Under the pieces are notes generated by a model. That model was not told where the DNA came from. It ran no database searches and saw only the letters and a program-made list of their open reading frames with translations. Source: Gemmatimonadota bacterium (GTDB taxonomy: Bacteria; Gemmatimonadota; Gemmatimonadetes; Palauibacterales; Palauibacteraceae). Taken from it: a DNA stretch of 64,000 nucleotides. The first letter of the stretch is position 1; every line of letters starts with the position of its first letter. The position numbers were made by a program, and so were the translations under genes. The stretch covers positions 2,279 through 66,278 of the forward strand of contig JBDGYE010000009.1 of assembly GCA_039584255.1 (NCBI GenBank), read 5' to 3'. Shown here piece by piece: positions 1 through 64,000 of this stretch.

Positions 1-1062
1 TCCGCGATAAGCTTCCGGGCCGAGGATCTGATAGCCGAGGAGCAGATGGTGATCACCGTCAGTCACCAGGGCTACATCAAGCGGATCGCTCCCGCCGTCT
101 ACCGCCAGCAGCGCCGGGGTGGCAGGGGCATCGCCGGAATGGACACGAAAGAGGAAGACTGGGTCGAGCACCTCTTTCTCGCCTCCACCCACGACTACCT
201 GTGCGTGTTCACGGCCGGGGGGCAGGTCTACTGGCTCAAGGTTCACCAGATCCCGCTCGCGTCGCGTACCTCGCGGGGCAAGCCGATCGTCAACCTCCTG
301 AACATCTCCAGGGACGAGAAGATCGCCTCTATCGTCCGGGTACGGGACTTCGAACCGGAACGATACCTTCTCTTTGCCACCCGGCACGGGCTGGTCAAGA
401 AGACCAGCCTGGCGGCCTACTCCAACGTGCGGTCTGTGGGAATCAACGCCATCAACGTCGTCGAGGGCGACCGGCTTATCGACGTTCAGCTCACCGACGG
501 CCACAACGATGTCATCCTGGCGACCCGGCATGGGATGGCCATTCGCTTCCCGGAGGCCGACGTGAGGAAGATGGGCAGGGCGACCAGAGGAGTGAGGGGA
601 ATCAACCTCGTGGACGGAGACGAGGTCATCGGGATGGTCGTGGTCCGTGAAGGTGCCAGCCTGCTCTCGGCGACCCGCCAGGGAATGGGCAAGCGCACCA
701 GGGTGGAGGATTACCGTCCGCAGCGTAGGGCGGGGAAGGGACTGATCAACTTCCGGACCACCGATAAGACTGGGGAGGTGATGGCGGTGAAAGAGGTGAC
801 GGCCGAGGACGAGTTGATGCTCGTGACCCGCGGAGGCGTCATCAACCGCCAGCACTCCAGCGAGATAAGGGTCATCGGTAGGGCCACGCAGGGAGTGCGG
901 CTAATATCCCTGGACGAGGGCGACGAGTTGATGGACGTGGCCAAGATCGCCACCGAAATCGCTGACGAAGAGGACGACGGGGTGCCGACGGACGAGACCA
1001 GCGAGCGCCCGGAGACAGAAGAGCGGGCCGTAGCCGGAGAACCGGCCGACAGCGAGTCCTGA
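1..1062 (+). CDS. gyrA: DNA gyrase subunit A, C-terminal domain (5' end lies outside the window)
   Basis: Frame 1 is open from base 1 with no upstream stop, so the listed ORF 46..1062 is only the tail of a longer gene. The translation shows VITVSHQGYIKR, RGGRGI and repeated ~50-aa blades carrying GKPIVNLL, ATRGVRGI and ATQGVRLI, followed by an acidic tail. This is the GyrA beta-pinwheel CTD pattern. Confidence 0.9.
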   Translation, partial: SAISFRAEDLIAEEQMVITVSHQGYIKRIAPAVYRQQRRGGRGIAGMDTKEEDWVEHLFLASTHDYLCVFTAGGQVYWLKVHQIPLASRTSRGKPIVNLLNISRDEKIASIVRVRDFEPERYLLFATRHGLVKKTSLAAYSNVRSVGINAINVVEGDRLIDVQLTDGHNDVILATRHGMAIRFPEADVRKMGRATRGVRGINLVDGDEVIGMVVVREGASLLSATRQGMGKRTRVEDYRPQRRAGKGLINFRTTDKTGEVMAVKEVTAEDELMLVTRGGVINRQHSSEIRVIGRATQGVRLISLDEGDELMDVAKIATEIADEEDDGVPTDETSERPETEERAVAGEPADSES

Positions 1063-1063
1063 G

Positions 1064-2089
1064 ATGTGGAGCGGCTACACGAACGGCGCCGTGCTGCCTA
1101 GCCTCCAACTCGTAGACCTGGAGACGATCCGTGACGCGGGTCACCGGATAGCGGGAGCGGTTCGCCGGACCCCGCTGCTGCCGGTGGCGTGGGGGGATGC
1201 CGGCCTCGGGCCATCTCCCCGCAGGGGAAGCCTGTGGCTGAAGTGCGAGTGCCTCCAGTTCGCCGGCGCATTCAAGCTTCGCGGCGCATACAACTTCATG
1301 GCCAGCCTCGACCCGGCAGCCAGGTCGGCCGGCGTCATCACGTACTCGTCCGGAAACCACGCACAGGGAGTGGCCTGGGCGGCCCGTGCGTTCGGAGTCC
1401 CCGCCACGGTCGTCATGCCGGTCGACGCTCCGGGCATAAAGGTAGAGGCTGTGCGGCGCCTCGGCGCCCGTCTGGAGCAGGTGGGGACGACGACGATCGA
1501 TCGGAAGGCGCGCGCCGAGGCGATCCTGGCAGAGCGCGGGGGTACAATGGTGCCTCCGCGCATCATAGCCGGTCAGGGCACGGTGGGCGTGGAGATCTTC
1601 GAACAGCTGACGGAAGCAACGAGTCGGGCGCTGCTGGACGGCGATCTTCGCCTCGTGGCGGTGCCCATCGGCGGCGGCGGCCTCATATCCGGGGTGGCCG
1701 CGGCGCTCAGGGCTCTGGTGCCTGACGCTCGAATCGTGGGAGTGGAGCCGGAAGGCGCGGCGAAAATGAGCCAGTCGCTGGAGGCGGGCCGGCCGATCAC
1801 GCTCGAGACGATCGATACGATCGCGGACGGCCTGAAGCCGGTACGTCCCGGGGATCTCACGTTCGCGCACTGCCGTGAGCTGGTGGATGAGGTCGTGACG
1901 GTTCCCGACGGCGCGATCCGGGACGCGGTGTTGTGGTGCTATGGGCGGCGGTTGGTTGTCGAGCCTAGCGGGGCCGCGACGGTAGCGGCACTGGCGACCG
2001 GAGCTGTCGTGCCGCCCGACGATGGCGACACCGTGGTCGTGCTTTCAGGGGGGAACCTGGACCCGGGACTTCTACGGGAATGGCTGTAG
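1064..2089 (+). CDS. PLP-dependent threonine/serine dehydratase family protein (threonine ammonia-lyase-like)
   Basis: 341-aa ORF with the PLP-lysine motif FKLRGAYN, then SSGNHAQGVA and the glycine loop PIGGGGLISG typical of fold-type II PLP dehydratases. It starts 2 nt after the gyrA stop. Confidence 0.8.
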   Translation: MWSGYTNGAVLPSLQLVDLETIRDAGHRIAGAVRRTPLLPVAWGDAGLGPSPRRGSLWLKCECLQFAGAFKLRGAYNFMASLDPAARSAGVITYSSGNHAQGVAWAARAFGVPATVVMPVDAPGIKVEAVRRLGARLEQVGTTTIDRKARAEAILAERGGTMVPPRIIAGQGTVGVEIFEQLTEATSRALLDGDLRLVAVPIGGGGLISGVAAALRALVPDARIVGVEPEGAAKMSQSLEAGRPITLETIDTIADGLKPVRPGDLTFAHCRELVDEVVTVPDGAIRDAVLWCYGRRLVVEPSGAATVAALATGAVVPPDDGDTVVVLSGGNLDPGLLREWL

Positions 2090-2124
2090 AGAGGCGTGAC
2101 ATAGAGTCAGGGAGGAAGCGTAGA

Positions 2125-2871
2125 GTGAGCGACTTTTTCATAGCTGTCACGGCCCCGGTGCGGGAGGACGAGATCGGGATGCCCGGCGTCGTCCTGGAGG
2201 AGGGATACCTGGCGGCGATGAGAGTGGCGGGGGGGCTGCCCCTGGTCCTCTCTCCCGCGTCCGAGCCGGAGGTTCGGGATCGCCTGTTCGGCCTGTCGAG
2301 CGGACTCATGCTCACGGGGGGCGAGGACCTCGACCCTGCCGCCTACGGAGAGCAGCCGGACGGAGCAAGGCGGATCTCGCCGCTGCGCGACACGATGGAG
2401 ATCGAGTTGGTCCGCGGGGCGATCGAGCGAGGGATGCCTGTGCTGGCCATCTGCAGAGGAGTACAGCTCCTCAACGTGGCCCTCGGCGGGACGCTCTACC
2501 AGGACCTGGAGACGCACTGGAGCGACAGCATAGATCACGACCGGTATCGGGAGTTCGGTGGGTCGATTCACTCCATCCGACCCGACGGAGTCCGGCAACT
2601 GGCGGGAGTGCTGAACGGTGAGGAGTTCGATCAGAACTCGGCACACCATCAGGGCATCAAGGACATTGCGTCGGGCCTGCGTCCGGTGGCCTGGGCCCCG
2701 GACGGCCTGGTGGAGGCAGTGGAGTGCCGGGAGCCGTGCGACGGGTGGACCGTCGGCGTACAGTGGCATCCGGAACGGAAGCTGGACGACCGGAGCGGAA
2801 CGAACCGTCGTCTGTTTCAGCGGTTCGGCGAGGAGATTCTGAGAAAACGGGTTGGGGATCCGTGCCCCTGA
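2125..2871 (+). CDS. class I glutamine amidotransferase-like hydrolase (gamma-glutamyl-GABA hydrolase / peptidase C26, PuuD-like)
   Basis: Nucleophile elbow AICRGVQLLNVALGG and the QWHPE His/Glu motif. The longest ORF starts at 2080, inside the upstream gene. In-frame GTG 2125 is preceded by GGAGG at 2111-2115, so I prefer 2125; the start is uncertain. Confidence 0.75.
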   Translation: MSDFFIAVTAPVREDEIGMPGVVLEEGYLAAMRVAGGLPLVLSPASEPEVRDRLFGLSSGLMLTGGEDLDPAAYGEQPDGARRISPLRDTMEIELVRGAIERGMPVLAICRGVQLLNVALGGTLYQDLETHWSDSIDHDRYREFGGSIHSIRPDGVRQLAGVLNGEEFDQNSAHHQGIKDIASGLRPVAWAPDGLVEAVECREPCDGWTVGVQWHPERKLDDRSGTNRRLFQRFGEEILRKRVGDPCP

Positions 2872-3566
2872 GACACCGGCTGCTGTTGTTCGACATCGAC
2901 GGAACGCTAGTGAACACCCTGGGCGCAGGCCGATCCGCCATCTTCACGGCGATGACGGAGGTCTATGGCGAGACCGGACCGATCGACGGCTTCCGCTTTC
3001 ACGGGAAGACGGACCCGGCCATAGTGCGGGGACTCCTGCGGGCCGCAGGCCACGGCGACACCTGGATCGAGCGGGGCTTCGACCGCCTCTGGGAACGTTA
3101 TTACGAGGAGCTCGAGAACGAGCTCGCTGCTCGCGACGGCCGGGTTTTCACCTACCCGGGCGTCACAGACCTCTTGGAGCGCCTCGGCTCCGACGATCGT
3201 TTCTGCCTCGGCCTCGTAACGGGCAACATGGAGCGCGGCGCCTGGCAGAAGTTGCGGGCGTGCGGACTCGACGACCATTTCGGCTTCGGTGCCTTCGGCT
3301 CCGATTCAGAGCACCGCGAGGATCTGCCGCCTCTCGCTCGAGACAGGGCGGAGGCCAGCCTGGGAAGGTCTTTCGTGCTCGGGGAGGCCATCGTCGTGGG
3401 CGACACCCCCGAGGACATCAACTGCGCGAGGGTAAGCGGAGCCCGGGTCCTGGCGGTGGCTACGGGGCGCAACTCGATCGACGAGTTGGCCGAGCACAAT
3501 CCCGATGCGGTCGTCTCCGATCTGTCGGACACGAACCTCGTGATGCGGATACTCTCAGATGACTAG
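2862..3566 (+). CDS. HAD-superfamily hydrolase (phosphoglycolate phosphatase-like)
   Basis: HAD motif I LLLFDIDGTLVNT, motif II LVTGN, and a C-terminal VGDTPEDI Asp motif. The long ORF (2724..) overlaps the upstream gene in another frame. In-frame GTG 2862 sits just before the domain, so the start is inferred. Confidence 0.75.
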   Translation: MPLRHRLLLFDIDGTLVNTLGAGRSAIFTAMTEVYGETGPIDGFRFHGKTDPAIVRGLLRAAGHGDTWIERGFDRLWERYYEELENELAARDGRVFTYPGVTDLLERLGSDDRFCLGLVTGNMERGAWQKLRACGLDDHFGFGAFGSDSEHREDLPPLARDRAEASLGRSFVLGEAIVVGDTPEDINCARVSGARVLAVATGRNSIDELAEHNPDAVVSDLSDTNLVMRILSDD

Positions 3567-4965
3567 CGGCTCCGTCATCCTGGACGTGTTCGTGGAAGGC
3601 CTCGGGGTCCGCCGTGACGCTCGACTCACCCTGACTACGACCTCCATCCTGTGCGACGAGATCTCCGTTCCGTACGGAGACGTGTTCTGGCTCTCCCGGC
3701 GTGCGGGAATGCTCATGGTCTTCGCCGGGTGGGTGACGCTGGCGGTGAAAGGCTCATCACAGGAGCTCGATCGGCTCTACCAGCAGATGACGACTAGTGT
3801 CGACGTGACAGAGCTCCGGCGCAGCATCGTTCGCCAGCTCGGCCACGAGGTCGTTCTCTTTACGGGAGGCTGCGCGGCCAACGGGACCATCGGCGGCCGG
3901 AAGGTCGGTGGCCTCTTCGTGGCGGCGGCGACGCGTCGCGCGCTCTACTTACTGTCGGGAGGACGGCAGCTCTCGGTCGAGTGGCCCGCCCGGGCCGCGC
4001 GCAGAAGGCCCGCGCGCAGCGCCGATCGGGGCGACCACGACTCGGACTATCTGGCTGTTTCGCGTGGTGATACGTCTCTGACCGTTCGCTACCTGTTTCC
4101 CGAGGAGTTGGGAGCGGTCCTGTTCGCGGCCTCCAAGCAGCCGCAAGAGCCGGCCGTCGGAAGGCCGCTGGAGCTGTTCAGCCGACGAGAGGTGTCGCCG
4201 CCGACTCCGGCCGACCTGCCAGAGTTCTCTCTCGCCGCCGGCTCGCTACAGGAAGTGGCCGAGCGCGCGGCGGCCAACGTCCCCGGTGAGCTGTGCGCCC
4301 AGGCTTTGCTCGAGCCCTATTACTTCGAGACCCACTTTCTCGAGCTGGGCGAGATCGCCCTGGGCCCGCTGCTGCTGAGGAAGTCGGCGGCCTCCAGTGC
4401 CGACAGTCTGCACAGGGCCGTCAAGGCGATGAACGCCGGCGGCTTGCAGGACGACACGCGGGCTGCGGTGGCCACCGCCTCCGACCGCATGCTGGCCGCG
4501 TACGACGCCGAGCTGAAGCGGCTGCTGGCTCTCAAACGGGTTGCACCTCGACAGGAGAAGGAGTTCCAGATCCCGCCGGTGGAGCGTGCGGCCCTGGCCG
4601 CTCGCATGCAGGCGCCGTTCGACCGGCTGTGGGGACGCTTCGAGGGACTGGCGGAGCAGGAGACCGAGCTCATCCGACGGCTGGCCACACTCGATGCCGG
4701 CCCGCCCGATGAGGATGACACCGAGGTAAGGGAGGCGGCGGAGGAATGGCGCGCGACTCTAAGCCGGCTGGACAGCGGCTACGACGGGGCGTGGCGCGAG
4801 CTGGTGGAGGAGATCGAGCGGAGCTGGTCCACGGAGCTGCTGCCGCGACTCACCCACATCAATGAGGCTGAGCGACGCCGCGTGCCTGAGTGGGTCCAAC
4901 TCGCGGCCCTAGCCTTCATGACCCTTCTGCTGGCGGCGGCGCTCGTATTCGTGGTGTTCGGCTGA
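3559..4965 (+). CDS. hypothetical protein, C-terminal single transmembrane anchor
   Basis: 468-aa ORF with non-artifactual composition. Its start overlaps the HAD stop by 8 nt. The C-terminus WVQLAALAFMTLLLAAALVFVVFG is a single hydrophobic helix. I recognise no family. Confidence 0.5.
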   Translation: MTSGSVILDVFVEGLGVRRDARLTLTTTSILCDEISVPYGDVFWLSRRAGMLMVFAGWVTLAVKGSSQELDRLYQQMTTSVDVTELRRSIVRQLGHEVVLFTGGCAANGTIGGRKVGGLFVAAATRRALYLLSGGRQLSVEWPARAARRRPARSADRGDHDSDYLAVSRGDTSLTVRYLFPEELGAVLFAASKQPQEPAVGRPLELFSRREVSPPTPADLPEFSLAAGSLQEVAERAAANVPGELCAQALLEPYYFETHFLELGEIALGPLLLRKSAASSADSLHRAVKAMNAGGLQDDTRAAVATASDRMLAAYDAELKRLLALKRVAPRQEKEFQIPPVERAALAARMQAPFDRLWGRFEGLAEQETELIRRLATLDAGPPDEDDTEVREAAEEWRATLSRLDSGYDGAWRELVEEIERSWSTELLPRLTHINEAERRRVPEWVQLAALAFMTLLLAAALVFVVFG

Positions 4966-5013
4966 TTCGCGCGGGGTGGGGGTCGTCGACTCGCGCCGGC
5001 CCCCCCGGACGCT

Positions 5014-5832
5014 ATGTTGGGGAGCCTTTCCCGATCCGGGGGTAAGACGGCTCGTAACGCAGGCGACTCAAGGAGATGGATTTTGGCGACGAAGAACGTG
5101 CAATCCGCCGGCCGGGCAAGCGCCGGCGGCAGGAAAGGCGGAGACGGTAAGGGCGGACACCGATTCCTGCTGGCCGTCGCCGCCGTGGCGGTCGCAGGCA
5201 TCGTCGGCATCCTGGTGGCCCGTGGCTCGGGCGGCGAGTCCGAGGCACCGGTGCTGAGCGTTGCCGAGACCACGGCCGTCGAGGCCGATCCCGCGGCAGG
5301 GAAGGCCATCGGGCCGGAGGACGCTTCGATAGTGATCATGGAGTTCTCGGATTACCTGTGCCCGCACTGCCGGACCTTCAACTCGCTCACGGGCAAGCTA
5401 CTCCGGCAGAACTACGCGCAGGATGGCGGACCTCTTCGCTGGGTCTCCTATGAGTTCCCGCTTTGGCCGGAGTCGGTGCTTCCGGCGCTGGCAGCCAGGT
5501 GCGCGGACGAGCAGGGAAGATACTGGGACTTTCACGATCTGCTGTTCGCCCGTGTCGATAGCTGGCGGAGCGAGCGTGCGCCAACCCGGAAGTTCGCTGG
5601 CTATGCTCGCGACCTGGGGCTGGACGGAGACACGTTCGACGCGTGCATGGCGGAGCAGAGAACGATGTCGAGCCTGATGGCCTCACGCAAATACGGCGAA
5701 CAGCTGGGCGTCGGTTCGACGCCGACGCTCTTCGTGGACGGTGAGCTCCTGCCCCACGGCGAAGCGTACGGTTACGAGAACCTCGAGCGGGCGATCCTCG
5801 CCGCCGCGGAGGGAGGCGGGTCAGCCGAGTAG
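5014..5832 (+). CDS. DsbA-family thiol:disulfide oxidoreductase (membrane-anchored/secreted)
   Basis: N-terminal hydrophobic segment FLLAVAAVAVAGIVGILVA followed by a thioredoxin-fold CxxC active site in FSDYLCPHCRTF. The exact start is uncertain. Confidence 0.75.
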   Translation: MLGSLSRSGGKTARNAGDSRRWILATKNVQSAGRASAGGRKGGDGKGGHRFLLAVAAVAVAGIVGILVARGSGGESEAPVLSVAETTAVEADPAAGKAIGPEDASIVIMEFSDYLCPHCRTFNSLTGKLLRQNYAQDGGPLRWVSYEFPLWPESVLPALAARCADEQGRYWDFHDLLFARVDSWRSERAPTRKFAGYARDLGLDGDTFDACMAEQRTMSSLMASRKYGEQLGVGSTPTLFVDGELLPHGEAYGYENLERAILAAAEGGGSAE

Positions 5833-5835
5833 CCG

Positions 5836-6288
5836 ATGCGCTACGACACCCGTCTGAGAGGAACAGTGCTTCTGGCTCTCGCCGGGCTCTTCGTGGCGCT
5901 GTACCTGCTTCTCTATCACATGGGTTTCTACGGTGCCTTGGTATGCGGCCCCGGTTCCTGTGACGTGGTTCAGGGATCGAAGTACGCACGTTTCCTGGGT
6001 CTTCCCGTCCCCGGCTGGGGAGTGGCCTGGTATGCCGGCGTCTTCACCCTGGGCCTGGCCGCGCTGCATCCGCGGTTCGAGGAGGAGCAGTGGCCCTACC
6101 GGCTGCTGTCGCTCGCCGCGACCGGTGGCCTCGCCTTCTCGGCCTATCTCACCGTGGTGGAGCTCTTCGTGCTCCGCGCCGTCTGCATGTGGTGCGTGAT
6201 CAGCGCCGTCATCACGCTCCTGATCTTCGTTCTCCTCTCGCCGTGGCGAGCGCCCGGATCGTACAGGGAGGTCGGGAGCCAGGCCTGA
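5836..6288 (+). CDS. vitamin K epoxide reductase (VKOR) family membrane protein
   Basis: 150 aa with four or more hydrophobic helices. It has the loop cysteine pair CGPGSC and the CxxC redox motif CMWC in the last helix, both VKOR hallmarks. It starts 4 nt after the DsbA-like gene. Confidence 0.8.
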   Translation: MRYDTRLRGTVLLALAGLFVALYLLLYHMGFYGALVCGPGSCDVVQGSKYARFLGLPVPGWGVAWYAGVFTLGLAALHPRFEEEQWPYRLLSLAATGGLAFSAYLTVVELFVLRAVCMWCVISAVITLLIFVLLSPWRAPGSYREVGSQA

Positions 6289-6326
6289 GACGCCCGGCCT
6301 GCCGCTCTCGTTTGCCAGATGAAGAA

Positions 6327-6357
6327 GAGCGGCCGACCTTTCAGCGGTCGGCCGCTC
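6327..6357. terminator. GC-rich hairpin between convergent genes (probable intrinsic terminator, best oriented for the minus-strand sigma gene)
   Basis: Perfect 12-bp stem GAGCGGCCGACC (6327-6338) / GGTCGGCCGCTC (6346-6357) with the 7-nt loop TTTCAGC. On the minus strand the hairpin is followed by TTCTTCATC. There is no U-tract on the plus side. Confidence 0.6.
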
Positions 6358-6382
6358 CTAGTCCTGCGGGGTTTAGGCCAGC

Positions 6383-7246
6383 TTACGCGCTCGCGCGCCA
6401 GAATCCCTCGAGCGCCTCTCCGTGGTCGGAGTTCCGAAGCTTGTCGAAGGCCCGGTTGCGGATCTGCCGAATGCGCTCGCGGGTGACGCCCAGCAGCTCG
6501 CCGATCTGCTCGAGCGTCATCTCCTCACCGTCATCCAGGCCGTAATACAGCACCAGGATCTTGCGCTCCCTCTCGGTGAGGTATTTCTCGAACATCCTCT
6601 CCAGGAACTCACGCCGCGCCTGGGACTCGACGTCGACTTCGATGTCAGCCTCATCGGCGCCGGAGAACCGCTCCCCGAACGAAGCGCTGTCGCGATCCGA
6701 CTTGTCCAGCGGCGCATCGAGACTGAGCTCCGCGGAGGCGACCCGGCGAAGCGCCCGGACCGTCTCGACCGGCTCCTTCATCTCCTCGGCGATCTCCCTG
6801 TCTGTCGGAGAGCGCCCCAGCTTCTGCGTGAGCGCGGTCTCCGTCCGCGACAGCTTGACCAGGTTTGAGTTCTGGTTCAGCGGGATGCGTACGGAGCGCG
6901 TCTGCTCGGCCAGCGCCTGAAGCACGGTCTGCCGGATCCACCAAACGGCGTAGGAGATGAACTTCACCCCCTTGTCTGGATCGAACTTCTTGACCGCCTT
7001 CAGCAGTCCCTCGTTCCCGATGCAGACCAGCTCCGCGAGGTTCAGCCCGCGGCCCTGGTACTTCTTCACGTAAGAGATCACGAAGCGCAGGTTGGCCGTG
7101 ACGAGGCGCTCGGCGGCGGATCGATCACCTGCGCGGGCCCGACGGGCTATCTCGCGCTCTTCTCCCGGATCCTCGATGAGCGGATACCGCTCCACGTCCT
7201 GGAGGTACTGGTCAAACGAGTCGAGAGCTCGTGCGTCGAAGAACAT
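6383..7246 (-). CDS. RNA polymerase sigma-70 family factor, RpoD/SigA-like (group 1/2)
   Basis: Regions 1.2-4 are recognisable: YLQDVERYPLI, ANLRFVISYVKKY, FISYAVWWIRQ, and TLEQIGELLGVTRERIRQI. ATG 7246 is preceded by GGGAGGG, so the upstream 43 codons of the long ORF are rejected. The product is 287 aa. Confidence 0.85.
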   Translation of the reverse strand: MFFDARALDSFDQYLQDVERYPLIEDPGEEREIARRARAGDRSAAERLVTANLRFVISYVKKYQGRGLNLAELVCIGNEGLLKAVKKFDPDKGVKFISYAVWWIRQTVLQALAEQTRSVRIPLNQNSNLVKLSRTETALTQKLGRSPTDREIAEEMKEPVETVRALRRVASAELSLDAPLDKSDRDSASFGERFSGADEADIEVDVESQARREFLERMFEKYLTERERKILVLYYGLDDGEEMTLEQIGELLGVTRERIRQIRNRAFDKLRNSDHGEALEGFWRASA

Positions 7247-7469
7247 TTCCCTCCCGTCGGACACGCTATCGAGATGAAAAGAGCGAGCCGGCGGCGCGTT
7301 CTGATCCCGCACCTGCCGACCCGCCCGCATGCCTACAGCGCGTTCCGTGTTTCTTCCTCGGGTCACCCGGGTCACTCCGCGTGCTCCATCTCACCAAGGT
7401 AAGACTCCTGCGGTGAGGCCCGGAAGCCTCCAAGCGAGCCTCATACCTGTCTGTTCAGGGAATGTTCCC

Positions 7470-8081
7470 TCACTCCCTGAGAGCCTCCTTGAGCCAGCGT
7501 TGGTTCTCCGGCGAGAGCCACTCGCTCTCCCCGGAATCCGTCGCCGGAGGACCGGCGGCGTCTTCGGCATCCAGCCTGAGCTCCGGGCCGGTCTCAGCGC
7601 GCTCACCCGCACCCGCGGTAGCCCACTTGCGCAGGCGCCCCCTCAGAATGGCGGCTCCAAGAAGCAGCGCCACCAGCGGAAGAAGGTAGACCACCAGGTT
7701 GATGCCCTGCGCCGGGGGCTTGAGGAGAATCCACTCTCCATAGCGGCTGACGAAGTATGCCTTTACCTCCTCCGGCGTCTCTCCCGCGGCCAGGCGTTCA
7801 CGGACCACATCCTGCATCTCACGCGAGAGCTCCGCGTTGGATTCCAACACCGACTGGTTGCGGCAGACTGGACAGCGCAGCTCCGCCGCTACTTCCGCCG
7901 CCCGCGCGTCCAATTCAGCTGCTGCCGGATCCGTCAGCTCCGAGCGTGGACTCGCCGAGTCGGCTACCGATGGTTCCTCCGGAGTCACCTCCTGCGCCGG
8001 CGCCGTGACGCCCGACCAGAGGATCACCGCCACAGCCGCCAGACTTGCCGCAGGGGCACTCGCACGCCCGTGCCGCCTCAC
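7470..8081 (-). CDS. ccmH: cytochrome c-type biogenesis protein CcmH
   Basis: LRCPVCRNQS CxxC motif, followed by a TM helix (LVVYLLPLVALLLGAAIL). GTG 8081 overlaps the ccmG stop (GTGA). The upstream part of the long ORF overlaps ccmG in another frame. Confidence 0.8.
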   Translation of the reverse strand: MRRHGRASAPAASLAAVAVILWSGVTAPAQEVTPEEPSVADSASPRSELTDPAAAELDARAAEVAAELRCPVCRNQSVLESNAELSREMQDVVRERLAAGETPEEVKAYFVSRYGEWILLKPPAQGINLVVYLLPLVALLLGAAILRGRLRKWATAGAGERAETGPELRLDAEDAAGPPATDSGESEWLSPENQRWLKEALRE

Positions 8082-8638
8082 AGGCCCGCCTCCGCAGATG
8101 CGGCGGTCGAAGGGATTGGGCCCGCGATCAGGGAGTCCATCATGGTCCTGACCAGCTGCCAATCCACCGGCCCGACCTTCTTGTATCCGATCTGGCCGTC
8201 CCTTCCAATAAAGAAGCTCTCCGGTACGCCGTAAACCCCGAAGTCGATCGCGGTTCGCTGCGATGGGTCCTTCAGGTGGAGCCAATCTCCTCCGAGTTGC
8301 GCGAGAAACCGCCGCGCGTTCGCCTCCGTGTCCTGATATATCACCCCGACGACGACTGCTTCGGAATCGTCATACGTGTCGTCGGCGAGCCTCAGCACCT
8401 CGTGCTCGGCACGGCACGGAATGCACCACGAAGCCCAGAAGTTGAGGAGAACGGCCTTCCCCTCCAGCTCCGCCATCGAGAGTGAGTCACCGCCAAGCGT
8501 TTCGAGCCTAAACGCCGGCGCCTCCATTCCCTCGAGTGGGGTGGGCAGTACGTAGGTGTCCCGCGTCAGTCCGAAGGTGAGCAGGCCCAGAATCGGGACC
8601 GCCACCAGCGGAAGCAGCCAGCGAAGTCTCCCCTTCAT
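8078..8638 (-). CDS. ccmG: thiol:disulfide interchange protein CcmG/DsbE (TlpA family)
   Basis: N-terminal anchor plus the thioredoxin motif FWASWCIPCRAEH and a GVYGVPESF segment. It lies between ccmF and ccmH. Confidence 0.85.
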   Translation of the reverse strand: MKGRLRWLLPLVAVPILGLLTFGLTRDTYVLPTPLEGMEAPAFRLETLGGDSLSMAELEGKAVLLNFWASWCIPCRAEHEVLRLADDTYDDSEAVVVGVIYQDTEANARRFLAQLGGDWLHLKDPSQRTAIDFGVYGVPESFFIGRDGQIGYKKVGPVDWQLVRTMMDSLIAGPIPSTAASAEAGL

Positions 8639-8648
8639 GCCGCCCTCC

Positions 8649-10676
8649 TCAGACGGTCACCGCCTCTTCTTTCGGACTCGCCGCCTCCGTGGCAACTGCC
8701 GCGGCTGCCGGAACGAACTCAGGCCGTCGGCTCTTCCTCTGTGGTGCCACCGCGAGGATCGCTCCCAGTGCCACTATCATCCCACCGATCCAGAGCCAGG
8801 GAACGGCCGGGTTGACGATCGCACGCACGGTGGCGTGCGCTCCCTCTTCGGCGTCGAAGGACATGAGTGTAAGGTACAGGTCTTCTTTGAGGCTGGACCG
8901 CACGGCCGGTGTGGCGATGGGCTGCTCGGAGTTCGGATAGTAGTTCATCCGCGGCTGCATGGGCCCGAGCTCCTCACCTTCGTGAAAGACGGTCAAGGTG
9001 GCGCCAACGACAAACCGCTGCGGCTCCTCCCGTCCCCACACCTCGTCGAATCGGATGCCGTAGGCACCTAGCAGCATCGCCTCGCCGCTCCGAAGCGTCG
9101 CCTCGCGCTCGAATCGCCAGCTTCCGGAAATGGCCAGTGCTACGATGATGATCACGATCCCCGTGTGTACGATGTAGCCTCCGTAGCGACGGCTGTTTCT
9201 CGTGAGGATCTGTCCGAAGGCACGCACGGAGGACACGCCGGCGATGCGTCGGCGCGCCTGGACTCCCTTCCGGAACTCCTCGACGATCGTCGTCATGACG
9301 AAGCCGGCAAAGGCGAAGGTGAGCAGCGGGTAGACCCGGCGGACTCCCAGGAGCAGGCCGACGACCAGCACGATCGATCCGACCGCGGTCGGCAGCCAGA
9401 ATGCTCCGCGAATCCTCTCCGCCGTCGTCCTTCGCCACGGCAGCGCGGGGCCGACTCCCATGAGAAACAGGAGGAGGAGCCCCAGCGGAACGGTGACCAT
9501 GTTGAAGTACGGTGGACCGACGCTGACCCGGTTGCCGTTCACCGCCTCTACGATCAGGGGGAACGTCGTCCCCAGAAGCACGGTGAACGTGAAGGCGACG
9601 AACACGAGGTTGTTGAGGATGAAGGAACTCTCCTTGGACACGACGGCGTCCAACGAGCCGGGTGCGTAAAGGCGATCAGAGCGCCACGCGATCAGCACCA
9701 GCGAGGCCACCATTACGATAGCGATGAAGGCCAGGAAGAGCGGGCCGATCACCCCCTCAGTGAAGGCGTGCACCGAGTCCAGGATTCCCGAGCGGGTGAG
9801 GAACGTCCCGAACAGGGTGAGCAGAAAGGTGCCTATGATCAGGCTCAGATTCCACGTCTTCAACATCCCGCGCCGTTCCTGCACCATCACCGAGTGGAGG
9901 AAAGCAGTGGCCGTCAGCCACGGCAGAAACGAGGCGTTCTCCACGGGATCCCAGGCCCAGTAGCCGCCCCATCCCAGCACCTCGTACGACCACCAGCCTC
10001 CGGCCAGGATCCCGACCGAGAGGAAGGCCCAGGGCGCCACCGTCCAGCGGCGCGTGGCGCGAATCCACTCCTCGTCCAGCTTCCCCGCGAGCAGGGCTCC
10101 GATGGCGAAGGAGAAGGGAACCGCGAGACCTACGTACCCCAGGTACAGCATCGGTGGGTGCAGCCCCATCAGTGGATGGTTCTGAAGCAGCGGATTGGGG
10201 CCCGGTCCGTTAGCTGGAACCGGGAACACCTCGCCGAAGGGGCTCGCGGCCGTGGCCAGGAGACCGAAGAAGAAGATTCCGACGATACCCATGACGCCTT
10301 CGGCGAACGGCACGAGTCGCGAGAGTGAGCGTCGGTTCACGAACGCGAACAGGGCGCCGTAACCGGCGAGGATCCATCCCCAGAACAGGATCGATCCCTC
10401 GAGACTGCTCCACAGGGATATCGCCGTGTAATAGAGCGGCGTCTCGCGGCTCCCGACCTTGGCCACGTATTCGACGCTGAAGTCATGGGTGAGGAGCGCG
10501 GTCTCCATGGCGGCGACCGCAACGGTCATCGCACCGAAGATGAAGTACGTCCCATACCGGGCCGCCCTGATCAGGGCCGGACGCCTGCTGAACCCCGCAA
10601 CCACCCCGACTACGGCGACGGCCAGGGCTCCCAGGAGCGCCGCCGTGACGGCGGCACTTCCGATGATGTTCAGCAT
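8649..10676 (-). CDS. ccmF: cytochrome c heme lyase subunit CcmF
   Basis: 675-aa polytopic protein with the WWD-type tryptophan-rich motif WGGYWAWDPVENASFLPWL and conserved His residues. Confidence 0.9.
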   Translation of the reverse strand: MLNIIGSAAVTAALLGALAVAVVGVVAGFSRRPALIRAARYGTYFIFGAMTVAVAAMETALLTHDFSVEYVAKVGSRETPLYYTAISLWSSLEGSILFWGWILAGYGALFAFVNRRSLSRLVPFAEGVMGIVGIFFFGLLATAASPFGEVFPVPANGPGPNPLLQNHPLMGLHPPMLYLGYVGLAVPFSFAIGALLAGKLDEEWIRATRRWTVAPWAFLSVGILAGGWWSYEVLGWGGYWAWDPVENASFLPWLTATAFLHSVMVQERRGMLKTWNLSLIIGTFLLTLFGTFLTRSGILDSVHAFTEGVIGPLFLAFIAIVMVASLVLIAWRSDRLYAPGSLDAVVSKESSFILNNLVFVAFTFTVLLGTTFPLIVEAVNGNRVSVGPPYFNMVTVPLGLLLLFLMGVGPALPWRRTTAERIRGAFWLPTAVGSIVLVVGLLLGVRRVYPLLTFAFAGFVMTTIVEEFRKGVQARRRIAGVSSVRAFGQILTRNSRRYGGYIVHTGIVIIIVALAISGSWRFEREATLRSGEAMLLGAYGIRFDEVWGREEPQRFVVGATLTVFHEGEELGPMQPRMNYYPNSEQPIATPAVRSSLKEDLYLTLMSFDAEEGAHATVRAIVNPAVPWLWIGGMIVALGAILAVAPQRKSRRPEFVPAAAAVATEAASPKEEAVTV

Positions 10677-10683
10677 CGGGGCC

Positions 10684-11136
10684 TCATGACGTGCCTTCGG
10701 GCTTCACAAGCGACTCGTACATCTCCTGCGGCGTGCGCTCGTCATGCGGCGGCTCGTACTCGTTGGAGTGTTTCACCATCAGGTTGGTGGCCTCGAAGAC
10801 TCCGTCCTCTCGGTACCGTCCCTCCACCACCACGCCGATTCCCTCCTTGAACATTGCCGGCGGTGCGCCGGTGCTCTTGACCTGCACCTCGCTCAGGCTG
10901 TCCTGTACGACGAAACGGAGGTCGAGCGTCTCGGCGTTCCACGAGCGGGAGCCGGGCTTCACCTGGCCTCCCAGGCGAAGGGGTTGATCCACTACGTCGG
11001 CGGCCCGCGCCTGCAGCTCGCTCGGGGTGAGGAAGTAAACCACGTTCTCGCTCAGGCCGCCCACGATCAGCACCGCGATCGCCGCGACGATGGCAACGAT
11101 GCCGAGGCCGGCCCAGAGTTTCTTCGATCTTCCCAT
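10684..11136 (-). CDS. ccmE: cytochrome c maturation heme chaperone CcmE
   Basis: 150 aa with an N-terminal anchor, an OB-fold-like body, and a C-terminal KHSNEYEPP (heme-binding His...Tyr motif). Confidence 0.85.
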   Translation of the reverse strand: MGRSKKLWAGLGIVAIVAAIAVLIVGGLSENVVYFLTPSELQARAADVVDQPLRLGGQVKPGSRSWNAETLDLRFVVQDSLSEVQVKSTGAPPAMFKEGIGVVVEGRYREDGVFEATNLMVKHSNEYEPPHDERTPQEMYESLVKPEGTS

Positions 11137-11188
11137 AAGAAGCCCAAACCTTGTCTCACATCCGGCAACTTCGTCCCGGATGATCGTG

Positions 11189-11434
11189 TCAACTTGTCCC
11201 AGGATCTCCCGGGCTCTTCTCCGGACCCTTTACTGCTCCGAACGCCGCCAGCGCCCGGTACGTCAATTCACACCGCCGCCGCAGCCTGAACGTGTAGCCC
11301 AGCAGGACGGCCCAGGTGAGCCCGTAGCCCGCGACAACGAATCCCCGGTTGTCCATTCCCGTTCGGGTGGCGTACAGCCACAGCAGGATCAGGGCCACTG
11401 CAAGAACGGCGAAAACCAGCCGTGACTTAGCCAT
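11189..11434 (-). CDS. ccmD: small membrane protein, CcmD-like heme exporter subunit
   Basis: Lies between ccmC and ccmE. The segment VVAGYGLTWAVLLGYTFRLRRR resembles the CcmD helix plus basic patch. ATG 11434 overlaps the ccmC end by 8 nt. Internal ATG 11356 would give a more typical 55-aa protein, so the start is unresolved. Confidence 0.55.
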   Translation of the reverse strand: MAKSRLVFAVLAVALILLWLYATRTGMDNRGFVVAGYGLTWAVLLGYTFRLRRRCELTYRALAAFGAVKGPEKSPGDPGTS

Positions 11435-12104
11435 GATACGCCACTCGCTGTTCGAGTTCCCCCTCCAGCCTCGCCAGCCGGATCCGGCGGATCATCAGGA
11501 AGACGTAGACCGCCGTGAAAGCCGCCACGTTGAACAGCAGTGTCCACAGAATCTCGGACGCCACCGACCTCGGGCTCGAAGGCGGCTGATGGAGCGTTCG
11601 CCACCACACCACCGAGAGATAGACTATCGGAACGTTGGCGAAGCCAATGATCCCTACGATGGCCGCCCACCGCGCCCGCTTCTCGGGATCGTCGGCGAAG
11701 CTCCTGATTGCCAGATAGCCGACGTAGATGGCCAGCAGGATGGCCGTGGTGGTGAGTCGCGGATCCCAGGTCCACCACACGCCCCATGTCGGCTTACCCC
11801 ACATCATCCCCAGAGCGAGGGTGAGAACCGTGAACACGACGCCAACCTCGGCCGAGGCGACCGCGACCCGATCCCAGCGCGGATCCCGCTGCATCAGGTA
11901 GAGGATGCTCATCACGAACACCACGAAGAAGGCCAGAAAGGCCAGCCAGGCGGCGGGAACGTGCACGTACATGAGACGCTGCACGTTCCCCTGGGCCGCG
12001 TCCGCGCTGACCAGGAACAGCCCCGCCGCGCCGCCCACGATCATCACGATCAGAGCGAGCACGCCGAAGAATCTCTCAACGCCCGACTCCTTCCCCACTC
12101 TCAT
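11427..12104 (-). CDS. ccmC: heme exporter protein CcmC
   Basis: WWD motif WGKPTWGVWWTWDPRLTTT in a polytopic protein. ATG 12104 overlaps the ccmB stop (ATGA), so it is preferred over 12137. Confidence 0.9.
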   Translation of the reverse strand: MRVGKESGVERFFGVLALIVMIVGGAAGLFLVSADAAQGNVQRLMYVHVPAAWLAFLAFFVVFVMSILYLMQRDPRWDRVAVASAEVGVVFTVLTLALGMMWGKPTWGVWWTWDPRLTTTAILLAIYVGYLAIRSFADDPEKRARWAAIVGIIGFANVPIVYLSVVWWRTLHQPPSSPRSVASEILWTLLFNVAAFTAVYVFLMIRRIRLARLEGELEQRVAYHG

Positions 12105-12772
12105 TCCTCCAGGGCAATCGGGAAGATCCAAGTGCAAATGACGAAAAAGATTACGTCGAACGCCGCGAGGAGGCGAATCCAGAGTCCGATCTCACCCATC
12201 GCATCGCCCCCCACCACGAGCGTCGTCGCGTTAACGGCGCCGAGCAAGACCGGTACCAGGGCTGGAAGGAGCAGCAGCGGCAGCATCACCTCCCTGGCGC
12301 GGAGGTTGACGGTCAAGGCAGCGTAGAAGGTTCCCACGATGGAGAATCCGATCGTGCCGAGTACGGCAACGCCTGCCATGGGCGCTGCGTGCGGCCACAA
12401 CTCAATCTGGAACAGGATCGCCGAGAGGGGAATGAGAACCGCCTCGACCAGCAGAAGGATGATGATGTTGCCGATCAGCTTCCCCAGGTAGATGGCGCGG
12501 AGGTCACCTGGATAGAGCTTGAGCCCCTCCACGCCGCCGCTCGTCTCCTCGCTCTGGTAGGTCCGGCTGAGAGAGAGGATTCCCGTGAAGGCGATACCCA
12601 CCCACAGAACGCCGCCGGAGACCTTCCGCAGCAACTCGGTGTCGGCGCCCAGTGCGAAGCTGAAGATGAACAGCACAAGGGCCGCGAAGAATACCATCGC
12701 GTTGAAGCTCTGCTTCGTTCGGCCCTCGATGAGGAGGTCCTTCCAGACGATCGCCCAAGCGCGGTCCAGCAT
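12101..12772 (-). CDS. ccmB: heme exporter ABC permease CcmB
   Basis: 223-aa six-helix membrane protein between ccmA and ccmC. Its start shares one base with the ccmA stop (TGATG). Confidence 0.8.
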   Translation of the reverse strand: MLDRAWAIVWKDLLIEGRTKQSFNAMVFFAALVLFIFSFALGADTELLRKVSGGVLWVGIAFTGILSLSRTYQSEETSGGVEGLKLYPGDLRAIYLGKLIGNIIILLLVEAVLIPLSAILFQIELWPHAAPMAGVAVLGTIGFSIVGTFYAALTVNLRAREVMLPLLLLPALVPVLLGAVNATTLVVGGDAMGEIGLWIRLLAAFDVIFFVICTWIFPIALEE

Positions 12773-13461
12773 CAGTCCACCTCGTGCCGGCTCGAGAGGT
12801 GCTCGAGAGGTTCCCCGCCCGGTGGGAGTATCTCCAGTCTCCCCTTGTGTAGCACGGCCGTCTGCTCCGCCGCCCGCACCGCCTCACCGTCCTGGTGCGA
12901 GGCGAGTAGGACTGTCGTGCCGCCGTCCTTGAATTCTCTGACGATCGCGTCCACGAGGGCCGTTCCCTCGGCGTCGAGTCCCGAGTACGGCTCGTCCATG
13001 AGCGCCACCTCCAGCGGCCGCACCAGCAGCTGAGCCAGGGCTAGGCGCTTGCGCATACCGGTGGAGAAAGTGCGCACCCGCTGGTCCGCGACGTCCGCCA
13101 GACCGACCCTTTCCAGGACCGCTAGGGCGGCCTCCCGGTCCGCCTTGAGGCCGGCCATGCGGGTCGTGAAGTCGAGGTTCTCCCTGGCCGTCAGGTCGTC
13201 ATAGAGGTAGCCGCGGACGGTGAACAGGCCCGTTCGGAGTCGGATCTCGTCCGGTGACTCGCGGACGGAATGGCCCATCACGATCGCGTCCCCAGCCGAC
13301 GGCTTGAGGAGCGTGGCGACGACCTTGAGAAGTGTCGTCTTTCCAGCGCCGTTAGGTCCGACCAGGCACAGTGTTGTGCCCTTCTCCACGCGTGCCGAGG
13401 CGTCGCGGAGAGCCCAGTTCCACCCGAATCGCTTGGAGAGGCGGTGCAGCTCCAGGGCCAC
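12772..13461 (-). CDS. ccmA: heme exporter ABC ATP-binding protein CcmA
   Basis: Walker A GPNGAGKTTLL, signature FSTGMRKRL, and Walker B ALMDEP. It is the first gene of the ccm operon. Confidence 0.85.
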   Translation of the reverse strand: MALELHRLSKRFGWNWALRDASARVEKGTTLCLVGPNGAGKTTLLKVVATLLKPSAGDAIVMGHSVRESPDEIRLRTGLFTVRGYLYDDLTARENLDFTTRMAGLKADREAALAVLERVGLADVADQRVRTFSTGMRKRLALAQLLVRPLEVALMDEPYSGLDAEGTALVDAIVREFKDGGTTVLLASHQDGEAVRAAEQTAVLHKGRLEILPPGGEPLEHLSSRHEVD

Positions 13462-13549
13462 CGACGGTTTCGGTAACGCCGACGCCGCGTGCCGGCGTTG
13501 CGGCGCGATCAGCGGCCTCCTCTGCCCTCACCTGCGGAACAGGCGCGGC

Positions 13550-14092
13550 TCATCCGCCGCCCTCGTCGCCGGCGGGTTGCAGTCGCTCCATCCGCCGGAG
13601 GAGGTTGTTGCCGTAGTTCTGCACGTACTGCCAGGCCGGGTGTGCCCCGGGAACAGTGCGCATGGCCGCCCACTGAGCGGGCTCGGTGGGGAGGTTCACG
13701 GGGTGGTAGAGAGCCTCCACGTAGAGCAGAGTGCCTCCACGCTCGGGCATGGCCCAGAACATCAGCTTGATCCACTTCTCCGGCTCCGACAGATGGCCGA
13801 ACGTGACGGAGTCCAGGACCCTCGGAACGTAGATCCAGTCCGACTCCATCTTGGCCACGTTCGCCGTATCGTCGACCGTCCGCTGGAACCAGCGTGCCAT
13901 GATCCCGTCGTTCCGCAGGACCTCCCACGATATCTGGATGACCGTGTCCGCCGGTGCGGCGACTCGCAGGACCGTGGCGCTTCTGGATGGGCCTCGCTGG
14001 ATCCCCTGGCTCCCGCTGCCGGACGAGCAGGCGCCGAATACACCGGCGGCCAGACCGAGTACCAGCCAACGCTGCGTGCGGGAATCGAACAT
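13550..14092 (-). CDS. hypothetical lipoprotein
   Basis: Signal peptide with lipobox LAAGVFGAC|SSG. Its balanced composition (W, Y, N, K present) contrasts with the Arg-rich overlapping ORFs 13509..14240 and 13220..14359. Confidence 0.5.
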   Translation of the reverse strand: MFDSRTQRWLVLGLAAGVFGACSSGSGSQGIQRGPSRSATVLRVAAPADTVIQISWEVLRNDGIMARWFQRTVDDTANVAKMESDWIYVPRVLDSVTFGHLSEPEKWIKLMFWAMPERGGTLLYVEALYHPVNLPTEPAQWAAMRTVPGAHPAWQYVQNYGNNLLRRMERLQPAGDEGGG

Positions 14093-14321
14093 GCTTGCCT
14101 CCTCCTTGAAGGGCGCACCGTACCCACCCCGGCCTCTGATCGATGCACGTGGTTATGCTACATTGCACTCCGTGACGCAACCTTTCTTGAGCACCGGGCC
14201 GCGGCTCCTCCCGAGCGCTGGAAAGCCGGCCCGTCGCCACCTAAGTTCGCAGCCTTGGAGAACCGATTCTCGGGAGGCACGGCGCGTGCGCGCGCTCCCG
14301 ACCCACACAGGAGAGACGGTC

Positions 14322-15539
14322 GTGGACCTGACGGATGTGGCGAGCCTCTCGGCGCCTGATGGGGAGAAGATCCTGCTGCTGGTGGTGGACGGGCTCGGCG
14401 GTCTGCCGCTGGAGCCGGGGGGACTCACCGAGCTGGAGACGGCCCGCACCCCCAACCTCGACGCCCTGGTTGCCGTGGGAGACTTGGGACTGCACACGCC
14501 AGTCGCGCCCGGCATCACTCCCGGGAGCGGGCCGGGTCACCTGGCGCTGTTCGGCTTCGACCCGCTCCGCTACAGCATCGGGCGCGGCGTCCTATCGGCC
14601 CTCGGGATCGAGTTTCCGCTGCAGCCGGGTGACGTCGCGGCGCGCGGCAACCTGTGCACCGTGGACGACGCCGGGCTTGTCATGGATCGCCGGGCAGGTC
14701 GTATACCCACGGAGGAGGCAGCGCCTCTCTGCGAGCTGCTGGCCGGGATACAGGTAGAGGGCGCGGAGGTCTTCGTTCAGCCGGTGAAGGAGCACCGGTT
14801 TCTGCTGGTGCTCAGGACGGCCGAGCCGAGCGGCGCCGAGATCGGCGACACGGATCCGGGACGGGCCGGTCTCCCGCCTCGGGAGGTGAGGGCCGACAGT
14901 CCGGTATCGGCTCCCGCCGCCGCGGCCGCCCGCGCCTGGCTCAGCCAGGTTCCGGATGTGCTCGCTGGGCAGCCGCGTGCCAACATGGCGCTCCTTCGGG
15001 GCTTCGCGGCCCTGCCGGACTGGCCACGCTTTCCGGACGTGTTCCGGATGCGGTCCGTGGCCGTCGCGGCCTATCCGATGTACCGGGGGGTGGCGCGGCT
15101 GGTAGGAATGGACGCCGTCACCGTCGAAGAGTCACTGGACGCCCTGGTGGAAGCCGTGGAGAGCCGGTTGGAGGAGTACGACTTCTTCTTCCTGCACGTG
15201 AAGGGGACGGACAAGGCGGGCGAGGACGGCGACTTCGATCGTAAGGTCCGGATCATCGAGGAGGTGGATGCCCTGGTGCCGAAGCTTCGGAAGACCGGCA
15301 TAGGAGTGCTGTTGGTTACCGGGGACCACTCCACGCCCGCCCTGATGAGGAGCCACAGCTGGCACCCGGTGCCGTTCCTACTGGCCGGTGGGCCCGGAAG
15401 AGGGTGGGACCCGGGTGCGAGGCCGGGGAAGTTCGGAGAAACGGACTGCGGGCGAGGCTCGCTGGGCCGGATCAGGGGCTGCGAGCTCATGCCGCTGGCG
15501 GCGGCCCGTGCCGGGAGACTGGGCAAGTACGGAGCGTAG
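14322..15539 (+). CDS. apgM: cofactor-independent phosphoglycerate mutase, archaeal type (ApgM family)
   Basis: Motifs LLLVVDGLGGLP, TPNLDAL, PGSGPGHLALFGFDP, DRRAGRI, FFFLHVKGTDKAGEDGDF, and VTGDHSTP. GTG 14322 is preceded by AGGAGA (14309-14314). The upstream 157 codons of the long ORF are antisense to the lipoprotein gene. Confidence 0.75.
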   Translation: MDLTDVASLSAPDGEKILLLVVDGLGGLPLEPGGLTELETARTPNLDALVAVGDLGLHTPVAPGITPGSGPGHLALFGFDPLRYSIGRGVLSALGIEFPLQPGDVAARGNLCTVDDAGLVMDRRAGRIPTEEAAPLCELLAGIQVEGAEVFVQPVKEHRFLLVLRTAEPSGAEIGDTDPGRAGLPPREVRADSPVSAPAAAAARAWLSQVPDVLAGQPRANMALLRGFAALPDWPRFPDVFRMRSVAVAAYPMYRGVARLVGMDAVTVEESLDALVEAVESRLEEYDFFFLHVKGTDKAGEDGDFDRKVRIIEEVDALVPKLRKTGIGVLLVTGDHSTPALMRSHSWHPVPFLLAGGPGRGWDPGARPGKFGETDCGRGSLGRIRGCELMPLAAARAGRLGKYGA

Positions 15540-15611
15540 TGGCGGGCGCACGCCGACGGAAGAGCCGCCGGTGTCGGCGCTCCGGCCGCGCGCTGGAGAA
15601 GAGGAGAGCGA

Positions 15612-16424
15612 ATGCGTTGCCCGAAGTGCGGAAGCGACGAGACGGGGAAGTTCTGCTCGCAGTGTGGATCAGCCCTCCGGGCCGGAGCAGGGGCATGCGG
15701 CGCCTGCGGAGCCGGCGTCGAGCGAGGGGCGATGTACTGCGGCGAGTGCGGCGCCCCGACCGGTAGGCGCTCCGCGAAGCCGGTGACGGCGTATCTTCCC
15801 TGGATCCTGTCCGCCCTGGCGCTGGCCGCTTTCGCGGTTGCCATCACGATGTTCCTGCGCGGTCAGGCCATGGAGCGCCAGGCCGGGATGCCTCTCAGTG
15901 GAGGTGTCATTGGGGGTGAGGGCACCTCTCCTGCCGAAGCACCCACGGGCGGTGGGGTCGAGTCTATGCCGAGCGCCGCGGAACTCGCCGCAATGTCACC
16001 CAGGGAGGCGGCGGACAGGCTGTTCGACCGGGCGATGCGTACCGACGAGAGCGGCGACACGGAGCGAGCCCAGTTCTTCGCCCACATGGCCGTGCAGGCC
16101 TACGACGGTCTTCCCCCGGAGCAGTTGGATCTGGACGCCCGCTTCCACCAGGGCCTCCTCAGGCTGGTAATGAAAGACCCCGCCGGAGCCGCGGCCGACG
16201 CCGACGAGATCCTGGCCGCCGATCCGGATCACCTTCTCGGCCTGGTTCTCTCGGCGCGGGCGGCCGACGCCGGCGGAGATGAGATGGGGATGGTCGCCGC
16301 CTACGAGCGTCTTCTCGGAGCGCTCCCGGTCGGCCTGGCCTCGGGGCGCCAGGAGTACGAGATGCACGATCGCCTCCTCGAGTCCGAGGCGGAACGGGCG
16401 AGGGCGCTTACGGGCGGGGACTAG
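15612..16424 (+). CDS. double zinc-ribbon membrane protein with helical-repeat C-terminal domain
   Basis: N-terminus [19 protein letters not shown]...[19 protein letters not shown] gives four CxxC pairs. One TM helix follows ([21 protein letters not shown]), then an Ala/Leu/Asp-rich helical domain. Confidence 0.6.
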
Positions 16425-18817
16425 CCGTCTACGCCGCCGACCCCCGGACCGCCGGGATCGAGCCGGGCCCCGCGCAGCCGGTTGGCGTTGGTGACAACCG
16501 TGATGGAGCTGACCGCCATCGCGGCCTCCGCGAGTATCGGGTGGAGCAGGCCGAGTATCGCCACGGGTATGGCGATCGTGTTGTAGAAATAGGCCCAGAA
16601 CAGGTTCTGCCGGATCTTCCGGAAGGTGGCGCGTGACAGCAGGAGGGCCTGTACCACTCCCAGCAGCTCGCCCCTGACGAGCGTCATGTCCGCGGCCTCG
16701 ATGGCGATGTCCGTCCCCGTGCCGATGGCGATCCCGACGTCGGCCTGCTTAAGCGACGGCGCGTCGTTGATGCCGTCCCCCACCATGGCAACCACCCGGC
16801 CATTCTCCTGTAGCTCCCGGACCACGTCGACCTTCTGATCGGGGAGCAGGTTGGCCCGCACGTCGTCGATGCCTACCGCACGCGCCACGGATGTGGCCGT
16901 GCGCTCGTTGTCGCCCGTGAGCATGATCGTCCGTAGACCCAGTTCCCGGAGGCGGCCGATCGCCGCCCGGCTGTCCCTCTTTACCCGGTCGGCGACCGCC
17001 AGCAGGCCCGCGGCGAGCCCGTCGACCGTGACGAACATCACCGTTCGTCCCTCGTTCTCCAGTCCAGCTGCTAGCCGCCGCAGATCGCCAGGGAACGAGA
17101 CACCGCTCTCCGTGACGAGTCTCTCGCTTCCGACGAGGACGCGGCGCCCGATCACGTTTCCACGTACCCCCAGCCCGGTGAGAGCCTCGAAGCCGTCGAC
17201 CGGCGGCAGATCGAGGCCTCGGTCACGCGCGGCTCGGGCGACGGCCTCTCCCAGCGGGTGCTCCGAAGCCCGCTCCACGGCGCCGGCAAGGACTAGCAGA
17301 TCGTCCTCCGACCATCCGCCTGCCGGGACGACGTCGGTCAACGAGGGCTCGCCGCCGGTGACCGTGCCGGTCTTGTCGAACACGACCACATCCGCGGACT
17401 TGAGCGTCTGGATGGCAGTGCCATCCCGGATCAGCACGCCGTGCTCGGCGCCAAGGCCCGTCCCCACCATGAGGGCCGTGGGTGTAGCCAGGCCCAGCGC
17501 GCACGGGCAGGCGATCACCAGCACCGCCAGCGCCGCGAACAGCGCCAGCGAGACGCGGCCGAGGTCCGGTTCCACCCACGGGAGGAAGCTCGCGGCCCAG
17601 GCCGCCACCGCCCGGAACGCGTCCGGGAGGAGAAGCCACCCGACGAGGGTCGCCAGCGCGATGGCCAGGACGACCGGTACGAACACGGCGGTTACCCGGT
17701 CCGCGAACTCCTGTATCGGCACCTTGCTGCCTTGCGCCTGCTCCACCATCCGCACGACGCCGGCGAGGAACGTGTTCTCTCCCACCTCGGTCGCCCGCAC
17801 TTGCAGGACTCCCTGCCGGTTGATCGTGGCACCGATTACACGGTCGCCCTCGGCCTTGTCCACCGGCAGCGACTCACCGGTCGCGAGCGACTCGTCCACG
17901 GCACTGCCGCCGGCGACCACGACGCCGTCGGTGGGAATCTTTTCTCCGGGCCGCACGATCATCAGCTCGCCCACGCCGACCTCGGCAATGGGGACCTCCG
18001 TCTCGAGTCCGTCCCTGAGCACGGTGGCCGTCCTCGCCTCGAGCGAGAGCAGCTTCTGAATGGCGGCCGACGTACGGCCCCGGGCCCGCGTCTCCACGTC
18101 GCGGCCGGTCAGGTGGATGGCCATGATCATGGCACCGACGCCCGCGTAGTTCATCACCGCCGGGCCGACGCCCATATGATGGGCCGCAGCCGCCAGGCCG
18201 GTGAGCACGGCCGCGCCGCTGCCCAGTGCGATGAGAGTGTCCATGTTGGGGCGGAGGTGGCGCACTGCGGTGAGACCGCTCCGCAGCGTGGCCCCACCCG
18301 GTCCGAGCAGCACCGGAATGGCTAGCAAGGTGAGTCCGAGGTCGAAGACGGCTGGGCTCGGCCACGGAATCCCGAAGAACATCTCCGGCACCATCCACAG
18401 CATTATGGGGACGGTCAGAGCCCAGGCCGTGACCATCCGGCGTCTTGCCTGCCGGACCTTCTGTTCCTCCCGCTCCAGCCGCTCACGCTCCCTTGCCGCC
18501 CGGTCGACGAACGGCTCCGGAGTCTGGAGCCTGTACCCGGCCTTTTCGACCGCCTGGCTCAGCGCTTCGAATGTCACCTCGCTGGAGGTGAGTTTCACGG
18601 TGGCTGTTTCGGCAGGAAGGCTGACAGAGGCCTCGACGCCCTCGATGCGGTTCAGGGTGCGCTCGACAGCGCTGCTGCAGGCGCCGCAGTGCATGCCGTC
18701 CACGCGGAACACCTCCACACGGGCCCTGTCGACGGCAACGGCCGGCGCGGCTGCGCCACCCACTTCGGCTTCCCTGTCGGCCCGGTCGATCATCACGGTT
18801 CTCCTGGCGTGGACCAT
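16421..18817 (-). CDS. copA: heavy-metal (Cu+-type) translocating P1B-type ATPase
   Basis: One HMA domain with [11 protein letters not shown], a CPC motif in [12 protein letters not shown], the phosphorylation site DKTGTVT, and the hinge [10 protein letters not shown]. Confidence 0.9.
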
Positions 18818-18957
18818 TCTCCGTCGTCTGGTACCCGACGGGTTCCGCCGTCGCCCTGCGCGCGCCCACGGGAGAGGAAATCTCCTGAATATAGAGACCT
18901 CTTGCCCGGCGGGCTCGGAGGTGGACGCGGAGTCCGCGTCCGGGTTAGACTGATGCC

Positions 18958-19626
18958 ATGTTCCGCAAGATCAAGGAGGCCCTGGACGCAGCCCTTTCCG
19001 CGCTGGAATCCCGCTCCGGAAGTCCGGCCGAGGATCTCGACCAGATGCTCGCCGCCATGCGGGAGGAGTTGATCGAGACGAAGGCACGTCTGCCGGAGCT
19101 GGAGAAGCAGATCCAGACTCTCCAGGCTGGACGCGCGCGGACGCTCGAAAAGGCGGAGGAAACCTCGCGCAGAGCGAAGCAGGCCCTGGCCATAGACGAC
19201 CCGGAAACAGTCGAAGTCGCCCTCCGCTTCGAGGCCCGCTACCGTACCGAGGTCGAGGTCTACGAGCAGAAGATAGAGGCCGCGCAGGCGGAGCTCGTGC
19301 TCCAGCACCAGACCGTGGCGGACATGACGGCCCAGCTCAAGGCAGCCCTGGCGCGCAAGGACTCGATCGGGATTCAGGCGCGACGGGCCGGCTCGACCGA
19401 GCGGCTGCGGGGCTCCGAGTACTCGAGCGTTGACGACTTCGACAGGCTGGCCGATGAGATCGAGCGCCAGGAAGAGGTGGGCACGGTCGAGCGCGACATG
19501 GATCTGGAGCTGGAGGGGCTGGGAGATGCCACGGGAAGGGATCGAACCGTCGACCCTGAGGAACTGGCCGAGTTCCAGCTACGCGAGCTGAAGAGACGGA
19601 TGAACCGGGAGGGCGACGGCTCCTAG
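18958..19626 (+). CDS. PspA/IM30 family protein
   Basis: 222-aa coiled-coil protein starting [17 protein letters not shown], with heptad-rich Glu/Ala/Arg composition typical of PspA/Vipp1. Confidence 0.75.
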
Positions 19627-20645
19627 GCGCTGGCGGCCTTGGTGAGCCGGTCGATCTGCTCGCCGCTTCCGAGCACGATGAGGATATCGCCCGGCCGAAT
19701 CTCCTGGTCCGGACCCGGGTTGTATGCCCAGGGTCCTTCTCTCCCCTCTTCATCCTGGTGGCGAGCCGCGATCACGATCAGCCCCGTCTTCTCGGGGATC
19801 CGGGCCTCCGCCAGGGTGAGTCCGGCCATCGAGGATCGCGACGGGACGCCAACCTGCTCCAGTCGCAGCTCCAGCCCCTCTCCCTGTGTGGCCACGTCGA
19901 GGAACGACACAACCTGCGGACGGAGGAGAGTCGCTGCCATCCGCCTGCCGCCCGTCAGGTTGGGGCTCACGACGTGGTCGGCACCGGCCACGTAAAGTTT
20001 CTGCATCGTCTGCTCGTCGTACGCCCGAGCCACGATCGTGAGGTTGGGCTGGAGATCCCGTGCGCTCAGACAGACGAAGAGATTGTCGGTATCGCTGCTC
20101 AGGCAGGCCACGAGCCCCCGGGCGGCTCCTATTCGTGCCTCCACCAGGGATTCATCCTTCGTTGCGTCTGCCTCGAGCACGAGAACCTCCGGGTAGGCTT
20201 CACGGAGGGCCTCGGCTCGGTCCGGGTCCCGCTCGATCACCAAGTACGGCTCGCCAGCGGCCGCCAGCTCGCGGATTACCTGCTCGCCGGTTCGGCCAGC
20301 TCCGCAGACGACGAAGTGCTCTCGAAGGTCGCCGATCTTCTTCATAGTTCGTCGGGTCCTGAAGACGTGGTCCAGGTCCATCTCCACGATCGCGGACGTG
20401 AGCAGCGCGAACCACAGTCCCATCGCCGTGATGCCTCCGGCGAGCAGGAACGTGGCGAGCGCGCGTCCCCCGTCCGTGAGGTCCTGGACCTCTTCGTATC
20501 CGACCGCGGAGACCGTGATGACCGTCATGTACAGCGCGTCCGAGAAGCTCCAGGCAGGGAACTGGAGGAACCCCAGTGTGCCGATGGCGATCAGCGCGGC
20601 GGTGAAGGCGAGCAGCCACTGGAAGCGGCGGAAGAAGACGCTCAC
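19623..20645 (-). CDS. two-TM potassium-channel-like protein with RCK (TrkA-N/TrkA-C) domains
   Basis: TM1, pore helix, filter and TM2 (TVITVSAVGYEE), then the Rossmann motif VVCGAGRTGEQV and a C-terminal TrkA-C-like domain. The filter reads GYE, not GYG. Confidence 0.75.
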   Translation of the reverse strand: MSVFFRRFQWLLAFTAALIAIGTLGFLQFPAWSFSDALYMTVITVSAVGYEEVQDLTDGGRALATFLLAGGITAMGLWFALLTSAIVEMDLDHVFRTRRTMKKIGDLREHFVVCGAGRTGEQVIRELAAAGEPYLVIERDPDRAEALREAYPEVLVLEADATKDESLVEARIGAARGLVACLSSDTDNLFVCLSARDLQPNLTIVARAYDEQTMQKLYVAGADHVVSPNLTGGRRMAATLLRPQVVSFLDVATQGEGLELRLEQVGVPSRSSMAGLTLAEARIPEKTGLIVIAARHQDEEGREGPWAYNPGPDQEIRPGDILIVLGSGEQIDRLTKAASA

Positions 20646-20783
20646 GTGTGGCTGCCGTGCGAAAGTGTCCGCATCATGCCGGGAATATAGGGGCGGCCCT
20701 ACAGGCCAGTAAGAGCGCCCGGCAGCCCGCGAGTCTTGCCGGCCGCCATCGTCGGCGGGAAGTTGGGGGCGCAGGAGGACCCG

Positions 20784-21068
20784 ATGAATCGCACCGAGAT
20801 CGTGGCAGCGTTGGCACTGCGGTCCGGACTCTCGAAGGCCGACGCCCGCAGAGCCGTCGATGGACTGTTCGATCCTGGAGACGGCGTGATCGTGCGCGCG
20901 TTGCGGAGGAACCGAAAGGTACGGATCACCGGCTTCGGCACTTTCGAGCCCCGCCGGCGCCCCGCCCGCATCGGCCGGAACCCTCGTACCGGCGAGCAGA
21001 TACGCGTCGCTTCGAGCACCTCGGTTGGCTTCCGTCCCGGCAGGCCTCTCAGGGAGGGTCTGGCCTGA
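20784..21068 (+). CDS. HU-family DNA-binding protein
   Basis: MNRTEIVAAL...ITGFGTFEPRRRPARIGRNPRTGEQI is the HU/IHF arm motif. ATG 20784 is preceded by AGGAGG. Confidence 0.9.
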   Translation: MNRTEIVAALALRSGLSKADARRAVDGLFDPGDGVIVRALRRNRKVRITGFGTFEPRRRPARIGRNPRTGEQIRVASSTSVGFRPGRPLREGLA

Positions 21069-22640
21069 TCAGGCCTCCCGGTCCAGGTGGACGGCCACAG
21101 GACGGCCGCGGATCGTCGTCCCGCGGAGCCTGCGGACGACCTCGTCGACCACCTGAGAGTCGATCTCCACCAGAGAGAAGCCGTTACGGATCTCGATCTT
21201 GCCAACATGGGCGCCGGCCACACCCGCCTCACCCGTGATCGCGCCTACCAGGTCCGCCGGCCGCACGTCGTCACGCCGTCCGGCTCCGATGAAGACGCGC
21301 GACCACGCCGGCCGAGCTCCGCGGTGCTCGCCGGCTCGCCCCGCAACGGCCCGCGTGAGCGACTCGGCCTCGACGTCGGGCCACGGGGTCACGAGCTCCG
21401 GCGCCTGCTCGCGGCGCAGCAGAGATGAGACCGCCGCGGCCACCTTGGCGGCGCCGAACTCCCGCAGAAGCGGCTCCAGTACGAGCAGCTCGGCGTCCGT
21501 GTCTCCCCGCTGCACGCGCGTCCGCACGCGGCTCCTGTAGTCGGCCACAGGGTCGCGCCCGCCCGGGACCGGGAGACCGGGCATCGGGCGCAGGGTCCAC
21601 CCGGCCCGCCGGCTCAGCAGTTCCAACTGGACGGCGTGGGCCGTATCGACGATCGCGAACCGGCTCCCGGCGCCCGCCAGCGAGTCTTCCAGCGCCACGA
21701 GCGAGAGAGGAAGCCCGAACAGGACGGCTGTCGGGGAACCGGCGTACGGATCCGAACCGCCCGTGGTCGCATCCGCCTCTTCTTCCTGCGGCGTGCCGAC
21801 TCCCACCGAGCGCCCCCTCAGCGCGACCGCGGGAAGCCCCACCGCGTCCAGGACCGACGCTACCTCCGCCGCGGTGCCCTCGTCCAGGCATTCCACGCGG
21901 ACGGCGCCCCTGTCCAGAGCACGCCGGACACACGTTTCGAGCAGAGACAGCATTCCATCGGAGCTGGCCGCGGACCCGAAGGTCAACGGCGGAGCCTCGC
22001 GTAGCTCCTCCTCTGCGCTCCCGGCGCCGGGACTCTTGAACAGCTCTTCGGGCCACCGGCGGGCGCGGGGCAACTGGCGCTGGAGAAGGCCCTCGAAACG
22101 GGCCTCGGCGGCCCTGCTCACCGCGATCTTACGGACGTCGGCCCCCAGCGCGTCCAGAAGCGGCTCGACGGATGGCCACTCGTCGAGGGCGTCGAGGTCG
22201 GCGACCCCGTCCAGAATCAGCAGCCGCACGTCGCCCAGGTGAACGCGGCCAGCTCGGATCTCCGGCAGGAGAAGGGAGGGACGCGCGACGATGCACCCGA
22301 CCGGCGCGACACCTGAGAGGTCCATCTCACCGTCGTCCGTAACCGGAGGCGCGAGCACCCTGAGCCCGCCCGTCTCCAGGGAGCGGCCGACGGCCCCTGC
22401 CGTGCGAACGGCCTCTTCCCGGGTCGGCACGAGGACGATCGCCTGAACGGCTTCCGATTCCGGGTCGCAGGCCCCATCCACCGCCAGAGCGAACAGAGCC
22501 TCCTTGCCGGACCCTCCCCCTGCGAGCACGGCCAGGTGATGGCCTCTGCGCACCGCGGTCTCCATGGCCGCGACCAGCTCGGGGACCGGCTGGTCCGTCT
22601 GACGGAAGTCCATCCGGGTTGTATGCTCTTCGTTAGCCAT
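21069..22640 (-). CDS. DEAD-box-helicase-like protein with C-terminal DbpA-type RNA-binding domain; catalytic motifs degenerate
   Basis: Fold-level motif order is kept, but key residues are changed:
- motif I reads GGGSGKE
- motif Ia reads PTREEA
- motif II reads ILDGVADL instead of DEAD
- no SAT or HRxGRxGR motif is present
The C-terminus (VFIGAGRRDDVRPADLVGAITGEAGV...IGKIEIRNGFSLVEI) matches the DbpA RBD. Confidence 0.6.
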   Translation of the reverse strand: MANEEHTTRMDFRQTDQPVPELVAAMETAVRRGHHLAVLAGGGSGKEALFALAVDGACDPESEAVQAIVLVPTREEAVRTAGAVGRSLETGGLRVLAPPVTDDGEMDLSGVAPVGCIVARPSLLLPEIRAGRVHLGDVRLLILDGVADLDALDEWPSVEPLLDALGADVRKIAVSRAAEARFEGLLQRQLPRARRWPEELFKSPGAGSAEEELREAPPLTFGSAASSDGMLSLLETCVRRALDRGAVRVECLDEGTAAEVASVLDAVGLPAVALRGRSVGVGTPQEEEADATTGGSDPYAGSPTAVLFGLPLSLVALEDSLAGAGSRFAIVDTAHAVQLELLSRRAGWTLRPMPGLPVPGGRDPVADYRSRVRTRVQRGDTDAELLVLEPLLREFGAAKVAAAVSSLLRREQAPELVTPWPDVEAESLTRAVAGRAGEHRGARPAWSRVFIGAGRRDDVRPADLVGAITGEAGVAGAHVGKIEIRNGFSLVEIDSQVVDEVVRRLRGTTIRGRPVAVHLDREA

Positions 22641-22763
22641 ATACCGCCTTCGCGCGTGGCGTCTCCTGCAAGGCTGGCCAGGGTACTCGACGGATTGACG
22701 ATGCCCGCCCGCCGGGCCTAACCTGTGCGACGCTCCAGTCCTTCCGCCACGGATCGAGGTAAG

Positions 22764-24218
22764 ATGACCGCGACCTCTCCGAGCCTGGCCGTCCAGGTGG
22801 CTGCCGACGGCGAGCTCCTGCAGCGCATCACTGGGGTCCGTGACGCCGTCTGGGGGGTCCCTCTCATCGTCCTGCTGGTCGGGACTGGCGTATATCTAAC
22901 CCTCCTGCTTCGCGGCCTGCAATTCCGCCGCCTCGGTCACGCGCTCTACCTCGCTCTCGTCAAGCGCCGCGAGGAGGGCGGGGATGGAGACATATCCCAC
23001 TTCCAGGCGTTGATGACGGCGCTCGCCGCGACCGTGGGGACGGGCAACATCGTCGGCGTGGCGACCGCGATCACCGCCGGTGGCCCGGGGGCGCTCTTCT
23101 GGATGTGGGTCACCGGACTAGTGGGAATGGCCACCAAGTACTCCGAGGCCGTCCTGGGCGTACGGTTCAGGGAGACCGACGCCCGCGGAGAGAAGAGCGG
23201 CGGTCCGATGTACTATCTGGAGAACGGGATCCGGTGGGGCAGGCTGGGAAAGGTACTGGCTACCTCCTTCGCCCTTTTCGCCGCCGTTGCCGCCTTCGGA
23301 ATCGGCAACGGCGTACAGTCCCACTCCGTTGCGGAAGCCGTCAGCAACGCGGCCGGTGTCCCCAGGGCGTGGGTGGGCATGACCACGGCCGTGCTCGCCG
23401 CCACCGTTATTCTGGGCGGCATCCGGTCCATCGGCCGATTCACGGGTGTCTTCGTGCCGCTGATGATCCTGCTCTACATGGGCGCCGCGGGCCTGATCAT
23501 TCTCCGCAATCTGAGCGGGGTCCCCGAGGCTTTCCGCCTGGTGTTCGCGGGAGCGTTCAGCGGCCAGGCGGCAGCCGGCGGCGCCGTGGGCTATACGATC
23601 GGCCAAGCGATTCGAAATGGAGTCGCCCGAGGTGTGTTCTCCAACGAATCGGGGTTGGGAACGGGAGCCATAGCCGCCGCCGCGGCCCAGACCCGAGAGC
23701 CCGTTCGCCAGGCGCTCATCTCGATGACCCAGACGTTCATCGACACGATCGTCGTGTGCACGTTCACCGGAATCGCGATTCTGAGCACGGGGGCCTGGCG
23801 GAGCGGACTCGACGGCGCGGAGCTGACGCAAAGAGCCTTCAGCACGGGCCTCCCCGGCGACTGGGGCCAATGGGTCGTCGTCGCCTGCCTCAGCTTTTTC
23901 GCCTTCAGCACCATTCTCGGCTGGTCGTACTACGGCGAGCGCAACCTGGAGTACCTGGTGGGAGTAGGGGCCGTCTTTCCGTACCGCCTGGCGTTCGTCA
24001 CCGTTACCGCCGTCGCCGCCGTCGTGGAGCTGGACGTGGTGTGGAAGGTCTCCGACATCATGAACGGCCTGATGGCCCTCCCGAACCTGGTAGGCCTGCT
24101 ACTGCTTTCCGGGCTGGTTCTCAGGGAGACGCGGTCGTATTTGGGCCGCTTCGGCCCCGGGCCACCTGCGCGTCACGAGGGAGTCGGTGGGCATTACGGG
24201 AAGATCGGGTCGGAATAG
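22764..24218 (+). CDS. alanine/glycine:cation symporter (AGCS) family transporter
   Basis: [36 protein letters not shown] and GGPMYY motifs in a polytopic protein. ATG 22764 follows GAGG. The longest ORF starts at GTG 22725. Confidence 0.85.
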
Positions 24219-24272
24219 CGGGAGCCGATGGCCGGGTTCGCGCCCCAGGGCGGCCTGCCGCCACCACCAATG

Positions 24273-24596
24273 CTAACCGGAAAAGCGGCGGTAATGTCCC
24301 AGGTCGTACGCGCGGATCGCAAGGATCTCGCGCGGGCGGAAACCGAGATCCGCCAGGGTGACGGACTCGTCCGGAACCTGCTTCTCTGCGTATTCCACGT
24401 AGTAGTCGTCGGGGTCATCCCCGCTCCGCAGCAGCATCGCCGTCAGGCCGAGGGCCTTGGCCTCCGATACCGGTGTCGCCGCCGGGAGCTCCGCCACGTG
24501 CTCCAGCCAGCGGTCGGGCATGACCAGCCGGACCAGTACGGTCTCCGTGGATCCCGCTCCACCCTGCGTATCCTGTTCCATCGAGGTCTCCCTCAT
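24273..24596 (-). CDS. hypothetical small protein (107 aa)
   Basis: ORF translationally coupled (ATGA) to the upstream 86-aa ORF, with plausible composition. I recognise no family. Confidence 0.4.
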   Translation of the reverse strand: MRETSMEQDTQGGAGSTETVLVRLVMPDRWLEHVAELPAATPVSEAKALGLTAMLLRSGDDPDDYYVEYAEKQVPDESVTLADLGFRPREILAIRAYDLGHYRRFSG

Positions 24597-24853
24597 ACGT
24601 GCCCCAGCGTGTACAGGAACCGCTTCGTGATGTCAGTTACGTCCAGCCCGGCGACGCGGTCCGTCTCGGCGCGAACGTTCGTGTGCCCGTGTTCGCGATC
24701 CACCCGGATGCTGGCCGTACCGATCTCGCCTGTGAAGCGGATGGCCTCCCGGGATTCCTCGGCGACCTGGAGGTGGGTGTTCGCGGCGAAGAAGGCTCTG
24801 GCCCGCTCGAGCACCTCCTCGGGTGGAACGTCTGTCATAACGAGGTAGCGCAT
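24593..24853 (-). CDS. hypothetical small protein (86 aa)
   Basis: First gene of a two-gene minus-strand pair, with plausible composition (MRYLVMTDVPPEEVLERARAFF...). I recognise no family. Confidence 0.4.
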   Translation of the reverse strand: MRYLVMTDVPPEEVLERARAFFAANTHLQVAEESREAIRFTGEIGTASIRVDREHGHTNVRAETDRVAGLDVTDITKRFLYTLGHV

Positions 24854-25011
24854 TCGGATATGATCTTCGCAACGGTTCCGGGAAAGCGCCCCGGGACGTG
24901 CCGGGTCCGGCTGGGCGCCGGAAGTTCCGATACGGCCGACGGAGCGTCAAATTCGGATATGGCGCAGGTGGCGTCAACCGCGCCCTCGGAATCCGGAATC
25001 GGAGCGCGCTA

Positions 25012-26439
25012 ATGAGACTCACAGCTCGCCGAGGACTTGTCATCGCCTCTGTCCTCGTCCTCGCCGCGGCGGTGGCGGGAGCGGTCCGAGCCGTCGACTT
25101 CTTCACGGGCTGGTTCTATCAGCTAGCCTGGTTTCCGTTGCTGGTAGCGTGCGACTCGGCGCTCAGCCTGCGCACGGGGAAGTCGGCTCTACTCGATCGT
25201 CCGGCCTTCGCGATCTCGCTCTTCCTGTGGTCGGCGCCCGCATGGTTCCTTTTCGAGGCGGCCAACCTGCGGCTCGCGAACTGGTACTACGTATTCGTCC
25301 CCGTATCGAGAGCGGCCCGTTGGGGGGGGACCGTGGTCGCGTTCAGCACCGTGTTGCCAGCCCTCTGCCTGGCATACCGTTGGGGATCCGCCCTTGGCAT
25401 AGCATCCGGATTCCGCGGGCGGGGCTTCTCGGTCAGATCAGTTCACCTGCATCTGCTGCGAGGCTTCGGAGCCGCTTTCCTGATCCTGAGCCTGTGGCGA
25501 CCCGAGACCTTCTTTCCCCTCATCTGGGGATCAGTAACGTTGCTGCTGGAGCCACTCAATTACCGGAGAGATCCCGCACGTTCGCTCTTCGGCGACATCT
25601 CACGGGGCCAGTGGATGCGCTTGGTTCGGCTCATGGTGGGAGGCGCGGTCGTGGGGCTGGTGTGGGAACTTCTGAACTCGATGGCCGGCGCGCGGTGGAT
25701 CTACACTGTTCCGGGGCTGGAGCACTGGAAGGCGTTCGAGATGCCCCTGCCTGGGTTCCTCGGCTTTCCGGTGTTCGCACTGGACGCCTTCGTCATCTAT
25801 CAAAGTCTGGTACTGGCCGGGGTCGCTGCCCCCGGCTGGCACTCCGACACACGGGTGGCGACGGGCCCGCCTCGGCGGCACCGCGCAGCCCTGGCCGCGC
25901 TGCTGGCCGCCGGGTTCAGCATCGCCGTCATGGCCGGAATCGACCATTGGACGGTGGACTCTGTCCGGCCGCGCCTCGAGACGCTGCCGGGTGTGGACGC
26001 AGATCTGGCCTCCCGACTCGAGTCGGGTCGAATTCACTCCGTCAGATCACTCGCGGAGTCGGATACTCGTGACCTGAAGGACCGAACCGGGCTGGAGCCC
26101 CGAGCGACGGGCGACCTCATCGCCGCGGCCCGAATGACTCTCCTGCGTGGCCTCGGTTCGGAGCACACGGCGGCCCTCTGGCGCGCCGGGATCGTCTCCG
26201 CCTGCGACCTCGCGGCTACCGACGCCGGGGTCATCGCCGAGGCCGTTCGGCGGGCAGACCCTAGACCCTACGTTGGAAAGCCGGCCAGGGTACGCGTCTG
26301 GCGGCGGGCGGCACTCGCCGAGTGCGGCGAAGCGACCGAGGTGACCTTGCTCGCGGGAAGGGCCGAACGGATCTTGCCGGCGAGCGGCAGCCCGTGTGGG
26401 GCCGCTCCTTCGAGCACGAGCTACCTGCACGAAAGGTGA
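25012..26439 (+). CDS. polytopic membrane protein with C-terminal helix-hairpin-helix-like (DUF4332-like) region
   Basis: From ATG 25012 there are about 8 hydrophobic helices. A soluble tail follows with repeated motifs of the type SLAESDTRDLKDRTGL / RGLGSEHTAALWRAGIVSACDLA. The family assignment is tentative. Confidence 0.5.
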   Translation: MRLTARRGLVIASVLVLAAAVAGAVRAVDFFTGWFYQLAWFPLLVACDSALSLRTGKSALLDRPAFAISLFLWSAPAWFLFEAANLRLANWYYVFVPVSRAARWGGTVVAFSTVLPALCLAYRWGSALGIASGFRGRGFSVRSVHLHLLRGFGAAFLILSLWRPETFFPLIWGSVTLLLEPLNYRRDPARSLFGDISRGQWMRLVRLMVGGAVVGLVWELLNSMAGARWIYTVPGLEHWKAFEMPLPGFLGFPVFALDAFVIYQSLVLAGVAAPGWHSDTRVATGPPRRHRAALAALLAAGFSIAVMAGIDHWTVDSVRPRLETLPGVDADLASRLESGRIHSVRSLAESDTRDLKDRTGLEPRATGDLIAAARMTLLRGLGSEHTAALWRAGIVSACDLAATDAGVIAEAVRRADPRPYVGKPARVRVWRRAALAECGEATEVTLLAGRAERILPASGSPCGAAPSSTSYLHER

Positions 26440-26441
26440 CG

Positions 26442-27689
26442 ATGCGCCGATCTTCAACCGCCGGGCCCGGGATGCCCCCCGAGCTGTCGTCTGAGACCGG
26501 CAAGACGGGCGCCCCCCACGGGTCCTTCCGCGAAGACGAGCAACCTCCGCCTGCACCCGCCTCGCAGGGTGCTTCGTTCGGACGCTTCTTCCTCCCCGGT
26601 CCGACGGAGGTCCGTCCCGAGGTTCTGCGCGCCATGGTGCGGCCCATCATCGGGCACCGGGGCGACGAGGCCAAGAGGCTGCTGGCAGGCCTGCAGCCGA
26701 TGCTGCGCCAGATCCTCCAGACCTGTCGTCCCGTCTATATATCGACTTCTTCGGCGACGGGATTCATGGAGGCCTCGGTGGTCAACCTGAGCCGCCGGCG
26801 GATCCTGTGCCTGGTGAACGGAGCCTTCGGCGAGCGTTTCGTGAAGATCGCCCGGCGGTGCGGCCGTGAGGCCGACGCGCTTCGGGTGCGCTGGGGAGAG
26901 CCCAACACCCCGGAGCAGCTTAGGACCGCTCTGAAGCAAAGCCCGGAGACCTACGACCTCGTGACCGTCGTCCATTCTGAGACCTCCACCGGAGTACTGA
27001 ACCCCGTGCGAGACTTGGCCGCCGTGGCACGGGAGTTCGAGGAGGTTCTCCTGGCCGTCGACGGAGTCACATCCGTCGGCGGGGTTCCCGTCGCCTTCGA
27101 TGAGTGGGGACTCGACTTCCTGCTGACAGGATCGCAGAAGGCGATTGCCCTGCCGCCGGGCCTGGCCTTCGCCGCGGCGTCGGAAAGGGCGATCGCGAGG
27201 GTCGCCGAGGTGCCCGCCCGGAGCTTCTACTTCGATCTTCGGGAGTTCGAGCAGAGGGCGGTGGAGCACCAGACCACGAACACGCCGGCCGTGTCGCTTC
27301 TGTATGCCCTCGAGTACCAGCTCGAGGCCATTCGCGCCGAAGGCCTGCAAGCTCGCTGGGACAGACACGTCCGCATGGCGGAACGAACCTGGGAATGGGT
27401 GAACGAGACGGCGGCCGCATTGGGAGCTCCGTTCGGCGTCCTGGCGCCGGCGGGCTTCCGGTCACCGACCGTGACGACGGTATCGCTCCCCGATGGGCTT
27501 TCGGGCACCGCGATAGCCGCAGCCATGGCTCAGCGAGGCTATACCATCGCACCGGGCTACGGAGAGCTCAAAGAGACGACGATCCGCGTCGGTCACATGG
27601 GAGACCACACACTCTCCGAGCTGGATGGGCTCCTGACGGCGCTGACCGACGCGCTGGCCAGTATGGTGGCGAGCCGTCGGGAGGACTGA
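26442..27689 (+). CDS. class V aminotransferase (serine-glyoxylate / phosphoserine aminotransferase-like)
   Basis: FLPGPTEVRPEVLRAM N-terminal motif, HSETSTGV, and the PLP-lysine region GSQKAIALPPGLAF. ATG 26442 lies 2 nt after the upstream stop. It sits immediately upstream of serA. Confidence 0.8.
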   Translation: MRRSSTAGPGMPPELSSETGKTGAPHGSFREDEQPPPAPASQGASFGRFFLPGPTEVRPEVLRAMVRPIIGHRGDEAKRLLAGLQPMLRQILQTCRPVYISTSSATGFMEASVVNLSRRRILCLVNGAFGERFVKIARRCGREADALRVRWGEPNTPEQLRTALKQSPETYDLVTVVHSETSTGVLNPVRDLAAVAREFEEVLLAVDGVTSVGGVPVAFDEWGLDFLLTGSQKAIALPPGLAFAAASERAIARVAEVPARSFYFDLREFEQRAVEHQTTNTPAVSLLYALEYQLEAIRAEGLQARWDRHVRMAERTWEWVNETAAALGAPFGVLAPAGFRSPTVTTVSLPDGLSGTAIAAAMAQRGYTIAPGYGELKETTIRVGHMGDHTLSELDGLLTALTDALASMVASRRED

Positions 27690-27692
27690 AGG

Positions 27693-29291
27693 ATGGCTAT
27701 GGGAACTAAGAGGCTGCTTGTAGCCGATCCGCTGGCCGAGGAAGGGATCCGGATCCTGGAGGAGGCCGGCGATCTACACGTCGAAGACTATTCCTCGCGC
27801 TCACGGGAGGAGCTCAAGCGCGGCCTGACAGGCGCCGCCGGGCTGATCGTCCGCAGCGGGACGCGAGCCGACGCGGAGCTGCTCGAAGGGGCCGACTCGC
27901 TGGAGGTGATCGGGAGGGCTGGCGTCGGTCTGGACAACATCGATGTCGAGGCGGCCACCCGCCTCGGAATTGCGGTCTTCAACGCTCCCGCCGGCAACAC
28001 CGTCTCAACCGCCGAACTCGCCTTCGCATTGCTCCTGTCGGTCGCCCGTAGGATTCCGGCCGCCGACAGATCGCTTCGCGATGGCCACTGGAATCGCAAA
28101 GGCTTCCGGGGAAGCCAGCTCGGCGGCAAGACCCTAGGAGTGATCGGAGCCGGACGCATCGGGACCGAGATCATCGCCCGCGCCCGGGCGTTCGGGATGA
28201 AGGTCCTGGTCAATGACCCCTATCTGATGCCGCAGCGAGCCGAAGATCTCGGGGCGGAGCTCCTGGCTCTCGAGGCCATGCTGCCGAGGTGCGAGTTCGT
28301 CACGCTCCACGTGCCGCTTACGGATGACACGCGCGATCTCATCGGCGCGGCGGAGCTCGCGCTTATGAAGCCTTCGGCGATGCTGGTCAACGCTGCCCGC
28401 GGAGGGATCGTCGATGAGGAGGCGCTCGCCGAGGCCCTCAATACCGGAGGACTGGCCGGAGCCGCCCTGGATGTCTTCGCGGTGGAGCCGCTTCCCGCGG
28501 ATCATCCGCTCCGCTCGGCGCCGGGCCTGGTCCTTACGCCGCACCTCGGCGCCCAGACGCCCGAGGCCCAGAGAGAAGTGGCGATCGAGATCGCTGCTTC
28601 GGTCCGGGACGCTCTCCTCCGCGGCGATTATCGAGCCGCCGTGAACGTACCGGCATTCGGCGCTACCGACCTCGAGCGCGTCGGACCTGTCCTCGACCTG
28701 GCCCGAAGGCTGGGCGTGCTGCTGGCCGTGATCACGGATGGCCGCAGCGGCCGCGTCGACGTCCGACTGGGCGGAGGTCTGGAGCGAGGCCTACCGCTGG
28801 TGGCGGCCGCTGCCATGGAGGGATACCTCCGACGCTCCCTGGCCGGCCCGCTGAACCTGATCAACTCGATGGTCCTGGCGGCAGAGCGGGGCATAGAGGT
28901 CACCCGTTCCCGTACCGGAAGTGTCACGGGGTACGCCGGTATCATCGAAGTTGGGGCATCGGAAGCCCATGGCGAGCTGGTAGTGGGAGCCCTGGAGGAC
29001 TATGACCATCCGCGCTTGCTGCGGATCGGCCGTTACCACGTCGACGTTGAGCCGCGGGGCGATATGCTCCTCGTTCGCAACCGCGATGTTCCCGGTGTGA
29101 TCGGCGACGTGGGAACCTTGATCGGCGATTCGGGCGTCAATATCGCAGAGTTCCATCAGGCTCGTGACACGGACACCGGAGAGGCGCTCGCGGTGCTCGT
29201 ACTGGACGAGTCGGTGCCTGCCGAGCTGCTGGAGGCTCTACGGGAGCTGCCCGCGGTCACCGACGCGCGTCAGGTTGCGCTAGGACGCTGA
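27693..29291 (+). CDS. serA: D-3-phosphoglycerate dehydrogenase (long form with ACT domain)
   Basis: NAD motif GVIGAGRIGTEI, catalytic NAARGGIVDE...TPHLGA, and a C-terminal ACT-like segment (LLVRNRDVPGVIGDVGTLIGDSGVNIAEF). Confidence 0.9.
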   Translation: MAMGTKRLLVADPLAEEGIRILEEAGDLHVEDYSSRSREELKRGLTGAAGLIVRSGTRADAELLEGADSLEVIGRAGVGLDNIDVEAATRLGIAVFNAPAGNTVSTAELAFALLLSVARRIPAADRSLRDGHWNRKGFRGSQLGGKTLGVIGAGRIGTEIIARARAFGMKVLVNDPYLMPQRAEDLGAELLALEAMLPRCEFVTLHVPLTDDTRDLIGAAELALMKPSAMLVNAARGGIVDEEALAEALNTGGLAGAALDVFAVEPLPADHPLRSAPGLVLTPHLGAQTPEAQREVAIEIAASVRDALLRGDYRAAVNVPAFGATDLERVGPVLDLARRLGVLLAVITDGRSGRVDVRLGGGLERGLPLVAAAAMEGYLRRSLAGPLNLINSMVLAAERGIEVTRSRTGSVTGYAGIIEVGASEAHGELVVGALEDYDHPRLLRIGRYHVDVEPRGDMLLVRNRDVPGVIGDVGTLIGDSGVNIAEFHQARDTDTGEALAVLVLDESVPAELLEALRELPAVTDARQVALGR

Positions 29292-29329
29292 CCCGGCGCC
29301 GGCCCCCGCTCACCGGCCCCGCTTCCGAC

Positions 29330-30787
29330 TCAGTAGGTTGTCATGCCGGGGTCGATCCGCAGGGCCCACTCGTTGATGCCGCCCCTGAGATTCACCGCGC
29401 CACCGATTCCTGCGTTCCGCAGCATGCCGACCGCGATGGCACTACGGTGGCCGGTGCGGCAGTACACGACGAGCTCCGCCTCTGGATCCAGCTCGTCCAC
29501 GTGGGAGAACAGCTGCCCCAGCGGAATCAGTCTCGCGCCGGCGAAGCCCAGGTTGCTGATGGACCACTCGTGCGTCTCCCGAACATCGAGCAGCTCGAGC
29601 CGCTGCCCAGTGTCCAGGCGGGCCTTGAGCTCCGCGACGTCGATCTCCGGGACCGGTGGAAGGACTGACTCCGTCCCGGCTGCCTCCCCGCGCACACCGC
29701 AGAACTCTTCGTAGTCGATGAGTCGGGTGATCGACGGGTTGTCTCCACAGACCGCGCACTCCGGATCCCGGCTCACGTCCACCGCCCGGAACTCCATGCT
29801 CCGCGCATCGACGAGCAGGAGCCGGCCCACCAGAGGCTCGCCGATTCCCAGGATGAGCTTCATGGCCTCTGTGGCCTGAATCGTTCCGACGAGACCCGGC
29901 AGGACTCCCAGCACCCCCGCTTCGGCGCAGCTCGGTACCATCTCCGGTGGCGGCGGGTCTCGGAACAGACATCTGTAGCACGGTCCTTCGCGGTGGGCGA
30001 AAACGGAGGCCTGTCCCTCGTACCGGAAGACGGCTCCGAAGACGCAGGGGATGCCCAGCAGAACGCATGCGTCATTGATCAGGTACCGGGTCGGGAAGTT
30101 ATCGCTGCCGTCCAGAACCAGATCCCAGCCTGACAGGATACTCAGGGCATTACCCGAATCGAGCCGAGCCTCCAGCGCGACGATCTCGACGTCCGGGTTC
30201 AGGCTCCCGAGCCGCTGGAGCGCGGACTCTGCCTTCGGCACCCCCGTGGAAGGCGTATCGTGAAGTATCTGGCGGTGGAGATTGGAGAGTTCCACCCGGT
30301 CTGAATCAACGATGCCTATCCGTCCGACACCGGCCGCGGCCAGGTACAGCGCCGCCGGAGAGCCCAGCCCGCCGGCGCCGGCAACGAGCACTCCCGATTC
30401 CCGCAGGCGCTTCTGCCCTTCGACCCCTATTCCCGGCAGGATGAGCTGCCGGTGATAGCGCAGCGCCTCCTCGGGCGTCAGCTCGGTCGGGCGGCCCCCC
30501 CCTTCATCCGATCCGCCAGCGATGGATGGGACGATGGTTAGAACGGCCGGATCGTCGATGCGGCGCTCGACCTCGTCGAGGCCGCGCACGTCGCGGCCGT
30601 CCAGATAGAGGTTCACGAAGCCGCGGACGTGACCGTCGTCGGCGAACAGCCGGCCACCGAGCAGCGGCTCCTCCTCCGATATCCGCTTCAACGCCTCCTC
30701 GACGGAGCTGGCCTCGACCTCCAGCTCCTGCCGGCCGTCCACGAGCTCCCGCAGGGGGGTGGGGACCTGAACCGTTACCCGTGCCAT
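29330..30787 (-). CDS. tri-domain fusion: ThiS/MoaD-like ubiquitin-fold domain (ends ...IAGG) + MoeB/ThiF E1-like adenylyltransferase + rhodanese (MoeZ-like)
   Basis: Residues 1-92 (30512-30787) look like a MoaD/CysO beta-grasp ending VLTIVPSIAGG. The E1 domain follows (RYHRQLILPGIGVEGQ, VAGAGGLGSPAALYLAAAGVG, CYRC...ECAVCG zinc motifs, SCAEAGVLG). A C-terminal rhodanese carries the active-site loop YCRTGHRS. Confidence 0.85.
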   Translation of the reverse strand: MARVTVQVPTPLRELVDGRQELEVEASSVEEALKRISEEEPLLGGRLFADDGHVRGFVNLYLDGRDVRGLDEVERRIDDPAVLTIVPSIAGGSDEGGGRPTELTPEEALRYHRQLILPGIGVEGQKRLRESGVLVAGAGGLGSPAALYLAAAGVGRIGIVDSDRVELSNLHRQILHDTPSTGVPKAESALQRLGSLNPDVEIVALEARLDSGNALSILSGWDLVLDGSDNFPTRYLINDACVLLGIPCVFGAVFRYEGQASVFAHREGPCYRCLFRDPPPPEMVPSCAEAGVLGVLPGLVGTIQATEAMKLILGIGEPLVGRLLLVDARSMEFRAVDVSRDPECAVCGDNPSITRLIDYEEFCGVRGEAAGTESVLPPVPEIDVAELKARLDTGQRLELLDVRETHEWSISNLGFAGARLIPLGQLFSHVDELDPEAELVVYCRTGHRSAIAVGMLRNAGIGGAVNLRGGINEWALRIDPGMTTY

Positions 30788-30835
30788 TCGCCTTCCTCGA
30801 ACCCGCCGCTGCTGTCGGTCTCCCGCGTTCCGGCT

Positions 30836-31252
30836 CTACCCCGCCGCACTCGCTGTGTGCACGTTCCGAGGCGACCACTCCCCGACGCCGAGCAACCCCT
30901 TCCCGTCGATAGCCACAATCAGATAGTGGTAGCCCGGCCAGGCGAGCCTCCGATCCGTTCGAGAGGGAGAGGGACGACCGTCGGGATGTGAGTGGAAGAA
31001 TCCCAGGAGAGCTGCCTCGCCGGAACGCTCGCGCCGCATCAGCCGGCATACGTCCTCCGGGTCGAGCCGATAAGAGCGGCGCCTGTCGAGCGCGGCGTTG
31101 GGCAGCGGCTTGGCATCGGTAACCACAGCCGCCGCGCCGCTCTCGATCCCGAGCAGCGCCCCGCAGGCCTCCTCGGGGTAGGCCCCTTCGCAATGGGCCG
31201 TCAGCCGATCCCAGGCGTCCGCAGCGAAGGCCAGGGCCCCGAAGGCCCGCAC
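30836..31252 (-). CDS. JAMM/MPN+ (Mov34) metalloprotease
   Basis: Complete JAMM signature: EEACG, then HSHPDGRPSPSRTD (HxHx7Sx2D). GTG 31252 follows the rpe stop by one base. The longer ORF overlaps rpe. Confidence 0.85.
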   Translation of the reverse strand: MRAFGALAFAADAWDRLTAHCEGAYPEEACGALLGIESGAAAVVTDAKPLPNAALDRRRSYRLDPEDVCRLMRRERSGEAALLGFFHSHPDGRPSPSRTDRRLAWPGYHYLIVAIDGKGLLGVGEWSPRNVHTASAAG

Positions 31253-31253
31253 C

Positions 31254-31928
31254 TCAGGCTTCGACGGCAAGCGACTTCCTGATCGCCTCGTAGTTCTCGC
31301 CGATGGTTCCAGGCCCCCGGAACACCGACGAGCCCGCGACCAGCACATCGGCTCCGGCCCGAGCGGCCGCGCGGACGTTGTCGGGACCGATTCCCCCGTC
31401 CACCTCCACGTGGAGCTTCTCGATTCCCATCTCAGCCTGCATTTCCCGCACACGCCGCACCTTCGTCAGGACCTCGGGAATGAAAGCCTGGCCGCCGAAG
31501 CCCGGGTTCACGGTCATGCAGAGCACGAGATCGATTGCCGGGAGCATCTCGCGCAACGTCTCGGGCGCAGTAGACGGGTTGAGCGCCACGCCGACCTTGC
31601 AGCCCATGCGCCGGATCTCGTGGATGTCCCGATGCAGGTGCCAGGCGACTTCCTGATGGATCGTGATCAGGTCCGCGCCCGCTTCTGCGAAGGGCTCCAG
31701 GAACTGCGCCGGGTTGTCGATCATCAGATGGACGTCCAGGAACGAGGCGGACACCGCGCGCAGCGACTTCAGGACAGGTATCCCGATGCTGAGGTTTGGA
31801 ACGAAGTGGCCGTCCATGACGTCTACGTGGAACCACCTCGCGCCTGCCTCCTCGGCCTCTCCTACCTGCTCGCCGAGGCGGGCGTAGTCCGCCGCCAGGA
31901 TCGACGGGGCAACCACGTACGGAACCAT
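31254..31928 (-). CDS. rpe: ribulose-phosphate 3-epimerase
   Basis: From ATG 31928: MVPYVVAPSILAADYARLGE...FHVDVMDGHFVPNLS...MTVNPGFGGQAF. The start overlaps the kbl stop (ATGA). Confidence 0.9.
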   Translation of the reverse strand: MVPYVVAPSILAADYARLGEQVGEAEEAGARWFHVDVMDGHFVPNLSIGIPVLKSLRAVSASFLDVHLMIDNPAQFLEPFAEAGADLITIHQEVAWHLHRDIHEIRRMGCKVGVALNPSTAPETLREMLPAIDLVLCMTVNPGFGGQAFIPEVLTKVRRVREMQAEMGIEKLHVEVDGGIGPDNVRAAARAGADVLVAGSSVFRGPGTIGENYEAIRKSLAVEA

Positions 31929-33154
31929 CAGATCACCCCCAGCCTCTTGCCCACCTTCTCGAGCGCCCCGAGCGTCCTGTCCAGGTGCTCGCGCTCGTGG
32001 GCAGCGGAGATCTGGCACCGGATCCGGGCCACACCCTTGGGCACGACCGGGAAGCCGAAGCCGATGACGAAGACGCCTTCCTCCAGCAGCTCGCGGCTCA
32101 TCCGGATGGCGTCTGACGTCTCGCCGATGATCACGGGGACGATCGGCGTGTCGCCCTCTATAGGGTCGAAACCTAACGCTGTCAGCTGGTTCCGGAAGTA
32201 GGCCGTGTTCTCCCGGAGTTTCGTGACCCTCTCCGGATGTGCCTCGAGGTAGTCGATCGCCGCGAGGGCGCCACATGCGGAATGAGGCGGAACGGCGTTG
32301 GTGAACAGCTGGGTCCGGGACCGCTGCACCAGATAGTCCACGACTGGCCGCGAGCTGGCAGTGAAGCCTCCGGCCATGCCGCCGAGCGCCTTTCCAAGCG
32401 TCGAGGTTATGATGTCCACCTCACCGTGCATGCCGTAGTGCTCCGGCGTTCCGCGGCCTGTGTCGCCCAGCACGCCCGTGGCGTGGGAGTCGTCGACGAC
32501 CATGATCGCGTCGTAGCGGTTGCATAGCCGGCGGATCTCGGGAAGCGGCGCGATCTCGCCTTCCATGCTGAACACGCCGTCAGTGATGACGAACCGATGA
32601 CGCGCCCCCTTCGTCGTTCTCAGCACCTCTTCCAGTGAGTCCATGTCCATGTGCCTGTAAATGTGCCGCCCGGCCTTGCACAACCGGATGCCATCGATGA
32701 TCGAGGCGTGGTTCAGTTCATCGCTGATGAGAGCATCGTCGTCGGTCAGGAGCGGAGCGAACAGGCCCTCGTTGGCGTTCCAGCACGAGGTGTAGGTGAT
32801 CGACGCCTCGGTCTCCAGGAAGTCCGCGATCCGGTCTTCAAGCTCGCGGTGAACGTCCCACGTGCCGCATATGAAGCGTACCGAGGAGGTCCCGGCTCCG
32901 TACTTGGAGGCCCCCTGCCGAACGGCCTCCACTACATCCGGCACATCGCACAGACCGAGGTAGTTGTTGGAGCACAGGTTCACCGTTTCGCCGAACTCCT
33001 CCAACTGGACCACGGCGCCCTGCATTCCCTGTATGTGCAGGAGAACCTTGTAGACACCCTGGTCCTGCATCTCCCGAAGCTCCGACGCGAGCCTCCGGTT
33101 CAACCCCGCGTTGACGGCGCTGCCGGCGACATCGCTCTCCTGGTAGAGGACCAT
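31928..33154 (-). CDS. kbl: glycine C-acetyltransferase (2-amino-3-ketobutyrate CoA ligase) / alpha-oxoamine synthase family
   Basis: CSNNYLGL, DELNHASIIDG, DDSHATGV, and the PLP-lysine region TSTLGKALGG. Confidence 0.85.
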   Translation of the reverse strand: MVLYQESDVAGSAVNAGLNRRLASELREMQDQGVYKVLLHIQGMQGAVVQLEEFGETVNLCSNNYLGLCDVPDVVEAVRQGASKYGAGTSSVRFICGTWDVHRELEDRIADFLETEASITYTSCWNANEGLFAPLLTDDDALISDELNHASIIDGIRLCKAGRHIYRHMDMDSLEEVLRTTKGARHRFVITDGVFSMEGEIAPLPEIRRLCNRYDAIMVVDDSHATGVLGDTGRGTPEHYGMHGEVDIITSTLGKALGGMAGGFTASSRPVVDYLVQRSRTQLFTNAVPPHSACGALAAIDYLEAHPERVTKLRENTAYFRNQLTALGFDPIEGDTPIVPVIIGETSDAIRMSRELLEEGVFVIGFGFPVVPKGVARIRCQISAAHEREHLDRTLGALEKVGKRLGVI

Positions 33155-33214
33155 TCACCTCCTCCGATCGTTGTATGCATCCCCGGTCGATGGGTCCGGG
33201 TCCCGAAGAAGATC

Positions 33215-33886
33215 TCAGTAGTACTCCTCGGCGGACAGGTCCGAGATCGCCATCTCATCCACCTCGATCACGGGTCGCGAGCCATAGGAGCCGCACAGCG
33301 TGAAGCCTCTGAGGGTCCCCCGCACGCGCACGAGCCGGTCGGTGCCCTCGACGGAACCGAGGTCCGGAGAAGCCCCCCTCAGCGCGAACGGACGTTGATT
33401 GCGCAACCAGCCCGGGCCGAAGAGAACGCAGCCGCCGACCTGGGCTACAGTCCCTTCGCCGAGAGCGCGCATCGGTGAAAATGCGCCCGAATCCACGGCA
33501 ACGATGCCTCCCAAGGCCCGTCCCTCGGCCGTCCGCACCGGATAGCGTCCCGGACTCTCGACTCGCAGCGGCCTCGCCTCGTAGAAGCTGACCGGACTGC
33601 CCGAGCACATGGTCTCGTAGACGCTGCGTCGGGCCGAGAGATGGATGACGGTGTCTCTCAGCTCGATGATCGCGGTGTCCAATCGGCCGCATGCGTCCGG
33701 AGCCACAGGCCCGGCGAACTCGAAAGAAAAAAGCTCGCCGACGACTACCGTCTCTGGGTACGCGGCCCACGTGACGAGTGCCGGACCCTCCGTAGGCTCT
33801 CCTATCCGCCAGCAGGCGCCGAGCAGAAGGAGCCCCGCCGTCGCAATCGCGGTTCTCGTGCTCACGGCATTATCCTCGGGCCTCAC
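33215..33886 (-). CDS. hypothetical lipoprotein
   Basis: Signal peptide with lipobox LLLLGAC|W. The 223-aa ORF has ordinary composition and no recognised family. Confidence 0.45.
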   Translation of the reverse strand: MRPEDNAVSTRTAIATAGLLLLGACWRIGEPTEGPALVTWAAYPETVVVGELFSFEFAGPVAPDACGRLDTAIIELRDTVIHLSARRSVYETMCSGSPVSFYEARPLRVESPGRYPVRTAEGRALGGIVAVDSGAFSPMRALGEGTVAQVGGCVLFGPGWLRNQRPFALRGASPDLGSVEGTDRLVRVRGTLRGFTLCGSYGSRPVIEVDEMAISDLSAEEYY

Positions 33887-34109
33887 CTCGACGGGGGAGA
33901 ATCGCTAGTTGGGGCTCCGATACGGCGTCACATCGGCGGACCCAGCCGGCGCCGCGGGCGCAATCTGCTCCGCCTGAGAGATGGGTGCAAGCGGGAACCT
34001 CTCCGCCTCTGGAGAGATAACAGGAGGTGTGAGATGCCGGCTCGGCCGGGCGGTCGCGAGGGGATCCTGCGCGCCTGGTTGCCGGCGATCAGGGGCGGAC
34101 GTGGAGTCA

Positions 34110-34805
34110 ATGGAAGAGAGCGCCGGATACGCGTCATCTGCCGAGCACAACGTGCGTCGGCACCAGACCGCGATGCGCTGGGGGCTACTGGTCTCCGTCG
34201 GATTGCATGCGGCCGTGTTCCTGTTGTGGCGCTCCGACCTGCAGCCGCTTCCGGGCACCGTAGCGGCGGGACTGCGATCCGGAGACGCCTTCGCCGCCGC
34301 CGCCGGCGTCATGGAGGCCATCGCACTGATGCCACCGAGGGAGATCCTGATCCCGCCTCCGCCGGAGCCCGTGCCGGATCTGGACGCTCCCGAGGTTCGG
34401 ACGGAGATTCCCCAGGAGCGCGAGCTGACGGCCAGCTTCGCCGACCTCACTGGAGGGGCTACGTTCATCGGCGAGCGCGTCGGCCCGGGGCTTCCGGACG
34501 CCAGCGGGAGGGGTGACGGCGGAGTCGAGACGGAAGGGCGATTCAGACTGACGGCTCCCGAGCCCCGCTCGATCATTCCCGAGTGGGACCCCCCCGGCGA
34601 AGTGAAGGGCATGCAGGTGATGGTCCGCGTGCTCGTGGATCGGTTCGGAGAACCCACCGGAGAGGTGGAGCTGCGCCCCCGGACGCCGAACGCGAGATTC
34701 AATCGGCGTCTCATAGAAAAAGTCCTCCAGATGGACTACAGGCCCGCGCGCGATCGCCTCGGATCTCCGGTCTCGGCGTGGGCGGAGATGACCTTCGTCT
34801 TCTGA
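34110..34805 (+). CDS. TonB-like energy transducer
   Basis: From ATG 34110 there is a cytoplasmic N-terminus, a TM helix (WGLLVSVGLHAAVFLLW), the Pro-rich spacer IPPPPEPVPDLDAPEV, and a C-terminal TonB_C-like segment (VMVRVLVDRFGEPTGEVEL...YRPARDRLGSPVSAWAEMTFVF). Confidence 0.6.
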   Translation: MEESAGYASSAEHNVRRHQTAMRWGLLVSVGLHAAVFLLWRSDLQPLPGTVAAGLRSGDAFAAAAGVMEAIALMPPREILIPPPPEPVPDLDAPEVRTEIPQERELTASFADLTGGATFIGERVGPGLPDASGRGDGGVETEGRFRLTAPEPRSIIPEWDPPGEVKGMQVMVRVLVDRFGEPTGEVELRPRTPNARFNRRLIEKVLQMDYRPARDRLGSPVSAWAEMTFVF

Positions 34806-34967
34806 TCCGCCGGGGTGACCGCCCCCCTTCTCACATCATCGGCCGGTCGTCCTCCTCTGCCCACGAGCGGCGCGCCGAGACTCCCCGTCCCTGGCCTCCT
34901 CATTCTACTTTTGCCCGTGCCGACGCGTTCTCTATATTGCGACGCCCATGACACCGGCCCACTCCGA

Positions 34968-37900
34968 ATGGTAAGCACTTCGTGCAGGCTTGCCCCGCAT
35001 GTTGCGCGCACGCGGACCGCGCTCGGCCTCCTGTGGCTGGCGGCGCTCCTGTCCTCTCACGCTGCGCTGCGGGCGCAGGACGTGGATCCGCCGATCGCGC
35101 CTGACAGCGCCGCGCCGCCGCCCGACACTGCGGGCGTGACCAGCGCGGCCGATTCGGCGGCCGTTGCCGACACCTTCCTCTCCGTGGTTCGGTCACTGGA
35201 CCTGGGCATGTCGCGCGTTCCACTACCTTGGGAGACGGAGCTCCGGGTCGCCGAGCGATTCGAAAGGCAGCCCTGGGATCAGCCCGGTCTCAGCGCGGCC
35301 GATTGGTCGGTGCGAAAAGAGGAACGGCGGCGCGCGACGCTGGCCGCGAGACGCGACACGCTATGGTGGTCGAGCCTGGCTCTGGAAAAGCTTCCTCCGG
35401 GCTTCGACGTGCGCCGGTTCCTGAGGGCGACCGAAGCGCCGGCGGAGCCTGACAGTGTTCTCCAGCGGATGGCGCGGGAGCGGAGGATCGAGATCCTCCC
35501 TGATGCACTCGAGCGCTACGCCGACCTCCTCCTCCACGTGGACGGCAACGGGCAGATCACCTCCCGCTGGGAGAACTTCGAGCCATGCACGATCAATATC
35601 GGCCAGGCCTGTAACTCGGGAGCCGTCCCCACCATCGCTCCGGAGTTCCAGATTCGGGCAATCGCGCAGGGGACCATCTCTGAGCGGGTCCACGTCAACG
35701 TGGATTTCGATCAGACCCGCGAGTTCAACGCCACCAACGACCTCAACGTCTTCTATCGGGGCAAGGCCGACGAGATTCTCGAGTTCGTCGAGCTGGGGCA
35801 GGTCACGCTTCCTCTTCCGCGCTCCCGCTTCATCTCGAGGGGTGTTCCCGCGGGCAACTTCGGGATTCGCGGCGATGCCAGGTTCGGCCCGTTCACCATG
35901 CGGGGTGTGCTGGCGAACCAGGACGGCAACGTCCTCGACCGGACGGTTACGCTGGACGTCGGCGGGACCGAGCAGGGCGTGCTGCAGGACCTGGAGACGA
36001 TCCTCGACGATGCCACCTACCAGACAGGACAGTTCTTCTTCATCGTCGATCCTCGCGAGCTGGGGGGGTACCCGGTCATCGACGTCCTCAATCTGCAGGG
36101 CGGCGAGGTCGGGGACACGCTGCGACCCACATCCGCCATCAAGCTATACAGGCACGAGGTAACGGTCGGGCAGCAGCCCGTGAACGTCGAGTCCGGCGTC
36201 ATCCAGGCCCGGGCGGTGGCGCTCAGGCCGGAGAACGCCGACCCGACCCTGCCCGACAGCGCCCAGTTCCAGGGCTTCTTCCGGCCGCTGGTGGAAGGCG
36301 AGGACTACATCGTACACCGCAGCGGCCTGTGGGCCGCGATTCGATCGCGGGTCCAGCGCGACGAGGCGCTGGCGGTCACCTACGTTGCCCAGAGCGGTGA
36401 CACCGTTGGCGACTTCAACGCCGAGGAAATCTTCCGCCAGCTCACCAACACGGGGCAGGGCGAGCTGCCGAGGCTGATCCTGCTCAAGGACGCGGAGACG
36501 CACCGCCCCGGCGGCGTGACCTGGGAGCGCGAGATGCACCAGATCTACCGCATCAGCAGCTCGGACGACGTGGAGTCCGGCAGCATCGAGCTGGTGATCT
36601 CTCAGGGACCCGTCGAGTCCGGGCCCGTGGTGCGATCGTTCCAGGGCGAGGAGTACACCTTCCTGGAGATCTTCGGCGTCGATGACCAGCCCCGGGACGA
36701 TCTGGTCGACGTCGCTCGCATCTGGCGTCCAAGCGTTGCCGGCGAGTTCGCCGGAAGCAGCGTGTTGTCGGGAAGCTATCTGGTCTTTCCCGCGCTGGAG
36801 CCGTTCAAGGATCCACCGCCCATCAAGAGCGACCGCGTTCCCGCCCTCGAGGGCCAGCCGTTCCCGCTCACCGACGGCGACCGGAACTTCTCGATCTATG
36901 ACGAGCCCATCGATCAGACTCGGCTGACGAGCTTCCGATACCGCCTCAACTTCAACTACCGGGCGCGCTCGACAGGTCTCCAGAACTCGTTCTCGTTAGG
37001 CGCCATCGGAATCCGCCGGGGCAGCGAGAGGGTACTCCTCAACGGCCGCGAGCTCGTATTCGGCGAGGACTACACGGTCGACTACGACATCGGCCAGATC
37101 ACCCTGCTCAGGACCGCCGACCTGCTGGCAGGAGCCACCGATGCCGACCTGCAGGTCCGCTTCGAGCAAAAGCCGCTCTTCCAAGTGGGCTCGAAGAGCG
37201 TGCTCGGGCTGACGGGCGAGTACAGCCTCGGCAGGCTGGGCAGCGTGGACCTCATAGGCCTGTTTCAGAAACAGGGGACGGTTCTGAACCGGCCCGAGCT
37301 GGGCCTCGAGCCGAGCGGAATCAGCCTTGGCGGGGCCGTGGCCAACCTGGACTTCGGCTCGTCCGCCCTGGACAACTTCGTCAACAGCCTCCCGGGGGTG
37401 AACACCGACGCCGAGTCACGGATCCGGTTCAGCGGCGAACTCACCGGCTCCAACCCGACGACGAACCGCGTAGGCACCACTTGGGTGGACGACTTCGAGG
37501 CCTCGGGGGGTCTCAGGCTGAGCCTGGCGACCCGCGCCTGGAGACACGGCTCAGTCGTATCGCGTCCCGACATCGACGGCACGGGCGACTACCTGCCGGA
37601 AGTCCCCGACGTGACCAACCAGTTGACGACGGTCTGGCAGTCACAGTGGGACGACGGCACCAACATCCTCGGCTCGCTGCTCATCAGCCAGATCGATCCG
37701 CAGCTCAACGTGCTGAACCCGGGCACGAGGGAGAACGTGCTGTGGATCACACTGTCCGACCCGCCGGCGACGGGAGAAAATGGATGGTTCACCCTGACAA
37801 ACGTTCTTTCTCAGAGCGGCATCGACCTCACGACCACGGAGTTCCTCGAGTTCTACGCCAGCACGTTGGACGACACCGACGAGAGCATAGCTCTGATCAT

Positions 37901-40900
37901 CGACATCGGCACGCTGTCCGAGGACGCATTCGTGGCCGACTCCGTGGGTATCCCGGCCGGGCTGGGAGAACTGGACCAGGAGGCCGACCCTCTCGTCGGG
38001 GTGTGGGGGAACCAGGACGACACGGGGCTGTGGGGCACGGGGTGCGTCACTGAGCCGACGGCCACCGCGTGGCCGCTCGGCGATGAGCGCGCTAACTGTA
38101 CGAACAACAACGGCTTCGAGGACACGGAGGATCTCAACCGGGACAACTTCCTCGGCACGGACGAGCGCTTCTTCCGCTACATCGTCCCGCTGAACGTCCC
38201 GTCCAGATACCTGAACCGGCCCACCGGGGGCGAGTTCCGGTTCAACCTGTACCGCGTGCCGCTCCGGCTACCGGACCACCAGGAAAACTCGACCGGACAG
38301 GACCAGCAGAACGTGAAGCACGTGCGGATCACCCTCACCTCCGCCAGCGGCACGCGGGTCCTGCTGAGCCGCATGCAGCTCGCCGACAGCAGGTGGCTCA
38401 AGCGGGCCGGTACCGGGAGCGTGACAGGGACCATCGGCGAGATTCCAGGGACCGCGGCGCAGGTAGGGGTCGGGCCGATCTCTACCGTGGACGCCGGCTA
38501 CGTATCACCGCCCGGACTGCGTGATCTGGAAGCGGACAAGACGGACGAACTGCGCCTGGGAACGCAGACGATCAACGAGCAGTCCCTCAGGATCAACTTC
38601 AGCGACATACCGGCGGGCGAGAGAATCGAGGTGTTCCGCAAGTTCACGGACCGGCCGCGGGATTTCCTTCCGTACCGGAGAATGCGCGCGTGGACGATGC
38701 CGCTCGAGGGCGAGTGGGGCCCCTCCGGCGCGATCAGGTTCTACATAAGGCTCGGATTCGACGCCAACAACTTCTACCTGTACCGGACACCGCTTCCTCC
38801 GGCCACCGGGCCGACACCCACGACGGACGACTGGCTGCCGGAGGATTTCGTAGACTTCCAGCGGCTGATAGACCTGCGGACCGAAGCCGAACGGCGGATC
38901 ATCGAAGCCGGGTCGAACCTGCCGGGGGACACGACGTTCGTGCTATGGGACGTGGACGTCTTGGCCGACGGCGACAGCACTCTCGCCCTCGTGATCAACG
39001 ACCGCTCGCGCGCTCCGAACCTGGCCGCGATCCGGGAGCTGGTTCTCGGCATCGAGAACGTGGGGGCGACACCGGTAGGTCCCGGGGAGCTGTGGGTTGG
39101 AGACCTGCGGCTCGATCAGGCTTCGGATGACTTCGGGGTGGCGGGGGTCGCGGATCTGGCCATCGGTTTCGCGGACGTGCTGACCCTCCAGGGGGCGTAT
39201 GCATCCCGAAACCCGTTCTTCCGGCAGCTCGGAGGGACGCCCAGCTTCCAGGCCGGCTGGGATCTGACGAGCCGGGCCCGGCTGCAGCTGGGCAAATTCT
39301 TTCCCGCCCGGTGGGGACTGCTGGTTCCAATCGACTATCAGCATGACCGGGCCTCGGACAGCCCGTTCTTCCTGCCACAGACGGACGTCATGGCCGAGGG
39401 AATTCCCGACCTCAGGACGGCAGGCAACAGGCTGACGCGCTGGAGCGTGGCCATCTCCAAGACTGCCGACTCCGGCAGTCCGATTCTCCGAAGTACGATC
39501 GACGGCATGCGCTTCTCCTATTCGCACAGCAGCACGACCACGACCGCGACACAGACGGAAAACGAGGGCTCGGGCTGGCAGAGTACCCTTACTTGGTCAC
39601 GCCCGGTGGTGGACAAGTCGTTTGCCCTCATCCCGGGTTTCATCGGGAAGGGCATCGACGCGCTGCCCGACTTTCTTTCGCAGAGCGTGCTTCTCACCAA
39701 CTTCAAGAACCTCCGCTTCCGGTGGACGCCGAGGCAGCTGAGCCTCGGGGGAGGGCTCGATAAGTCCAGGAGCGAGCGCCGCCGGTTCGAGACCAGCGTT
39801 CGCCGTACGGAGGACAGCGAGGTGAGTTCGACCGTCGACCTGCAGCATAACCTGGCGCCTGCCGGGGGGATAGAGGTGCAGCCGTTCCCGTCGCTCGTCT
39901 ACGGGCTGGACTTCAGGTCGGTTCGCGATCTGGTGGCACCGGAGCAACGGGTCACGGGTGAGGCGGCGCAGGATGCGCTCCAGCAGGAGAGCAGCACGTT
40001 CCTCGGCGCCGACGTGGGGTGGGAGACGAGCCGCACGGTCACATCTCGGCTCACTTGGCAGCCGGAGCTCTCCAGCTGGTTCGATGGGACGCTGAGCATC
40101 TCGACGGCCTACCGGAGCATTCGGAACGCTTCCTACGTCCAGGACCTCGAGGGGGACACGACCCTGGTGCGGGACATGACCCTGAACCGGGACATCGCCA
40201 TCGGGCTCGACGTCGAGCCCGTCGACCTGCTGACCGCCTTTGGAGCGCCCGACGCGCTCGATGCCACAGGATTCATGGCCGGCCTTCGCCAGGTGTGGGA
40301 TCGCCTCCGTCCGGTCCGGTTCGACTGGAGCCGCGGGGTCAACTCCACCTACGACCGCAGGCCACTGGATCCCGGGCTGTCGCAGTACCTGGTGCTGGAC
40401 AATTTCTGGGAGATGCGATTCCAGGGCGGGGAAGCCGCTTCCGCCGCCGGCGACAACGAGGCTTTTTCCGTGGGCGGCGGCTACCGGTTTCCCATGAACC
40501 TGACGGCGGGCCTCGACTACAGCCTGCGCGAGACGACTACGTTCACTTCCCTGGCCAAGCGCGGAAGCCGCATCAGGGAGTGGCCCGTTCTCCGAGTCAC
40601 CTGGCGAAGAATCCCCCTTCCGTCCGCGGTGACCGGCGCTCTTCGCGACATGAGCCTCAACCTGGGGTGGCGGGAGCAGGAACGGACCACCCGGACGCAG
40701 ACCGGCCAGGACCAGGGGAACGAACAAACCGTTCGGTCGATCGGGGTTGTGCTCGTCTTCACGAACGGCTTCAATCTGAGCTACGACTACGACAACACCA
40801 GGACCGAGCGAATCGACGCCACCGGGTTCAGCGAGTCGACCCGCGGCTCCCATACCGTGCGCGGCACGGGAACCGTGCCTGCCCCGTCGGCCCTTTCCTT

Positions 40901-41213
40901 CCTGACACAGCCGCTGCGCATCTCCGCCGACTACTCGCGCAACGGAAACCTCGACTGCCGCGAGATCGGCGGCTCCGGCTTCGGGAGCGATCCGCTGTCT
41001 CCGCTCGGCGCGGACTGCACGGCCCACGTCGACCAGACTACCCAGAACGCCACTCTAACGGTGGACACCGACTTCACTGGCTACAGCCTGGGGATCCAGT
41101 TCCTGTGGGTCCGGCGCGAGAGCGGCGTCGGCCGTCGGCAGACGTCGAACCAGTACAACTTCAACCTCATCGGACGGTTCTTCTTTCGCAGCGACGAGGG
41201 TCGGCCGAACTAG
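34968..41213 (+). CDS. sprA: giant outer-membrane protein, SprA-like (type IX secretion translocon family)
   Basis: About 2081 aa from ATG 34968, with signal peptide LGLLWLAALLSSHAALRAQD. The N-terminal region ILEFVELGQVTLPLPRSRFISRGVPAGNFGIRGDARFGPFTMRGVLANQDG...QFFFIV resembles the SprA_N motif as I remember it (EAGNVSMPL...SLFG...QFG). Beta-strand-rich alternating sequence runs to an aromatic C-terminus (YNFNLIGRFFF). The family call is from memory and has not been searched. Confidence 0.6.
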   Translation: MVSTSCRLAPHVARTRTALGLLWLAALLSSHAALRAQDVDPPIAPDSAAPPPDTAGVTSAADSAAVADTFLSVVRSLDLGMSRVPLPWETELRVAERFERQPWDQPGLSAADWSVRKEERRRATLAARRDTLWWSSLALEKLPPGFDVRRFLRATEAPAEPDSVLQRMARERRIEILPDALERYADLLLHVDGNGQITSRWENFEPCTINIGQACNSGAVPTIAPEFQIRAIAQGTISERVHVNVDFDQTREFNATNDLNVFYRGKADEILEFVELGQVTLPLPRSRFISRGVPAGNFGIRGDARFGPFTMRGVLANQDGNVLDRTVTLDVGGTEQGVLQDLETILDDATYQTGQFFFIVDPRELGGYPVIDVLNLQGGEVGDTLRPTSAIKLYRHEVTVGQQPVNVESGVIQARAVALRPENADPTLPDSAQFQGFFRPLVEGEDYIVHRSGLWAAIRSRVQRDEALAVTYVAQSGDTVGDFNAEEIFRQLTNTGQGELPRLILLKDAETHRPGGVTWEREMHQIYRISSSDDVESGSIELVISQGPVESGPVVRSFQGEEYTFLEIFGVDDQPRDDLVDVARIWRPSVAGEFAGSSVLSGSYLVFPALEPFKDPPPIKSDRVPALEGQPFPLTDGDRNFSIYDEPIDQTRLTSFRYRLNFNYRARSTGLQNSFSLGAIGIRRGSERVLLNGRELVFGEDYTVDYDIGQITLLRTADLLAGATDADLQVRFEQKPLFQVGSKSVLGLTGEYSLGRLGSVDLIGLFQKQGTVLNRPELGLEPSGISLGGAVANLDFGSSALDNFVNSLPGVNTDAESRIRFSGELTGSNPTTNRVGTTWVDDFEASGGLRLSLATRAWRHGSVVSRPDIDGTGDYLPEVPDVTNQLTTVWQSQWDDGTNILGSLLISQIDPQLNVLNPGTRENVLWITLSDPPATGENGWFTLTNVLSQSGIDLTTTEFLEFYASTLDDTDESIALIIDIGTLSEDAFVADSVGIPAGLGELDQEADPLVGVWGNQDDTGLWGTGCVTEPTATAWPLGDERANCTNNNGFEDTEDLNRDNFLGTDERFFRYIVPLNVPSRYLNRPTGGEFRFNLYRVPLRLPDHQENSTGQDQQNVKHVRITLTSASGTRVLLSRMQLADSRWLKRAGTGSVTGTIGEIPGTAAQVGVGPISTVDAGYVSPPGLRDLEADKTDELRLGTQTINEQSLRINFSDIPAGERIEVFRKFTDRPRDFLPYRRMRAWTMPLEGEWGPSGAIRFYIRLGFDANNFYLYRTPLPPATGPTPTTDDWLPEDFVDFQRLIDLRTEAERRIIEAGSNLPGDTTFVLWDVDVLADGDSTLALVINDRSRAPNLAAIRELVLGIENVGATPVGPGELWVGDLRLDQASDDFGVAGVADLAIGFADVLTLQGAYASRNPFFRQLGGTPSFQAGWDLTSRARLQLGKFFPARWGLLVPIDYQHDRASDSPFFLPQTDVMAEGIPDLRTAGNRLTRWSVAISKTADSGSPILRSTIDGMRFSYSHSSTTTTATQTENEGSGWQSTLTWSRPVVDKSFALIPGFIGKGIDALPDFLSQSVLLTNFKNLRFRWTPRQLSLGGGLDKSRSERRRFETSVRRTEDSEVSSTVDLQHNLAPAGGIEVQPFPSLVYGLDFRSVRDLVAPEQRVTGEAAQDALQQESSTFLGADVGWETSRTVTSRLTWQPELSSWFDGTLSISTAYRSIRNASYVQDLEGDTTLVRDMTLNRDIAIGLDVEPVDLLTAFGAPDALDATGFMAGLRQVWDRLRPVRFDWSRGVNSTYDRRPLDPGLSQYLVLDNFWEMRFQGGEAASAAGDNEAFSVGGGYRFPMNLTAGLDYSLRETTTFTSLAKRGSRIREWPVLRVTWRRIPLPSAVTGALRDMSLNLGWREQERTTRTQTGQDQGNEQTVRSIGVVLVFTNGFNLSYDYDNTRTERIDATGFSESTRGSHTVRGTGTVPAPSALSFLTQPLRISADYSRNGNLDCREIGGSGFGSDPLSPLGADCTAHVDQTTQNATLTVDTDFTGYSLGIQFLWVRRESGVGRRQTSNQYNFNLIGRFFFRSDEGRPN

Positions 41214-41278
41214 ATCTCCGGCTCCCTGAGTTGAGACTGCCTTGAGATCTTCCGGCACACTCAAGGGGTGATGACGAG

Positions 41279-41926
41279 GTGCGGGTGCCGGAGTTCAATC
41301 GGGCCGAGCTGAGGGCCCTTCTGGTGGCCACGGCGTTGCTGGCCTTGGGAGTCACGGCTCGTCTCGGCTTGGGGCCTGGACCGGCCGCCTTTCACTGGGA
41401 GTCCGCGTCTCCGGCCGAGCGACAGACGAATGCCTCAGCGGTCCATTCCGCCGTTGTTCAGGGAATCGAGCTTGAAGAGACGGCCTCGAGGCCGCTGAAG
41501 GAAGGAGAGAGGCTGGATCCCAACGTGGCTCCGCCGGAGGAACTGCGGCGCCTTCCCGGGATCGGACCTGCGCGAGCCGCGGCGATTGTCCAGGACCGGC
41601 TTCTCAACGGACCCTACCGTACCCTTTCCGACCTTGCGCGTGTGCCAGGAATCGGTCCGGCTAGCACCGAGAGACTGGCTCCGCATCTCTACCTACCGGG
41701 TCCGCGCGCGCTTTCCCTTCCAACTGCCCGGCTGACCGTCGACGTGAATCGGGCACAAATCAACGATTTGGAGCAAATCACGGGAATCGGGCCCGCCCTC
41801 GCTCGACGGATAGTGGACACGCGAAACAGGATAGGCGGTTTCCGGAGCGTCGACGACTTGCTGGAGGTACCGGGTATAGGACCACGAAACCTGCAAAGAA
41901 TCCGCAGTCAGGTACGGGTTCGTTAG
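41279..41926 (+). CDS. comEA: ComEA-like DNA-binding protein with two helix-hairpin-helix modules
   Basis: N-terminal anchor (LLVATALLALGV) followed by two ComEA-type units: LDPNVAPPEELRRLPGIGPARAAAIV...LARVPGIGPAS and VDVNRAQINDLEQITGIGPALARRIV...LLEVPGIGPRNL. Confidence 0.8.
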   Translation: MRVPEFNRAELRALLVATALLALGVTARLGLGPGPAAFHWESASPAERQTNASAVHSAVVQGIELEETASRPLKEGERLDPNVAPPEELRRLPGIGPARAAAIVQDRLLNGPYRTLSDLARVPGIGPASTERLAPHLYLPGPRALSLPTARLTVDVNRAQINDLEQITGIGPALARRIVDTRNRIGGFRSVDDLLEVPGIGPRNLQRIRSQVRVR

Positions 41927-42129
41927 CCCCTCTGCACCTAGTTTTCCGCCGGGAGCGCAGCCCTTCCACCCATTTTCGGGGGTGTGGCACGCGGCCCACA
42001 CCGGGCACGCTCTTTGCGCACCCTCGCTCGCCGCGGGCCGGTGTGAAGGCCCCTCGGGGGCGTCAATCGAACCGCGTTCCGGCGGCGCAACGGCCGCTCG
42101 GAAAGGGCCGATCACGGCGGACTACAGAT

Positions 42130-43842
42130 ATGGCATCCACTTCGCTCGAACAGGAACAGATCGGCGAGCTTCTCCTGCGCGAGAACCTGATCACGCGGGA
42201 CCAACTGGAGCACGCCCTCAAGGAGCAGCGGCAGACCGGAACCCGGCTGGGATTCGCCCTGGTTTCTGCCGGCGCCGTCAGCGAGAATGAGCTGACGCGG
42301 CTGCTGTCGCGTCAGTATCGTGTCCCTGCCGTGGATCTCGCCGAGGTGGAAGTCGATCCAAAGATCCTGAAGCTGGTTCCCGCCGACTTCTCCAGCAAGC
42401 ACCTGGTTCTTCCTCTGCGACGCGTCGGGCGCACTCTCACGGTAGCCATGGCGAGCCCCACCGACCTCAGCGTCATCGACGACCTGAAGTTCATCACGCG
42501 CTTCGACATCGACGCCGTGGTGGCCGGCGAGTACTCGCTCCGGAACGCGATCGACAGATACTACGACGTCAGCAACGACCGTCTTGGCGAGCTTCTCGAG
42601 GAGCTGGAGGAGCAGGAAGTCGAGGTCGTGGAGGAGGAGGAAGAGATTTTCTCCACGACCCAGCTGCAGGCACAGGTAGAGGAAGCGCCGGTCGTTCGGC
42701 TGATCAACGGCTTTCTGACCGACGCGGTTCGCCGCGGAGCCTCAGACATCCACATCGAGCCCTACGAGCGGGAGATGCGAGTACGCTACCGCATCGATGG
42801 CGCCCTTCAGGAGATCATGAAGCCTCCGCTGCGCATGAAGGCGGCGCTCATTTCCCGTGTGAAGATCCTCGCCGACCTCAACATCGCCGAGCGGAGGGTT
42901 CCCCAGGACGGCCGTATCAAGCTGAAGATAGGCGAACGGGTCATCGACTTCCGTGTCTCGACCCTACCGGTGTTGTTCGGTGAGAAGATCGTTCTCCGCA
43001 TCCTCGACAGAGGCAATCTCGCCCTCGACCTCGAAGAGTTCGGGATGGAGCCGAAGGCCGAGGAGGACTTCATCGGCGCGATCTCGAAGCCGTACGGGAT
43101 GGTCCTCGTCACGGGTCCTACCGGTTCCGGTAAGACGACGACGCTGTACAGCGCCCTGAGCCGCATCAACAAGGGCGAGGTCAACATCATGACGGCCGAG
43201 GACCCGGTGGAGTACAACCTGCAAGGGATCAATCAGGTTCAGGTGCGTCCCGAGATCGGGATGAGCTTCGCGGCCGGCCTCAGGGCGTTTCTGAGGCAGG
43301 ACCCGAACATCATCATGGTCGGTGAGATCAGGGATCTCGAGACGGGGGGGATCGCCGTGAAGGCCTCCCTCACAGGCCATCTCGTGCTGTCGACTCTCCA
43401 CACCAATGACGCCGCCTCGACGGTCACACGAATGATCGACATGGGGATCGAGACCTTCAACGTGGCCTCCGCGGTCAATCTGATCACCGCCCAGCGGCTG
43501 GTCCGACGGATCTGCAACAACTGCAAGACAGAGGCGACATACGTGCCGGAAGTGCTTCGGGCCGCAGGCCTCGAGGAGGCCCAGATGGGGAGTATGACCT
43601 TTTACAAGGGAGAGGGCTGCGAGTCGTGCGCCGGCTCGGGCTACGCAGGGCGCCAGGGACTCTACGAGGTGATGCCCATGACTCCGACCCTGCGCCGCAT
43701 GGTACTCCAGGGAGCATCGGGCGCCGAGCTCCAGCAGCAGGCCGTGGCCGAGGGAATGATCACCCTCCGGCAGGACGGCCTGCTGAAGGTACAGCGAGGG
43801 GTGACGACGCTCGACGAGGTTCTAAAGGAGACGGCGCTCTGA
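42130..43842 (+). CDS. pilB: type IV pilus assembly ATPase PilB (GspE family)
   Basis: N-terminal GSPII_E_N-like domain (LITRDQLEHALKEQ), Walker A GPTGSGKTTTLYS, Asp/His boxes, and the tetracysteine motif CNNC...CESC. ATG 42130 is preferred over the longer ORF. Confidence 0.9.
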   Translation: MASTSLEQEQIGELLLRENLITRDQLEHALKEQRQTGTRLGFALVSAGAVSENELTRLLSRQYRVPAVDLAEVEVDPKILKLVPADFSSKHLVLPLRRVGRTLTVAMASPTDLSVIDDLKFITRFDIDAVVAGEYSLRNAIDRYYDVSNDRLGELLEELEEQEVEVVEEEEEIFSTTQLQAQVEEAPVVRLINGFLTDAVRRGASDIHIEPYEREMRVRYRIDGALQEIMKPPLRMKAALISRVKILADLNIAERRVPQDGRIKLKIGERVIDFRVSTLPVLFGEKIVLRILDRGNLALDLEEFGMEPKAEEDFIGAISKPYGMVLVTGPTGSGKTTTLYSALSRINKGEVNIMTAEDPVEYNLQGINQVQVRPEIGMSFAAGLRAFLRQDPNIIMVGEIRDLETGGIAVKASLTGHLVLSTLHTNDAASTVTRMIDMGIETFNVASAVNLITAQRLVRRICNNCKTEATYVPEVLRAAGLEEAQMGSMTFYKGEGCESCAGSGYAGRQGLYEVMPMTPTLRRMVLQGASGAELQQQAVAEGMITLRQDGLLKVQRGVTTLDEVLKETAL

Positions 43843-43900
43843 GTCGGCCGAATGGGCGACCACGGCGCAGCCACGGACAACAGACGAGAGCGATAGCGCC

Positions 43901-44998
43901 ATGAACGACGCGGCACCGATGAACCTGCGCAACCTGCTCGAGGAGATGATCGAGAGGGGCGCGTCGGACCTGCACCTCTCGGCTGGTGAGGTCCCGAAGC
44001 TACGCATCGACGGGCGGTTGACGGGCGGTAGCCATGTCACCGCTCTGACGCCGAGGGACACGCAGTCACTGGCCTACTCGGTGCTGACCGAGCAGCAGAA
44101 GAAGCGCTTCGAGCAGGAGGACGAGCTCGACCTCTCGTTCGCCGTCCAGAACCTCGCCCGGTTCCGGGGCAACGTGTTCAGGCAGCGAGGGACCGTCGCG
44201 ATGGCGATCCGGCAGATCCCCTTCGACATCCTCACGTTTCAGGAGTTGGGCCTGCCTCCCGTGATCGCGACGATGGCGGAGCGGCCTCGGGGGCTTTTAC
44301 TCGTCACGGGCCCCACCGGCTGCGGCAAGTCGACGACGCTGGCGGCCATGATCGACAAGATCAACACAGAGCGTGACGGTCACATCGTCACGGTGGAGGA
44401 CCCCATCGAGTTCGTGCACCGCCACAAGAACTGCCTCGTCAACCAGCGCGAGGTGGGAAGCGACACCGATTCCTTCGGAGCGGCGCTGAAGTACGTGCTG
44501 CGTCAGGACCCGGACGTGATCCTGATCGGCGAGATGCGCGACCTGGAGACGGTCCAGGCCGCGATTACCATCGCGGAGACCGGCCACCTCGCTCTGGCCA
44601 CACTGCACACGAACTCCGCGGCCGAGTCCATCAACCGGATCATCGACGTCTTTCCAGCTCACCAGCAGGATCAGGTTCGGGCACAGCTCTCGTTCGTCCT
44701 CGAGGGAGTGTTGACCCAGACCCTGATTCCGCGGAGGCTCGGAGGGCGCATCGTCGCCTGCGAGATAATGATCGCCACGCCCGCCATTCGCGCCATGATC
44801 CGCGACGACAAGGTGCACCAGATCTACTCCGCCCTCCAGGCCGGGAAGAAATACGGAATGCAGACCCTCAACGACGCCCTGTACTCGCTCTACATGCGCG
44901 ACGAGGTCGCCATGGAAGAGATCATGAGGCTAAGCCCGGATCCGACGGAGCTCAAACGCATGCTCGGCGAGCCCGAGCACGCGGCGGCCGTCGGGTGA
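43901..44998 (+). CDS. pilT: twitching motility ATPase PilT
   Basis: GASDLHLSAG, Walker A GPTGCGKSTT, GEMRDLET, and the AIRAMIRDDKVHQI PilT signature. Confidence 0.9.
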   Translation: MNDAAPMNLRNLLEEMIERGASDLHLSAGEVPKLRIDGRLTGGSHVTALTPRDTQSLAYSVLTEQQKKRFEQEDELDLSFAVQNLARFRGNVFRQRGTVAMAIRQIPFDILTFQELGLPPVIATMAERPRGLLLVTGPTGCGKSTTLAAMIDKINTERDGHIVTVEDPIEFVHRHKNCLVNQREVGSDTDSFGAALKYVLRQDPDVILIGEMRDLETVQAAITIAETGHLALATLHTNSAAESINRIIDVFPAHQQDQVRAQLSFVLEGVLTQTLIPRRLGGRIVACEIMIATPAIRAMIRDDKVHQIYSALQAGKKYGMQTLNDALYSLYMRDEVAMEEIMRLSPDPTELKRMLGEPEHAAAVG

Positions 44999-45049
44999 GC
45001 CAGGAGTCGAGCCGGTCCTGAACAGGCGACGAGGGGAGAGTGACAGACT

Positions 45050-46249
45050 ATGCCAGTGTTCACATACAGCGCGCGAACCGTATCCGGTGAACTCCAGCGC
45101 GATGTAATCGACGTCCCCACGCAGGCGGATGTCGTCGCGTACCTGCGCAGCCAGAAGCTGATCCCGGTCTCCGTCCGAGAGAAACCCAAATCGGTAACGC
45201 TCTCGTTCGGGAATCGGGTGAAGACCCGGGACATTGTGATCATGACGCGACAGTTCGCCACCATGATCAATGCGGGGCTTCCCCTCGTGCAGGCGCTGGA
45301 CATCCTGACGAAGCAGGCTGACAACAAGGTGCTGAAGGCCGCGATCCAGGATGTCCTGAGCGACGTCGAGTCGGGGAACACCCTCGCCGACGCCCTGCGA
45401 GAGCATCCAAAAGTCTTCACGCCCCTGTACGTGAACATGGTCGCGGCAGGTGAAACCGGTGGAATCCTGGACACGATTCTGCTCAGGCTGGCAACCTTCC
45501 TCGAGAAGAACGAGGCCCTGGCTCGGAAAGTCAAGGGGGCCATGATCTACCCTGCCGTAATCAGCGTGGTTGCGGCAATCGCCATCGTCGTACTGCTCCT
45601 GTTCGTCATTCCGACCTTCGAGTCGATGTTCGCAAGCTTCAACCAGACGCTGCCGCTTCCCACCCGGATCGTCATCGGCATGTCGGCGTTCCTCCAGGGA
45701 TACTGGTGGGCGCTGCTGGCCGGCTCATTCTTCGCGGTGTTCGGCTTCCGCCGTTGGACCGCGACGCCGAAAGGACGTCTGGCGTTCGACCGATTCCTGC
45801 TGCGCCTGCCCATTCTGGGCAACCTGGCACGCAAGTCAGCGGTTGCGCGCTTCACCCGTACCCTGGGGACCCTACTCAGCTCGGGAGTGACGATCCTGGA
45901 CGGTCTGGAGATCACGGCCCGCACGTCGGGGAACCGGGTGATCCACGATGCGGTCATGGCGAGCCGACACTCCATCGCCGGCGGTGAGTCCATTGCCGAG
46001 CCGCTCCGGAAGTCCGGTGTGTTTCCACCAATGGTTACGCAGATGATCAACGTCGGAGAGGAGACCGGGGACCTGGATGGCATGCTGTCGAAGGTCGCCG
46101 ACTTCTACGACGACGAAGTCGACGTGGCCGTTGAGGCGCTCCTCAAGGCGATGGAGCCCGCCATGATCGTGGTACTCGGGACCGTGGTCGGCGGCATGAT
46201 CGTGGCCATGTACCTGCCGATCTTCGGGGTGATCAACACGATTCAATAG
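45050..46249 (+). CDS. pilC: type IV pilus inner-membrane platform protein PilC (GspF family)
   Basis: Two GspF repeats (FTRQFATMINAGLPLVQAL / FTRTLGTLLSSGVTILDGL) and three TM segments. The product is 399 aa. Confidence 0.9.
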   Translation: MPVFTYSARTVSGELQRDVIDVPTQADVVAYLRSQKLIPVSVREKPKSVTLSFGNRVKTRDIVIMTRQFATMINAGLPLVQALDILTKQADNKVLKAAIQDVLSDVESGNTLADALREHPKVFTPLYVNMVAAGETGGILDTILLRLATFLEKNEALARKVKGAMIYPAVISVVAAIAIVVLLLFVIPTFESMFASFNQTLPLPTRIVIGMSAFLQGYWWALLAGSFFAVFGFRRWTATPKGRLAFDRFLLRLPILGNLARKSAVARFTRTLGTLLSSGVTILDGLEITARTSGNRVIHDAVMASRHSIAGGESIAEPLRKSGVFPPMVTQMINVGEETGDLDGMLSKVADFYDDEVDVAVEALLKAMEPAMIVVLGTVVGGMIVAMYLPIFGVINTIQ

Positions 46250-46293
46250 GCCGGTCAGCAGTTTGTGAGGACGGGGCGGCCTGGGAGCAGCTG

Positions 46294-46317
46294 GAGGGGC
46301 CCGCTTCGGCGGCCCTC
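46294..46317 (+). terminator. imperfect GC-rich hairpin with TTCG loop downstream of pilC (possible terminator)
   Basis: GAGGGGCCCGC-TTCG-GCGGCCCTC gives a stem with two bulges and a UUCG tetraloop. No U-tract follows, so the evidence is weak. Confidence 0.3.
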
Positions 46318-46448
46318 GTCATTCGGACCTCGGGATCTTCTGTGACCACGCTCCGGGCCGGCAGCGCACCTTTGCCCTTACCCTTAAATTGACAATATCA
46401 TGTGATTTTGTGGTCGGAGTCCGCCGACCTTCCACAACGGCGACGAGA

Positions 46449-46862
46449 GTGATCTCTAAGACAGAGGAATACGCGCTGCGGGCGGTGGTCTGTCTCGCCC
46501 GTCACCACCGGGCTGGCCCCGTGCGGACGGGAGATCTCGCCAGGGAGACCGGCATTCCCTCGAATTACCTGTCGAAGATCCTGCACCAGCTTGGGCGGCA
46601 CGAGGTAGTCGCCTCCGCGCGGGGGAGAAAGGGCGGCTTCAGGCTCGCTCGGGATCCCTCAGAGATCGCCCTCGCCGCGGTCATAGAGCCGTTCGGCTCC
46701 GTCACGGACCGTGAGAGGTGCGTTCTGGGACGTCCCGAGTGCTCCGACGTCAAACCCTGCGGGGCTCACGGCAGGTGGAAGCACGTGAAAGAGCAGATGC
46801 GTGAGTTCTTCGCCCACACCAGTGTGGGCGACGTGATGGAGCGTGGAGAGCGAGGCGACTGA
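46449..46862 (+). CDS. Rrf2-family transcriptional regulator with three-Cys (probable Fe-S) motif
   Basis: VISKTEEYALRAVVCLARHH...IPSNYLSKILHQL winged-helix N-terminus, with cysteines in CVLGRPECSDVKPC (Cx6Cx5C). The longest ORF starts at TTG 46389 inside an AT-rich element. GTG 46449 gives the canonical N-terminus. Confidence 0.75.
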   Translation: MISKTEEYALRAVVCLARHHRAGPVRTGDLARETGIPSNYLSKILHQLGRHEVVASARGRKGGFRLARDPSEIALAAVIEPFGSVTDRERCVLGRPECSDVKPCGAHGRWKHVKEQMREFFAHTSVGDVMERGERGD

Positions 46863-47265
46863 ACCGGCCACCTGTGCTTGTCTGATAGACCTCACCGAAG
46901 CGGAGCTGTCGGACAGGCTCGGTTCGCCGGGCAACCGGAGCCGTGTCGGAGACGATATCTGGCTCATGTTCGCCGCCCGGGGGGTCGAAATGCGGGTTCG
47001 GTGTGGGGCCGCCGACTCGCCACGCGTGGCCTCATGGACCGCTACCTTCGCCACCCCCCGCCGGACTCTGAGGGACGCGGCCAGCGCTGTAGGGCTGTGG
47101 CCGGATGCGGCTCCCGACGCGGACCCGGTCGCCGCCGAGGCACCGCTCCTGAGGCGCGCGCTGCGGTGTCCCCGGACGGGTGCCACCCACACACTCACGG
47201 CGACGGTACGGGGCAGCCGCATCACCCAGATCTCGGTCTTCGACGAGGCACCTGAATGGCTCTGA
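46843..47265 (+). CDS. hypothetical protein (140 aa)
   Basis: GTG start overlapping the Rrf2 end by 20 nt. The composition reads like a real protein (DLTEAELSDRLGSPG...ITQISVFDEAPEWL). No recognised family. Confidence 0.4.
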   Translation: MESEATEPATCACLIDLTEAELSDRLGSPGNRSRVGDDIWLMFAARGVEMRVRCGAADSPRVASWTATFATPRRTLRDAASAVGLWPDAAPDADPVAAEAPLLRRALRCPRTGATHTLTATVRGSRITQISVFDEAPEWL

Positions 47266-47409
47266 TCCCAGGCGCCCACCTCTTGCATCCTGCAATTCCT
47301 TCCCTATCATTGGCTTCGACGAGCAGGCGAAATGCAGGCCGACGGAGGCATACGGGGCCGGCGCCGGCCCCGGCGACAGCCATTACCGAATCAGGGGAAC
47401 GGACCAAGA

Positions 47410-49269
47410 GTGCTTCGTCCGAGCAGGACTGACCGGCGGGCTGCCGCGGCTCTCGAGCCGATGGGCGTGCTCTACTGGATCTACGCCGGCCGCCTCGTCA
47501 TCTCTCTGGTTATCTACGGTCTGGCGGTCCTCGTCGGCGACTTCCTGGCCTCTCTGGCACCGGGGCCGATCGCGACTCAGGTGCGCGCGATTGGCATCAT
47601 CGGGATAACTGCTGCGGCCCTCATCACCCCACTGGCCTATTGGTACAGCCACAGACGGGTCCGGCAGATTTCTCGGAGCTTCCTCTACTCCCAGGCCCTT
47701 CTCGACGTCGTCCTGGCCAACGGCATCGTCCATGTCACCGGCGGGAGCCAGAGTCCATTCGTCTCGCTGTTCATAGGCCTCGCTGCCGCATACGCCCTGG
47801 TACTCCCGCTTCCGTCGGCGGTTCTGGTAGCGCTGGCCACGGGTGCCCTCTACCTGCTGGACAACCTCGTGGCCTTCCCGGACCAGGTGAGCACTCTGGC
47901 CTTGCTGTTGCAGGTGGCCGTGTTCACGCTCGTGGCTCTGGTCACCAGCCTGGTCGGTGCGCGGCTCCGGGACGTGCGGAAGGAGCTCCGCACCGTGGAG
48001 GGAGAGCTGCGCAGACTGCGGCTCGACACGGCCGACATCCTGAGGATCATCCCTTCCGGCGTCCTGACTCTGGACTCCGAAGGACGCCTTGCCTACATGA
48101 ACCTCGCCGCGGCCGAGCTGCTGGACCTGGAGGTGACGGAGCTGCTGGGTCGTGGGATCGTGTCCCGCCTGGAGACCAGGGCTCCCGGGGTCGCGGCCGC
48201 GATCCAGGAGACGCTCGGCACCGGACGGCGGATCCGGGACCGGGAGGCCGAGCTCCTGCCACCGGAGCTCGCCGACCCGATCGACGGAGACTCACTCTAC
48301 GAGCTGAGGCCGGGTGTCCCCGTCGCCGTGAGCACGACCGTGGTCCAGGAGGCTGGAGCGGGGCCGTCGCACGTGGTGCTGCTTCAGGACCTGCGGGCGA
48401 GCCGGCAGCTCGAAGATCTCCGGCTTCGGACCGGCCGGCTCGAGGCGGTGGCGGAGCTATCGGCCTCGCTCGCCCACGAGCTCAAGAATCCCATGGCGTC
48501 GGTCAGAAGCGCCGTCGAGCAGCTGTGCGAGCGTGCCCGTGAGGACGAGGACGACGCGGTGTTGGGAAGACTGATCCTTCGAGAGAGCGACCGCATGGGG
48601 AAGATCCTGGGCGAATTCAGCGACTTCGCCCGCGTGGATGTGGCCCAAAGGAAGCCGGTCAACGTGGAGAAGCTGCTGCGGAACGTCACGGAAACGGCGC
48701 AGCGACATCCCGCGGCGGAGGCACGGGCCACGATCGACGTTGACGTTGCCGACGAGCTCACCGGGCTGTGGGGTGACCCGGAGCTGTTGCACCGGGTAGT
48801 GCTCAACCTCGTGCTTAACGCACTTCAGGTCGGAGATCCGGAACGACCGGTGACGGTGAGGATCGTGGCCGACTCGCTCCGCCCGGATCTGGTCCCGAGC
48901 GGGATGGCACTTCGCAACCCGGTTCGCATCCGGGTCATCGACGACGGTCCCGGCATAGACCCGCAGGATCTACCGAGAATCTTCGATCCCTTCTACACGC
49001 GCCGCGAAGGAGGAAGCGGCCTCGGGTTGTCCATCGCTCATCGGGCGGTCCAGGCACATGGAGGCACTCTGATCGCGACTTCGACGCCCGGCCGCGGTGC
49101 CACCTTCATCATGGTCCTGCCGCGGCGGTCGGTTCTAAGTCCGCCTCCACGGTTCGAGGACCGGAGAGGCGAGCTCGCGGAAGCCGCGGAGGAAGCCGTG
49201 CGGGCCGGCGCCGCGGGTGCTCCTGTGGGGTCCGTCGGCGCGAACGATACGGAGGACGAGAGCGCGTGA
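47410..49269 (+). CDS. pilS: sensor histidine kinase, PilS-like
   Basis: About 6 N-terminal TM helices, a PAS-like segment, the H-box SASLAHELKNPMASV, an N/G-box region, and GSGLGLSIAHRAVQAHGGTL. Start is GTG 47410 or ATG 47461. The 47332 extension is Arg-rich and unlikely. Confidence 0.75.
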   Translation: MLRPSRTDRRAAAALEPMGVLYWIYAGRLVISLVIYGLAVLVGDFLASLAPGPIATQVRAIGIIGITAAALITPLAYWYSHRRVRQISRSFLYSQALLDVVLANGIVHVTGGSQSPFVSLFIGLAAAYALVLPLPSAVLVALATGALYLLDNLVAFPDQVSTLALLLQVAVFTLVALVTSLVGARLRDVRKELRTVEGELRRLRLDTADILRIIPSGVLTLDSEGRLAYMNLAAAELLDLEVTELLGRGIVSRLETRAPGVAAAIQETLGTGRRIRDREAELLPPELADPIDGDSLYELRPGVPVAVSTTVVQEAGAGPSHVVLLQDLRASRQLEDLRLRTGRLEAVAELSASLAHELKNPMASVRSAVEQLCERAREDEDDAVLGRLILRESDRMGKILGEFSDFARVDVAQRKPVNVEKLLRNVTETAQRHPAAEARATIDVDVADELTGLWGDPELLHRVVLNLVLNALQVGDPERPVTVRIVADSLRPDLVPSGMALRNPVRIRVIDDGPGIDPQDLPRIFDPFYTRREGGSGLGLSIAHRAVQAHGGTLIATSTPGRGATFIMVLPRRSVLSPPPRFEDRRGELAEAAEEAVRAGAAGAPVGSVGANDTEDESA

Positions 49270-49300
49270 CGCCGTCACGCGCCGCAACCGAGGAGCCAAG

Positions 49301-50665
49301 ATGCGCGACAAGCCCGTTCTGCTGCTGATCGACGACGAGCAGAGTCTGGTCGAGACACTCGAGGTGCTCCTGAAGCGCGAGGGATTTGACGTGCTAGCGG
49401 AGCTGTCTGGCGCCACCGGCCTGAAGCGGTACAAAGAAGACAGGCCGGACATCGTGCTGTCCGACGTTCGGATGCCGAAGATGAGCGGAATCGAGGTGCT
49501 GGAGGAGATTCGCAAAGCCAACCCGGACACCCCCGTGGTGCTCATGACCGCGCAGGCCTCGCTTACATCGGCCATCCAGGCCGTGAACCTGGGCGCGACC
49601 CACTACATCCAGAAACCGTTCAAGAACGAAGAGCTGATCGCGATCTTGAACCGCTCGTTGGACTGGGGGCGGCTGAAGAAGGAGAACACGGGCCTCAAGC
49701 GCGAGCTGAAGCGCCAGCAGACCCTCAAGAGCGGACGGCCCATCGGCGTCAGCCCCACGTTCGAGAGCTCGCTGAAGCTGGCCGACAGCGTCGCCGACAG
49801 CGAGAGTACGATCCTGATAGCCGGCGAGAGTGGCACGGGAAAAGAGGTCTTCGCCCGTTACATTCACGACCTCTCGCCCCGGGCCAACCGGCGCTTTCTG
49901 TCGTTGAACTGCGGCGCTCTGCCCGAGGGGCTGCTCGAGTCAGAGCTGTTCGGCCATGTGAAGGGCAGCTTCACCGGCGCCGTGAAGGACAAGGAAGGAC
50001 TGTTCGTGGCGGCTTCCGGAGGGACCTTCTTCCTGGATGAGGTCGGGGAGATGGCCCCGTCGACTCAGGTGAAGCTCCTGCGGGTTCTGCAGCAGAGAGA
50101 GGTAATCCCGGTGGGCGCCACCGAGTCTATTCCGGTTGACGTGAGGCTGATCGCCGCCACCAACCGGGAGCTGGAGCGGGACATCGAAGAAGGACGCTTC
50201 CGCCGGGATCTCTTCTACCGGCTCAACGTCATCACGATCGATCTCGCGCCGCTCCGGGACCGGCCCGAAGACGTCCAGCTTCTCACGGAGCACTTCCTGG
50301 GGCGTCACGCCGGCCCGGACGGTAAGGCTAAGAAGGTGTCGCCCAAAGCGATGGCCGTGCTCCAGGGATACCACTGGCCGGGCAACGTGCGAGAATTGGA
50401 GAACGTCGTCGAGAGAGCCGTGGTGCTGACTCCGGGCGCCAACATCAAGCCGGACGCGCTGCCGGCACGCCTGACGGAAGCGCCGCCGGAGCCCCTGATT
50501 CAGGACAGGCCGGCACCGAATCCGCCCCTGGAGATCATCGAGCGGGCCTACATCGAGCACGTGCTCCGGGCGGAGGGGGGCAACAAGACGCGCGCGGCCG
50601 AGGTTCTCGGAATCGATCCGAGCACTCTTTACCGCAAGATCAAGCGGTACGACCTTGAGGGTTGA
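49301..50665 (+). CDS. pilR: sigma-54-dependent response regulator, PilR/NtrC family
   Basis: Receiver domain (LLIDDE...DIVLSDVRMPKMSG), AAA+ domain (GESGTGKEVFA, ESELFGHVKGSFTGA, GTFFLDEV), and a Fis-type HTH (NKTRAAEVLGIDPSTLYRKIKRY). ATG 49301 is preceded by AGGAG. Confidence 0.85.
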   Translation: MRDKPVLLLIDDEQSLVETLEVLLKREGFDVLAELSGATGLKRYKEDRPDIVLSDVRMPKMSGIEVLEEIRKANPDTPVVLMTAQASLTSAIQAVNLGATHYIQKPFKNEELIAILNRSLDWGRLKKENTGLKRELKRQQTLKSGRPIGVSPTFESSLKLADSVADSESTILIAGESGTGKEVFARYIHDLSPRANRRFLSLNCGALPEGLLESELFGHVKGSFTGAVKDKEGLFVAASGGTFFLDEVGEMAPSTQVKLLRVLQQREVIPVGATESIPVDVRLIAATNRELERDIEEGRFRRDLFYRLNVITIDLAPLRDRPEDVQLLTEHFLGRHAGPDGKAKKVSPKAMAVLQGYHWPGNVRELENVVERAVVLTPGANIKPDALPARLTEAPPEPLIQDRPAPNPPLEIIERAYIEHVLRAEGGNKTRAAEVLGIDPSTLYRKIKRYDLEG

Positions 50666-50795
50666 GCGCGGCCTTTGCATACCGGAGGCCGGCCTTGCAA
50701 CCTGCAACGACCGGCCTTTCCCTTCCGGTCCCGTGTTCCGCCTCTCTGCTTCGTAAGTGTATATGATGTTTAGTTTTATGTTCGGACCGCCAGAA

Positions 50796-50811
50796 CGGCA
50801 CGGGGGTTGCC
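50796..50811 (+). promoter_or_regulatory. sigma-54 (-24/-12) promoter upstream of the pilin gene
   Basis: CGGCACGGGGGTTGCC matches TGGCACG-N4-TTGC, with GG at 50797-50798, GC at 50809-50810 and exact 10-nt spacing. It lies about 90 nt upstream of the pilin ATG and directly downstream of pilS-pilR. Confidence 0.6.
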
Positions 50812-50902
50812 TACATGCACAGCAGGAGGTCTTGGCCTCCACCGGTGATATCAGCTCGAACCGGATAATTTAACGTAGCGACTCCTAACTGATGGAGGAC
50901 CA

Positions 50903-51226
50903 ATGCTCCGCGACACGAAGGGCTTCACGCTGATCGAGCTGCTGATCGTCGTCGTGATCATCGGCATTCTGGCCGCGATCGCGATTCCGCAGTTCGCCAG
51001 CACGAAGGAGAAGGGCGTACTTTGCAGACAATCAGTCGTACGGCAATGCCGCCACGGTCATGACGGCGGGCAACTTCACGACGAGCACGGGCATGGCGAT
51101 AGGGGCCGGCGGCACGGCCGGCGGTTATGCCGTGACCGCTTCGCACACCAGCTCGGGCAACACCTACTACGTGGTAGTTGGCTCGGGAAGCTCGACCGAG
51201 GGCAAGATCCTGAAGCAGTAAGCTGA
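50903..51226 (+). CDS. pilA: type IV major pilin (PilA-like); reading frame apparently broken by a 1-nt insertion near 51013-51016 (true stop probably 51219-51221)
   Basis: GGAGG at 50894-50898. The class III signal is MLRDTKG|FTLIELLIVVVIIGILAAIAIPQF, with Glu+5. After ...STKEKG the listed frame becomes Arg/His-rich nonsense. The +1 frame instead reads YFADNQSYGNAATVMTAGNFTTSTG...YYVVVGSGSSTEGKILKQ*. Confidence 0.8.
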   Translation: MLRDTKGFTLIELLIVVVIIGILAAIAIPQFASTKEKGVLCRQSVVRQCRHGHDGGQLHDEHGHGDRGRRHGRRLCRDRFAHQLGQHLLRGSWLGKLDRGQDPEAVS

Positions 51227-51260
51227 CGAGCTTGCCACCGGATACTTGTCAGCGTAAGAA

Positions 51261-51295
51261 AAGGGCGCGGCGGGTGATGAGCCCGCTGCGCCCTT
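51261..51295. terminator. strong GC hairpin between pilin gene and glycosyltransferase operon
   Basis: 14-bp stem AAGGGCGCGGCGGG (51261-51274) / CCCGCTGCGCCCTT (51282-51295) with one G-U pair and a 7-nt loop. The T-rich tract (TTTTCTTAC) lies on the minus-strand side, not the plus side. Confidence 0.45.
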
Positions 51296-51329
51296 CGAGC
51301 ATCCGGGCGGCACCTGACCGGCGGGGTCC

Positions 51330-53729
51330 ATGAGTCCAGCAGCGGACAAAGAGTCGCCTCGCTCCGGCGCCGCGGCCGCCACCACGGTGCTGTGCGGCCT
51401 TGCCGCACTGCTGTTCGCGCCTGTGCTGGTTGGCGGCGAGACCTTCTTCAGCCGCGACATCGCTCCGTTCTTCTACCCGATGAAGCATTACCTCGCGGAG
51501 TCGGTGCGCAGCGGAGGGCTTCCCCTTTGGAACCCCTGGATCGTCAACGGCGAGCCGTTCTTCGCCTCGTTGCAGCCGGGGCTCCTCTACCCCCCCAACC
51601 TGCTCCTGTACGGACTTCCCCTGCCGCTGGCATTCAACCTTCTCCTGGTCCTGCATTATCCCCTGGCGGGAGTCGGCATGTACGTGCTCCTCCGGCGCTG
51701 GGGCCACGGCTGGGCGGGCGCCGTCCTGGGGGCCGTAGCCTTCATGGTGGGCGGCTTCTACGTGTCGCTGGGGAACTTCCTCAACAACCTCCAGGCGGTG
51801 GCCTGGACACCGTGGCTTCTGGTGGCCTGGGACAGGGTGATGATGGGGCGCCGGCCGCGCGACGTAACGCTGTTCGCTGTCGTCTGCGGCGCGGCCTTCT
51901 TGGGGGGAGAGCCCCAGATGTTGGGCATCGCGCTACTCCTGCTGCTGGTCCACGGTCTCCTGAGGGTCGAGCGGCGCCCGGCCGGCCGGGGCGGCCAGCT
52001 GTTCGCCTTCGCCTTGGGAGGAGTGCTCGCGATCTGCCTGGTGGCCGTCCAGTTCGTGCCCTTCGTCGAGTACATCGGCCAATCGGTTCGCACGCTTCCC
52101 ATCGAGCTGGAGTACTCGGCCTCGCGTTCGCTTACGCCGCTGGGAACCCTGGGCGTGTTCGTTCCACCTGTCCTGGCCGGCGGCGCGCACGGTTTCACCA
52201 CGCGTTACCTTCCGGCCAGCGAGGTGCCCTGGCTGCTTAGCGTCTACGTGGGCGTAGTCGTTCTCCTGTACGCCGCCCTCGGGGTGTTCCTCCGCCGCGG
52301 GCGGCGGTGGGCGCTGTTCTGGACCGTGACGGCGGCCCTCGGCATTCTGCTCGCGCTGGGCAGCTACAGTCCGCTGTTCAAGGCGCTGTTCGGCTGGATT
52401 CCGCCGCTCCGGGCCTTCCGCTACCCGGAGAAGTTCTTCCTGCTGACCGCCGTAGCCGTGCCAGTGATGGCTGCTCAGGGGTTCGATAGCTGGCTAGGCC
52501 GGTTTCGCGATGCGGGTACCGAGTCACGGCGTCTGGACCGCGCGACGTGGTCCCTGCTGGTTGCGGCGCTGCTCGCCTATGGCGCGACGGCGCTCATAAT
52601 GGTGGCAGATGAGGGCGTCCTGGCTACGGCCTGCGGGGGCTGGCTCGAAGGAGCGCTGCTGTGCTCCGATTCGGCCGAGGCACAGCGACTGTACGCCCTG
52701 CAGTCGCTCGTGCCCATCGCCTTGATCGCGGTTCTGGCGGCCGTGCAGGCCCTGCTCAGGGCAGGCCGGCTGCGACCGGCGGCCGCCGCCTGGCTCGTGC
52801 TGGCGTGCTGCGCCGGCGACCTGATGATCGCTCACCGGGTCGTCAATCCATCGGTTCCCTCCGACATCTACACCACGCCCCCGTGGACAGCAAAGGTGCT
52901 GGACCGTGCCGACGCCGGCCCCGAGGAGTACAGGTTCCGAGGCTCCCCTCACATCGCCGCCATGGGGAGCATCGTCACGGTCCAGGGGGCCTGGGAGCTC
53001 ACCAACATGTACCTGGACTACCAGACCATGGGGCCGAACGTAGGGCAGATGTTCGGTCACCCGATGCAGGACGGTCTCCAGGGCGTCGAGCTCCAGTCGG
53101 TGGCGCTCACCAACGAGGCGGCGATGAGGGCCTGGGCCGTTGATCCGCTGAGATTCCTGCAGGCGATGAACGTACGGTATTACGCCGACGCGACGGTCGA
53201 AGCGGACGCGATGACAAGTCTGCGCCTGATCGAATCCAACCCGGAGCTCCCGATCAGGGTGTTCGAGGTGCCGGATCCCCTTCCGCGAGTCTACTTGGTG
53301 CCCCGATACGAGCTCGCCGCTGGACCGGAAGAGGCGCTGCGCCGGACGCTGGACGAGACCTTCGTCCTGGGGGCCGCGGTCGTGCTGGAGCAGGAACCGG
53401 CGCTGAAGCCGGCGCCGAAGGCCCGCGGAGAGGTCTTGGAAAGGGCGTTCGAGACCAACCGTGTGAGGCTGCGTATCCGGACGTCGGGACCGATGCTGCT
53501 GGTCCTCAACGACCGTTTCTATCCAGGCTGGACAGCGACGCTGCTCGGGCACCGGCTGCCTATCCTGAGGGCAAACGGAGTGTTCCGGGCCGTCGCCGTT
53601 CCCGGCGGCGAGCGCGAGGTCGTATTCGAGTACGCTCCGGCCAGCATCCGGATCGGCGCCTGGATCAGCCTCGCCACGCTGCTCCTCCTGCTGGGCGTCT
53701 ACCGCCTGTCCCGGAGAAGGGCAGGATGA
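51330..53729 (+). CDS. YfhO-family polytopic membrane protein (GT-C fold glycosyltransferase)
   Basis: 799 aa. The N-terminus ETFFSRDIAPFFYPMKHYLAESVRSGGLPLWNPWIVNGEPFFASLQPGLLYPPNLL is the YfhO-type pattern. Many TM helices precede a large C-terminal extracytoplasmic domain and a terminal TM. Its stop overlaps the next start (ATGA). Confidence 0.6.
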   Translation: MSPAADKESPRSGAAAATTVLCGLAALLFAPVLVGGETFFSRDIAPFFYPMKHYLAESVRSGGLPLWNPWIVNGEPFFASLQPGLLYPPNLLLYGLPLPLAFNLLLVLHYPLAGVGMYVLLRRWGHGWAGAVLGAVAFMVGGFYVSLGNFLNNLQAVAWTPWLLVAWDRVMMGRRPRDVTLFAVVCGAAFLGGEPQMLGIALLLLLVHGLLRVERRPAGRGGQLFAFALGGVLAICLVAVQFVPFVEYIGQSVRTLPIELEYSASRSLTPLGTLGVFVPPVLAGGAHGFTTRYLPASEVPWLLSVYVGVVVLLYAALGVFLRRGRRWALFWTVTAALGILLALGSYSPLFKALFGWIPPLRAFRYPEKFFLLTAVAVPVMAAQGFDSWLGRFRDAGTESRRLDRATWSLLVAALLAYGATALIMVADEGVLATACGGWLEGALLCSDSAEAQRLYALQSLVPIALIAVLAAVQALLRAGRLRPAAAAWLVLACCAGDLMIAHRVVNPSVPSDIYTTPPWTAKVLDRADAGPEEYRFRGSPHIAAMGSIVTVQGAWELTNMYLDYQTMGPNVGQMFGHPMQDGLQGVELQSVALTNEAAMRAWAVDPLRFLQAMNVRYYADATVEADAMTSLRLIESNPELPIRVFEVPDPLPRVYLVPRYELAAGPEEALRRTLDETFVLGAAVVLEQEPALKPAPKARGEVLERAFETNRVRLRIRTSGPMLLVLNDRFYPGWTATLLGHRLPILRANGVFRAVAVPGGEREVVFEYAPASIRIGAWISLATLLLLLGVYRLSRRRAG

Positions 53730-55381
53730 CTCCCACCCAGAGCGAGCTCCGGACCTTGGGATTCAGCCTCTTCGGAGCGGCGTTCCTCGCCGTTCTTCTT
53801 ACGGCGGGCGACTACGGCATCGCCAGCGATGTAGGCAACTACTTCTACTCCTCGTTGCGGCAACTGGCCTGGGCGAAGGAGCTGGGCGCGTCGATCCTGG
53901 CTGGCGATCCCGGTGCCGCCTTGGACCGCTCGGTAGTCTTCGACCACTGGCGATGGTACCCGGAGCGCATACCCCATCCCCCGCTGTCACGGGAGCTGAG
54001 CGGGCTCTCATATGCTCTTCTCGGCGGGCCACTGGATCCGCTGACCGCGTATCGAGTGGCGGTGATGGTAGCCTTCGCACTCCTCGTCGCGGGGTGTGGC
54101 GTCTTCACGGCCTGGGCGGCGCGGTCGATAGTGGCGGGGACCGCCGCGGGCCTGGCCCTCCTTACCGTGCCGGCGCTGTTCGCCCACGGACACCTGGCGC
54201 ACACGGACGTCTTCCTGACCGTCTTCTGGTTCGGATGTGCTGCCAGCCTGTTCGTCTCGACCCGCGAGAGGAAGGCGAGTTGGCTGGCCGCTGCGGGAAT
54301 CCTGTTCGGCTGCGCGGCGGCAACGAAGTTCTCCGGGCTCCTGCTGGTTCCGGTGGCGGCGGTGTGGCTCCTGGCCCGGCGTCGCCCGGACATCTACGCC
54401 TTTCTCGCATTCGGCCTCATCGGGCTCGTGACCTTCTTTCTGGTGAACCCCGTGCTCTGGGTAGATCCCGCCCTGGGGCTGCGGGACTACTTCGAGGCCG
54501 GCCTGTTCCGCTCTGACGCCAGGGTTACCCGCATCTCCACCGAGTATCTCGGCAGCATCTACGACTTCCGGCCGCCGTGGCACTACCCGTTCGTGTGGAC
54601 GGCCATCGTCATGCCGCTCCCGATTCTCGCGGCGACCGTCGCGGGTCTCACCAGCAGGCGGGACCGTCCGCTGCTGCGCCTCACGGGCCTGAACGTAGCC
54701 GTACTGTACGGCGCCCTCATGCTGCCGGCGGCTCCGATGCACGACGGTATCCGACTGTTCCTACCGGCCTTCGCTTTCTGGGCCGTGCTCGCCGGGGTGG
54801 GCACCGGACGCCTGAGCGAGCTAGCCACCGCCAGAGCGCCGGAGCGGATGACCTCGTGGATCCCTGCGGCCGTCACCCTGCTCGTGTTCGCCCTGCCGGC
54901 GCTTCGCACGGTACAGTACCACCCATTCCAGCTCTCCTACTTCAACGCCCTGGTTGGTGGCGTGAGAGGTGCCCAGGAGCGTGGCCTCGAGGTAACGAAT
55001 CTCAAGGAGGTTCTCAGCCGCGAAGTGCTGGCGGACCTGGCGGTAGCGATCGAGCCCGGCACGGTTGTCGATCCCGGCTTCTTTCTCGAGGAAATCTGCT
55101 TCTACCAGGCCGTGGGGTGGGCTCCGCGCGAGTGGACGGCCGAGACGACACTGGAGCGCGAGGATCTAGAGGAAGGACTGGCCCTGGCGTGCGAGGGGCC
55201 CAACAGCTTCGTTTACATTCCACTGGACCGACCCGCGCGCGAGCCCGCGTTCGTCTTCGTTCTCAACCGCCGGGCTCAATGGCGGTCCATCGAGTGGGCC
55301 CTGTACGATTTCAGCGATCGACCGTTCTACGAAGTTGCGGTGCGGGGAGTGCCCCTGATGAGGGTATACCGGGTCCGATGA
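53726..55381 (+). CDS. GT-C fold membrane glycosyltransferase, PMT_2/GT39 (ArnT/Pmt-like) family
   Basis: 551-aa polytopic protein with motifs IPHPPLSRE, HLAHTDV, AATKFSG, and PMHDGIRLFLPAF. It is a paralog of the next gene. Both junctions are ATGA overlaps. Confidence 0.65.
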   Translation: MTPTQSELRTLGFSLFGAAFLAVLLTAGDYGIASDVGNYFYSSLRQLAWAKELGASILAGDPGAALDRSVVFDHWRWYPERIPHPPLSRELSGLSYALLGGPLDPLTAYRVAVMVAFALLVAGCGVFTAWAARSIVAGTAAGLALLTVPALFAHGHLAHTDVFLTVFWFGCAASLFVSTRERKASWLAAAGILFGCAAATKFSGLLLVPVAAVWLLARRRPDIYAFLAFGLIGLVTFFLVNPVLWVDPALGLRDYFEAGLFRSDARVTRISTEYLGSIYDFRPPWHYPFVWTAIVMPLPILAATVAGLTSRRDRPLLRLTGLNVAVLYGALMLPAAPMHDGIRLFLPAFAFWAVLAGVGTGRLSELATARAPERMTSWIPAAVTLLVFALPALRTVQYHPFQLSYFNALVGGVRGAQERGLEVTNLKEVLSREVLADLAVAIEPGTVVDPGFFLEEICFYQAVGWAPREWTAETTLEREDLEEGLALACEGPNSFVYIPLDRPAREPAFVFVLNRRAQWRSIEWALYDFSDRPFYEVAVRGVPLMRVYRVR

Positions 55382-63660: not shown

Positions 63661-64000
63661 GCAGCGCGCGCTGGTTCATGCCGACGGTCTTATGTGTGGT
63701 GTGCGGCGCCTCCGCCGGGATGGCGCAGGAGCCGGCCGAAGACGAGTCCGCGGAGTCGCAGGGTTCTCCGGTGGTGGAGCGGGAGGTCTTCACCTATCCC
63801 GGGGCGGCACGCCGGGATCCGTTCGAGCCGCTCGACGCCGCCGGTGAGTTCGGACCGCGCTTCGAGGACCTGGAGCTGACCGGAATCATTTACAGCCCGC
63901 AGGCGGGCAGCATCGTAGTGCTTGTCGATCGGGCCACCCACAGGCGCTACCGCGTTTGGGAGGGTGACACGATCGGGGGGGCCAAGCTCGTCGGCGTTCG
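63657..64000 (+). CDS. pilP: PilP-like pilus assembly lipoprotein (3' end outside window)
   Basis: This ORF is not in the supplied track because it has no stop before the window end. ATG 63657 overlaps the pilO stop (ATGA). My translation is MSSARWFMPTVLCVVCGASAGMAQE...RRDPFEPL...LELTGIIYSPQAGSIVVLVD...YRVWEGDTIGGAKLVGV, which fits the PilP pattern. Confidence 0.6.
   Translation, partial: MSSARWFMPTVLCVVCGASAGMAQEPAEDESAESQGSPVVEREVFTYPGAARRDPFEPLDAAGEFGPRFEDLELTGIIYSPQAGSIVVLVDRATHRRYRVWEGDTIGGAKLVGV

Follow-up and report, generated by a model that had tools for sequence, protein, structure and literature searches.

How can a ubiquitin-like (Ubl) sulfur carrier be activated when the Gly-Gly that ends its fold lies inside the same polypeptide as its E1? 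This question is raised by a locus in the window, the 64,000-nucleotide stretch of Gemmatimonadota DNA analysed here, in which a gene for a JAMM-type metallopeptidase stands directly upstream of a single gene for carrier, E1 and rhodanese. The features of the locus are these:

27693..29291, plus strand: serA, 3-phosphoglycerate dehydrogenase, convergent neighbour (TIGR01327, 564 bits against a cut-off of 454)
29330..30787, minus strand: fusion gene, 485 aa from an ATG start, encoding a CysO-type carrier, a linker, a MoeZ-type E1 and a rhodanese domain
29363..29638, minus strand: rhodanese domain, residues 384-475, with active-site Cys443 in CRTGHRS (Pfam Rhodanese)
29753..30457, minus strand: E1 adenylation domain (ThiF/MoeB fold), residues 111-345 (Pfam ThiF)
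30482..30511, minus strand: linker, residues 93-102 (SDEGGGRPTE), of low pLDDT and variable in relatives
30509..30514, minus strand: predicted cleavage site between Gly92 and Ser93 (codons GGA TCG)
30512..30787, minus strand: carrier (Ubl) domain, residues 1-92, ending in PSIAGG (ThiS match)
30836..31252, minus strand: JAMM/Mec+-type metallopeptidase, 138 aa from a GTG start (Prok-JAB)
31254..31922, minus strand: rpe, ribulose-phosphate 3-epimerase (TIGR01163, 270 bits against a cut-off of 213)
31928..33154, minus strand: kbl, glycine C-acetyltransferase, first gene of the run (NF005394, 522 bits against a cut-off of 460)

Pfam matches divide the fusion protein into ThiS (residues 6-92, 26.9 bits with a cut-off of 22.5), ThiF (residues 111-345, 277 bits) and Rhodanese (residues 384-475, 56 bits), and the cysteine motifs GPCYRC (C270/C273), ECAVCG (C344/C347) and YCRTGHRS (C443) are all in place. 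A sequence-only reading of this DNA had described just such a carrier-linker-E1-rhodanese frame with both CxxC pairs and CRTGHRS, and the open reading frame list, the Pfam matches and the sequence itself agree with it. The E1 passed the cut-off of the NCBIfam MoeB subfamily model PRK05690 (303 bits against 266) and fell below that of the MoeZ equivalog NF005902 (441 against 647); the ThiF and Rhodanese scores and the invariant cysteine identify it as an E1 with C-terminal rhodanese, the MoeZ type. The AlphaFold2 model of the fusion has a mean pLDDT of 88. Within it the carrier domain (pLDDT 84-94) shows a strand-helix order consistent with a beta-grasp, the fold search having been made with the whole model only, and residues 92-100 fall below 50, indicating a disordered stretch between two confident domains. 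In that search the E1 part resembled ThiF and MoeB structures with a TM score of about 0.95; only E1 structures were returned (Uba4, ThiF and MoeB), with no hint of a place where the tethered carrier might dock.

The N-terminal domain, earlier read as a sulfur carrier, proved on comparative evidence to be a genuine CysO-type beta-grasp carrier, its best solved relatives being Amycolatopsis CysO (4n6e_B, E 6e-9), a Thermus MoaD-related protein (1v8c) and M. tuberculosis CysO (3dwg_C, E 2.5e-5). Its Gly-Gly is internal rather than terminal: the junction reads ...TIVPSIAGG(92)SDEGGGRPTELTPEEALRYHRQ, which is the layout of a GG-cleaved Ubl precursor, with an internal Gly-Gly ending the Ubl fold and a functional protein following in frame. 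Codons 86-125 contain no in-frame ATG, GTG or TTG. Therefore, the E1 cannot be translated on its own, and an internal start yielding a separate E1 is ruled out.

The predicted peptidase matched Pfam Prok-JAB with 72.6 bits (cut-off 25), and its JAMM motif EACG...HSHPDGRPSPSRTD (H-x-H-x7-S-x2-D), read from the sequence, is intact, as in Mec+-type enzymes; among solved structures, 2kcq and 2kks are its best relatives. Translation of this gene could also begin at a TTG at 31270. The JAMM signature had been recognized in the sequence-only reading, as had the order kbl-rpe-JAMM-fusion on the minus strand, to which the coordinates and the family models for rpe and kbl conform. Gaps in the run are short (5 nt between kbl and rpe, 1 nt between rpe and the JAMM gene and 48 nt between the JAMM gene and the fusion), and the last of them contains a Shine-Dalgarno-like AGGAAGG. 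Across genomes of the same family kbl is syntenic, and serA is convergent with the fusion gene in relatives from the family. A promoter and terminator scan of positions 29100-33500 found nothing and is uninformative at 67% GC.

The fused architecture is common. All of the best 120 database relatives share the three domains, the same protein with the same junction occurs in more than 100 independent protein clusters, and the fusion is present in at least 49 of 301 Gemmatimonadota genomes and in several other phyla. The fused frame recurs in 49 genomes at species level within the phylum and in many phyla besides, which rules out an assembly artefact or a missed stop codon; the fusion is neither artefact nor rarity. 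The Gly-Gly at the junction is strictly conserved. PS[IV]AGG is found in 122 of 122 fusion relatives, upstream of a hypervariable linker, and P87, S88, A90, G91 and G92 are invariant among 104 fusions, as are C443, G446 and R448 of the rhodanese domain; invariance across fusions also extends to the loop residue Cys287 and to the two CxxC pairs. The residue after the Gly-Gly is small (A in 50 relatives, S in 30, T in 29 and V in 8), and from there to the RYxRH motif the distance ranges from 9 to 38 residues among relatives, over a linker sequence that shows no conservation. The junction thus has the look of a site for processing.

Gene context points the same way. The JAMM gene lies directly upstream in 104 of 106 fused loci, comprising 52 of 52 in the Gemmatimonadota set and 52 of 54 in the cross-phylum set; in the two exceptions a strong Prok-JAB match lies elsewhere in the genome, in one case beside cysM. 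Of the 106 fused loci examined, 98 have cysM upstream of the JAMM gene (49 of 52 in Gemmatimonadota). The usual operon is cysM-JAMM-fusion, that is, the CysM/Mec+/CysO/MoeZ cysteine route of M. tuberculosis with carrier and E1 joined.

Within the family of the window genome the locus takes several forms. In G086 and G258 the order is kbl-rpe-cysM-JAMM-fusion, with cysM between rpe and the JAMM gene; in the window, in G135 and G049 and in the closed chromosome CP070722.1 it is kbl-rpe-JAMM-fusion. G075 has kbl and rpe followed by a separate carrier gene, in which GG is followed by TGA, with the E1 in another frame, and genera g2 and g8 have kbl-rpe-E1. The window locus is a derived state from which cysM has gone. 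The remark in the earlier reading that no acceptor enzyme stands near the fusion is correct, the cause being the loss of cysM from the locus and, apparently, from the genome. Prok-JAB matches above 70 bits occurred in 9 of 9 fusion-carrying genomes and in 0 of 13 without the fusion, and G075 (96% complete) gave no Prok-JAB match anywhere in its genome. The JAMM gene is therefore retained in step with the fused state, an argument in favour of cleavage after Gly92. Hydrolysis of the CysO-Cys adduct, the role of Mec+, could wholly explain the JAMM gene in most loci. Only a few cysM-less genomes and a single unfused relative tell the two roles apart, and since these lineages are related, the counts do not represent independent events.

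We consider it likely that the fusion is a precursor which the JAMM enzyme cuts after Gly92, that the carrier is thiocarboxylated by its own E1, and that the ancestral route led to CysM, whose gene has been lost here. As far as sequence can tell, the product of the neighbouring JAMM gene is the best candidate for the cutter. Encoded just upstream, it would cut the Gly92-Ser93 bond, exposing the Gly-Gly carboxylate of the carrier and freeing the E1. Once free, the E1 would act like M. tuberculosis MoeZR and adenylate the carrier C-terminus, which a persulfide on the rhodanese domain would convert to a thiocarboxylate. In most relatives this thiocarboxylate would feed CysM, the cysteine synthase whose gene lies immediately upstream of the JAMM gene, and in those bearing cysM the same JAMM enzyme would also release cysteine from the carrier-Cys adduct, like Mec+. 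Here cysM has been deleted between rpe and the JAMM gene, the latter presumably being kept because the fused state requires it; the client might be a CBS/CysK-like PLP enzyme encoded elsewhere, another acceptor or none.

The individual elements of this scheme have counterparts in known systems. In the QbsE/QbsD and HcyS/HcyD pairs, residues past the Gly-Gly of the carrier are removed by a JAMM enzyme before activation. Those extensions are of one or two residues, whereas the extension here is a whole 393-residue E1. The M. tuberculosis pathway, CysO/CysM/Mec+ (Rv1334-1336) with MoeZR (3DWG/3DWM), is alike in the types of carrier, E1 plus rhodanese and JAMM enzyme, in the cysM neighbour of most relatives and in an E1 that also serves MoaD, MoeZR serving both CysO and MoaD (PMC3227635). 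It differs in that carrier and E1 are here one polypeptide, so that maturation would take an additional proteolytic step, in the lack of cysM at the window locus and of an ortholog found in the genome, and in a score below the MoeZ equivalog cut-off. MoaX, the MoaD-MoaE fusion of M. tuberculosis, is also a sulfur-carrier Ubl in frame with a partner enzyme, with an internal Gly-Gly followed by Ser; it is cut between Gly82 and Ser83, and cleavage after the Gly-Gly is necessary for its activity (PMC4326299). The partner in MoaX is the acceptor MoaE, however, rather than the E1, and its protease is unidentified, whereas a JAMM gene is adjacent here. Iyer, Burroughs and Aravind (2006; PMC1779556) proposed that a JAB peptidase might cleave a fused ThiS/MoaD domain to give a free C-terminus. 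Rows 4b and 4c of Table 1 in the same paper combine JAB, E1-rhodanese and carrier, with or without cysteine synthase, but the carrier there is a separate gene (PMC1779556). In the sections of that survey drawn on here, the sole Ubl-E1 fusion is a ThiF of thiamine-operon type, which its authors read differently (PMC1779556). Our literature searches found no explicit description of a CysO-MoeZ fusion.

The sequence-only reading had also proposed a self-contained module with a fixed 1:1 stoichiometry of carrier and enzyme, and this part fails. Apart from the fused E1, nothing in the genome matches the ThiF family above cut-off, and separate MoaD and ThiS proteins, both with free GG ends, are encoded as well. 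As the sole E1, it must therefore also serve MoaD, for the molybdenum cofactor, and ThiS, for thiamine. A further suggestion, which we offer tentatively and think rather doubtful, is that in cysM-less Gemmatimonadota, the present genome among them, the deubiquitinase-like JAMM enzyme was turned by the fusion into an obligatory maturase of this single E1, the uncleaved carrier blocking or occupying the E1 dimer. If so, molybdenum cofactor and thiamine synthesis would hinge on proteolysis, and the JAMM gene could be lost only after the fusion had split, as G075 may illustrate; the arrangement would then be a zymogen-like gate or an evolutionary ratchet rather than a neutral variant of gene structure.

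We searched the genome for enzymes that might receive sulfur from the carrier, as the earlier reading had recommended. MoaE and ThiG are both encoded, each with a carrier of its own that has a free GG; a CysM ortholog and a TtuA-type enzyme were not found. At only 89% completeness, the genome may hide a CysM gene in a gap, but the closed chromosome CP070722.1, which shares the gene order, has no CysM ortholog either. No counterpart was found here of the dedicated CysM of the thiocarboxylate cysteine pathway, which is encoded at 49 of the 52 related loci. Five PALP genes were found in the genome, of which only one, at C22:11090-12100, resembled the CysM queries in tblastn searches. This gene, the only one of the CysK/M family found, is 38% identical to the locus-type CysM, and its best NCBIfam matches are cysteate synthase and CBS, which it resembles more than CysM. 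The PALP gene inside the window (1064-2089) is of the threonine/serine dehydratase type. A client in tRNA 2-thiolation (TtuA/TtuB type) is unsupported, since only one PP-loop gene (PF01171), presumably TilS, is present in each of 10 genomes. At the sequence level, the carrier of the window lineage differs from the consensus of the family at 11 of the 33 conserved positions (background median 0.5), which could mean either a changed partner or relaxed constraint.

The carrier may be vestigial: left without a client by the loss of cysM, it would be a mere leader of an essential E1, with no sulfur passing through it, and the JAMM enzyme would only remove this leader, a cleavage still needed for the E1 to act on MoaD and ThiS. 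No CysM ortholog was found in G000, G135, G049 or the closed genome G304, the single PP-loop gene per genome leaves no TtuA-type acceptor, the E1 lacks its own start codon, and relatives later lost the JAMM gene and then the carrier, all of which fit this explanation together with the 11 departures from consensus. Nevertheless, we regard it as unlikely. G075 keeps an intact separate carrier gene ending exactly in GG-stop although nothing compels it to, and the family-invariant carrier residues are all retained in the window. The ratio of carrier identity to E1 identity also changes little between genomes with and without cysM (53%/65% with it, 59%/71% and 48%/63% without). Moreover, the departures H46R, N63D, D64G and D82A are common to several genera, and so look like a stable altered state rather than decay.

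Alternatively, another protease or the fusion itself might make the cut, with the JAMM enzyme acting only downstream, in hydrolysing the adduct or removing the carrier from proteins. The protease that cleaves MoaX after its Gly-Gly was never identified (PMC4326299). Adjacent cysM in 98 of 106 fused loci means, in addition, that a Mec+ role alone could account for the JAMM gene. This explanation appears quite improbable, however, as the JAMM gene is kept in four cysM-less fusion genomes and absent from the cysM-less genome with an unfused carrier. Mec+-type enzymes hydrolyse the bond between a Gly-Gly and a small residue, and the bond at the fusion junction is of the same kind.

It is very improbable that the carrier is a permanent regulatory or docking domain of the E1, never released. 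A precedent might be the Campylobacter-type thiamine-operon ThiF of Iyer et al. (2006), which has an N-terminal Ubl, co-occurs with a separate ThiS and, in the relevant sections of that paper, was suggested to have a different role (PMC1779556). The carrier here is CysO-like, though, and its junction GG is strictly conserved. Nor does the fusion belong to a thiamine operon of the kind outlined in those sections: its locus is kbl-rpe-JAMM-fusion, and ThiE, ThiS and ThiG are encoded far away on another contig, C25. In G075 the ortholog stands free and ends in GG, and every genome tested that carries the fusion also has a JAMM gene.

Haloferax SAMP1, UbaA and HvJAMM1 form a trio of the same fold families and give the best NCBIfam names for carrier and peptidase, but their models remain below cut-off, the present organism is bacterial and the ancestral context is cysteine synthesis. 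That the released carrier is a protein modifier, by E2-independent sampylation or TtuB-type conjugation with the JAMM enzyme as deconjugase, is barely credible: the SAMP1, UbaA and desampylase models are among the best matches and no sulfur acceptor was identified in the genome, yet these archaeal models score under their curated cut-offs (49.2 against 60, 330.9 against 450 and 89.1 against 130, respectively), cysM is clearly the ancestral neighbour, G075 has retained the carrier but has no JAMM at all, and the conjugation that the sequence-only reading had allowed for gained no positive support, there being no E2.

If the JAMM enzyme does cut the fusion, as the precursor reading holds, this would be polyprotein-style Ubl maturation by a JAMM enzyme in bacteria, following the same logic as eukaryotic ubiquitin precursors and widespread in soil phyla. 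Nothing here is categorically new, the principle having been predicted in 2006 and the architecture being common; the fusion is best regarded as a common variant of a known cysteine pathway, of which the cysteine synthase appears to have been lost here. The locus is nonetheless a natural dissection of the two possible jobs of the JAMM enzyme: with no CysM found in the genome there should be no cysteine adduct to hydrolyse, and still the JAMM gene is kept exactly where the carrier is fused and missing where the carrier is unfused. For annotation, the fusion genes are now named only MoeB, so that the carrier and the cysteine route it implies are missed, and the CysM route would be wrongly ascribed, or denied, to genomes like this one.

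In nine genomes of the phylum, a stop codon separates a carrier and an E1 that share a frame. Recent fission of the fusion was rejected for these pairs, whose carriers are 30-36% identical and have neither JAMM nor cysM neighbours. They appear instead to hold a different type of carrier, and the common frame stems from the way in which the search joined the pieces.

The fusion and JAMM genes lie on the minus strand downstream of kbl and rpe, each beyond its NCBIfam equivalog cut-off:

29330-30787 (-), fusion gene, an ORF of 485 aa
residues 6-92 of the fusion, ThiS domain (Pfam, 26.9 bits, above cut-off)
residues 111-345, ThiF domain (Pfam, 277 bits)
residues 384-475, Rhodanese domain (Pfam, 56 bits)
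30836-31252 (-), JAMM gene, encoding a 138-aa Prok-JAB protein (72.6 bits)

The ORF listing and Pfam agree with the sequence-only reading that one frame holds a carrier ending in VPSIAGG, an E1 with CxxC pairs and a rhodanese domain. The carrier domain terminates in ...TIVPSIAGG at residue 92 and is followed by SDEGGGRPTE and the usual MoeZ N-terminus (LTPEEALRYHRQ), with two CxxC pairs and the rhodanese loop CRTGHRS further on. The JAMM gene also stands as first read, its E...HSHPDGRPSPSRTD motif intact, and the order kbl-rpe-JAMM-fusion is borne out by NCBIfam (rpe, kbl) and Pfam (the rest), with intergenic gaps of 5, 1 and 48 nt. Because no in-frame ATG, GTG or TTG occurs between codons 86 and 125 of the fusion, the E1 can be produced only as part of it. 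The JAMM gene may start at a GTG at 31252, 1 nt past the rpe stop, or at an in-frame TTG at 31270, which would give an overlap of 17 nt with the end of rpe (31250-31270, minus strand). On either side of the operon are ORFs of 223 aa (33215-33886, minus strand) and 513 aa (24898-26439, plus strand). No NCBIfam model matches them, and a Pfam scan, run on the 223-aa ORF, found no match.

The fusion is real and common across genomes. A profile search gave 8000 relatives, and all of the best 120, on which architecture was assessed, combine ThiS, ThiF and Rhodanese domains in 465-501 aa; the best relatives carry only the source names MoeB or adenylyltransferase/sulfurtransferase. PS[IV]AGG occurs near residue 91 in 122 of 122 fusion relatives, and 117 of them have Ala, Ser, Thr or Val directly after Gly-Gly; the spacing from Gly-Gly to the conserved RYxRH of the E1 ranges over 9-38 residues, the linker sequence being unconserved. 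Phylogenetic profiling, as had been proposed, found an uninterrupted fusion in at least 49 of 301 genomes of the window's phylum, from several families, and in other phyla: a scan of species-representative genomes places it in Gemmatimonadales, in many Acidobacteriota orders and in MAGs labelled Chitinophagaceae, Capsulimonadaceae, Kiritimatiellae, Chloroflexia, Dehalococcoidia and Planctomycetaceae. We found no description of a CysO-MoeZ fusion in the open literature.

The order cysM-JAMM-fusion is found in 49 of 52 fused loci of the phylum set (which includes three metagenome or MAG loci) and in 49 of 54 of a cross-phylum set, and the PLP enzymes adjoining JAMM-fusion score highest against the CysM model. 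The pathway normally served is that of the Mycobacterium tuberculosis CysM/Mec+/CysO set, CysO being fused to MoeZ; MoeZR serves CysO as well as MoaD (PMC3227635). By analogy, the fusion would be a variant of the mycobacterial CysO/MoeZ/Mec+/CysM route with the same workings and one extra step, in which proteolysis frees the carrier from the E1. By curated cut-offs the system does not qualify as sampylation, and the fusion is not of the thiamine-operon Ubl-ThiF type. The window's own system falls short of full membership in the mycobacterial route on one tested feature, because it lacks CysM. A class-V aminotransferase gene directly upstream of serA forms with it a pair (26322-29291, plus strand) convergent to the fusion gene; the aminotransferase matches the SerC model weakly (85 bits vs a cut-off of 402), and the serA surroundings are conserved within the family. 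Together the two could supply O-phosphoserine, the substrate of mycobacterial CysM.

At the window's locus cysM is absent and rpe is followed directly by the JAMM gene. Among genomes of the same family there are four layouts, which make up a syntenic series:

kbl-rpe-cysM-JAMM-fusion, in the genomes G086 and G258
kbl-rpe-JAMM-fusion, in the window's genome and G135
kbl-rpe-carrier then E1, in G075, the carrier ending VPSVAGG-TGA and the E1 in a different frame
kbl-rpe-E1, in two genera (g2, g8)

Judged from this synteny, the window's layout is a derived state; it recurs in the closed chromosome CP070722.1 and in G049, of a different family. What the window's locus contributes is the absence of cysM and a natural series of losses. 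No CysM ortholog was found in the window's genome (89% complete), nor in G049 or CP070722.1, where the best matches are 40-43% identical. Among the five PALP genes of the window's genome only C22:11090-12100 belongs to the CysK/M group; it shares 38% identity with locus-type CysM, and the NCBIfam models it matches best, cysteate synthase (414 bits) and cystathionine beta-synthase (403 bits), both score below cut-off. A ~44%-identical CysK-like paralog, present in 6 of 6 same-family relatives checked, was not found in the window's genome and may sit in the absent 11% of the assembly; CysK/M-family second copies of similar identity (~44%) occur in cysM-containing genomes too.

A strong Prok-JAB match (>70 bits) is present in 9 of 9 fusion-bearing genomes vs 0 of 13 fusion-less ones. 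G075 (96% complete), in which the orthologous carrier is a separate gene with a free Gly-Gly, has no Prok-JAB match of any kind. Two fused loci, L094 and L148, lack an adjoining JAMM gene, and both genomes carry a strong one elsewhere, in one case directly following cysM. A Mec+-type enzyme hydrolyses carrier-Cys adducts, and genomes without cysM make none. Since cysM-less genomes keep JAMM if fused and are without it if unfused, this pattern would separate a maturation role from the Mec+ role, in few and related lineages and as no substitute for experiment. The JAMM protein would thus release the carrier from the fused E1 by proteolysis. MoaX, a MoaD-MoaE fusion, works only once cut between Gly82 and Ser83, by a protease that was not identified (PMC4326299), and a passage of Iyer et al. 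2006 explicitly suggests that JAB peptidases could remove fused ThiS/MoaD domains (PMC1779556).

No ThiF-family E1 other than the fused one scores above cut-off in the window's genome, and most genomes of the phylum also show just one match. Separate carriers with free Gly-Gly ends lie on other contigs, MoaD with MoaE and MoaA (C17) and ThiS with ThiE and ThiG (C25); the E1 must therefore be common to three carriers. This sharing argues against the self-contained module of fixed 1:1 stoichiometry that had been proposed; it also means that freeing the tethered carrier matters for cofactor synthesis. The sequence-only reading had seen no acceptor near the fusion, which holds, as cysM is absent from the locus and MoaE and ThiG are elsewhere. 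The partner search it called for succeeded in part: MoaE and ThiG were recovered, each with its own carrier, and neither a CysM ortholog nor an extra TtuA-family gene was. All 10 genomes examined have a single PP-loop gene of the TtuA-type family, presumably TilS, and a TtuA-type tRNA thiolase is an unlikely client.

Of 33 positions conserved in the family, the window's carrier differs from the consensus at 11, where the background median is 0.5. G135, G075 and a metagenome relative share several of these changes; every family-invariant residue is present, and relatives that have cysM and those that lack it show a similar carrier/E1 identity ratio. These observations and the free-standing G075 carrier favour a carrier that may be altered yet functional rather than simply decayed, without settling the question.

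Nine phylum genomes (loci L030-L038) have a remoter carrier (30-36% identity, AIAGG-stop) with a same-frame E1 ~10-60 nt on and no JAMM or cysM within 4 kb. In one genus (g37 of family f6; G143, G253, G292, G079, G164, G061) the E1 match lies within open frames of 1157-1214 aa, which may reflect a MoeZ-type E1 with a large N-terminal fusion partner, or merely long open frames of high-GC DNA. After Gly-Gly, the carrier domain's nearest relatives have other additions, namely a tandem second carrier, rhodanese, NIL-like or TusA-like domains and Cys-rich tails such as CCCCCCL (P0007, P0025, P0101, P0115, P0152, P0016, P0114, P0082, P0117, P0076, P0099, P0108), a sign that precursors with a blocked GG may be usual throughout this carrier family.

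An AlphaFold2 model of the fusion, built on an alignment of 104 fusions, has a mean pLDDT of 88, with 84-94 in the N-terminal domain and <50 at residues 92-100; its E1 portion superposes on ThiF and MoeB structures with a TM of ~0.95. Among solved structures, those most similar to the carrier in sequence are Amycolatopsis CysO (4n6e_B, E 6e-9), a Thermus MoaD-related protein (1v8c) and M. tuberculosis CysO (3dwg_C). The 168-aa 1v8c has an internal PPVAGG followed by a second domain and is another carrier whose Gly-Gly is blocked.

What the first reader, a model, noticed from the sequence alone, without database searches (positions are those of the whole stretch)
50903..51226. Major pilin gene is interrupted by a single extra base
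**Seen in the sequence**
- The ORF begins with a textbook prepilin signal: MLRDTKG|FTLIELLIVV, with Glu+5.
- After ...ASTKEKG the frame turns into Arg/His/Gly-rich nonsense (VLCRQSVVRQCRHGHDGG...).
- The +1 frame from about 51017 reads YFADNQSYGNAATVMTAGNFTTSTGMAIGAGGTAGGYAVTASHTSSGNTYYVVVGSGSSTEGKILKQ, with a stop at 51219-51221.
- Deleting one G from the GGG run at 51013-51015 restores ...KEKAYFADNQ... and gives a 105-aa prepilin.

**Possible explanations (inference)**
- a sequencing or assembly indel
- a genuine inactivating mutation in the only pilin gene in the window
- slippage-type variation, which is less likely because the run is only 3 nt

The consequence is that automated annotation would report a pilin with a bogus C-terminal half.
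Basis: seen in the sequence. Interest (0 to 1): 0.6.

Follow-up and report, generated by a model that had tools for sequence, protein, structure and literature searches.

The report
Pilin gene broken by assembly error
The "frameshifted" major pilin gene of this uncultured Gemmatimonadota genome is almost certainly an unmarked assembly join that skipped 53 bases, because three assemblies of the same strain each show a different sequence at exactly this spot.

Summary
ORF 50903-51226 starts as a textbook prepilin, and the coding signal moves to the +1 frame at GGG 51013-51015.

The lesion is not one extra base. All nine orthologs checked, and contigs of close strains in public runs, carry 53 more bases here. 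These encode 18 conserved residues of the pilin's long N-terminal helix (AFDATAKSDVRNAMSAME).

The decisive evidence comes from two sister metagenome assemblies of the same strain, 99.94-100% identical over 12-20 kb. They differ from the window only at this junction:
- One has 35 of the missing bases and gives a 117-aa protein.
- Breakpoints are shared between the three.

A second spot 5.7 kb downstream behaves the same way: 85 nt are skipped in one assembly and the contig ends there in the other.

The junction sits at the edge of a stretch shared by hundreds of co-occurring organisms. The assembly is scaffolded, and at least one of its gap sizes is underestimated.

Verdict: local assembly error (about 0.88), not a pseudogene or a programmed event. 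Source reads were not available. Low interest, apart from three wrong protein records in public databases.

The parts
50797..50810 (+). Sigma-54-type promoter motif GGCACGGGGGTTGC (GG-N10-GC) upstream of pilA. It lies downstream of the pilS/pilR pair (47332-49269 and 49217-50665).
   Evidence: Read. The same motif, GGCACAATGGTTGC, is present upstream of the same-genus ortholog. PilR has Response_reg, Sigma54_activat and HTH_8 domains.
50903..51014 (+). pilA 5' segment in frame 0. It covers the Met start, leader MLRDTKG, mature F+1..E+5, the hydrophobic alpha1-N and STKEK. It ends at the left breakpoint ...GAGAAGG.
   Evidence: It is 100% identical to sister assembly L136 up to base 51014, the last base before L136's 35-nt insert. 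Contigs of other runs that match up to 51014 continue with CGTTCGACGCC....
51014..51015 (+). Junction where 53 nt are missing relative to the full-length form. This is an unmarked join, with no Ns.
   Evidence: - DNA alignment with 5 orthologs shows a 53-nt gap.
- An X1 contig of 149 nt = 43 nt up to 51014 + 53 extra nt + 53 nt from 51015.
- L136 has 35 extra nt here and L135 has one G fewer.
51015..51221 (+). pilA 3' segment in the +1 frame: AYFADNQSYGNAATVM...STEGKILKQ plus TAA. This is the globular part of the pilin.
   Evidence: - GC3 is 0.83 in this frame.
- Orthologs in relatives.
- Most strain-level differences in public contigs fall on third codon positions of this frame (positions reckoned from 51015).
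50903..51226 (+). The ORF as an annotator would call it: 107 aa, made of 37 genuine residues plus 70 out-of-frame residues.
   Evidence: This exact product is not on record in any other assembly.

Best explanation
The break in pilA is a local assembly error. Two contig ends were joined without Ns across a short stretch that the assembler failed to build.

In the organism, an uncultured marine-sediment Gemmatimonadota bacterium, the gene most likely encodes an intact prepilin of about 123 aa. This is the sigma-54/PilSR-controlled major subunit of a type IVa pilus whose other genes are all intact in the window.

The missing 53 nt encode the C-terminal half of the long alpha-1 helix (AFDATAKSDVRNAMSAME).

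The failure happens here because the first ~105 nt of the gene are nearly identical in hundreds of co-occurring organisms. The assembly graph is therefore a high-coverage tangle that the low-coverage strain-specific path enters and leaves (inferred).

Shown:
- the missing bases;
- the three discordant assemblies of one strain;
- the second discordant site;
- the scaffolding, and one underestimated gap.

Inferred:
- the exact step in the assembler that made the join.
For: 1. **Orthologs are intact.** All nine orthologous genes inspected, from several genera of the family, are intact 121-123-aa prepilins. They have a nearly invariant AFDATAKSD[IV]RNAM.A.EAY[FY] segment that the window lacks. The DNA alignment shows a clean 53-nt gap.

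2. **Close strains in public sediment runs carry the full form.**
 - An X1 contig holds exactly 53 extra nt between 51014 and 51015.
 - Contigs in X3 and X25 also run leftwards across 51015.
 - X9, X22 and X24 contigs continue after 51014 with CGTTCGACGCCACGGCCAAGAGCGACGTGC. One of them is identical to the window over 50935-51014.

3. **The window's junction is found nowhere else.** There are no junction words in any indexed run. The exact product is absent from other assemblies. The pattern scan of JGI metagenome contigs found no instance.

4. **Sister assemblies of the same strain disagree only at this spot**.

| Assembly | Identity to window | Junction sequence | Product |
|---|---|---|---|
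| L136 (JGI 3300041077) | 0 mismatches over 6,112 nt up to 51014; 3 mismatches in 5,762 nt after | ...GAGAAGG + 35 nt (AGAGCGACGTGCGCAACGCGATGTCTGCGATGGAA) + GCGTAC... | 117 aa |
| L135/L139 (JGI 3300041085 = GCA_039588855.1) | 99.94-99.96% over 20 kb | ...GAGAAG + GCGTAC... | 105 aa |
| window | n/a | ...GAGAAGG + GCGTAC... | frameshifted |

 The left breakpoint is shared by the window and L136. The right breakpoint is shared by the window and L135.

5. **A second spot behaves the same way.** L135 skips window 56781-56865 (85 nt), which breaks a PMT_2 gene that is intact in the window. The L136 contig ends at 56776.

6. **The junction lies at the edge of a metagenome-wide repeat.** Summed contig depth is 300-2,700 over 50940-51007, against about 0-30 on either side.

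7. **The assembly is scaffolded with estimated gap sizes.** N runs are 1, 3, 20, 25 and 34 long. The 20-N gap inside dxr allows 8 codons where solved Dxr proteins have 17 more residues, an underestimate of about 27 nt.

8. **Everything else in the locus is intact.** This covers the promoter, the RBS, the downstream frame, pilB/T/C/S/R/M/N/O and the minor pilins.

9. **This error class is documented.** Unflagged local assembly errors that propagate wrong protein sequences from MAGs are described in Chen et al. 2020 (PMC7111523).
Against: - The best public holder shares only 0.42 of the words. Absence of read support for the junction is therefore inferred, not seen.
- De Bruijn assemblers do not normally invent junctions. 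The step responsible (scaffolder or gap closer joining ends with an estimated gap of 0 or less) is a guess. The assembler is not known to me.
- The fully intact 123-codon allele of this exact strain was not directly observed. Only 35 of the 53 nt were seen in L136. The remaining 18 nt were seen only in contigs that cannot be tied firmly to this strain.
- Three sister samples could in principle hold three real deletion alleles.
Confidence: 0.88

Rival explanations
1. A genuine 53-nt deletion has inactivated pilA in the sampled population, making it a recent pseudogene. One possible cause is selection against piliation by pilus-specific phages. The -18 and -54 forms in the sister samples would then be further real alleles.
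For: - The assembled sequences are the only direct data, and all three show a loss in the same 54-nt interval.
- Loss-of-function pilin alleles are common in nature (general knowledge).
- At least one other gene in this genome has a small frame break relative to its orthologs: C62 near 40510.
- A second PilA-like paralog exists that could compensate.
Against: - It requires three independent deletions with shared breakpoints and at most 1 nt of microhomology for the 53-nt form. These would arise in genomes that otherwise differ by 0-9 SNPs per 12-20 kb.
- It does not explain why a second site shows a skip in one assembly exactly where another assembly's contig ends.
- It does not explain the coincidence with the edge of the high-depth shared stretch.
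- No public run holds the junction.
- There is no other decay in the pilus cluster.
Confidence: 0.08
2. A real in-frame 54-nt deletion allele (the 105-aa 'short pilin' of the sister MAG) exists in this lineage. The window adds a single extra G to it, through a sequencing error or a true +1 insertion in GG.
For: - L135/L139 differ from the window at this site by exactly one G.
- In relatives, a 6-nt direct repeat AGGCGT flanks the 54 nt. This could mediate an in-frame deletion.
Against: - L136, the same strain, has 35 nt of the supposedly deleted segment.
- In this strain the 3' repeat reads AAGCGT, not AGGCGT, so the microhomology is only GCGT.
- The 105-aa form lacks 18 nearly invariant helix residues.
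- The model needs two events at one spot.
Confidence: 0.03
3. A programmed event restores the protein: either a +1 ribosomal frameshift or phase variation at the G run.
For: Only that the frame change coincides with a GGG run, and that sister assemblies differ in G number (GG against GGG).
Against: - Orthologs are single-frame genes with 18 more codons here.
- The run is only 3 nt long.
- No read-through would restore the missing helix segment.
- L136 has different sequence at this point.
Confidence: 0.01

Closest known systems
Local assembly errors in scaffolded metagenome-assembled genomes (Chen, Anantharaman, Shaiber, Eren and Banfield 2020, Genome Res 30:315; PMC7111523)
   Same: - The stretch of consensus disagrees with other assemblies of the same organism.
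- It lies at a point of graph ambiguity.
- It produces an incorrect protein-coding gene that has entered public databases.
- Comparing assemblies of the same organism from related samples exposes it, as that paper recommends.
   Different: That paper defines such errors by lack of perfect read support. I could not test read support here. The case rests on discordance between three assemblies and on orthologs.
Short type IVa major pilins: Geobacter PilA-N (PDB 2M7G, 7TGG, 9EGP) and Thermus thermophilus PilA4/PilA5 (6XXD, 6XXE)
   Same: - The full-length ortholog aligns with Geobacter PilA-N over residues 2-65 (E=1e-16 to 1e-19).
- It aligns with Thermus PilA4 over almost its whole length (E=1e-11).
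- Shared features are the class III signal peptide, F+1, E+5, a long alpha-1 helix, a small Cys-free globular part, and a mature length of about 116 aa.
   Different: The window's copy, as assembled, lacks the alpha1-C segment that all of these have. The family has a Ser/Thr/Gly-rich C-terminal half. It is followed by GT-C-type glycosyltransferase-like genes, which is not a feature of the solved examples as far as I know (from memory).
Genuine pilin null alleles and phase variation in cultured bacteria (for example frameshifts at long homopolymer tracts in Neisseria pilus genes; from memory)
   Same: A pilin gene whose reading frame changes at a G run.
   Different: Here the run is only 3 nt, 53 nt are absent, and the sequence differs between assemblies of one strain. 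It does not differ between cells in a way supported by reads.

Membership tests
Type IVa major pilin (PilA) | Class III signal peptide: short basic leader ending in Gly, then Phe+1 and Glu+5, followed by about 20 hydrophobic residues | tested here: met
   MLRDTKG|FTLIELLIVVVIIGILAAIAIP. Pfam N_methyl PF07963 at E=2.1e-9 and 37 bits against a cut-off of 21.2.
Type IVa major pilin (PilA) | Continuous alpha-1 helix of about 50 residues (alpha1-N plus alpha1-C), followed in the same frame by a globular beta-sheet domain | tested here: not met
   As assembled, 18 codons of alpha1-C are absent and the rest is in the +1 frame. The feature is met in all nine orthologs and partly in sister assembly L136. 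The failure is attributed to the assembly, not the organism.
Type IVa major pilin (PilA) | Encoded with the pilus machinery (PilB/PilT ATPases, PilC platform, PilMNO) and, in many bacteria, downstream of PilS/PilR with a sigma-54 promoter | tested here: met
   T2SSE x2, T2SSF, HisKA/HATPase_c, Response_reg+Sigma54_activat+HTH_8, PilM_2, PilN and PilO. GG-N10-GC motif at 50797-50810.
Local assembly error (unflagged join) | Other assemblies of the same genome give a different sequence at the spot while agreeing on both flanks | tested here: met
   L135/L139 and L136 are 99.94-100% identical on both flanks. They differ from the window and from each other only at 51014/51015 and at 56781-56865.
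Local assembly error (unflagged join) | No read of the source sample supports the consensus across the spot | not testable with these tools
   The source run was not identified (best share 0.42). Only Logan contigs of other samples could be laid. None reproduces the junction.
Programmed +1 ribosomal frameshift | The two-frame arrangement and the shift site are conserved in orthologs | tested here: not met
   All orthologs are single open frames of 121-123 codons.
Slipped-strand phase variation | A long homopolymer or short-repeat tract whose length alone differs between variants | tested here: not met
   The tract is G3. L135 has G2, but L136 has 35 nt of other sequence at the same point.

The most novel reading that the evidence does not exclude
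The three forms (-18, -53 and -54 nt, with shared breakpoints) could be real co-existing alleles. That would make the start of alpha1-C in this Gemmatimonadota pilin a deletion hotspot that repeatedly yields shortened or null pilins in sister sediment populations, perhaps under pressure from pilus-specific phages.
Probability: 0.05. Interest if true: 0.55.

Novelty: not a real feature. Interest (0 to 1): 0.08.

Why it matters
Biologically it matters little. The organism most likely has an ordinary, intact, sigma-54-regulated major pilin.

Practically it is a clean worked example of a problem in public data. One gene of one strain appears in public records as three different wrong proteins:
- a 107-aa frameshifted product;
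- a 105-aa 'short pilin';
- a 117-aa variant.

All three arise because the conserved prepilin N-terminus is a cross-species repeat in metagenome assembly graphs.

Anyone mining MAGs for unusually short pilins, pilin pseudogenes or loss of piliation should expect this artefact at the alpha1-N/alpha1-C boundary. Candidates should be checked against sister assemblies or reads.

Tried and rejected
- **GC-by-codon-position HMM scan for other frame switches.** Too noisy: 105 and then 62 candidates, mostly ordinary gene boundaries such as the start of secA. It also missed the pilin itself. I abandoned it as a rate estimate. It did point to C62 near 40510, which is short by about 2 nt relative to colinear orthologs. 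It also pointed to C93 near 1027, a frame switch at a G5 run with no orthologs to judge it by. Neither is a skip of tens of bases.
- **Searching runs for the junction words.** Nothing found, but only 4 words were sampled.
- **Looking for the source sample.** Not found.
- **Laying runs on L136.** I wanted to see the intact allele of this strain.
- **Look-up of the window's PilT product.** Intended to fetch more of the L136 contig. Not on record.
- **Within-genome repeats at the two trouble spots.** None found, apart from an 80%/64-nt match between the pilA 5' end and the C11 paralog. Within-genome repeats do not explain the breaks.
- **Pattern scan of JGI contigs.** The 20-nt hits in pilins are normal full-length genes whose alpha1-C begins KEKAYFATMKGDLRN. 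They are not short forms.
- **Rejected explanations.** Programmed frameshift, phase variation, and a chimeric join of unrelated loci. The last is rejected because gene order pilR-pilA-yfhO-like is the same in both sister assemblies.

Full report
**1. The observation**

- ORF 50903-51226 (+) begins MLRDTKG|FTLIELLIVVVIIGILAAIAIPQFASTKEK. It matches the prepilin N-methylation motif PF07963 at E=2.1e-9.
- After GGG 51013-51015 it turns into Arg/His/Gly-rich text.
- The +1 frame from 51015 reads AYFADNQSYGNAATVMTAGNFTTSTG...STEGKILKQ, with TAA at 51219-51221.
- GC3 is 0.94 in frame 0 before the junction. After it, GC3 is 0.83 in frame +1 and 0.58 in frame 0.
- The +1 piece has orthologs in 34 of 41 related genomes, 76% identical in the same genus.

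The frame change is therefore real in this sequence and far beyond chance.

**2. The lesion is 53 missing bases, not one extra base**

- The same-genus ortholog reads ...STKEKAFDATAKSDIRNAMSAMEAYFVDTQAY....
- Eight further orthologs from other genera of the family are all intact 121-123-aa prepilins with the same nearly invariant segment (alignment).
- At DNA level the window has a clean 53-nt gap between ...GAGAAGG and GCGTAC....
- The missing residues are the C-terminal half of the long alpha-1 helix. The ortholog aligns over residues 2-65 with Geobacter PilA-N and over nearly its whole length with Thermus PilA4.
The resulting protein lacks 18 conserved helix residues.

**3. Public runs**

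- The summed depth of contigs matching 50940-51007 is 300-2,700, against about 0-30 on either side. The prepilin N-terminal coding stretch is shared by very many organisms in these sediments.
- Contigs that match up to 51014 continue with CGTTCGACGCCACGGCCAAGAGCGACGTGC, the full-length form. This includes an X9 contig identical to the window over 50935-51014.
- One X1 contig of 149 nt is 43 nt up to 51014, then 53 extra nt, then 53 nt from 51015.
- No contig reproduces the window's junction.
- No indexed run holds its words.
- The exact 107-aa product is in no other assembly.
- A pattern scan of JGI metagenome contigs found no instance.
- The source sample was not among the served runs. The best share of words was 0.42.

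**4. The decisive comparison**

A protein search with the read-through sequence returned two proteins with the window's exact C-terminal half:
- P0002, 117 aa, reading KEK-ESDVRNAMSAMEAYFADNQ...

Their contigs come from two sister JGI metagenomes. One is also deposited as a MAG, GCA_039588855.1. They are the same strain as the window:
- L136 has 0 mismatches over 6,112 nt up to 51014 and 3 mismatches over the next 5,762 nt.
- L135/L139 are 99.94-99.96% identical over 20 kb.

The only structural differences are at two spots.

*Spot 1, position 51014/51015:*

| Assembly | Sequence at the junction |
|---|---|
| window | ...GAGAAGG + GCGTAC |
| L135 | ...GAGAAG + GCGTAC |
| L136 | ...GAGAAGG + AGAGCGACGTGCGCAACGCGATGTCTGCGATGGAA + GCGTAC |

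The 35 nt in L136 encode (K)SDVRNAMSAME, the expected helix residues. Relative to the 123-codon form, the three assemblies lack 53, 54 and 18 nt. They share their left or right breakpoints.

*Spot 2, 5.7 kb downstream:*
- L135 skips window 56781-56865 (85 nt). This breaks a PMT_2 gene that is intact in the window.
- The L136 contig ends at 56776, four bases away.

Recurrent breakpoints are what graph-determined contig ends joined without Ns would give. So are mutually incompatible sequences in otherwise identical genomes, and a skip in one assembly where another assembly stops. Independent biological deletions would not be expected to give this pattern.

**5. Assembly quality**

- The genome is a draft of 140 pieces with N50 32.7 kb and 89% completeness.
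- It has N runs of 1, 3, 20, 25 and 34. It was therefore scaffolded with estimated gap sizes.
- The 20-N gap in dxr allows 8 codons where solved Dxr proteins have 17 more residues. That gap is underestimated by about 27 nt.
- A true gap of 53 nt estimated as zero or less could therefore be closed silently. This is my inference, as I do not know the assembler.
- Chen et al. 2020 (PMC7111523) describe such local assembly errors and their propagation into protein databases. They recommend comparing assemblies of the same organism from related samples.

**6. What is really there**

The organism is an uncultured marine-sediment Gemmatimonadota bacterium, going by the names of relatives.

The window carries a complete type IVa pilus cluster, in this order:
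- comEA, pilB, pilT, pilC;
- an Rrf2 regulator, pilS, pilR;
- a GG-N10-GC sigma-54 motif at 50797-50810, conserved in the same-genus relative;
- pilA;
- four GT-C-like membrane glycosyltransferase genes and a GT2;
- two minor pilins;
- pilM, pilN, pilO.

The real pilA product is most likely a 123-aa prepilin. It would be cleaved after Gly7 by a prepilin peptidase and polymerised through its alpha-1 helix (established for the family; inferred here).

A second PilA-like gene, with a C-terminal Cys pair, lies at C11:3195-3602 beside another sigma-54-type two-component pair.

**7. Verdict**

| Explanation | Confidence |
|---|---|
| Local assembly error | 0.88 |
| Genuine deletion alleles | 0.08 |
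| Real 54-nt in-frame allele plus one extra G | 0.03 |
| Programmed event | 0.01 |

The missing piece of evidence is the source reads. The finding is not a biological feature, so interest is low. Its practical value is as a warning. The alpha1-N/alpha1-C boundary of pilins is a predictable misassembly point in metagenomes. This one gene is present in public data as three different wrong proteins.

Noticed in passing
window 56781-56865: The sister MAG contig (L135/L139, GCA_039588855.1) lacks these 85 nt. That breaks its PMT_2 glycosyltransferase gene into 443/469-aa and 57-aa pieces. The gene is intact in the window. The other sister contig (L136) ends at 56776. This is the same kind of unflagged skip as at pilA, but in a different assembly. 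No within-genome repeat explains it.
   Followed up: partly
genome contig C91:21964-21983: A 20-N scaffold gap lies inside dxr. The flanks allow 8 codons where solved Dxr proteins have 17 more residues, so the gap size is underestimated by about 27 nt. A 25-N gap at C42:8245-8269 lies inside an acyl-CoA-ligase-like gene.
   Followed up: partly
genome contig C62 near 40510 (minus strand): An outer-membrane-like protein changes frame with no Ns. Orthologs in three same-order genomes align colinearly across the point (234 residues over 702 nt). The lesion is therefore a deficit of about 2 nt at ...CAGTCC|GGACGAG..., not a long skip. It could be an error or a real pseudogene.
   Followed up: partly
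genome contig C93 near 1027 (plus strand): A protease/PKD-like protein changes frame at a G5 run (ACCGACGGGGGACGG). No orthologs were found in 12 relatives to judge it by.
   Followed up: partly
genome contig C11:3195-3602 (minus strand), with 350-3121: A second PilA-like prepilin of 135 aa (GFTLVELLIV..., with a C-terminal Cys pair) lies convergent with a sigma-54-type response regulator and a histidine kinase. This looks like a second PilSR-like/pilin module.
   Followed up: partly
window 51330-60025: pilA is followed on the same strand by a YfhO-like protein, three PMT_2-type (GT-C) membrane proteins and a GT2. The pilin's C-terminal half is rich in Ser/Thr/Gly. This suggests, but does not show, a pilin glycosylation module. 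The same gene order is present in both sister assemblies.
   Followed up: no
window 50797-50810 and L010 about 1960-1975 (minus strand): The sigma-54-type GG-N10-GC motif upstream of pilA is conserved in the same-genus relative: GGCACGGGGGTTGC in the window and GGCACAATGGTTGC in the relative.
   Followed up: partly
P0001 and P0002 (public protein collection): The 105-aa and 117-aa versions of this pilin are stored as predicted proteins from JGI and NCBI records. Both lack part of the conserved alpha-1 helix and are probably assembly products.
   Followed up: yes

Follow-up and report, generated by a model that had tools for sequence, protein, structure and literature searches.

Periplasmic O-glycosylation of pilins and other proteins is carried out by the Wzy_C enzymes TfpO/PilO and PglL, whose gene is often found beside pilA. 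In the O-mannosylation of proteins by actinobacterial Ppm1/Pmt and eukaryotic PMT (GT39), a GT-C transferase whose first external loop bears an acidic motif is paired with a polyprenyl-phosphate sugar synthase. Acceptors that have been characterised include teichoic acids for YfhO proteins and lipid A for PMT_2/ArnT-like enzymes. In streptococci, the pairs GtrB and YfhO-family PgtC2, and PgfS and PgfM1, O-glycosylate Ser/Thr-rich regions of extracytoplasmic proteins (PMC11092751). There, a GtrB/PgfS-type GT2 provides an undecaprenyl-phosphate monosaccharide, and the YfhO-family GT-C enzyme moves the sugar outside the membrane onto Ser/Thr-rich stretches of membrane-anchored proteins; in the S. 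mutans Pgf system (PgfS, PgfM1, and PgfM2), one GT2 and two YfhO-type GT-C genes lie beside substrate genes (PMC11092751). In P. aeruginosa, a gene beside pilA encodes the GT-C enzyme TfpW, which works in the periplasm and attaches D-Araf to several Ser/Thr residues of the pilin, drawing on a polyprenyl-phosphate monosaccharide donor (bioRxiv 10.1101/2020.04.19.049825), this group IV pilin glycosylation being attributed to Kus et al. 2008, as cited in PMC11841053. A GT2 lipid-sugar synthase and an outside-acting GT-C enzyme are also combined in B. subtilis CsbB/YfhO and in Gtr systems, where the acceptors are teichoic acid or O-antigen and there is no linkage to pilus genes (PMC5836110, PMC11127046).

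Here, we analysed a stretch of 64,000 nt, hereafter the window, from Gemmatimonadota bacterium GCA_039584255.1 (contig JBDGYE010000009.1, forward strand, 2,279-66,278), in which a block of glycosyltransferase genes (51330-60025) is placed right after the pilin gene of a type IV pilus locus. A preliminary description proposed that this block is a pilin-directed O-glycosylation module. Protein families, the predicted folds of two of the proteins, and conserved adjacency to pilA all support that proposal, the function being deduced from them.

A glycosyltransferase block inside a type IV pilus locus

The sequence bears out five + strand ORFs joined by four start/stop overlaps of 4 nt (ATGA at 53726, ATGA at 55378, GTGA at 57051, and TTGA at 58028). 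Identical overlaps are found again in relatives, e.g., in locus L004, and GGAGG is located 7 nt 5' of the ORF4 GTG start. The minor pilin and alignment genes that had been reported behind the block are there as well, as a GspH-like gene, a second small ORF, and pilM, pilN, and pilO (Table 1).

Table 1. Features of the locus (positions are those of the window)
Feature	Position	Strand	Remarks
pilB, pilT, pilC, Rrf2 regulator, pilS-like kinase, pilR sigma-54 activator	42043..50665	+	upstream of pilA
Sigma-54-type promoter, GGCAC-N5-TTGC	50797..50810	+	~105 nt upstream of pilA
pilA, major type IV pilin gene	50903..51222	+	frameshifted in window
GC-rich hairpin, 15-bp stem, 5-nt loop	51261..51295	+	after pilA
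ORF1, 799 aa	51330..53729	+	predicted YfhO-like GT-C glycosyltransferase, candidate pilin-directed transferase
ORF2, 551 aa	53726..55381	+	predicted PMT_2-clan GT-C glycosyltransferase, ORF3 paralog
ORF3, 558 aa	55378..57054	+	predicted PMT_2/ArnT-like GT-C glycosyltransferase, W-D-E after TM1
ORF4, 326 aa	57051..58031	+	predicted GtrB-type polyprenyl-phosphate glycosyltransferase (GT2)
ORF5, 665 aa	58028..60025	+	accessory PMT_2-clan polytopic membrane protein
GspH-like minor pilin	60059-60601	+	N_methyl and GspH matches; directly after cassette
Second small ORF	60598-61152	+	no Pfam match; kept in relatives
pilM, pilN, pilO, pilus alignment subcomplex	61280..63660	+	PilM_2 191 bits; PilN/PilO called in L001

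The frameshift in pilA is due to a 1-bp G insertion at 51013. This insertion is absent from a contig that is 99.95% identical (L001, GCA_039588855.1), where pilA codes for an intact prepilin of 105 aa (MLRDTKG/FTLIELL...KILKQ). The repaired pilin is Cys-free with a C-terminal domain rich in Ser/Thr/Gly, and our recount of its C-terminal 67 aa agrees with the earlier figures of 18 Ser/Thr (27%) and zero Cys. Pilins of relatives are 121-123 aa long, keep the FTTS and TASH motifs, and have 21-31% Ser/Thr in the periplasmic domain. Besides the frameshift, the pilin of the window genome is 18 aa short in the alpha1 helix, and ORF3 of the sister assembly has lost 85 bp by deletion; the locus may therefore be decaying here, or these may be assembly errors.

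The promoter site upstream of pilA, directly preceded by pilS and pilR, has just one other match in the 64 kb. Of 16 related loci examined, 13 have a GGCA[CT]-N5-TTGC site at a distance of 101-109 nt upstream of pilA; the site is displaced in L029, and none was found in L028, where the start of pilA is uncertain. This sigma-54-type site precedes pilA only, with none ahead of ORF1. The hairpin noted earlier between the pilin gene and ORF1 is real (fold z-score -3.7) and ends only 34 nt from the start of ORF1. An 11-17-bp stem of differing sequence follows pilA in each of the 33 related loci examined, with a T-run behind some of them. The hairpin is probably a leaky terminator or an attenuator for the glycosyltransferase genes behind it, much as a terminator/hairpin after pilA tunes accessory gene expression in P. 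aeruginosa.

Families and predicted folds of the five proteins

Profile searches assign all five proteins to the expected families, i.e., YfhO for ORF1, PMT_2 for ORF2, ORF3, and ORF5, PMT for ORF3, and Glycos_transf_2 for ORF4, and AF2 models display a GT-C fold for ORF1 and ORF3. ORF1 scores 46 bits against Pfam YfhO (PF09586; cut-off 28.5), with the best stretch C-terminal only, and PF09586 is already recorded (precomputed) on nearly all its homologs. When its model (pLDDT 91.7, pTM 0.91) was compared to the PDB using Foldseek, the matches included AftD (9.4e-9), ArnT (2.4e-6), STT3, PglB, Emb, and Pmt4, with a probability of 1.0 throughout; for ORF1 and ORF3 alike, matches at E <= 0.001 are GT-C enzymes without exception. 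As modelled, ORF1 is thus a GT-C protein in which a polytopic N-terminal module is followed by an extracytoplasmic domain, this C-terminus consisting of a beta-rich periplasmic domain and a terminal TM helix. R42-D43 is invariant in 49 close sequences, D43, after TM1, in 13 cross-phylum sequences, and D43 plus a set of Pro/Trp/His/Arg positions down to ~23% identity. Such conservation is typical of a retained active site. An acidic residue after TM1 is likewise invariant in ORF2 and ORF3, while ORF5 has an invariant D117 following its third TM.

ORF2 is, by sequence comparison, a paralog of ORF3 (32% identity over full length, E=1e-58). ORF3 matches PMT with 38.3 bits and PMT_2 with 37.5 bits, whereas ORF2 matches PMT_2 with 36.4 bits and PMT (PF02366) with 19.8 bits, against a gathering score of 22.7 for the latter model. 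PMT_2 is a clan-level model common to ArnT-like enzymes too, as source annotations suggest. The ORF3 model (pLDDT 90.7), which has only a small alpha/beta C-terminal domain and is a GT-C fold as predicted, finds ArnT first (2.3e-7, TM about 0.5), then STT3/PglB and ALG9/12, with Pmt4 ranking 21st (2.1e-4). TWDEPHYF after TM1 of ORF3 is present as originally described, at residue 49, with W50-D51-E52 invariant in 47 sequences. In ORF2, D29 and D35 after TM1, HPP, TKF, and HDG-R-LFLP are invariant in 16 orthologs, but the position aligned to the DE pair of ORF3 reads D35-V36, i.e., the Glu is lost. The invariant D51-E52 and the above-cut-off Pfam PMT match of ORF3 recall Ppm1/Pmt and PMT; in contrast, a Pfam search found no MIR domain in ORF2 or ORF3. 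Since, in addition, ArnT is the nearest solved fold and the Glu is missing in ORF2, we rejected strict PMT/GT39 membership. The PMT_2/GT39-like assignment proposed for these two proteins therefore holds at the level of PMT_2-clan GT-C proteins, not for PMT/GT39 proper. Their motifs HPP, [AG]TKF[ST]G, and HDG[IV]RLFLP are as described, except that ORF3 reads GTKFTG and not ATKFTG.

ORF5, predicted earlier to be GT-C-like and polytopic, matches PMT_2 (28.5 bits; cut-off 26.1), as do 13/13 of its orthologs (best 4.9e-11). It also scores 41 bits against the LA_3751/3752 family. Sequence searches gave no PDB match, and hhalign against the ORF3 family returned a probability of 9.5%. ORF5 is a probable GT-C glycosyltransferase on these profile matches.

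ORF4 matches Glycos_transf_2 (PF00535) with 109 bits and aligns over residues 5-311 with the solved Synechocystis GtrB 5EKP (E=1.8e-82, 280 bits); in the PDB search, ArnC scored 1.8e-50 (175 bits) and 5MLZ, the Ppm1/DPM synthase comparison, 3.8e-18. LDGDLQDPPE is at residue 92 and the DxD at residues 94-96, and hydropathy indicates C-terminal TM segments at 230-248 and 265-283. We therefore retain the GtrB part of the GtrB/CsbB/Ppm1-type GT2 assignment made previously, with its DxD and two C-terminal TM segments, the likeness to Ppm1/DPM being weak. The best NCBIfam match is PgfS, and ORF4 falls far below the equivalog cut-offs of both PgfS (241 versus 500 bits) and ArnC (184 versus 529 bits), so its sugar is not fixed by family membership. 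As judged from these alignments, ORF4 is a GtrB-type polyprenyl-phosphate GT2, closest to GtrB and PgfS. The ArnC/ArnT lipid A aminoarabinose pathway is not indicated by the window, as the ArnC equivalog cut-off is missed and no ArnA/B/D or ArnE/F genes were found among the ORFs scanned.

The ratio of one GT2 beside four GT-C genes is unusual. Some of the GT-C genes may encode non-catalytic partners, or may rely on donors made elsewhere in the genome.

How, then, does the block compare with the described systems? ORF1 (YfhO family) and the GtrB-type synthase ORF4 are encoded in one translationally coupled operon, a partnership by genetic linkage that resembles the streptococcal pairs, from which the block differs by its extra PMT_2-clan GT-C enzymes and its place inside a diderm type IV pilus operon. 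The streptococcal pairs belong to Gram-positive Firmicutes and act on disordered tails of PrsA, PBP1a, or adhesins instead of pilins. ORF1 lies directly downstream of pilA, like TfpW. TfpW ends in a TPR domain, and its sugar is decaprenyl-type D-arabinofuranose, a product of DprE1/DprE2 homologs; in contrast, ORF1 has a YfhO signature, a beta-rich periplasmic domain, and no TPR (no match in ORF1-5 by Pfam search), and is accompanied by a GtrB-like donor synthase and three further coupled GT-C genes. TfpO/PglL belong to another fold family and move a preassembled undecaprenyl-diphosphate oligosaccharide en bloc. An O-oligosaccharyltransferase of this type was excluded since none of the five ORFs has Wzy_C. 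The absence of both Wzy_C and GtrA domains from ORF1-5, reported before, was reproduced by Pfam search; Gtr systems usually have a GtrA flippase (PMC5836110, PMC11127046).

Linkage to pilin genes within and beyond Gemmatimonadota

Synteny is the main evidence that makes pilin glycosylation the best-supported function. In 36/36 Gemmatimonadota loci with enough upstream flank, among which ORF1 identity goes down to 47%, pilA is directly upstream of ORF1. Where contigs reach, the order is pilBTC-pilSR-pilA-ORF1-2-3-4-[variable]-minor pilins-pilMNO, with both the GspH-like gene and the second small ORF kept downstream. The conserved core is thus four genes, ORF1-4, not five. Conservation of the whole series, raised as a question in the preliminary description, extends to pilA-ORF1-ORF2-ORF3-ORF4 in every assessable relative and to ORF5 in part only (about 21 related loci). 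Variable members, present in some loci and not in others, are ORF5, another membrane protein of ~510 aa, and a methyltransferase. The block without pilus genes, which had been named as a refuting case, was not seen inside the Gemmatimonadota clade.

Distant ORF1 relatives (21-32% identity, GC 39-67%), with names that point to Omnitrophota and Saganbacteria, are also found directly downstream of a pilin gene. A verified G/FTLIE pilin gene is directly upstream of the ORF1 relatives in L047-L054, and 20 metagenome loci of 39-64% GC have the same arrangement. In a rough neighbour-joining distance tree of ORF1 relatives, with a metagenome sample picked by one C-terminal motif, two neighbouring clades contain 32 pilin-linked loci out of 35 assessable and 2 more with a pilin within 3.5 kb, as opposed to 0/~45 in the rest of the YfhO superfamily. 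The identifiable organisms of all loci are uncultured MAGs or metagenome contigs. Genes for ORF1, a PMT_2-like, and a GtrB-like protein also occur together near pilA with another gene orientation in L056-L061 and L068, and likewise in the Saganbacteria locus L055. L045 has both a Wzy_C+TPR gene and YfhO-like genes beside pilins. Many pilin-linked relatives have the YfhO-like gene alone, and the roles of ORF2, ORF3, and ORF5 are therefore less well supported than that of ORF1. This association beyond Gemmatimonadota is stronger support than the preliminary description could draw on. ORF1 apparently belongs to an enzyme subfamily undescribed so far that adjoins pilin genes in several phyla, and we found no published description of such a pilin-linked cassette in the literature.

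Proposed pathway and alternative acceptors

We favour the view, at a probability of roughly 60%, that the block serves periplasmic O-glycosylation as a cassette devoted to the type IV pilin. The pilin is the putative acceptor on the grounds of gene linkage, and adjacency as such does not identify an acceptor. Other points that weigh against this view are the teichoic acid and lipid A acceptors of characterised YfhO and PMT_2/ArnT-like enzymes, the lack of a flippase gene in the block, the single GT2 beside four GT-C genes, and the possible decay of the locus. An alternative that we consider unlikely is general periplasmic protein O-glycosylation, with many Ser/Thr-rich extracytoplasmic substrates among which the pilin would be just one or not the main one, and a pilus location that reflects co-regulation. 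This would fit the streptococcal and actinobacterial precedents, which modify many proteins (PMC11092751), the four GT-C genes, which could mean several acceptor classes, and the lack of a detectable pilin-recognition domain in ORF1-5 by Pfam search. However, ORF1-type genes stay right after the pilin gene in lineages that differ in all other neighbours, a constancy for which a general system has no reason and which argues against it, and relatives also keep the hairpin behind pilA with its read-through arrangement.

Still less probable is the addition of single sugars to an envelope polymer (lipid A/LPS core, O-antigen, or a motility exopolysaccharide) by a reaction of the classical Gtr, CsbB/YfhO, or ArnC/ArnT type from undecaprenyl-phosphate donors. 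The likeness of ORF4 to ArnC (E=1.8e-50; 184 bits) and ArnT as the best structural match of ORF3 speak for it, as do the first characterised YfhO proteins, which act on teichoic acids (PMC5836110), and the Desulfobacterales ORF1 homologs and most of the wider YfhO superfamily, which are not beside pilins. Yet ORF4 is nearer to GtrB than to ArnC (280 versus 175 bits) and far from the ArnC equivalog cut-off, the window genes scanned include neither ArnA/B/D/E/F-like nor polysaccharide-export genes, and linkage to pilins is confined to the two clades containing ORF1. That ORF1, and perhaps ORF2, mainly assists the pilin or its assembly in the manner of TfpX/TfpY/TfpZ, as a degenerate GT-C scaffold to which pilin binds in the membrane, is very improbable: non-enzymatic accessory genes do hold the same post-pilA place in Pseudomonas (PMC11841053) and the Glu of the DE pair is gone from ORF2, but the D43 set of ORF1 is invariant to about 23% identity and the operon includes a translationally coupled gene for a GtrB-type donor synthase.

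If the block is a pilin O-glycosylation cassette, pilA would be transcribed from the conserved PilR/sigma-54 promoter, and the five translationally coupled cassette genes would most likely be expressed at a lower level through read-through of the hairpin. ORF4, as its family assignment indicates, would act on the cytoplasmic side of the membrane and load undecaprenyl phosphate with a single sugar taken from a nucleotide sugar, and the lipid-linked sugar would be flipped by a protein encoded outside the block. We infer that ORF1 would then pass the sugar on to Ser/Thr of the pilin while the pilin is still anchored in the membrane, ahead of assembly, and that ORF2, ORF3, and ORF5 may lengthen or branch the glycan using the same donor, or may act at other sites.

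Since the ORF1 subfamily adjoins pilin genes in several phyla, the cassette probably represents a pilin sugar-coating system of a new kind, and its variable 3' end is the pattern that would be expected if the surface glycan diversifies.

Families and folds of the five proteins

Profile searches returned the families that the preliminary description had proposed, with ORF1 matching YfhO (46 bits), ORF2 PMT_2 (36 bits) and ORF4 Glycos_transf_2 (109 bits). In Pfam, ORF3 matches both PMT (38 bits) and PMT_2 (37 bits), while ORF5 matches PMT_2 at 28.5 bits, barely over the cut-off, and 13/13 of its orthologs match PMT_2 as well. An NCBIfam search assigned no family to ORF1, ORF2 or ORF3. PDB sequence searches seeded with individual sequences or family profiles for ORF1, ORF3, ORF5 and an extra membrane protein of related loci gave nothing usable, the sole match being TMEM260 at E=4, and the fold of ORF1 and ORF3 was therefore decided by AF2 and Foldseek. 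Models built from 49 homologs for ORF1 (pLDDT 91.7) and 47 for ORF3 (pLDDT 90.7) matched only GT-C structures in the PDB at E ≤0.001, which upholds the fold predicted for them. These structures were AftD, ArnT, STT3, PglB, Emb and Pmt4 for ORF1, and for ORF3 ArnT at the top, followed by STT3/PglB, ALG9/12 and Pmt4.

All four putative transferases have invariant acidic residues after an N-terminal TM segment: D43 in ORF1, D29 and D35 in ORF2, the D51-E52 pair in ORF3 and D117 in ORF5. ORF2 and ORF3 are paralogous over their full length (32% identity, E=1e-58). Demonstrable paralogy within the cassette is limited to this pair, profile–profile comparisons of ORF3 with ORF5, ORF1 with ORF3 and the extra protein with ORF5 being not significant. 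The reading of ORF2 and ORF3 as PMT_2/GT39-like stands as far as both match PMT_2, but they are not strict PMT enzymes, since there is no MIR domain, the closest fold is ArnT and ORF2 lacks the Glu.

ORF4 carries the DxD motif and two C-terminal TM segments expected of a GtrB-type GT2, and aligns over its full length with the solved Synechocystis GtrB 5EKP (E=1.8e-82), more weakly with ArnC (1.8e-50). Judged by sequence, its assignment as GtrB-type is settled; this does not fix the sugar. ORF4 scores under the NCBIfam equivalog cut-offs of PgfS and ArnC. On the latter count, and with no ArnA/B/D or ArnE/F genes among the window ORFs scanned, we rejected ArnC/ArnT as the main reading.

A conserved cassette behind pilA

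The window has a G+C content of 63-70%. The layout reported earlier, five ORFs joined by four 4-nt start/stop overlaps, was recovered at every position (see table), as were all the sequence motifs quoted and the count of 18 Ser/Thr among the 67 residues of the pilin tail.

Coordinates of features in the window and in related loci
Feature	Sequence	Position	Remark
ORF with SprA_N domain	window	34815-41213	2132 aa; type IX secretion/gliding translocon family; directly upstream of pilB
ComEA-like helix-hairpin-helix protein gene	window	41279-41926	also directly upstream of pilB
GGCAC-N5-TTGC site	window	42004-42017	26 nt before pilB start
pilB, pilT, pilC	window		upstream of cassette
Rrf2-family regulator gene	window	46389-46862	between pilC and pilS; found in only some related loci
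PilS-like kinase and sigma-54 activator PilR genes	window		upstream of cassette
Sigma-54 promoter GGCAC-N5-TTGC	window	50797-50810	upstream of pilA
pilA	window	50903-51222	upstream of cassette; broken by one extra G at 51013
ORF1-ORF5	window	51330-60025	+ strand
ATGA overlap	window	53726	
ATGA overlap	window	55378	
GTGA overlap	window	57051	
TTGA overlap	window	58028	
85 bp missing from L001	window	56781-56865	inside ORF3; L001 around 9815
GspH-like minor pilin gene, second small ORF, pilM, pilN, pilO	window		downstream of cassette; small ORF without Pfam match
pilA	L001	3939-4256	extra G absent; 105-aa prepilin
SAM methyltransferase gene	L002	16650-17471	~280 aa
Extra polytopic protein gene	L004	16615-18144	~510 aa; between ORF4 and ORF5
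Multi-GT-C cluster	L038	4746-12247	Desulfobacterales MAG
Candidate glycosyltransferase and pilin gene cluster	L045	3689-16995	403-kb contig

A contig of the sister assembly GCA_039588855.1 (L001) is 99.95% identical to positions 46965-64000, and each of these near-identical assemblies carries one disruptive change: the extra G in pilA of the window, and in L001 an 85-bp deletion that shortens ORF3 to 469 aa and whose flanks share no direct repeat of more than 4 nt. Both pilins are also shorter by 18 alpha1-helix residues (FDATAKSD[IV]RNAMSAMEA) that 31/31 other pilins of the clade possess, and this short pilin may be a variant pilin, a case of gene decay or an assembly error. Taken together, the frameshift, the 18-residue loss and the 85-bp deletion may reflect variation within the population, a locus decaying in this lineage or errors of assembly.

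We scanned one genome per GTDB species with the ORF1 alignment, which returned 42 loci. Titles and source names of homologs (Palauibacterales, the 'marine benthic group' and Longimicrobiales) put the organism in Gemmatimonadota. It had been asked whether the order from pilA to the last GT-C gene is kept in relatives. This holds for most of it: pilA lies directly 5' of ORF1 in 36/36 Gemmatimonadota loci with enough upstream sequence, at ORF1 identities down to 47%, and wherever the contig continues ORF2, ORF3 and ORF4 follow with their 4-nt overlaps preserved, then minor pilin genes, then pilMNO. It does not hold for ORF5, which is present in about 21 loci. Seventeen loci (L004 and 16 others) have an extra polytopic protein of ~510 aa between ORF4 and ORF5, with GT87, a GT-C family, matched by 2 of the 12 members scanned, and seven (L002 and 6 others) have a SAM methyltransferase. 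With its 3' end thus variable, the conserved unit of the cassette is four genes, and the window carries one accessory gene. The variable end resembles a hot spot of glycan diversification. A full locus of Gemmatimonadota type in the same order was also seen on CAXMRU010000280.1 (L013), titled Akkermansiaceae bacterium, with identities of 58% for ORF1 and 83-87% for pilB, pilT and pilM; this contig is probably mis-binned.

The expression signals around pilA are conserved too. Only two sigma-54-type GGCAC-N5-TTGC sites occur in the 64 kb, and of the 16 related loci examined, 13 carry the motif at a distance of 101-109 nt 5' of pilA. A 15-bp GC stem (z = -3.7) follows pilA, with 34 nt between its end and the start codon of ORF1, and an equivalent stem of different sequence stands 3' of pilA in 33/33 related loci examined. 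Since a sigma-70 scan of 50600-61400 found no promoter and a terminator scan gave only weak matches within genes, a separate promoter for the cassette cannot be claimed, and expression by read-through from pilA is the most economical reading. Pilin accessory genes of Pseudomonas are expressed in this way (PMC11841053).

Pilin linkage of ORF1 relatives across phyla

The main new result is that linkage of the ORF1 family to pilin genes extends far outside the Gemmatimonadota clade. When an ORF1-family profile was searched against 1.84 billion representative proteins, 22,179 relatives were found at E ≤1e-30, including hundreds of full-length proteins of ~800 aa that scored 380-680 bits. Eight of 11 sampled relatives lie directly downstream of a pilin gene (L047-L054, the last with one protein named Omnitrophica by NCBI), and two have pilins within 3.5 kb, these being L045 and the Saganbacteria locus L055, which additionally holds genes for another YfhO protein, a PMT_2 protein and a GT2. 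No pilin gene is visible beside the 11th, L044, whose contig spans 5.5 kb. Every pilin in these context look-ups has a class III signal of G|FTLIE type.

An independent metagenome scan, seeded with the C-terminal YfhO motif and restricted to the best 80 of >600 motif matches, covered loci with 21-32% identity to ORF1. Of the 64 with ≥500 nt of upstream sequence, 20 are preceded at ≤700 nt by a same-strand pilin gene, and in the remaining 44 the 3.5 kb to each side contain no pilin motif. In a distance tree of 95 sequences (neighbour-joining on a MAFFT alignment), the pilin-linked genes form two neighbouring clades. Inside these clades, linkage is direct in 32/35 assessable loci, with a pilin gene nearby in two others; outside them, 0 of about 45 assessable loci are linked. 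The linkage is thus phylogenetically coherent. In seven loci of about 50% GC (L056-L061 and L068), homologs of ORF2, ORF3 and ORF4 adjoin the pilin-linked gene on the opposite strand, so that the enzyme set stays linked in another arrangement. Record titles and source annotations give the relatives names that include Omnitrophica, Margulisbacteria/Saganbacteria, Firestonebacteria, Chloroflexota and Eremiobacterota. Names and contexts suggest that pilin-linked ORF1-type genes occur in Gemmatimonadota, Omnitrophota, Margulisbacteria/Saganbacteria and other uncultured lineages of 39-67% GC.

Two Desulfobacterales homologs with 30% identity (L038 and L041) have PMT_2+TPR proteins as neighbours, not pilus genes; we do not count them against the linkage, the tree placing both outside the pilin-linked clades. 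L038 is itself a multi-GT-C cluster, in which three membrane proteins with PMT_2 and/or TPR domains precede the ORF1 homolog and the nearest 10 kb contain no pilus genes.

Several other architectures were seen among the relatives. L045 combines two Wzy_C+TPR proteins, possibly PglL/TfpO-like O-oligosaccharyltransferases, with a methyltransferase, a pair of YfhO-like genes and two pilin genes in tandem, so that both candidate classes of pilin glycosyltransferase are adjacent. Seven YfhO-like proteins of 1300-1400 aa (P0473, P0479, P0482, P0490, P0493, P0496 and P0500) are fused to Wzx/MurJ-type flippase domains (PF01943, PF13440, PF03023), the three with a source name coming from Dehalococcoidia and Anaerolineae (Chloroflexota). 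This domain architecture hints that the YfhO-like GT-C family may work directly with a lipid-linked-sugar flippase. In four proteins of 1500-1640 aa (P0241, P0248, P0260 and P0292) the ORF1 profile matches two to five stretches, and at least P0248, with a full-length match in its second half, resembles two YfhO-like modules fused in tandem. As separate genes, YfhO tandem pairs are present in L045, L048 and L055.

A candidate pilin glycosylation pathway

We give a probability of about one half to the reading that the ORF1 class represents a widespread, unrecognised group of pilin-dedicated YfhO-type GT-Cs that in several phyla are encoded right behind the major pilin gene. This would be a third independent solution to pilin glycosylation, elaborated in Gemmatimonadota into a periplasmic line of four to six enzymes that builds, and varies, an oligosaccharide on the pilin in steps from a single undecaprenyl-phosphate sugar. 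ORF4 would load one sugar onto undecaprenyl phosphate, a protein other than the cassette products would flip it, and ORF1 would transfer the sugar to Ser/Thr in the periplasmic domain of the membrane-anchored pilin, leaving ORF2, ORF3 and ORF5 to extend the glycan, branch it or modify further sites. With one donor synthase and four transferases, the simplest guess is a homo-oligomeric glycan with several linkages, by analogy with the TfpW arabinan or mycobacterial mannan extension. Donors may also be produced elsewhere in the genome, and a flippase or further donor synthases may be encoded outside the 64 kb read here.

The Ppm1/Pmt system of actinobacteria is a direct mechanistic precedent for such a pathway. 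Others come from streptococci, where GtrB is paired with the YfhO-family PgtC2 and PgfS is paired with PgfM1 (PMC11092751), and from P. aeruginosa, with TfpW (bioRxiv 10.1101/2020.04.19.049825). These precedents would also be consistent with a general system of protein O-glycosylation, but we regard such a system as rather unlikely because it leaves unexplained the constant place of ORF1 behind pilA amid changing neighbours. Decoration of LPS, lipid A or EPS, which agrees with the ArnC/ArnT resemblance and the classical acceptors of YfhO, finds no support in the gene content of the window or in the clade-specific pilin linkage, and appears improbable. That ORF1 is a non-catalytic accessory is very improbable, given active-site-like positions that are invariant down to about 23% identity and a donor synthase coupled in the same cassette.

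The chemistry proposed here is of a kind already known; the literature describes TfpO, TfpW, PglL and the streptococcal systems. What appear to be new are the enzyme subfamily, its cross-phylum pilin linkage and the multi-GT-C cassette. TfpO and PglL are Wzy_C-type enzymes, whereas ORF1 is a YfhO-type GT-C; TfpW, set apart by its description as TPR-bearing, is counted as a pilin-glycosylation solution of its own. In literature searches that left most subscription journals outside their scope, so that absence is not proof, we found no link of YfhO-type GT-C enzymes to pilins, no family 39 or ArnT link to pilin and no work on pilin glycosylation in Gemmatimonadota. Thermus pili are glycosylated, and the papers concerned name no transferase (PMC7203116, PMC13039148); nor did we find TT_C0859, a suspected ORF1 relative downstream of Thermus pilA4, described as a pilin glycosylation enzyme.

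If the pilin-directed reading is true, the GtrB/YfhO route of protein O-glycosylation, recently found in Firmicutes, reaches diderm bacteria. The natural series of cassettes, with one to five GT-C genes and with or without a methyltransferase, could reveal how lipid-linked monosaccharides are assembled into periplasmic glycans, and the enzymes might find use in glyco-engineering for placing glycans on pilin-like carriers. Pilin glycosylation affects phage resistance, adhesion, bundling and immune evasion, and to our knowledge its enzymes have been identified in just a few proteobacteria. The pilin-linked YfhO-type GT-C subfamily would then provide a candidate pilin glycosylation enzyme for a large share of bacterial diversity, across several mostly uncultured phyla.
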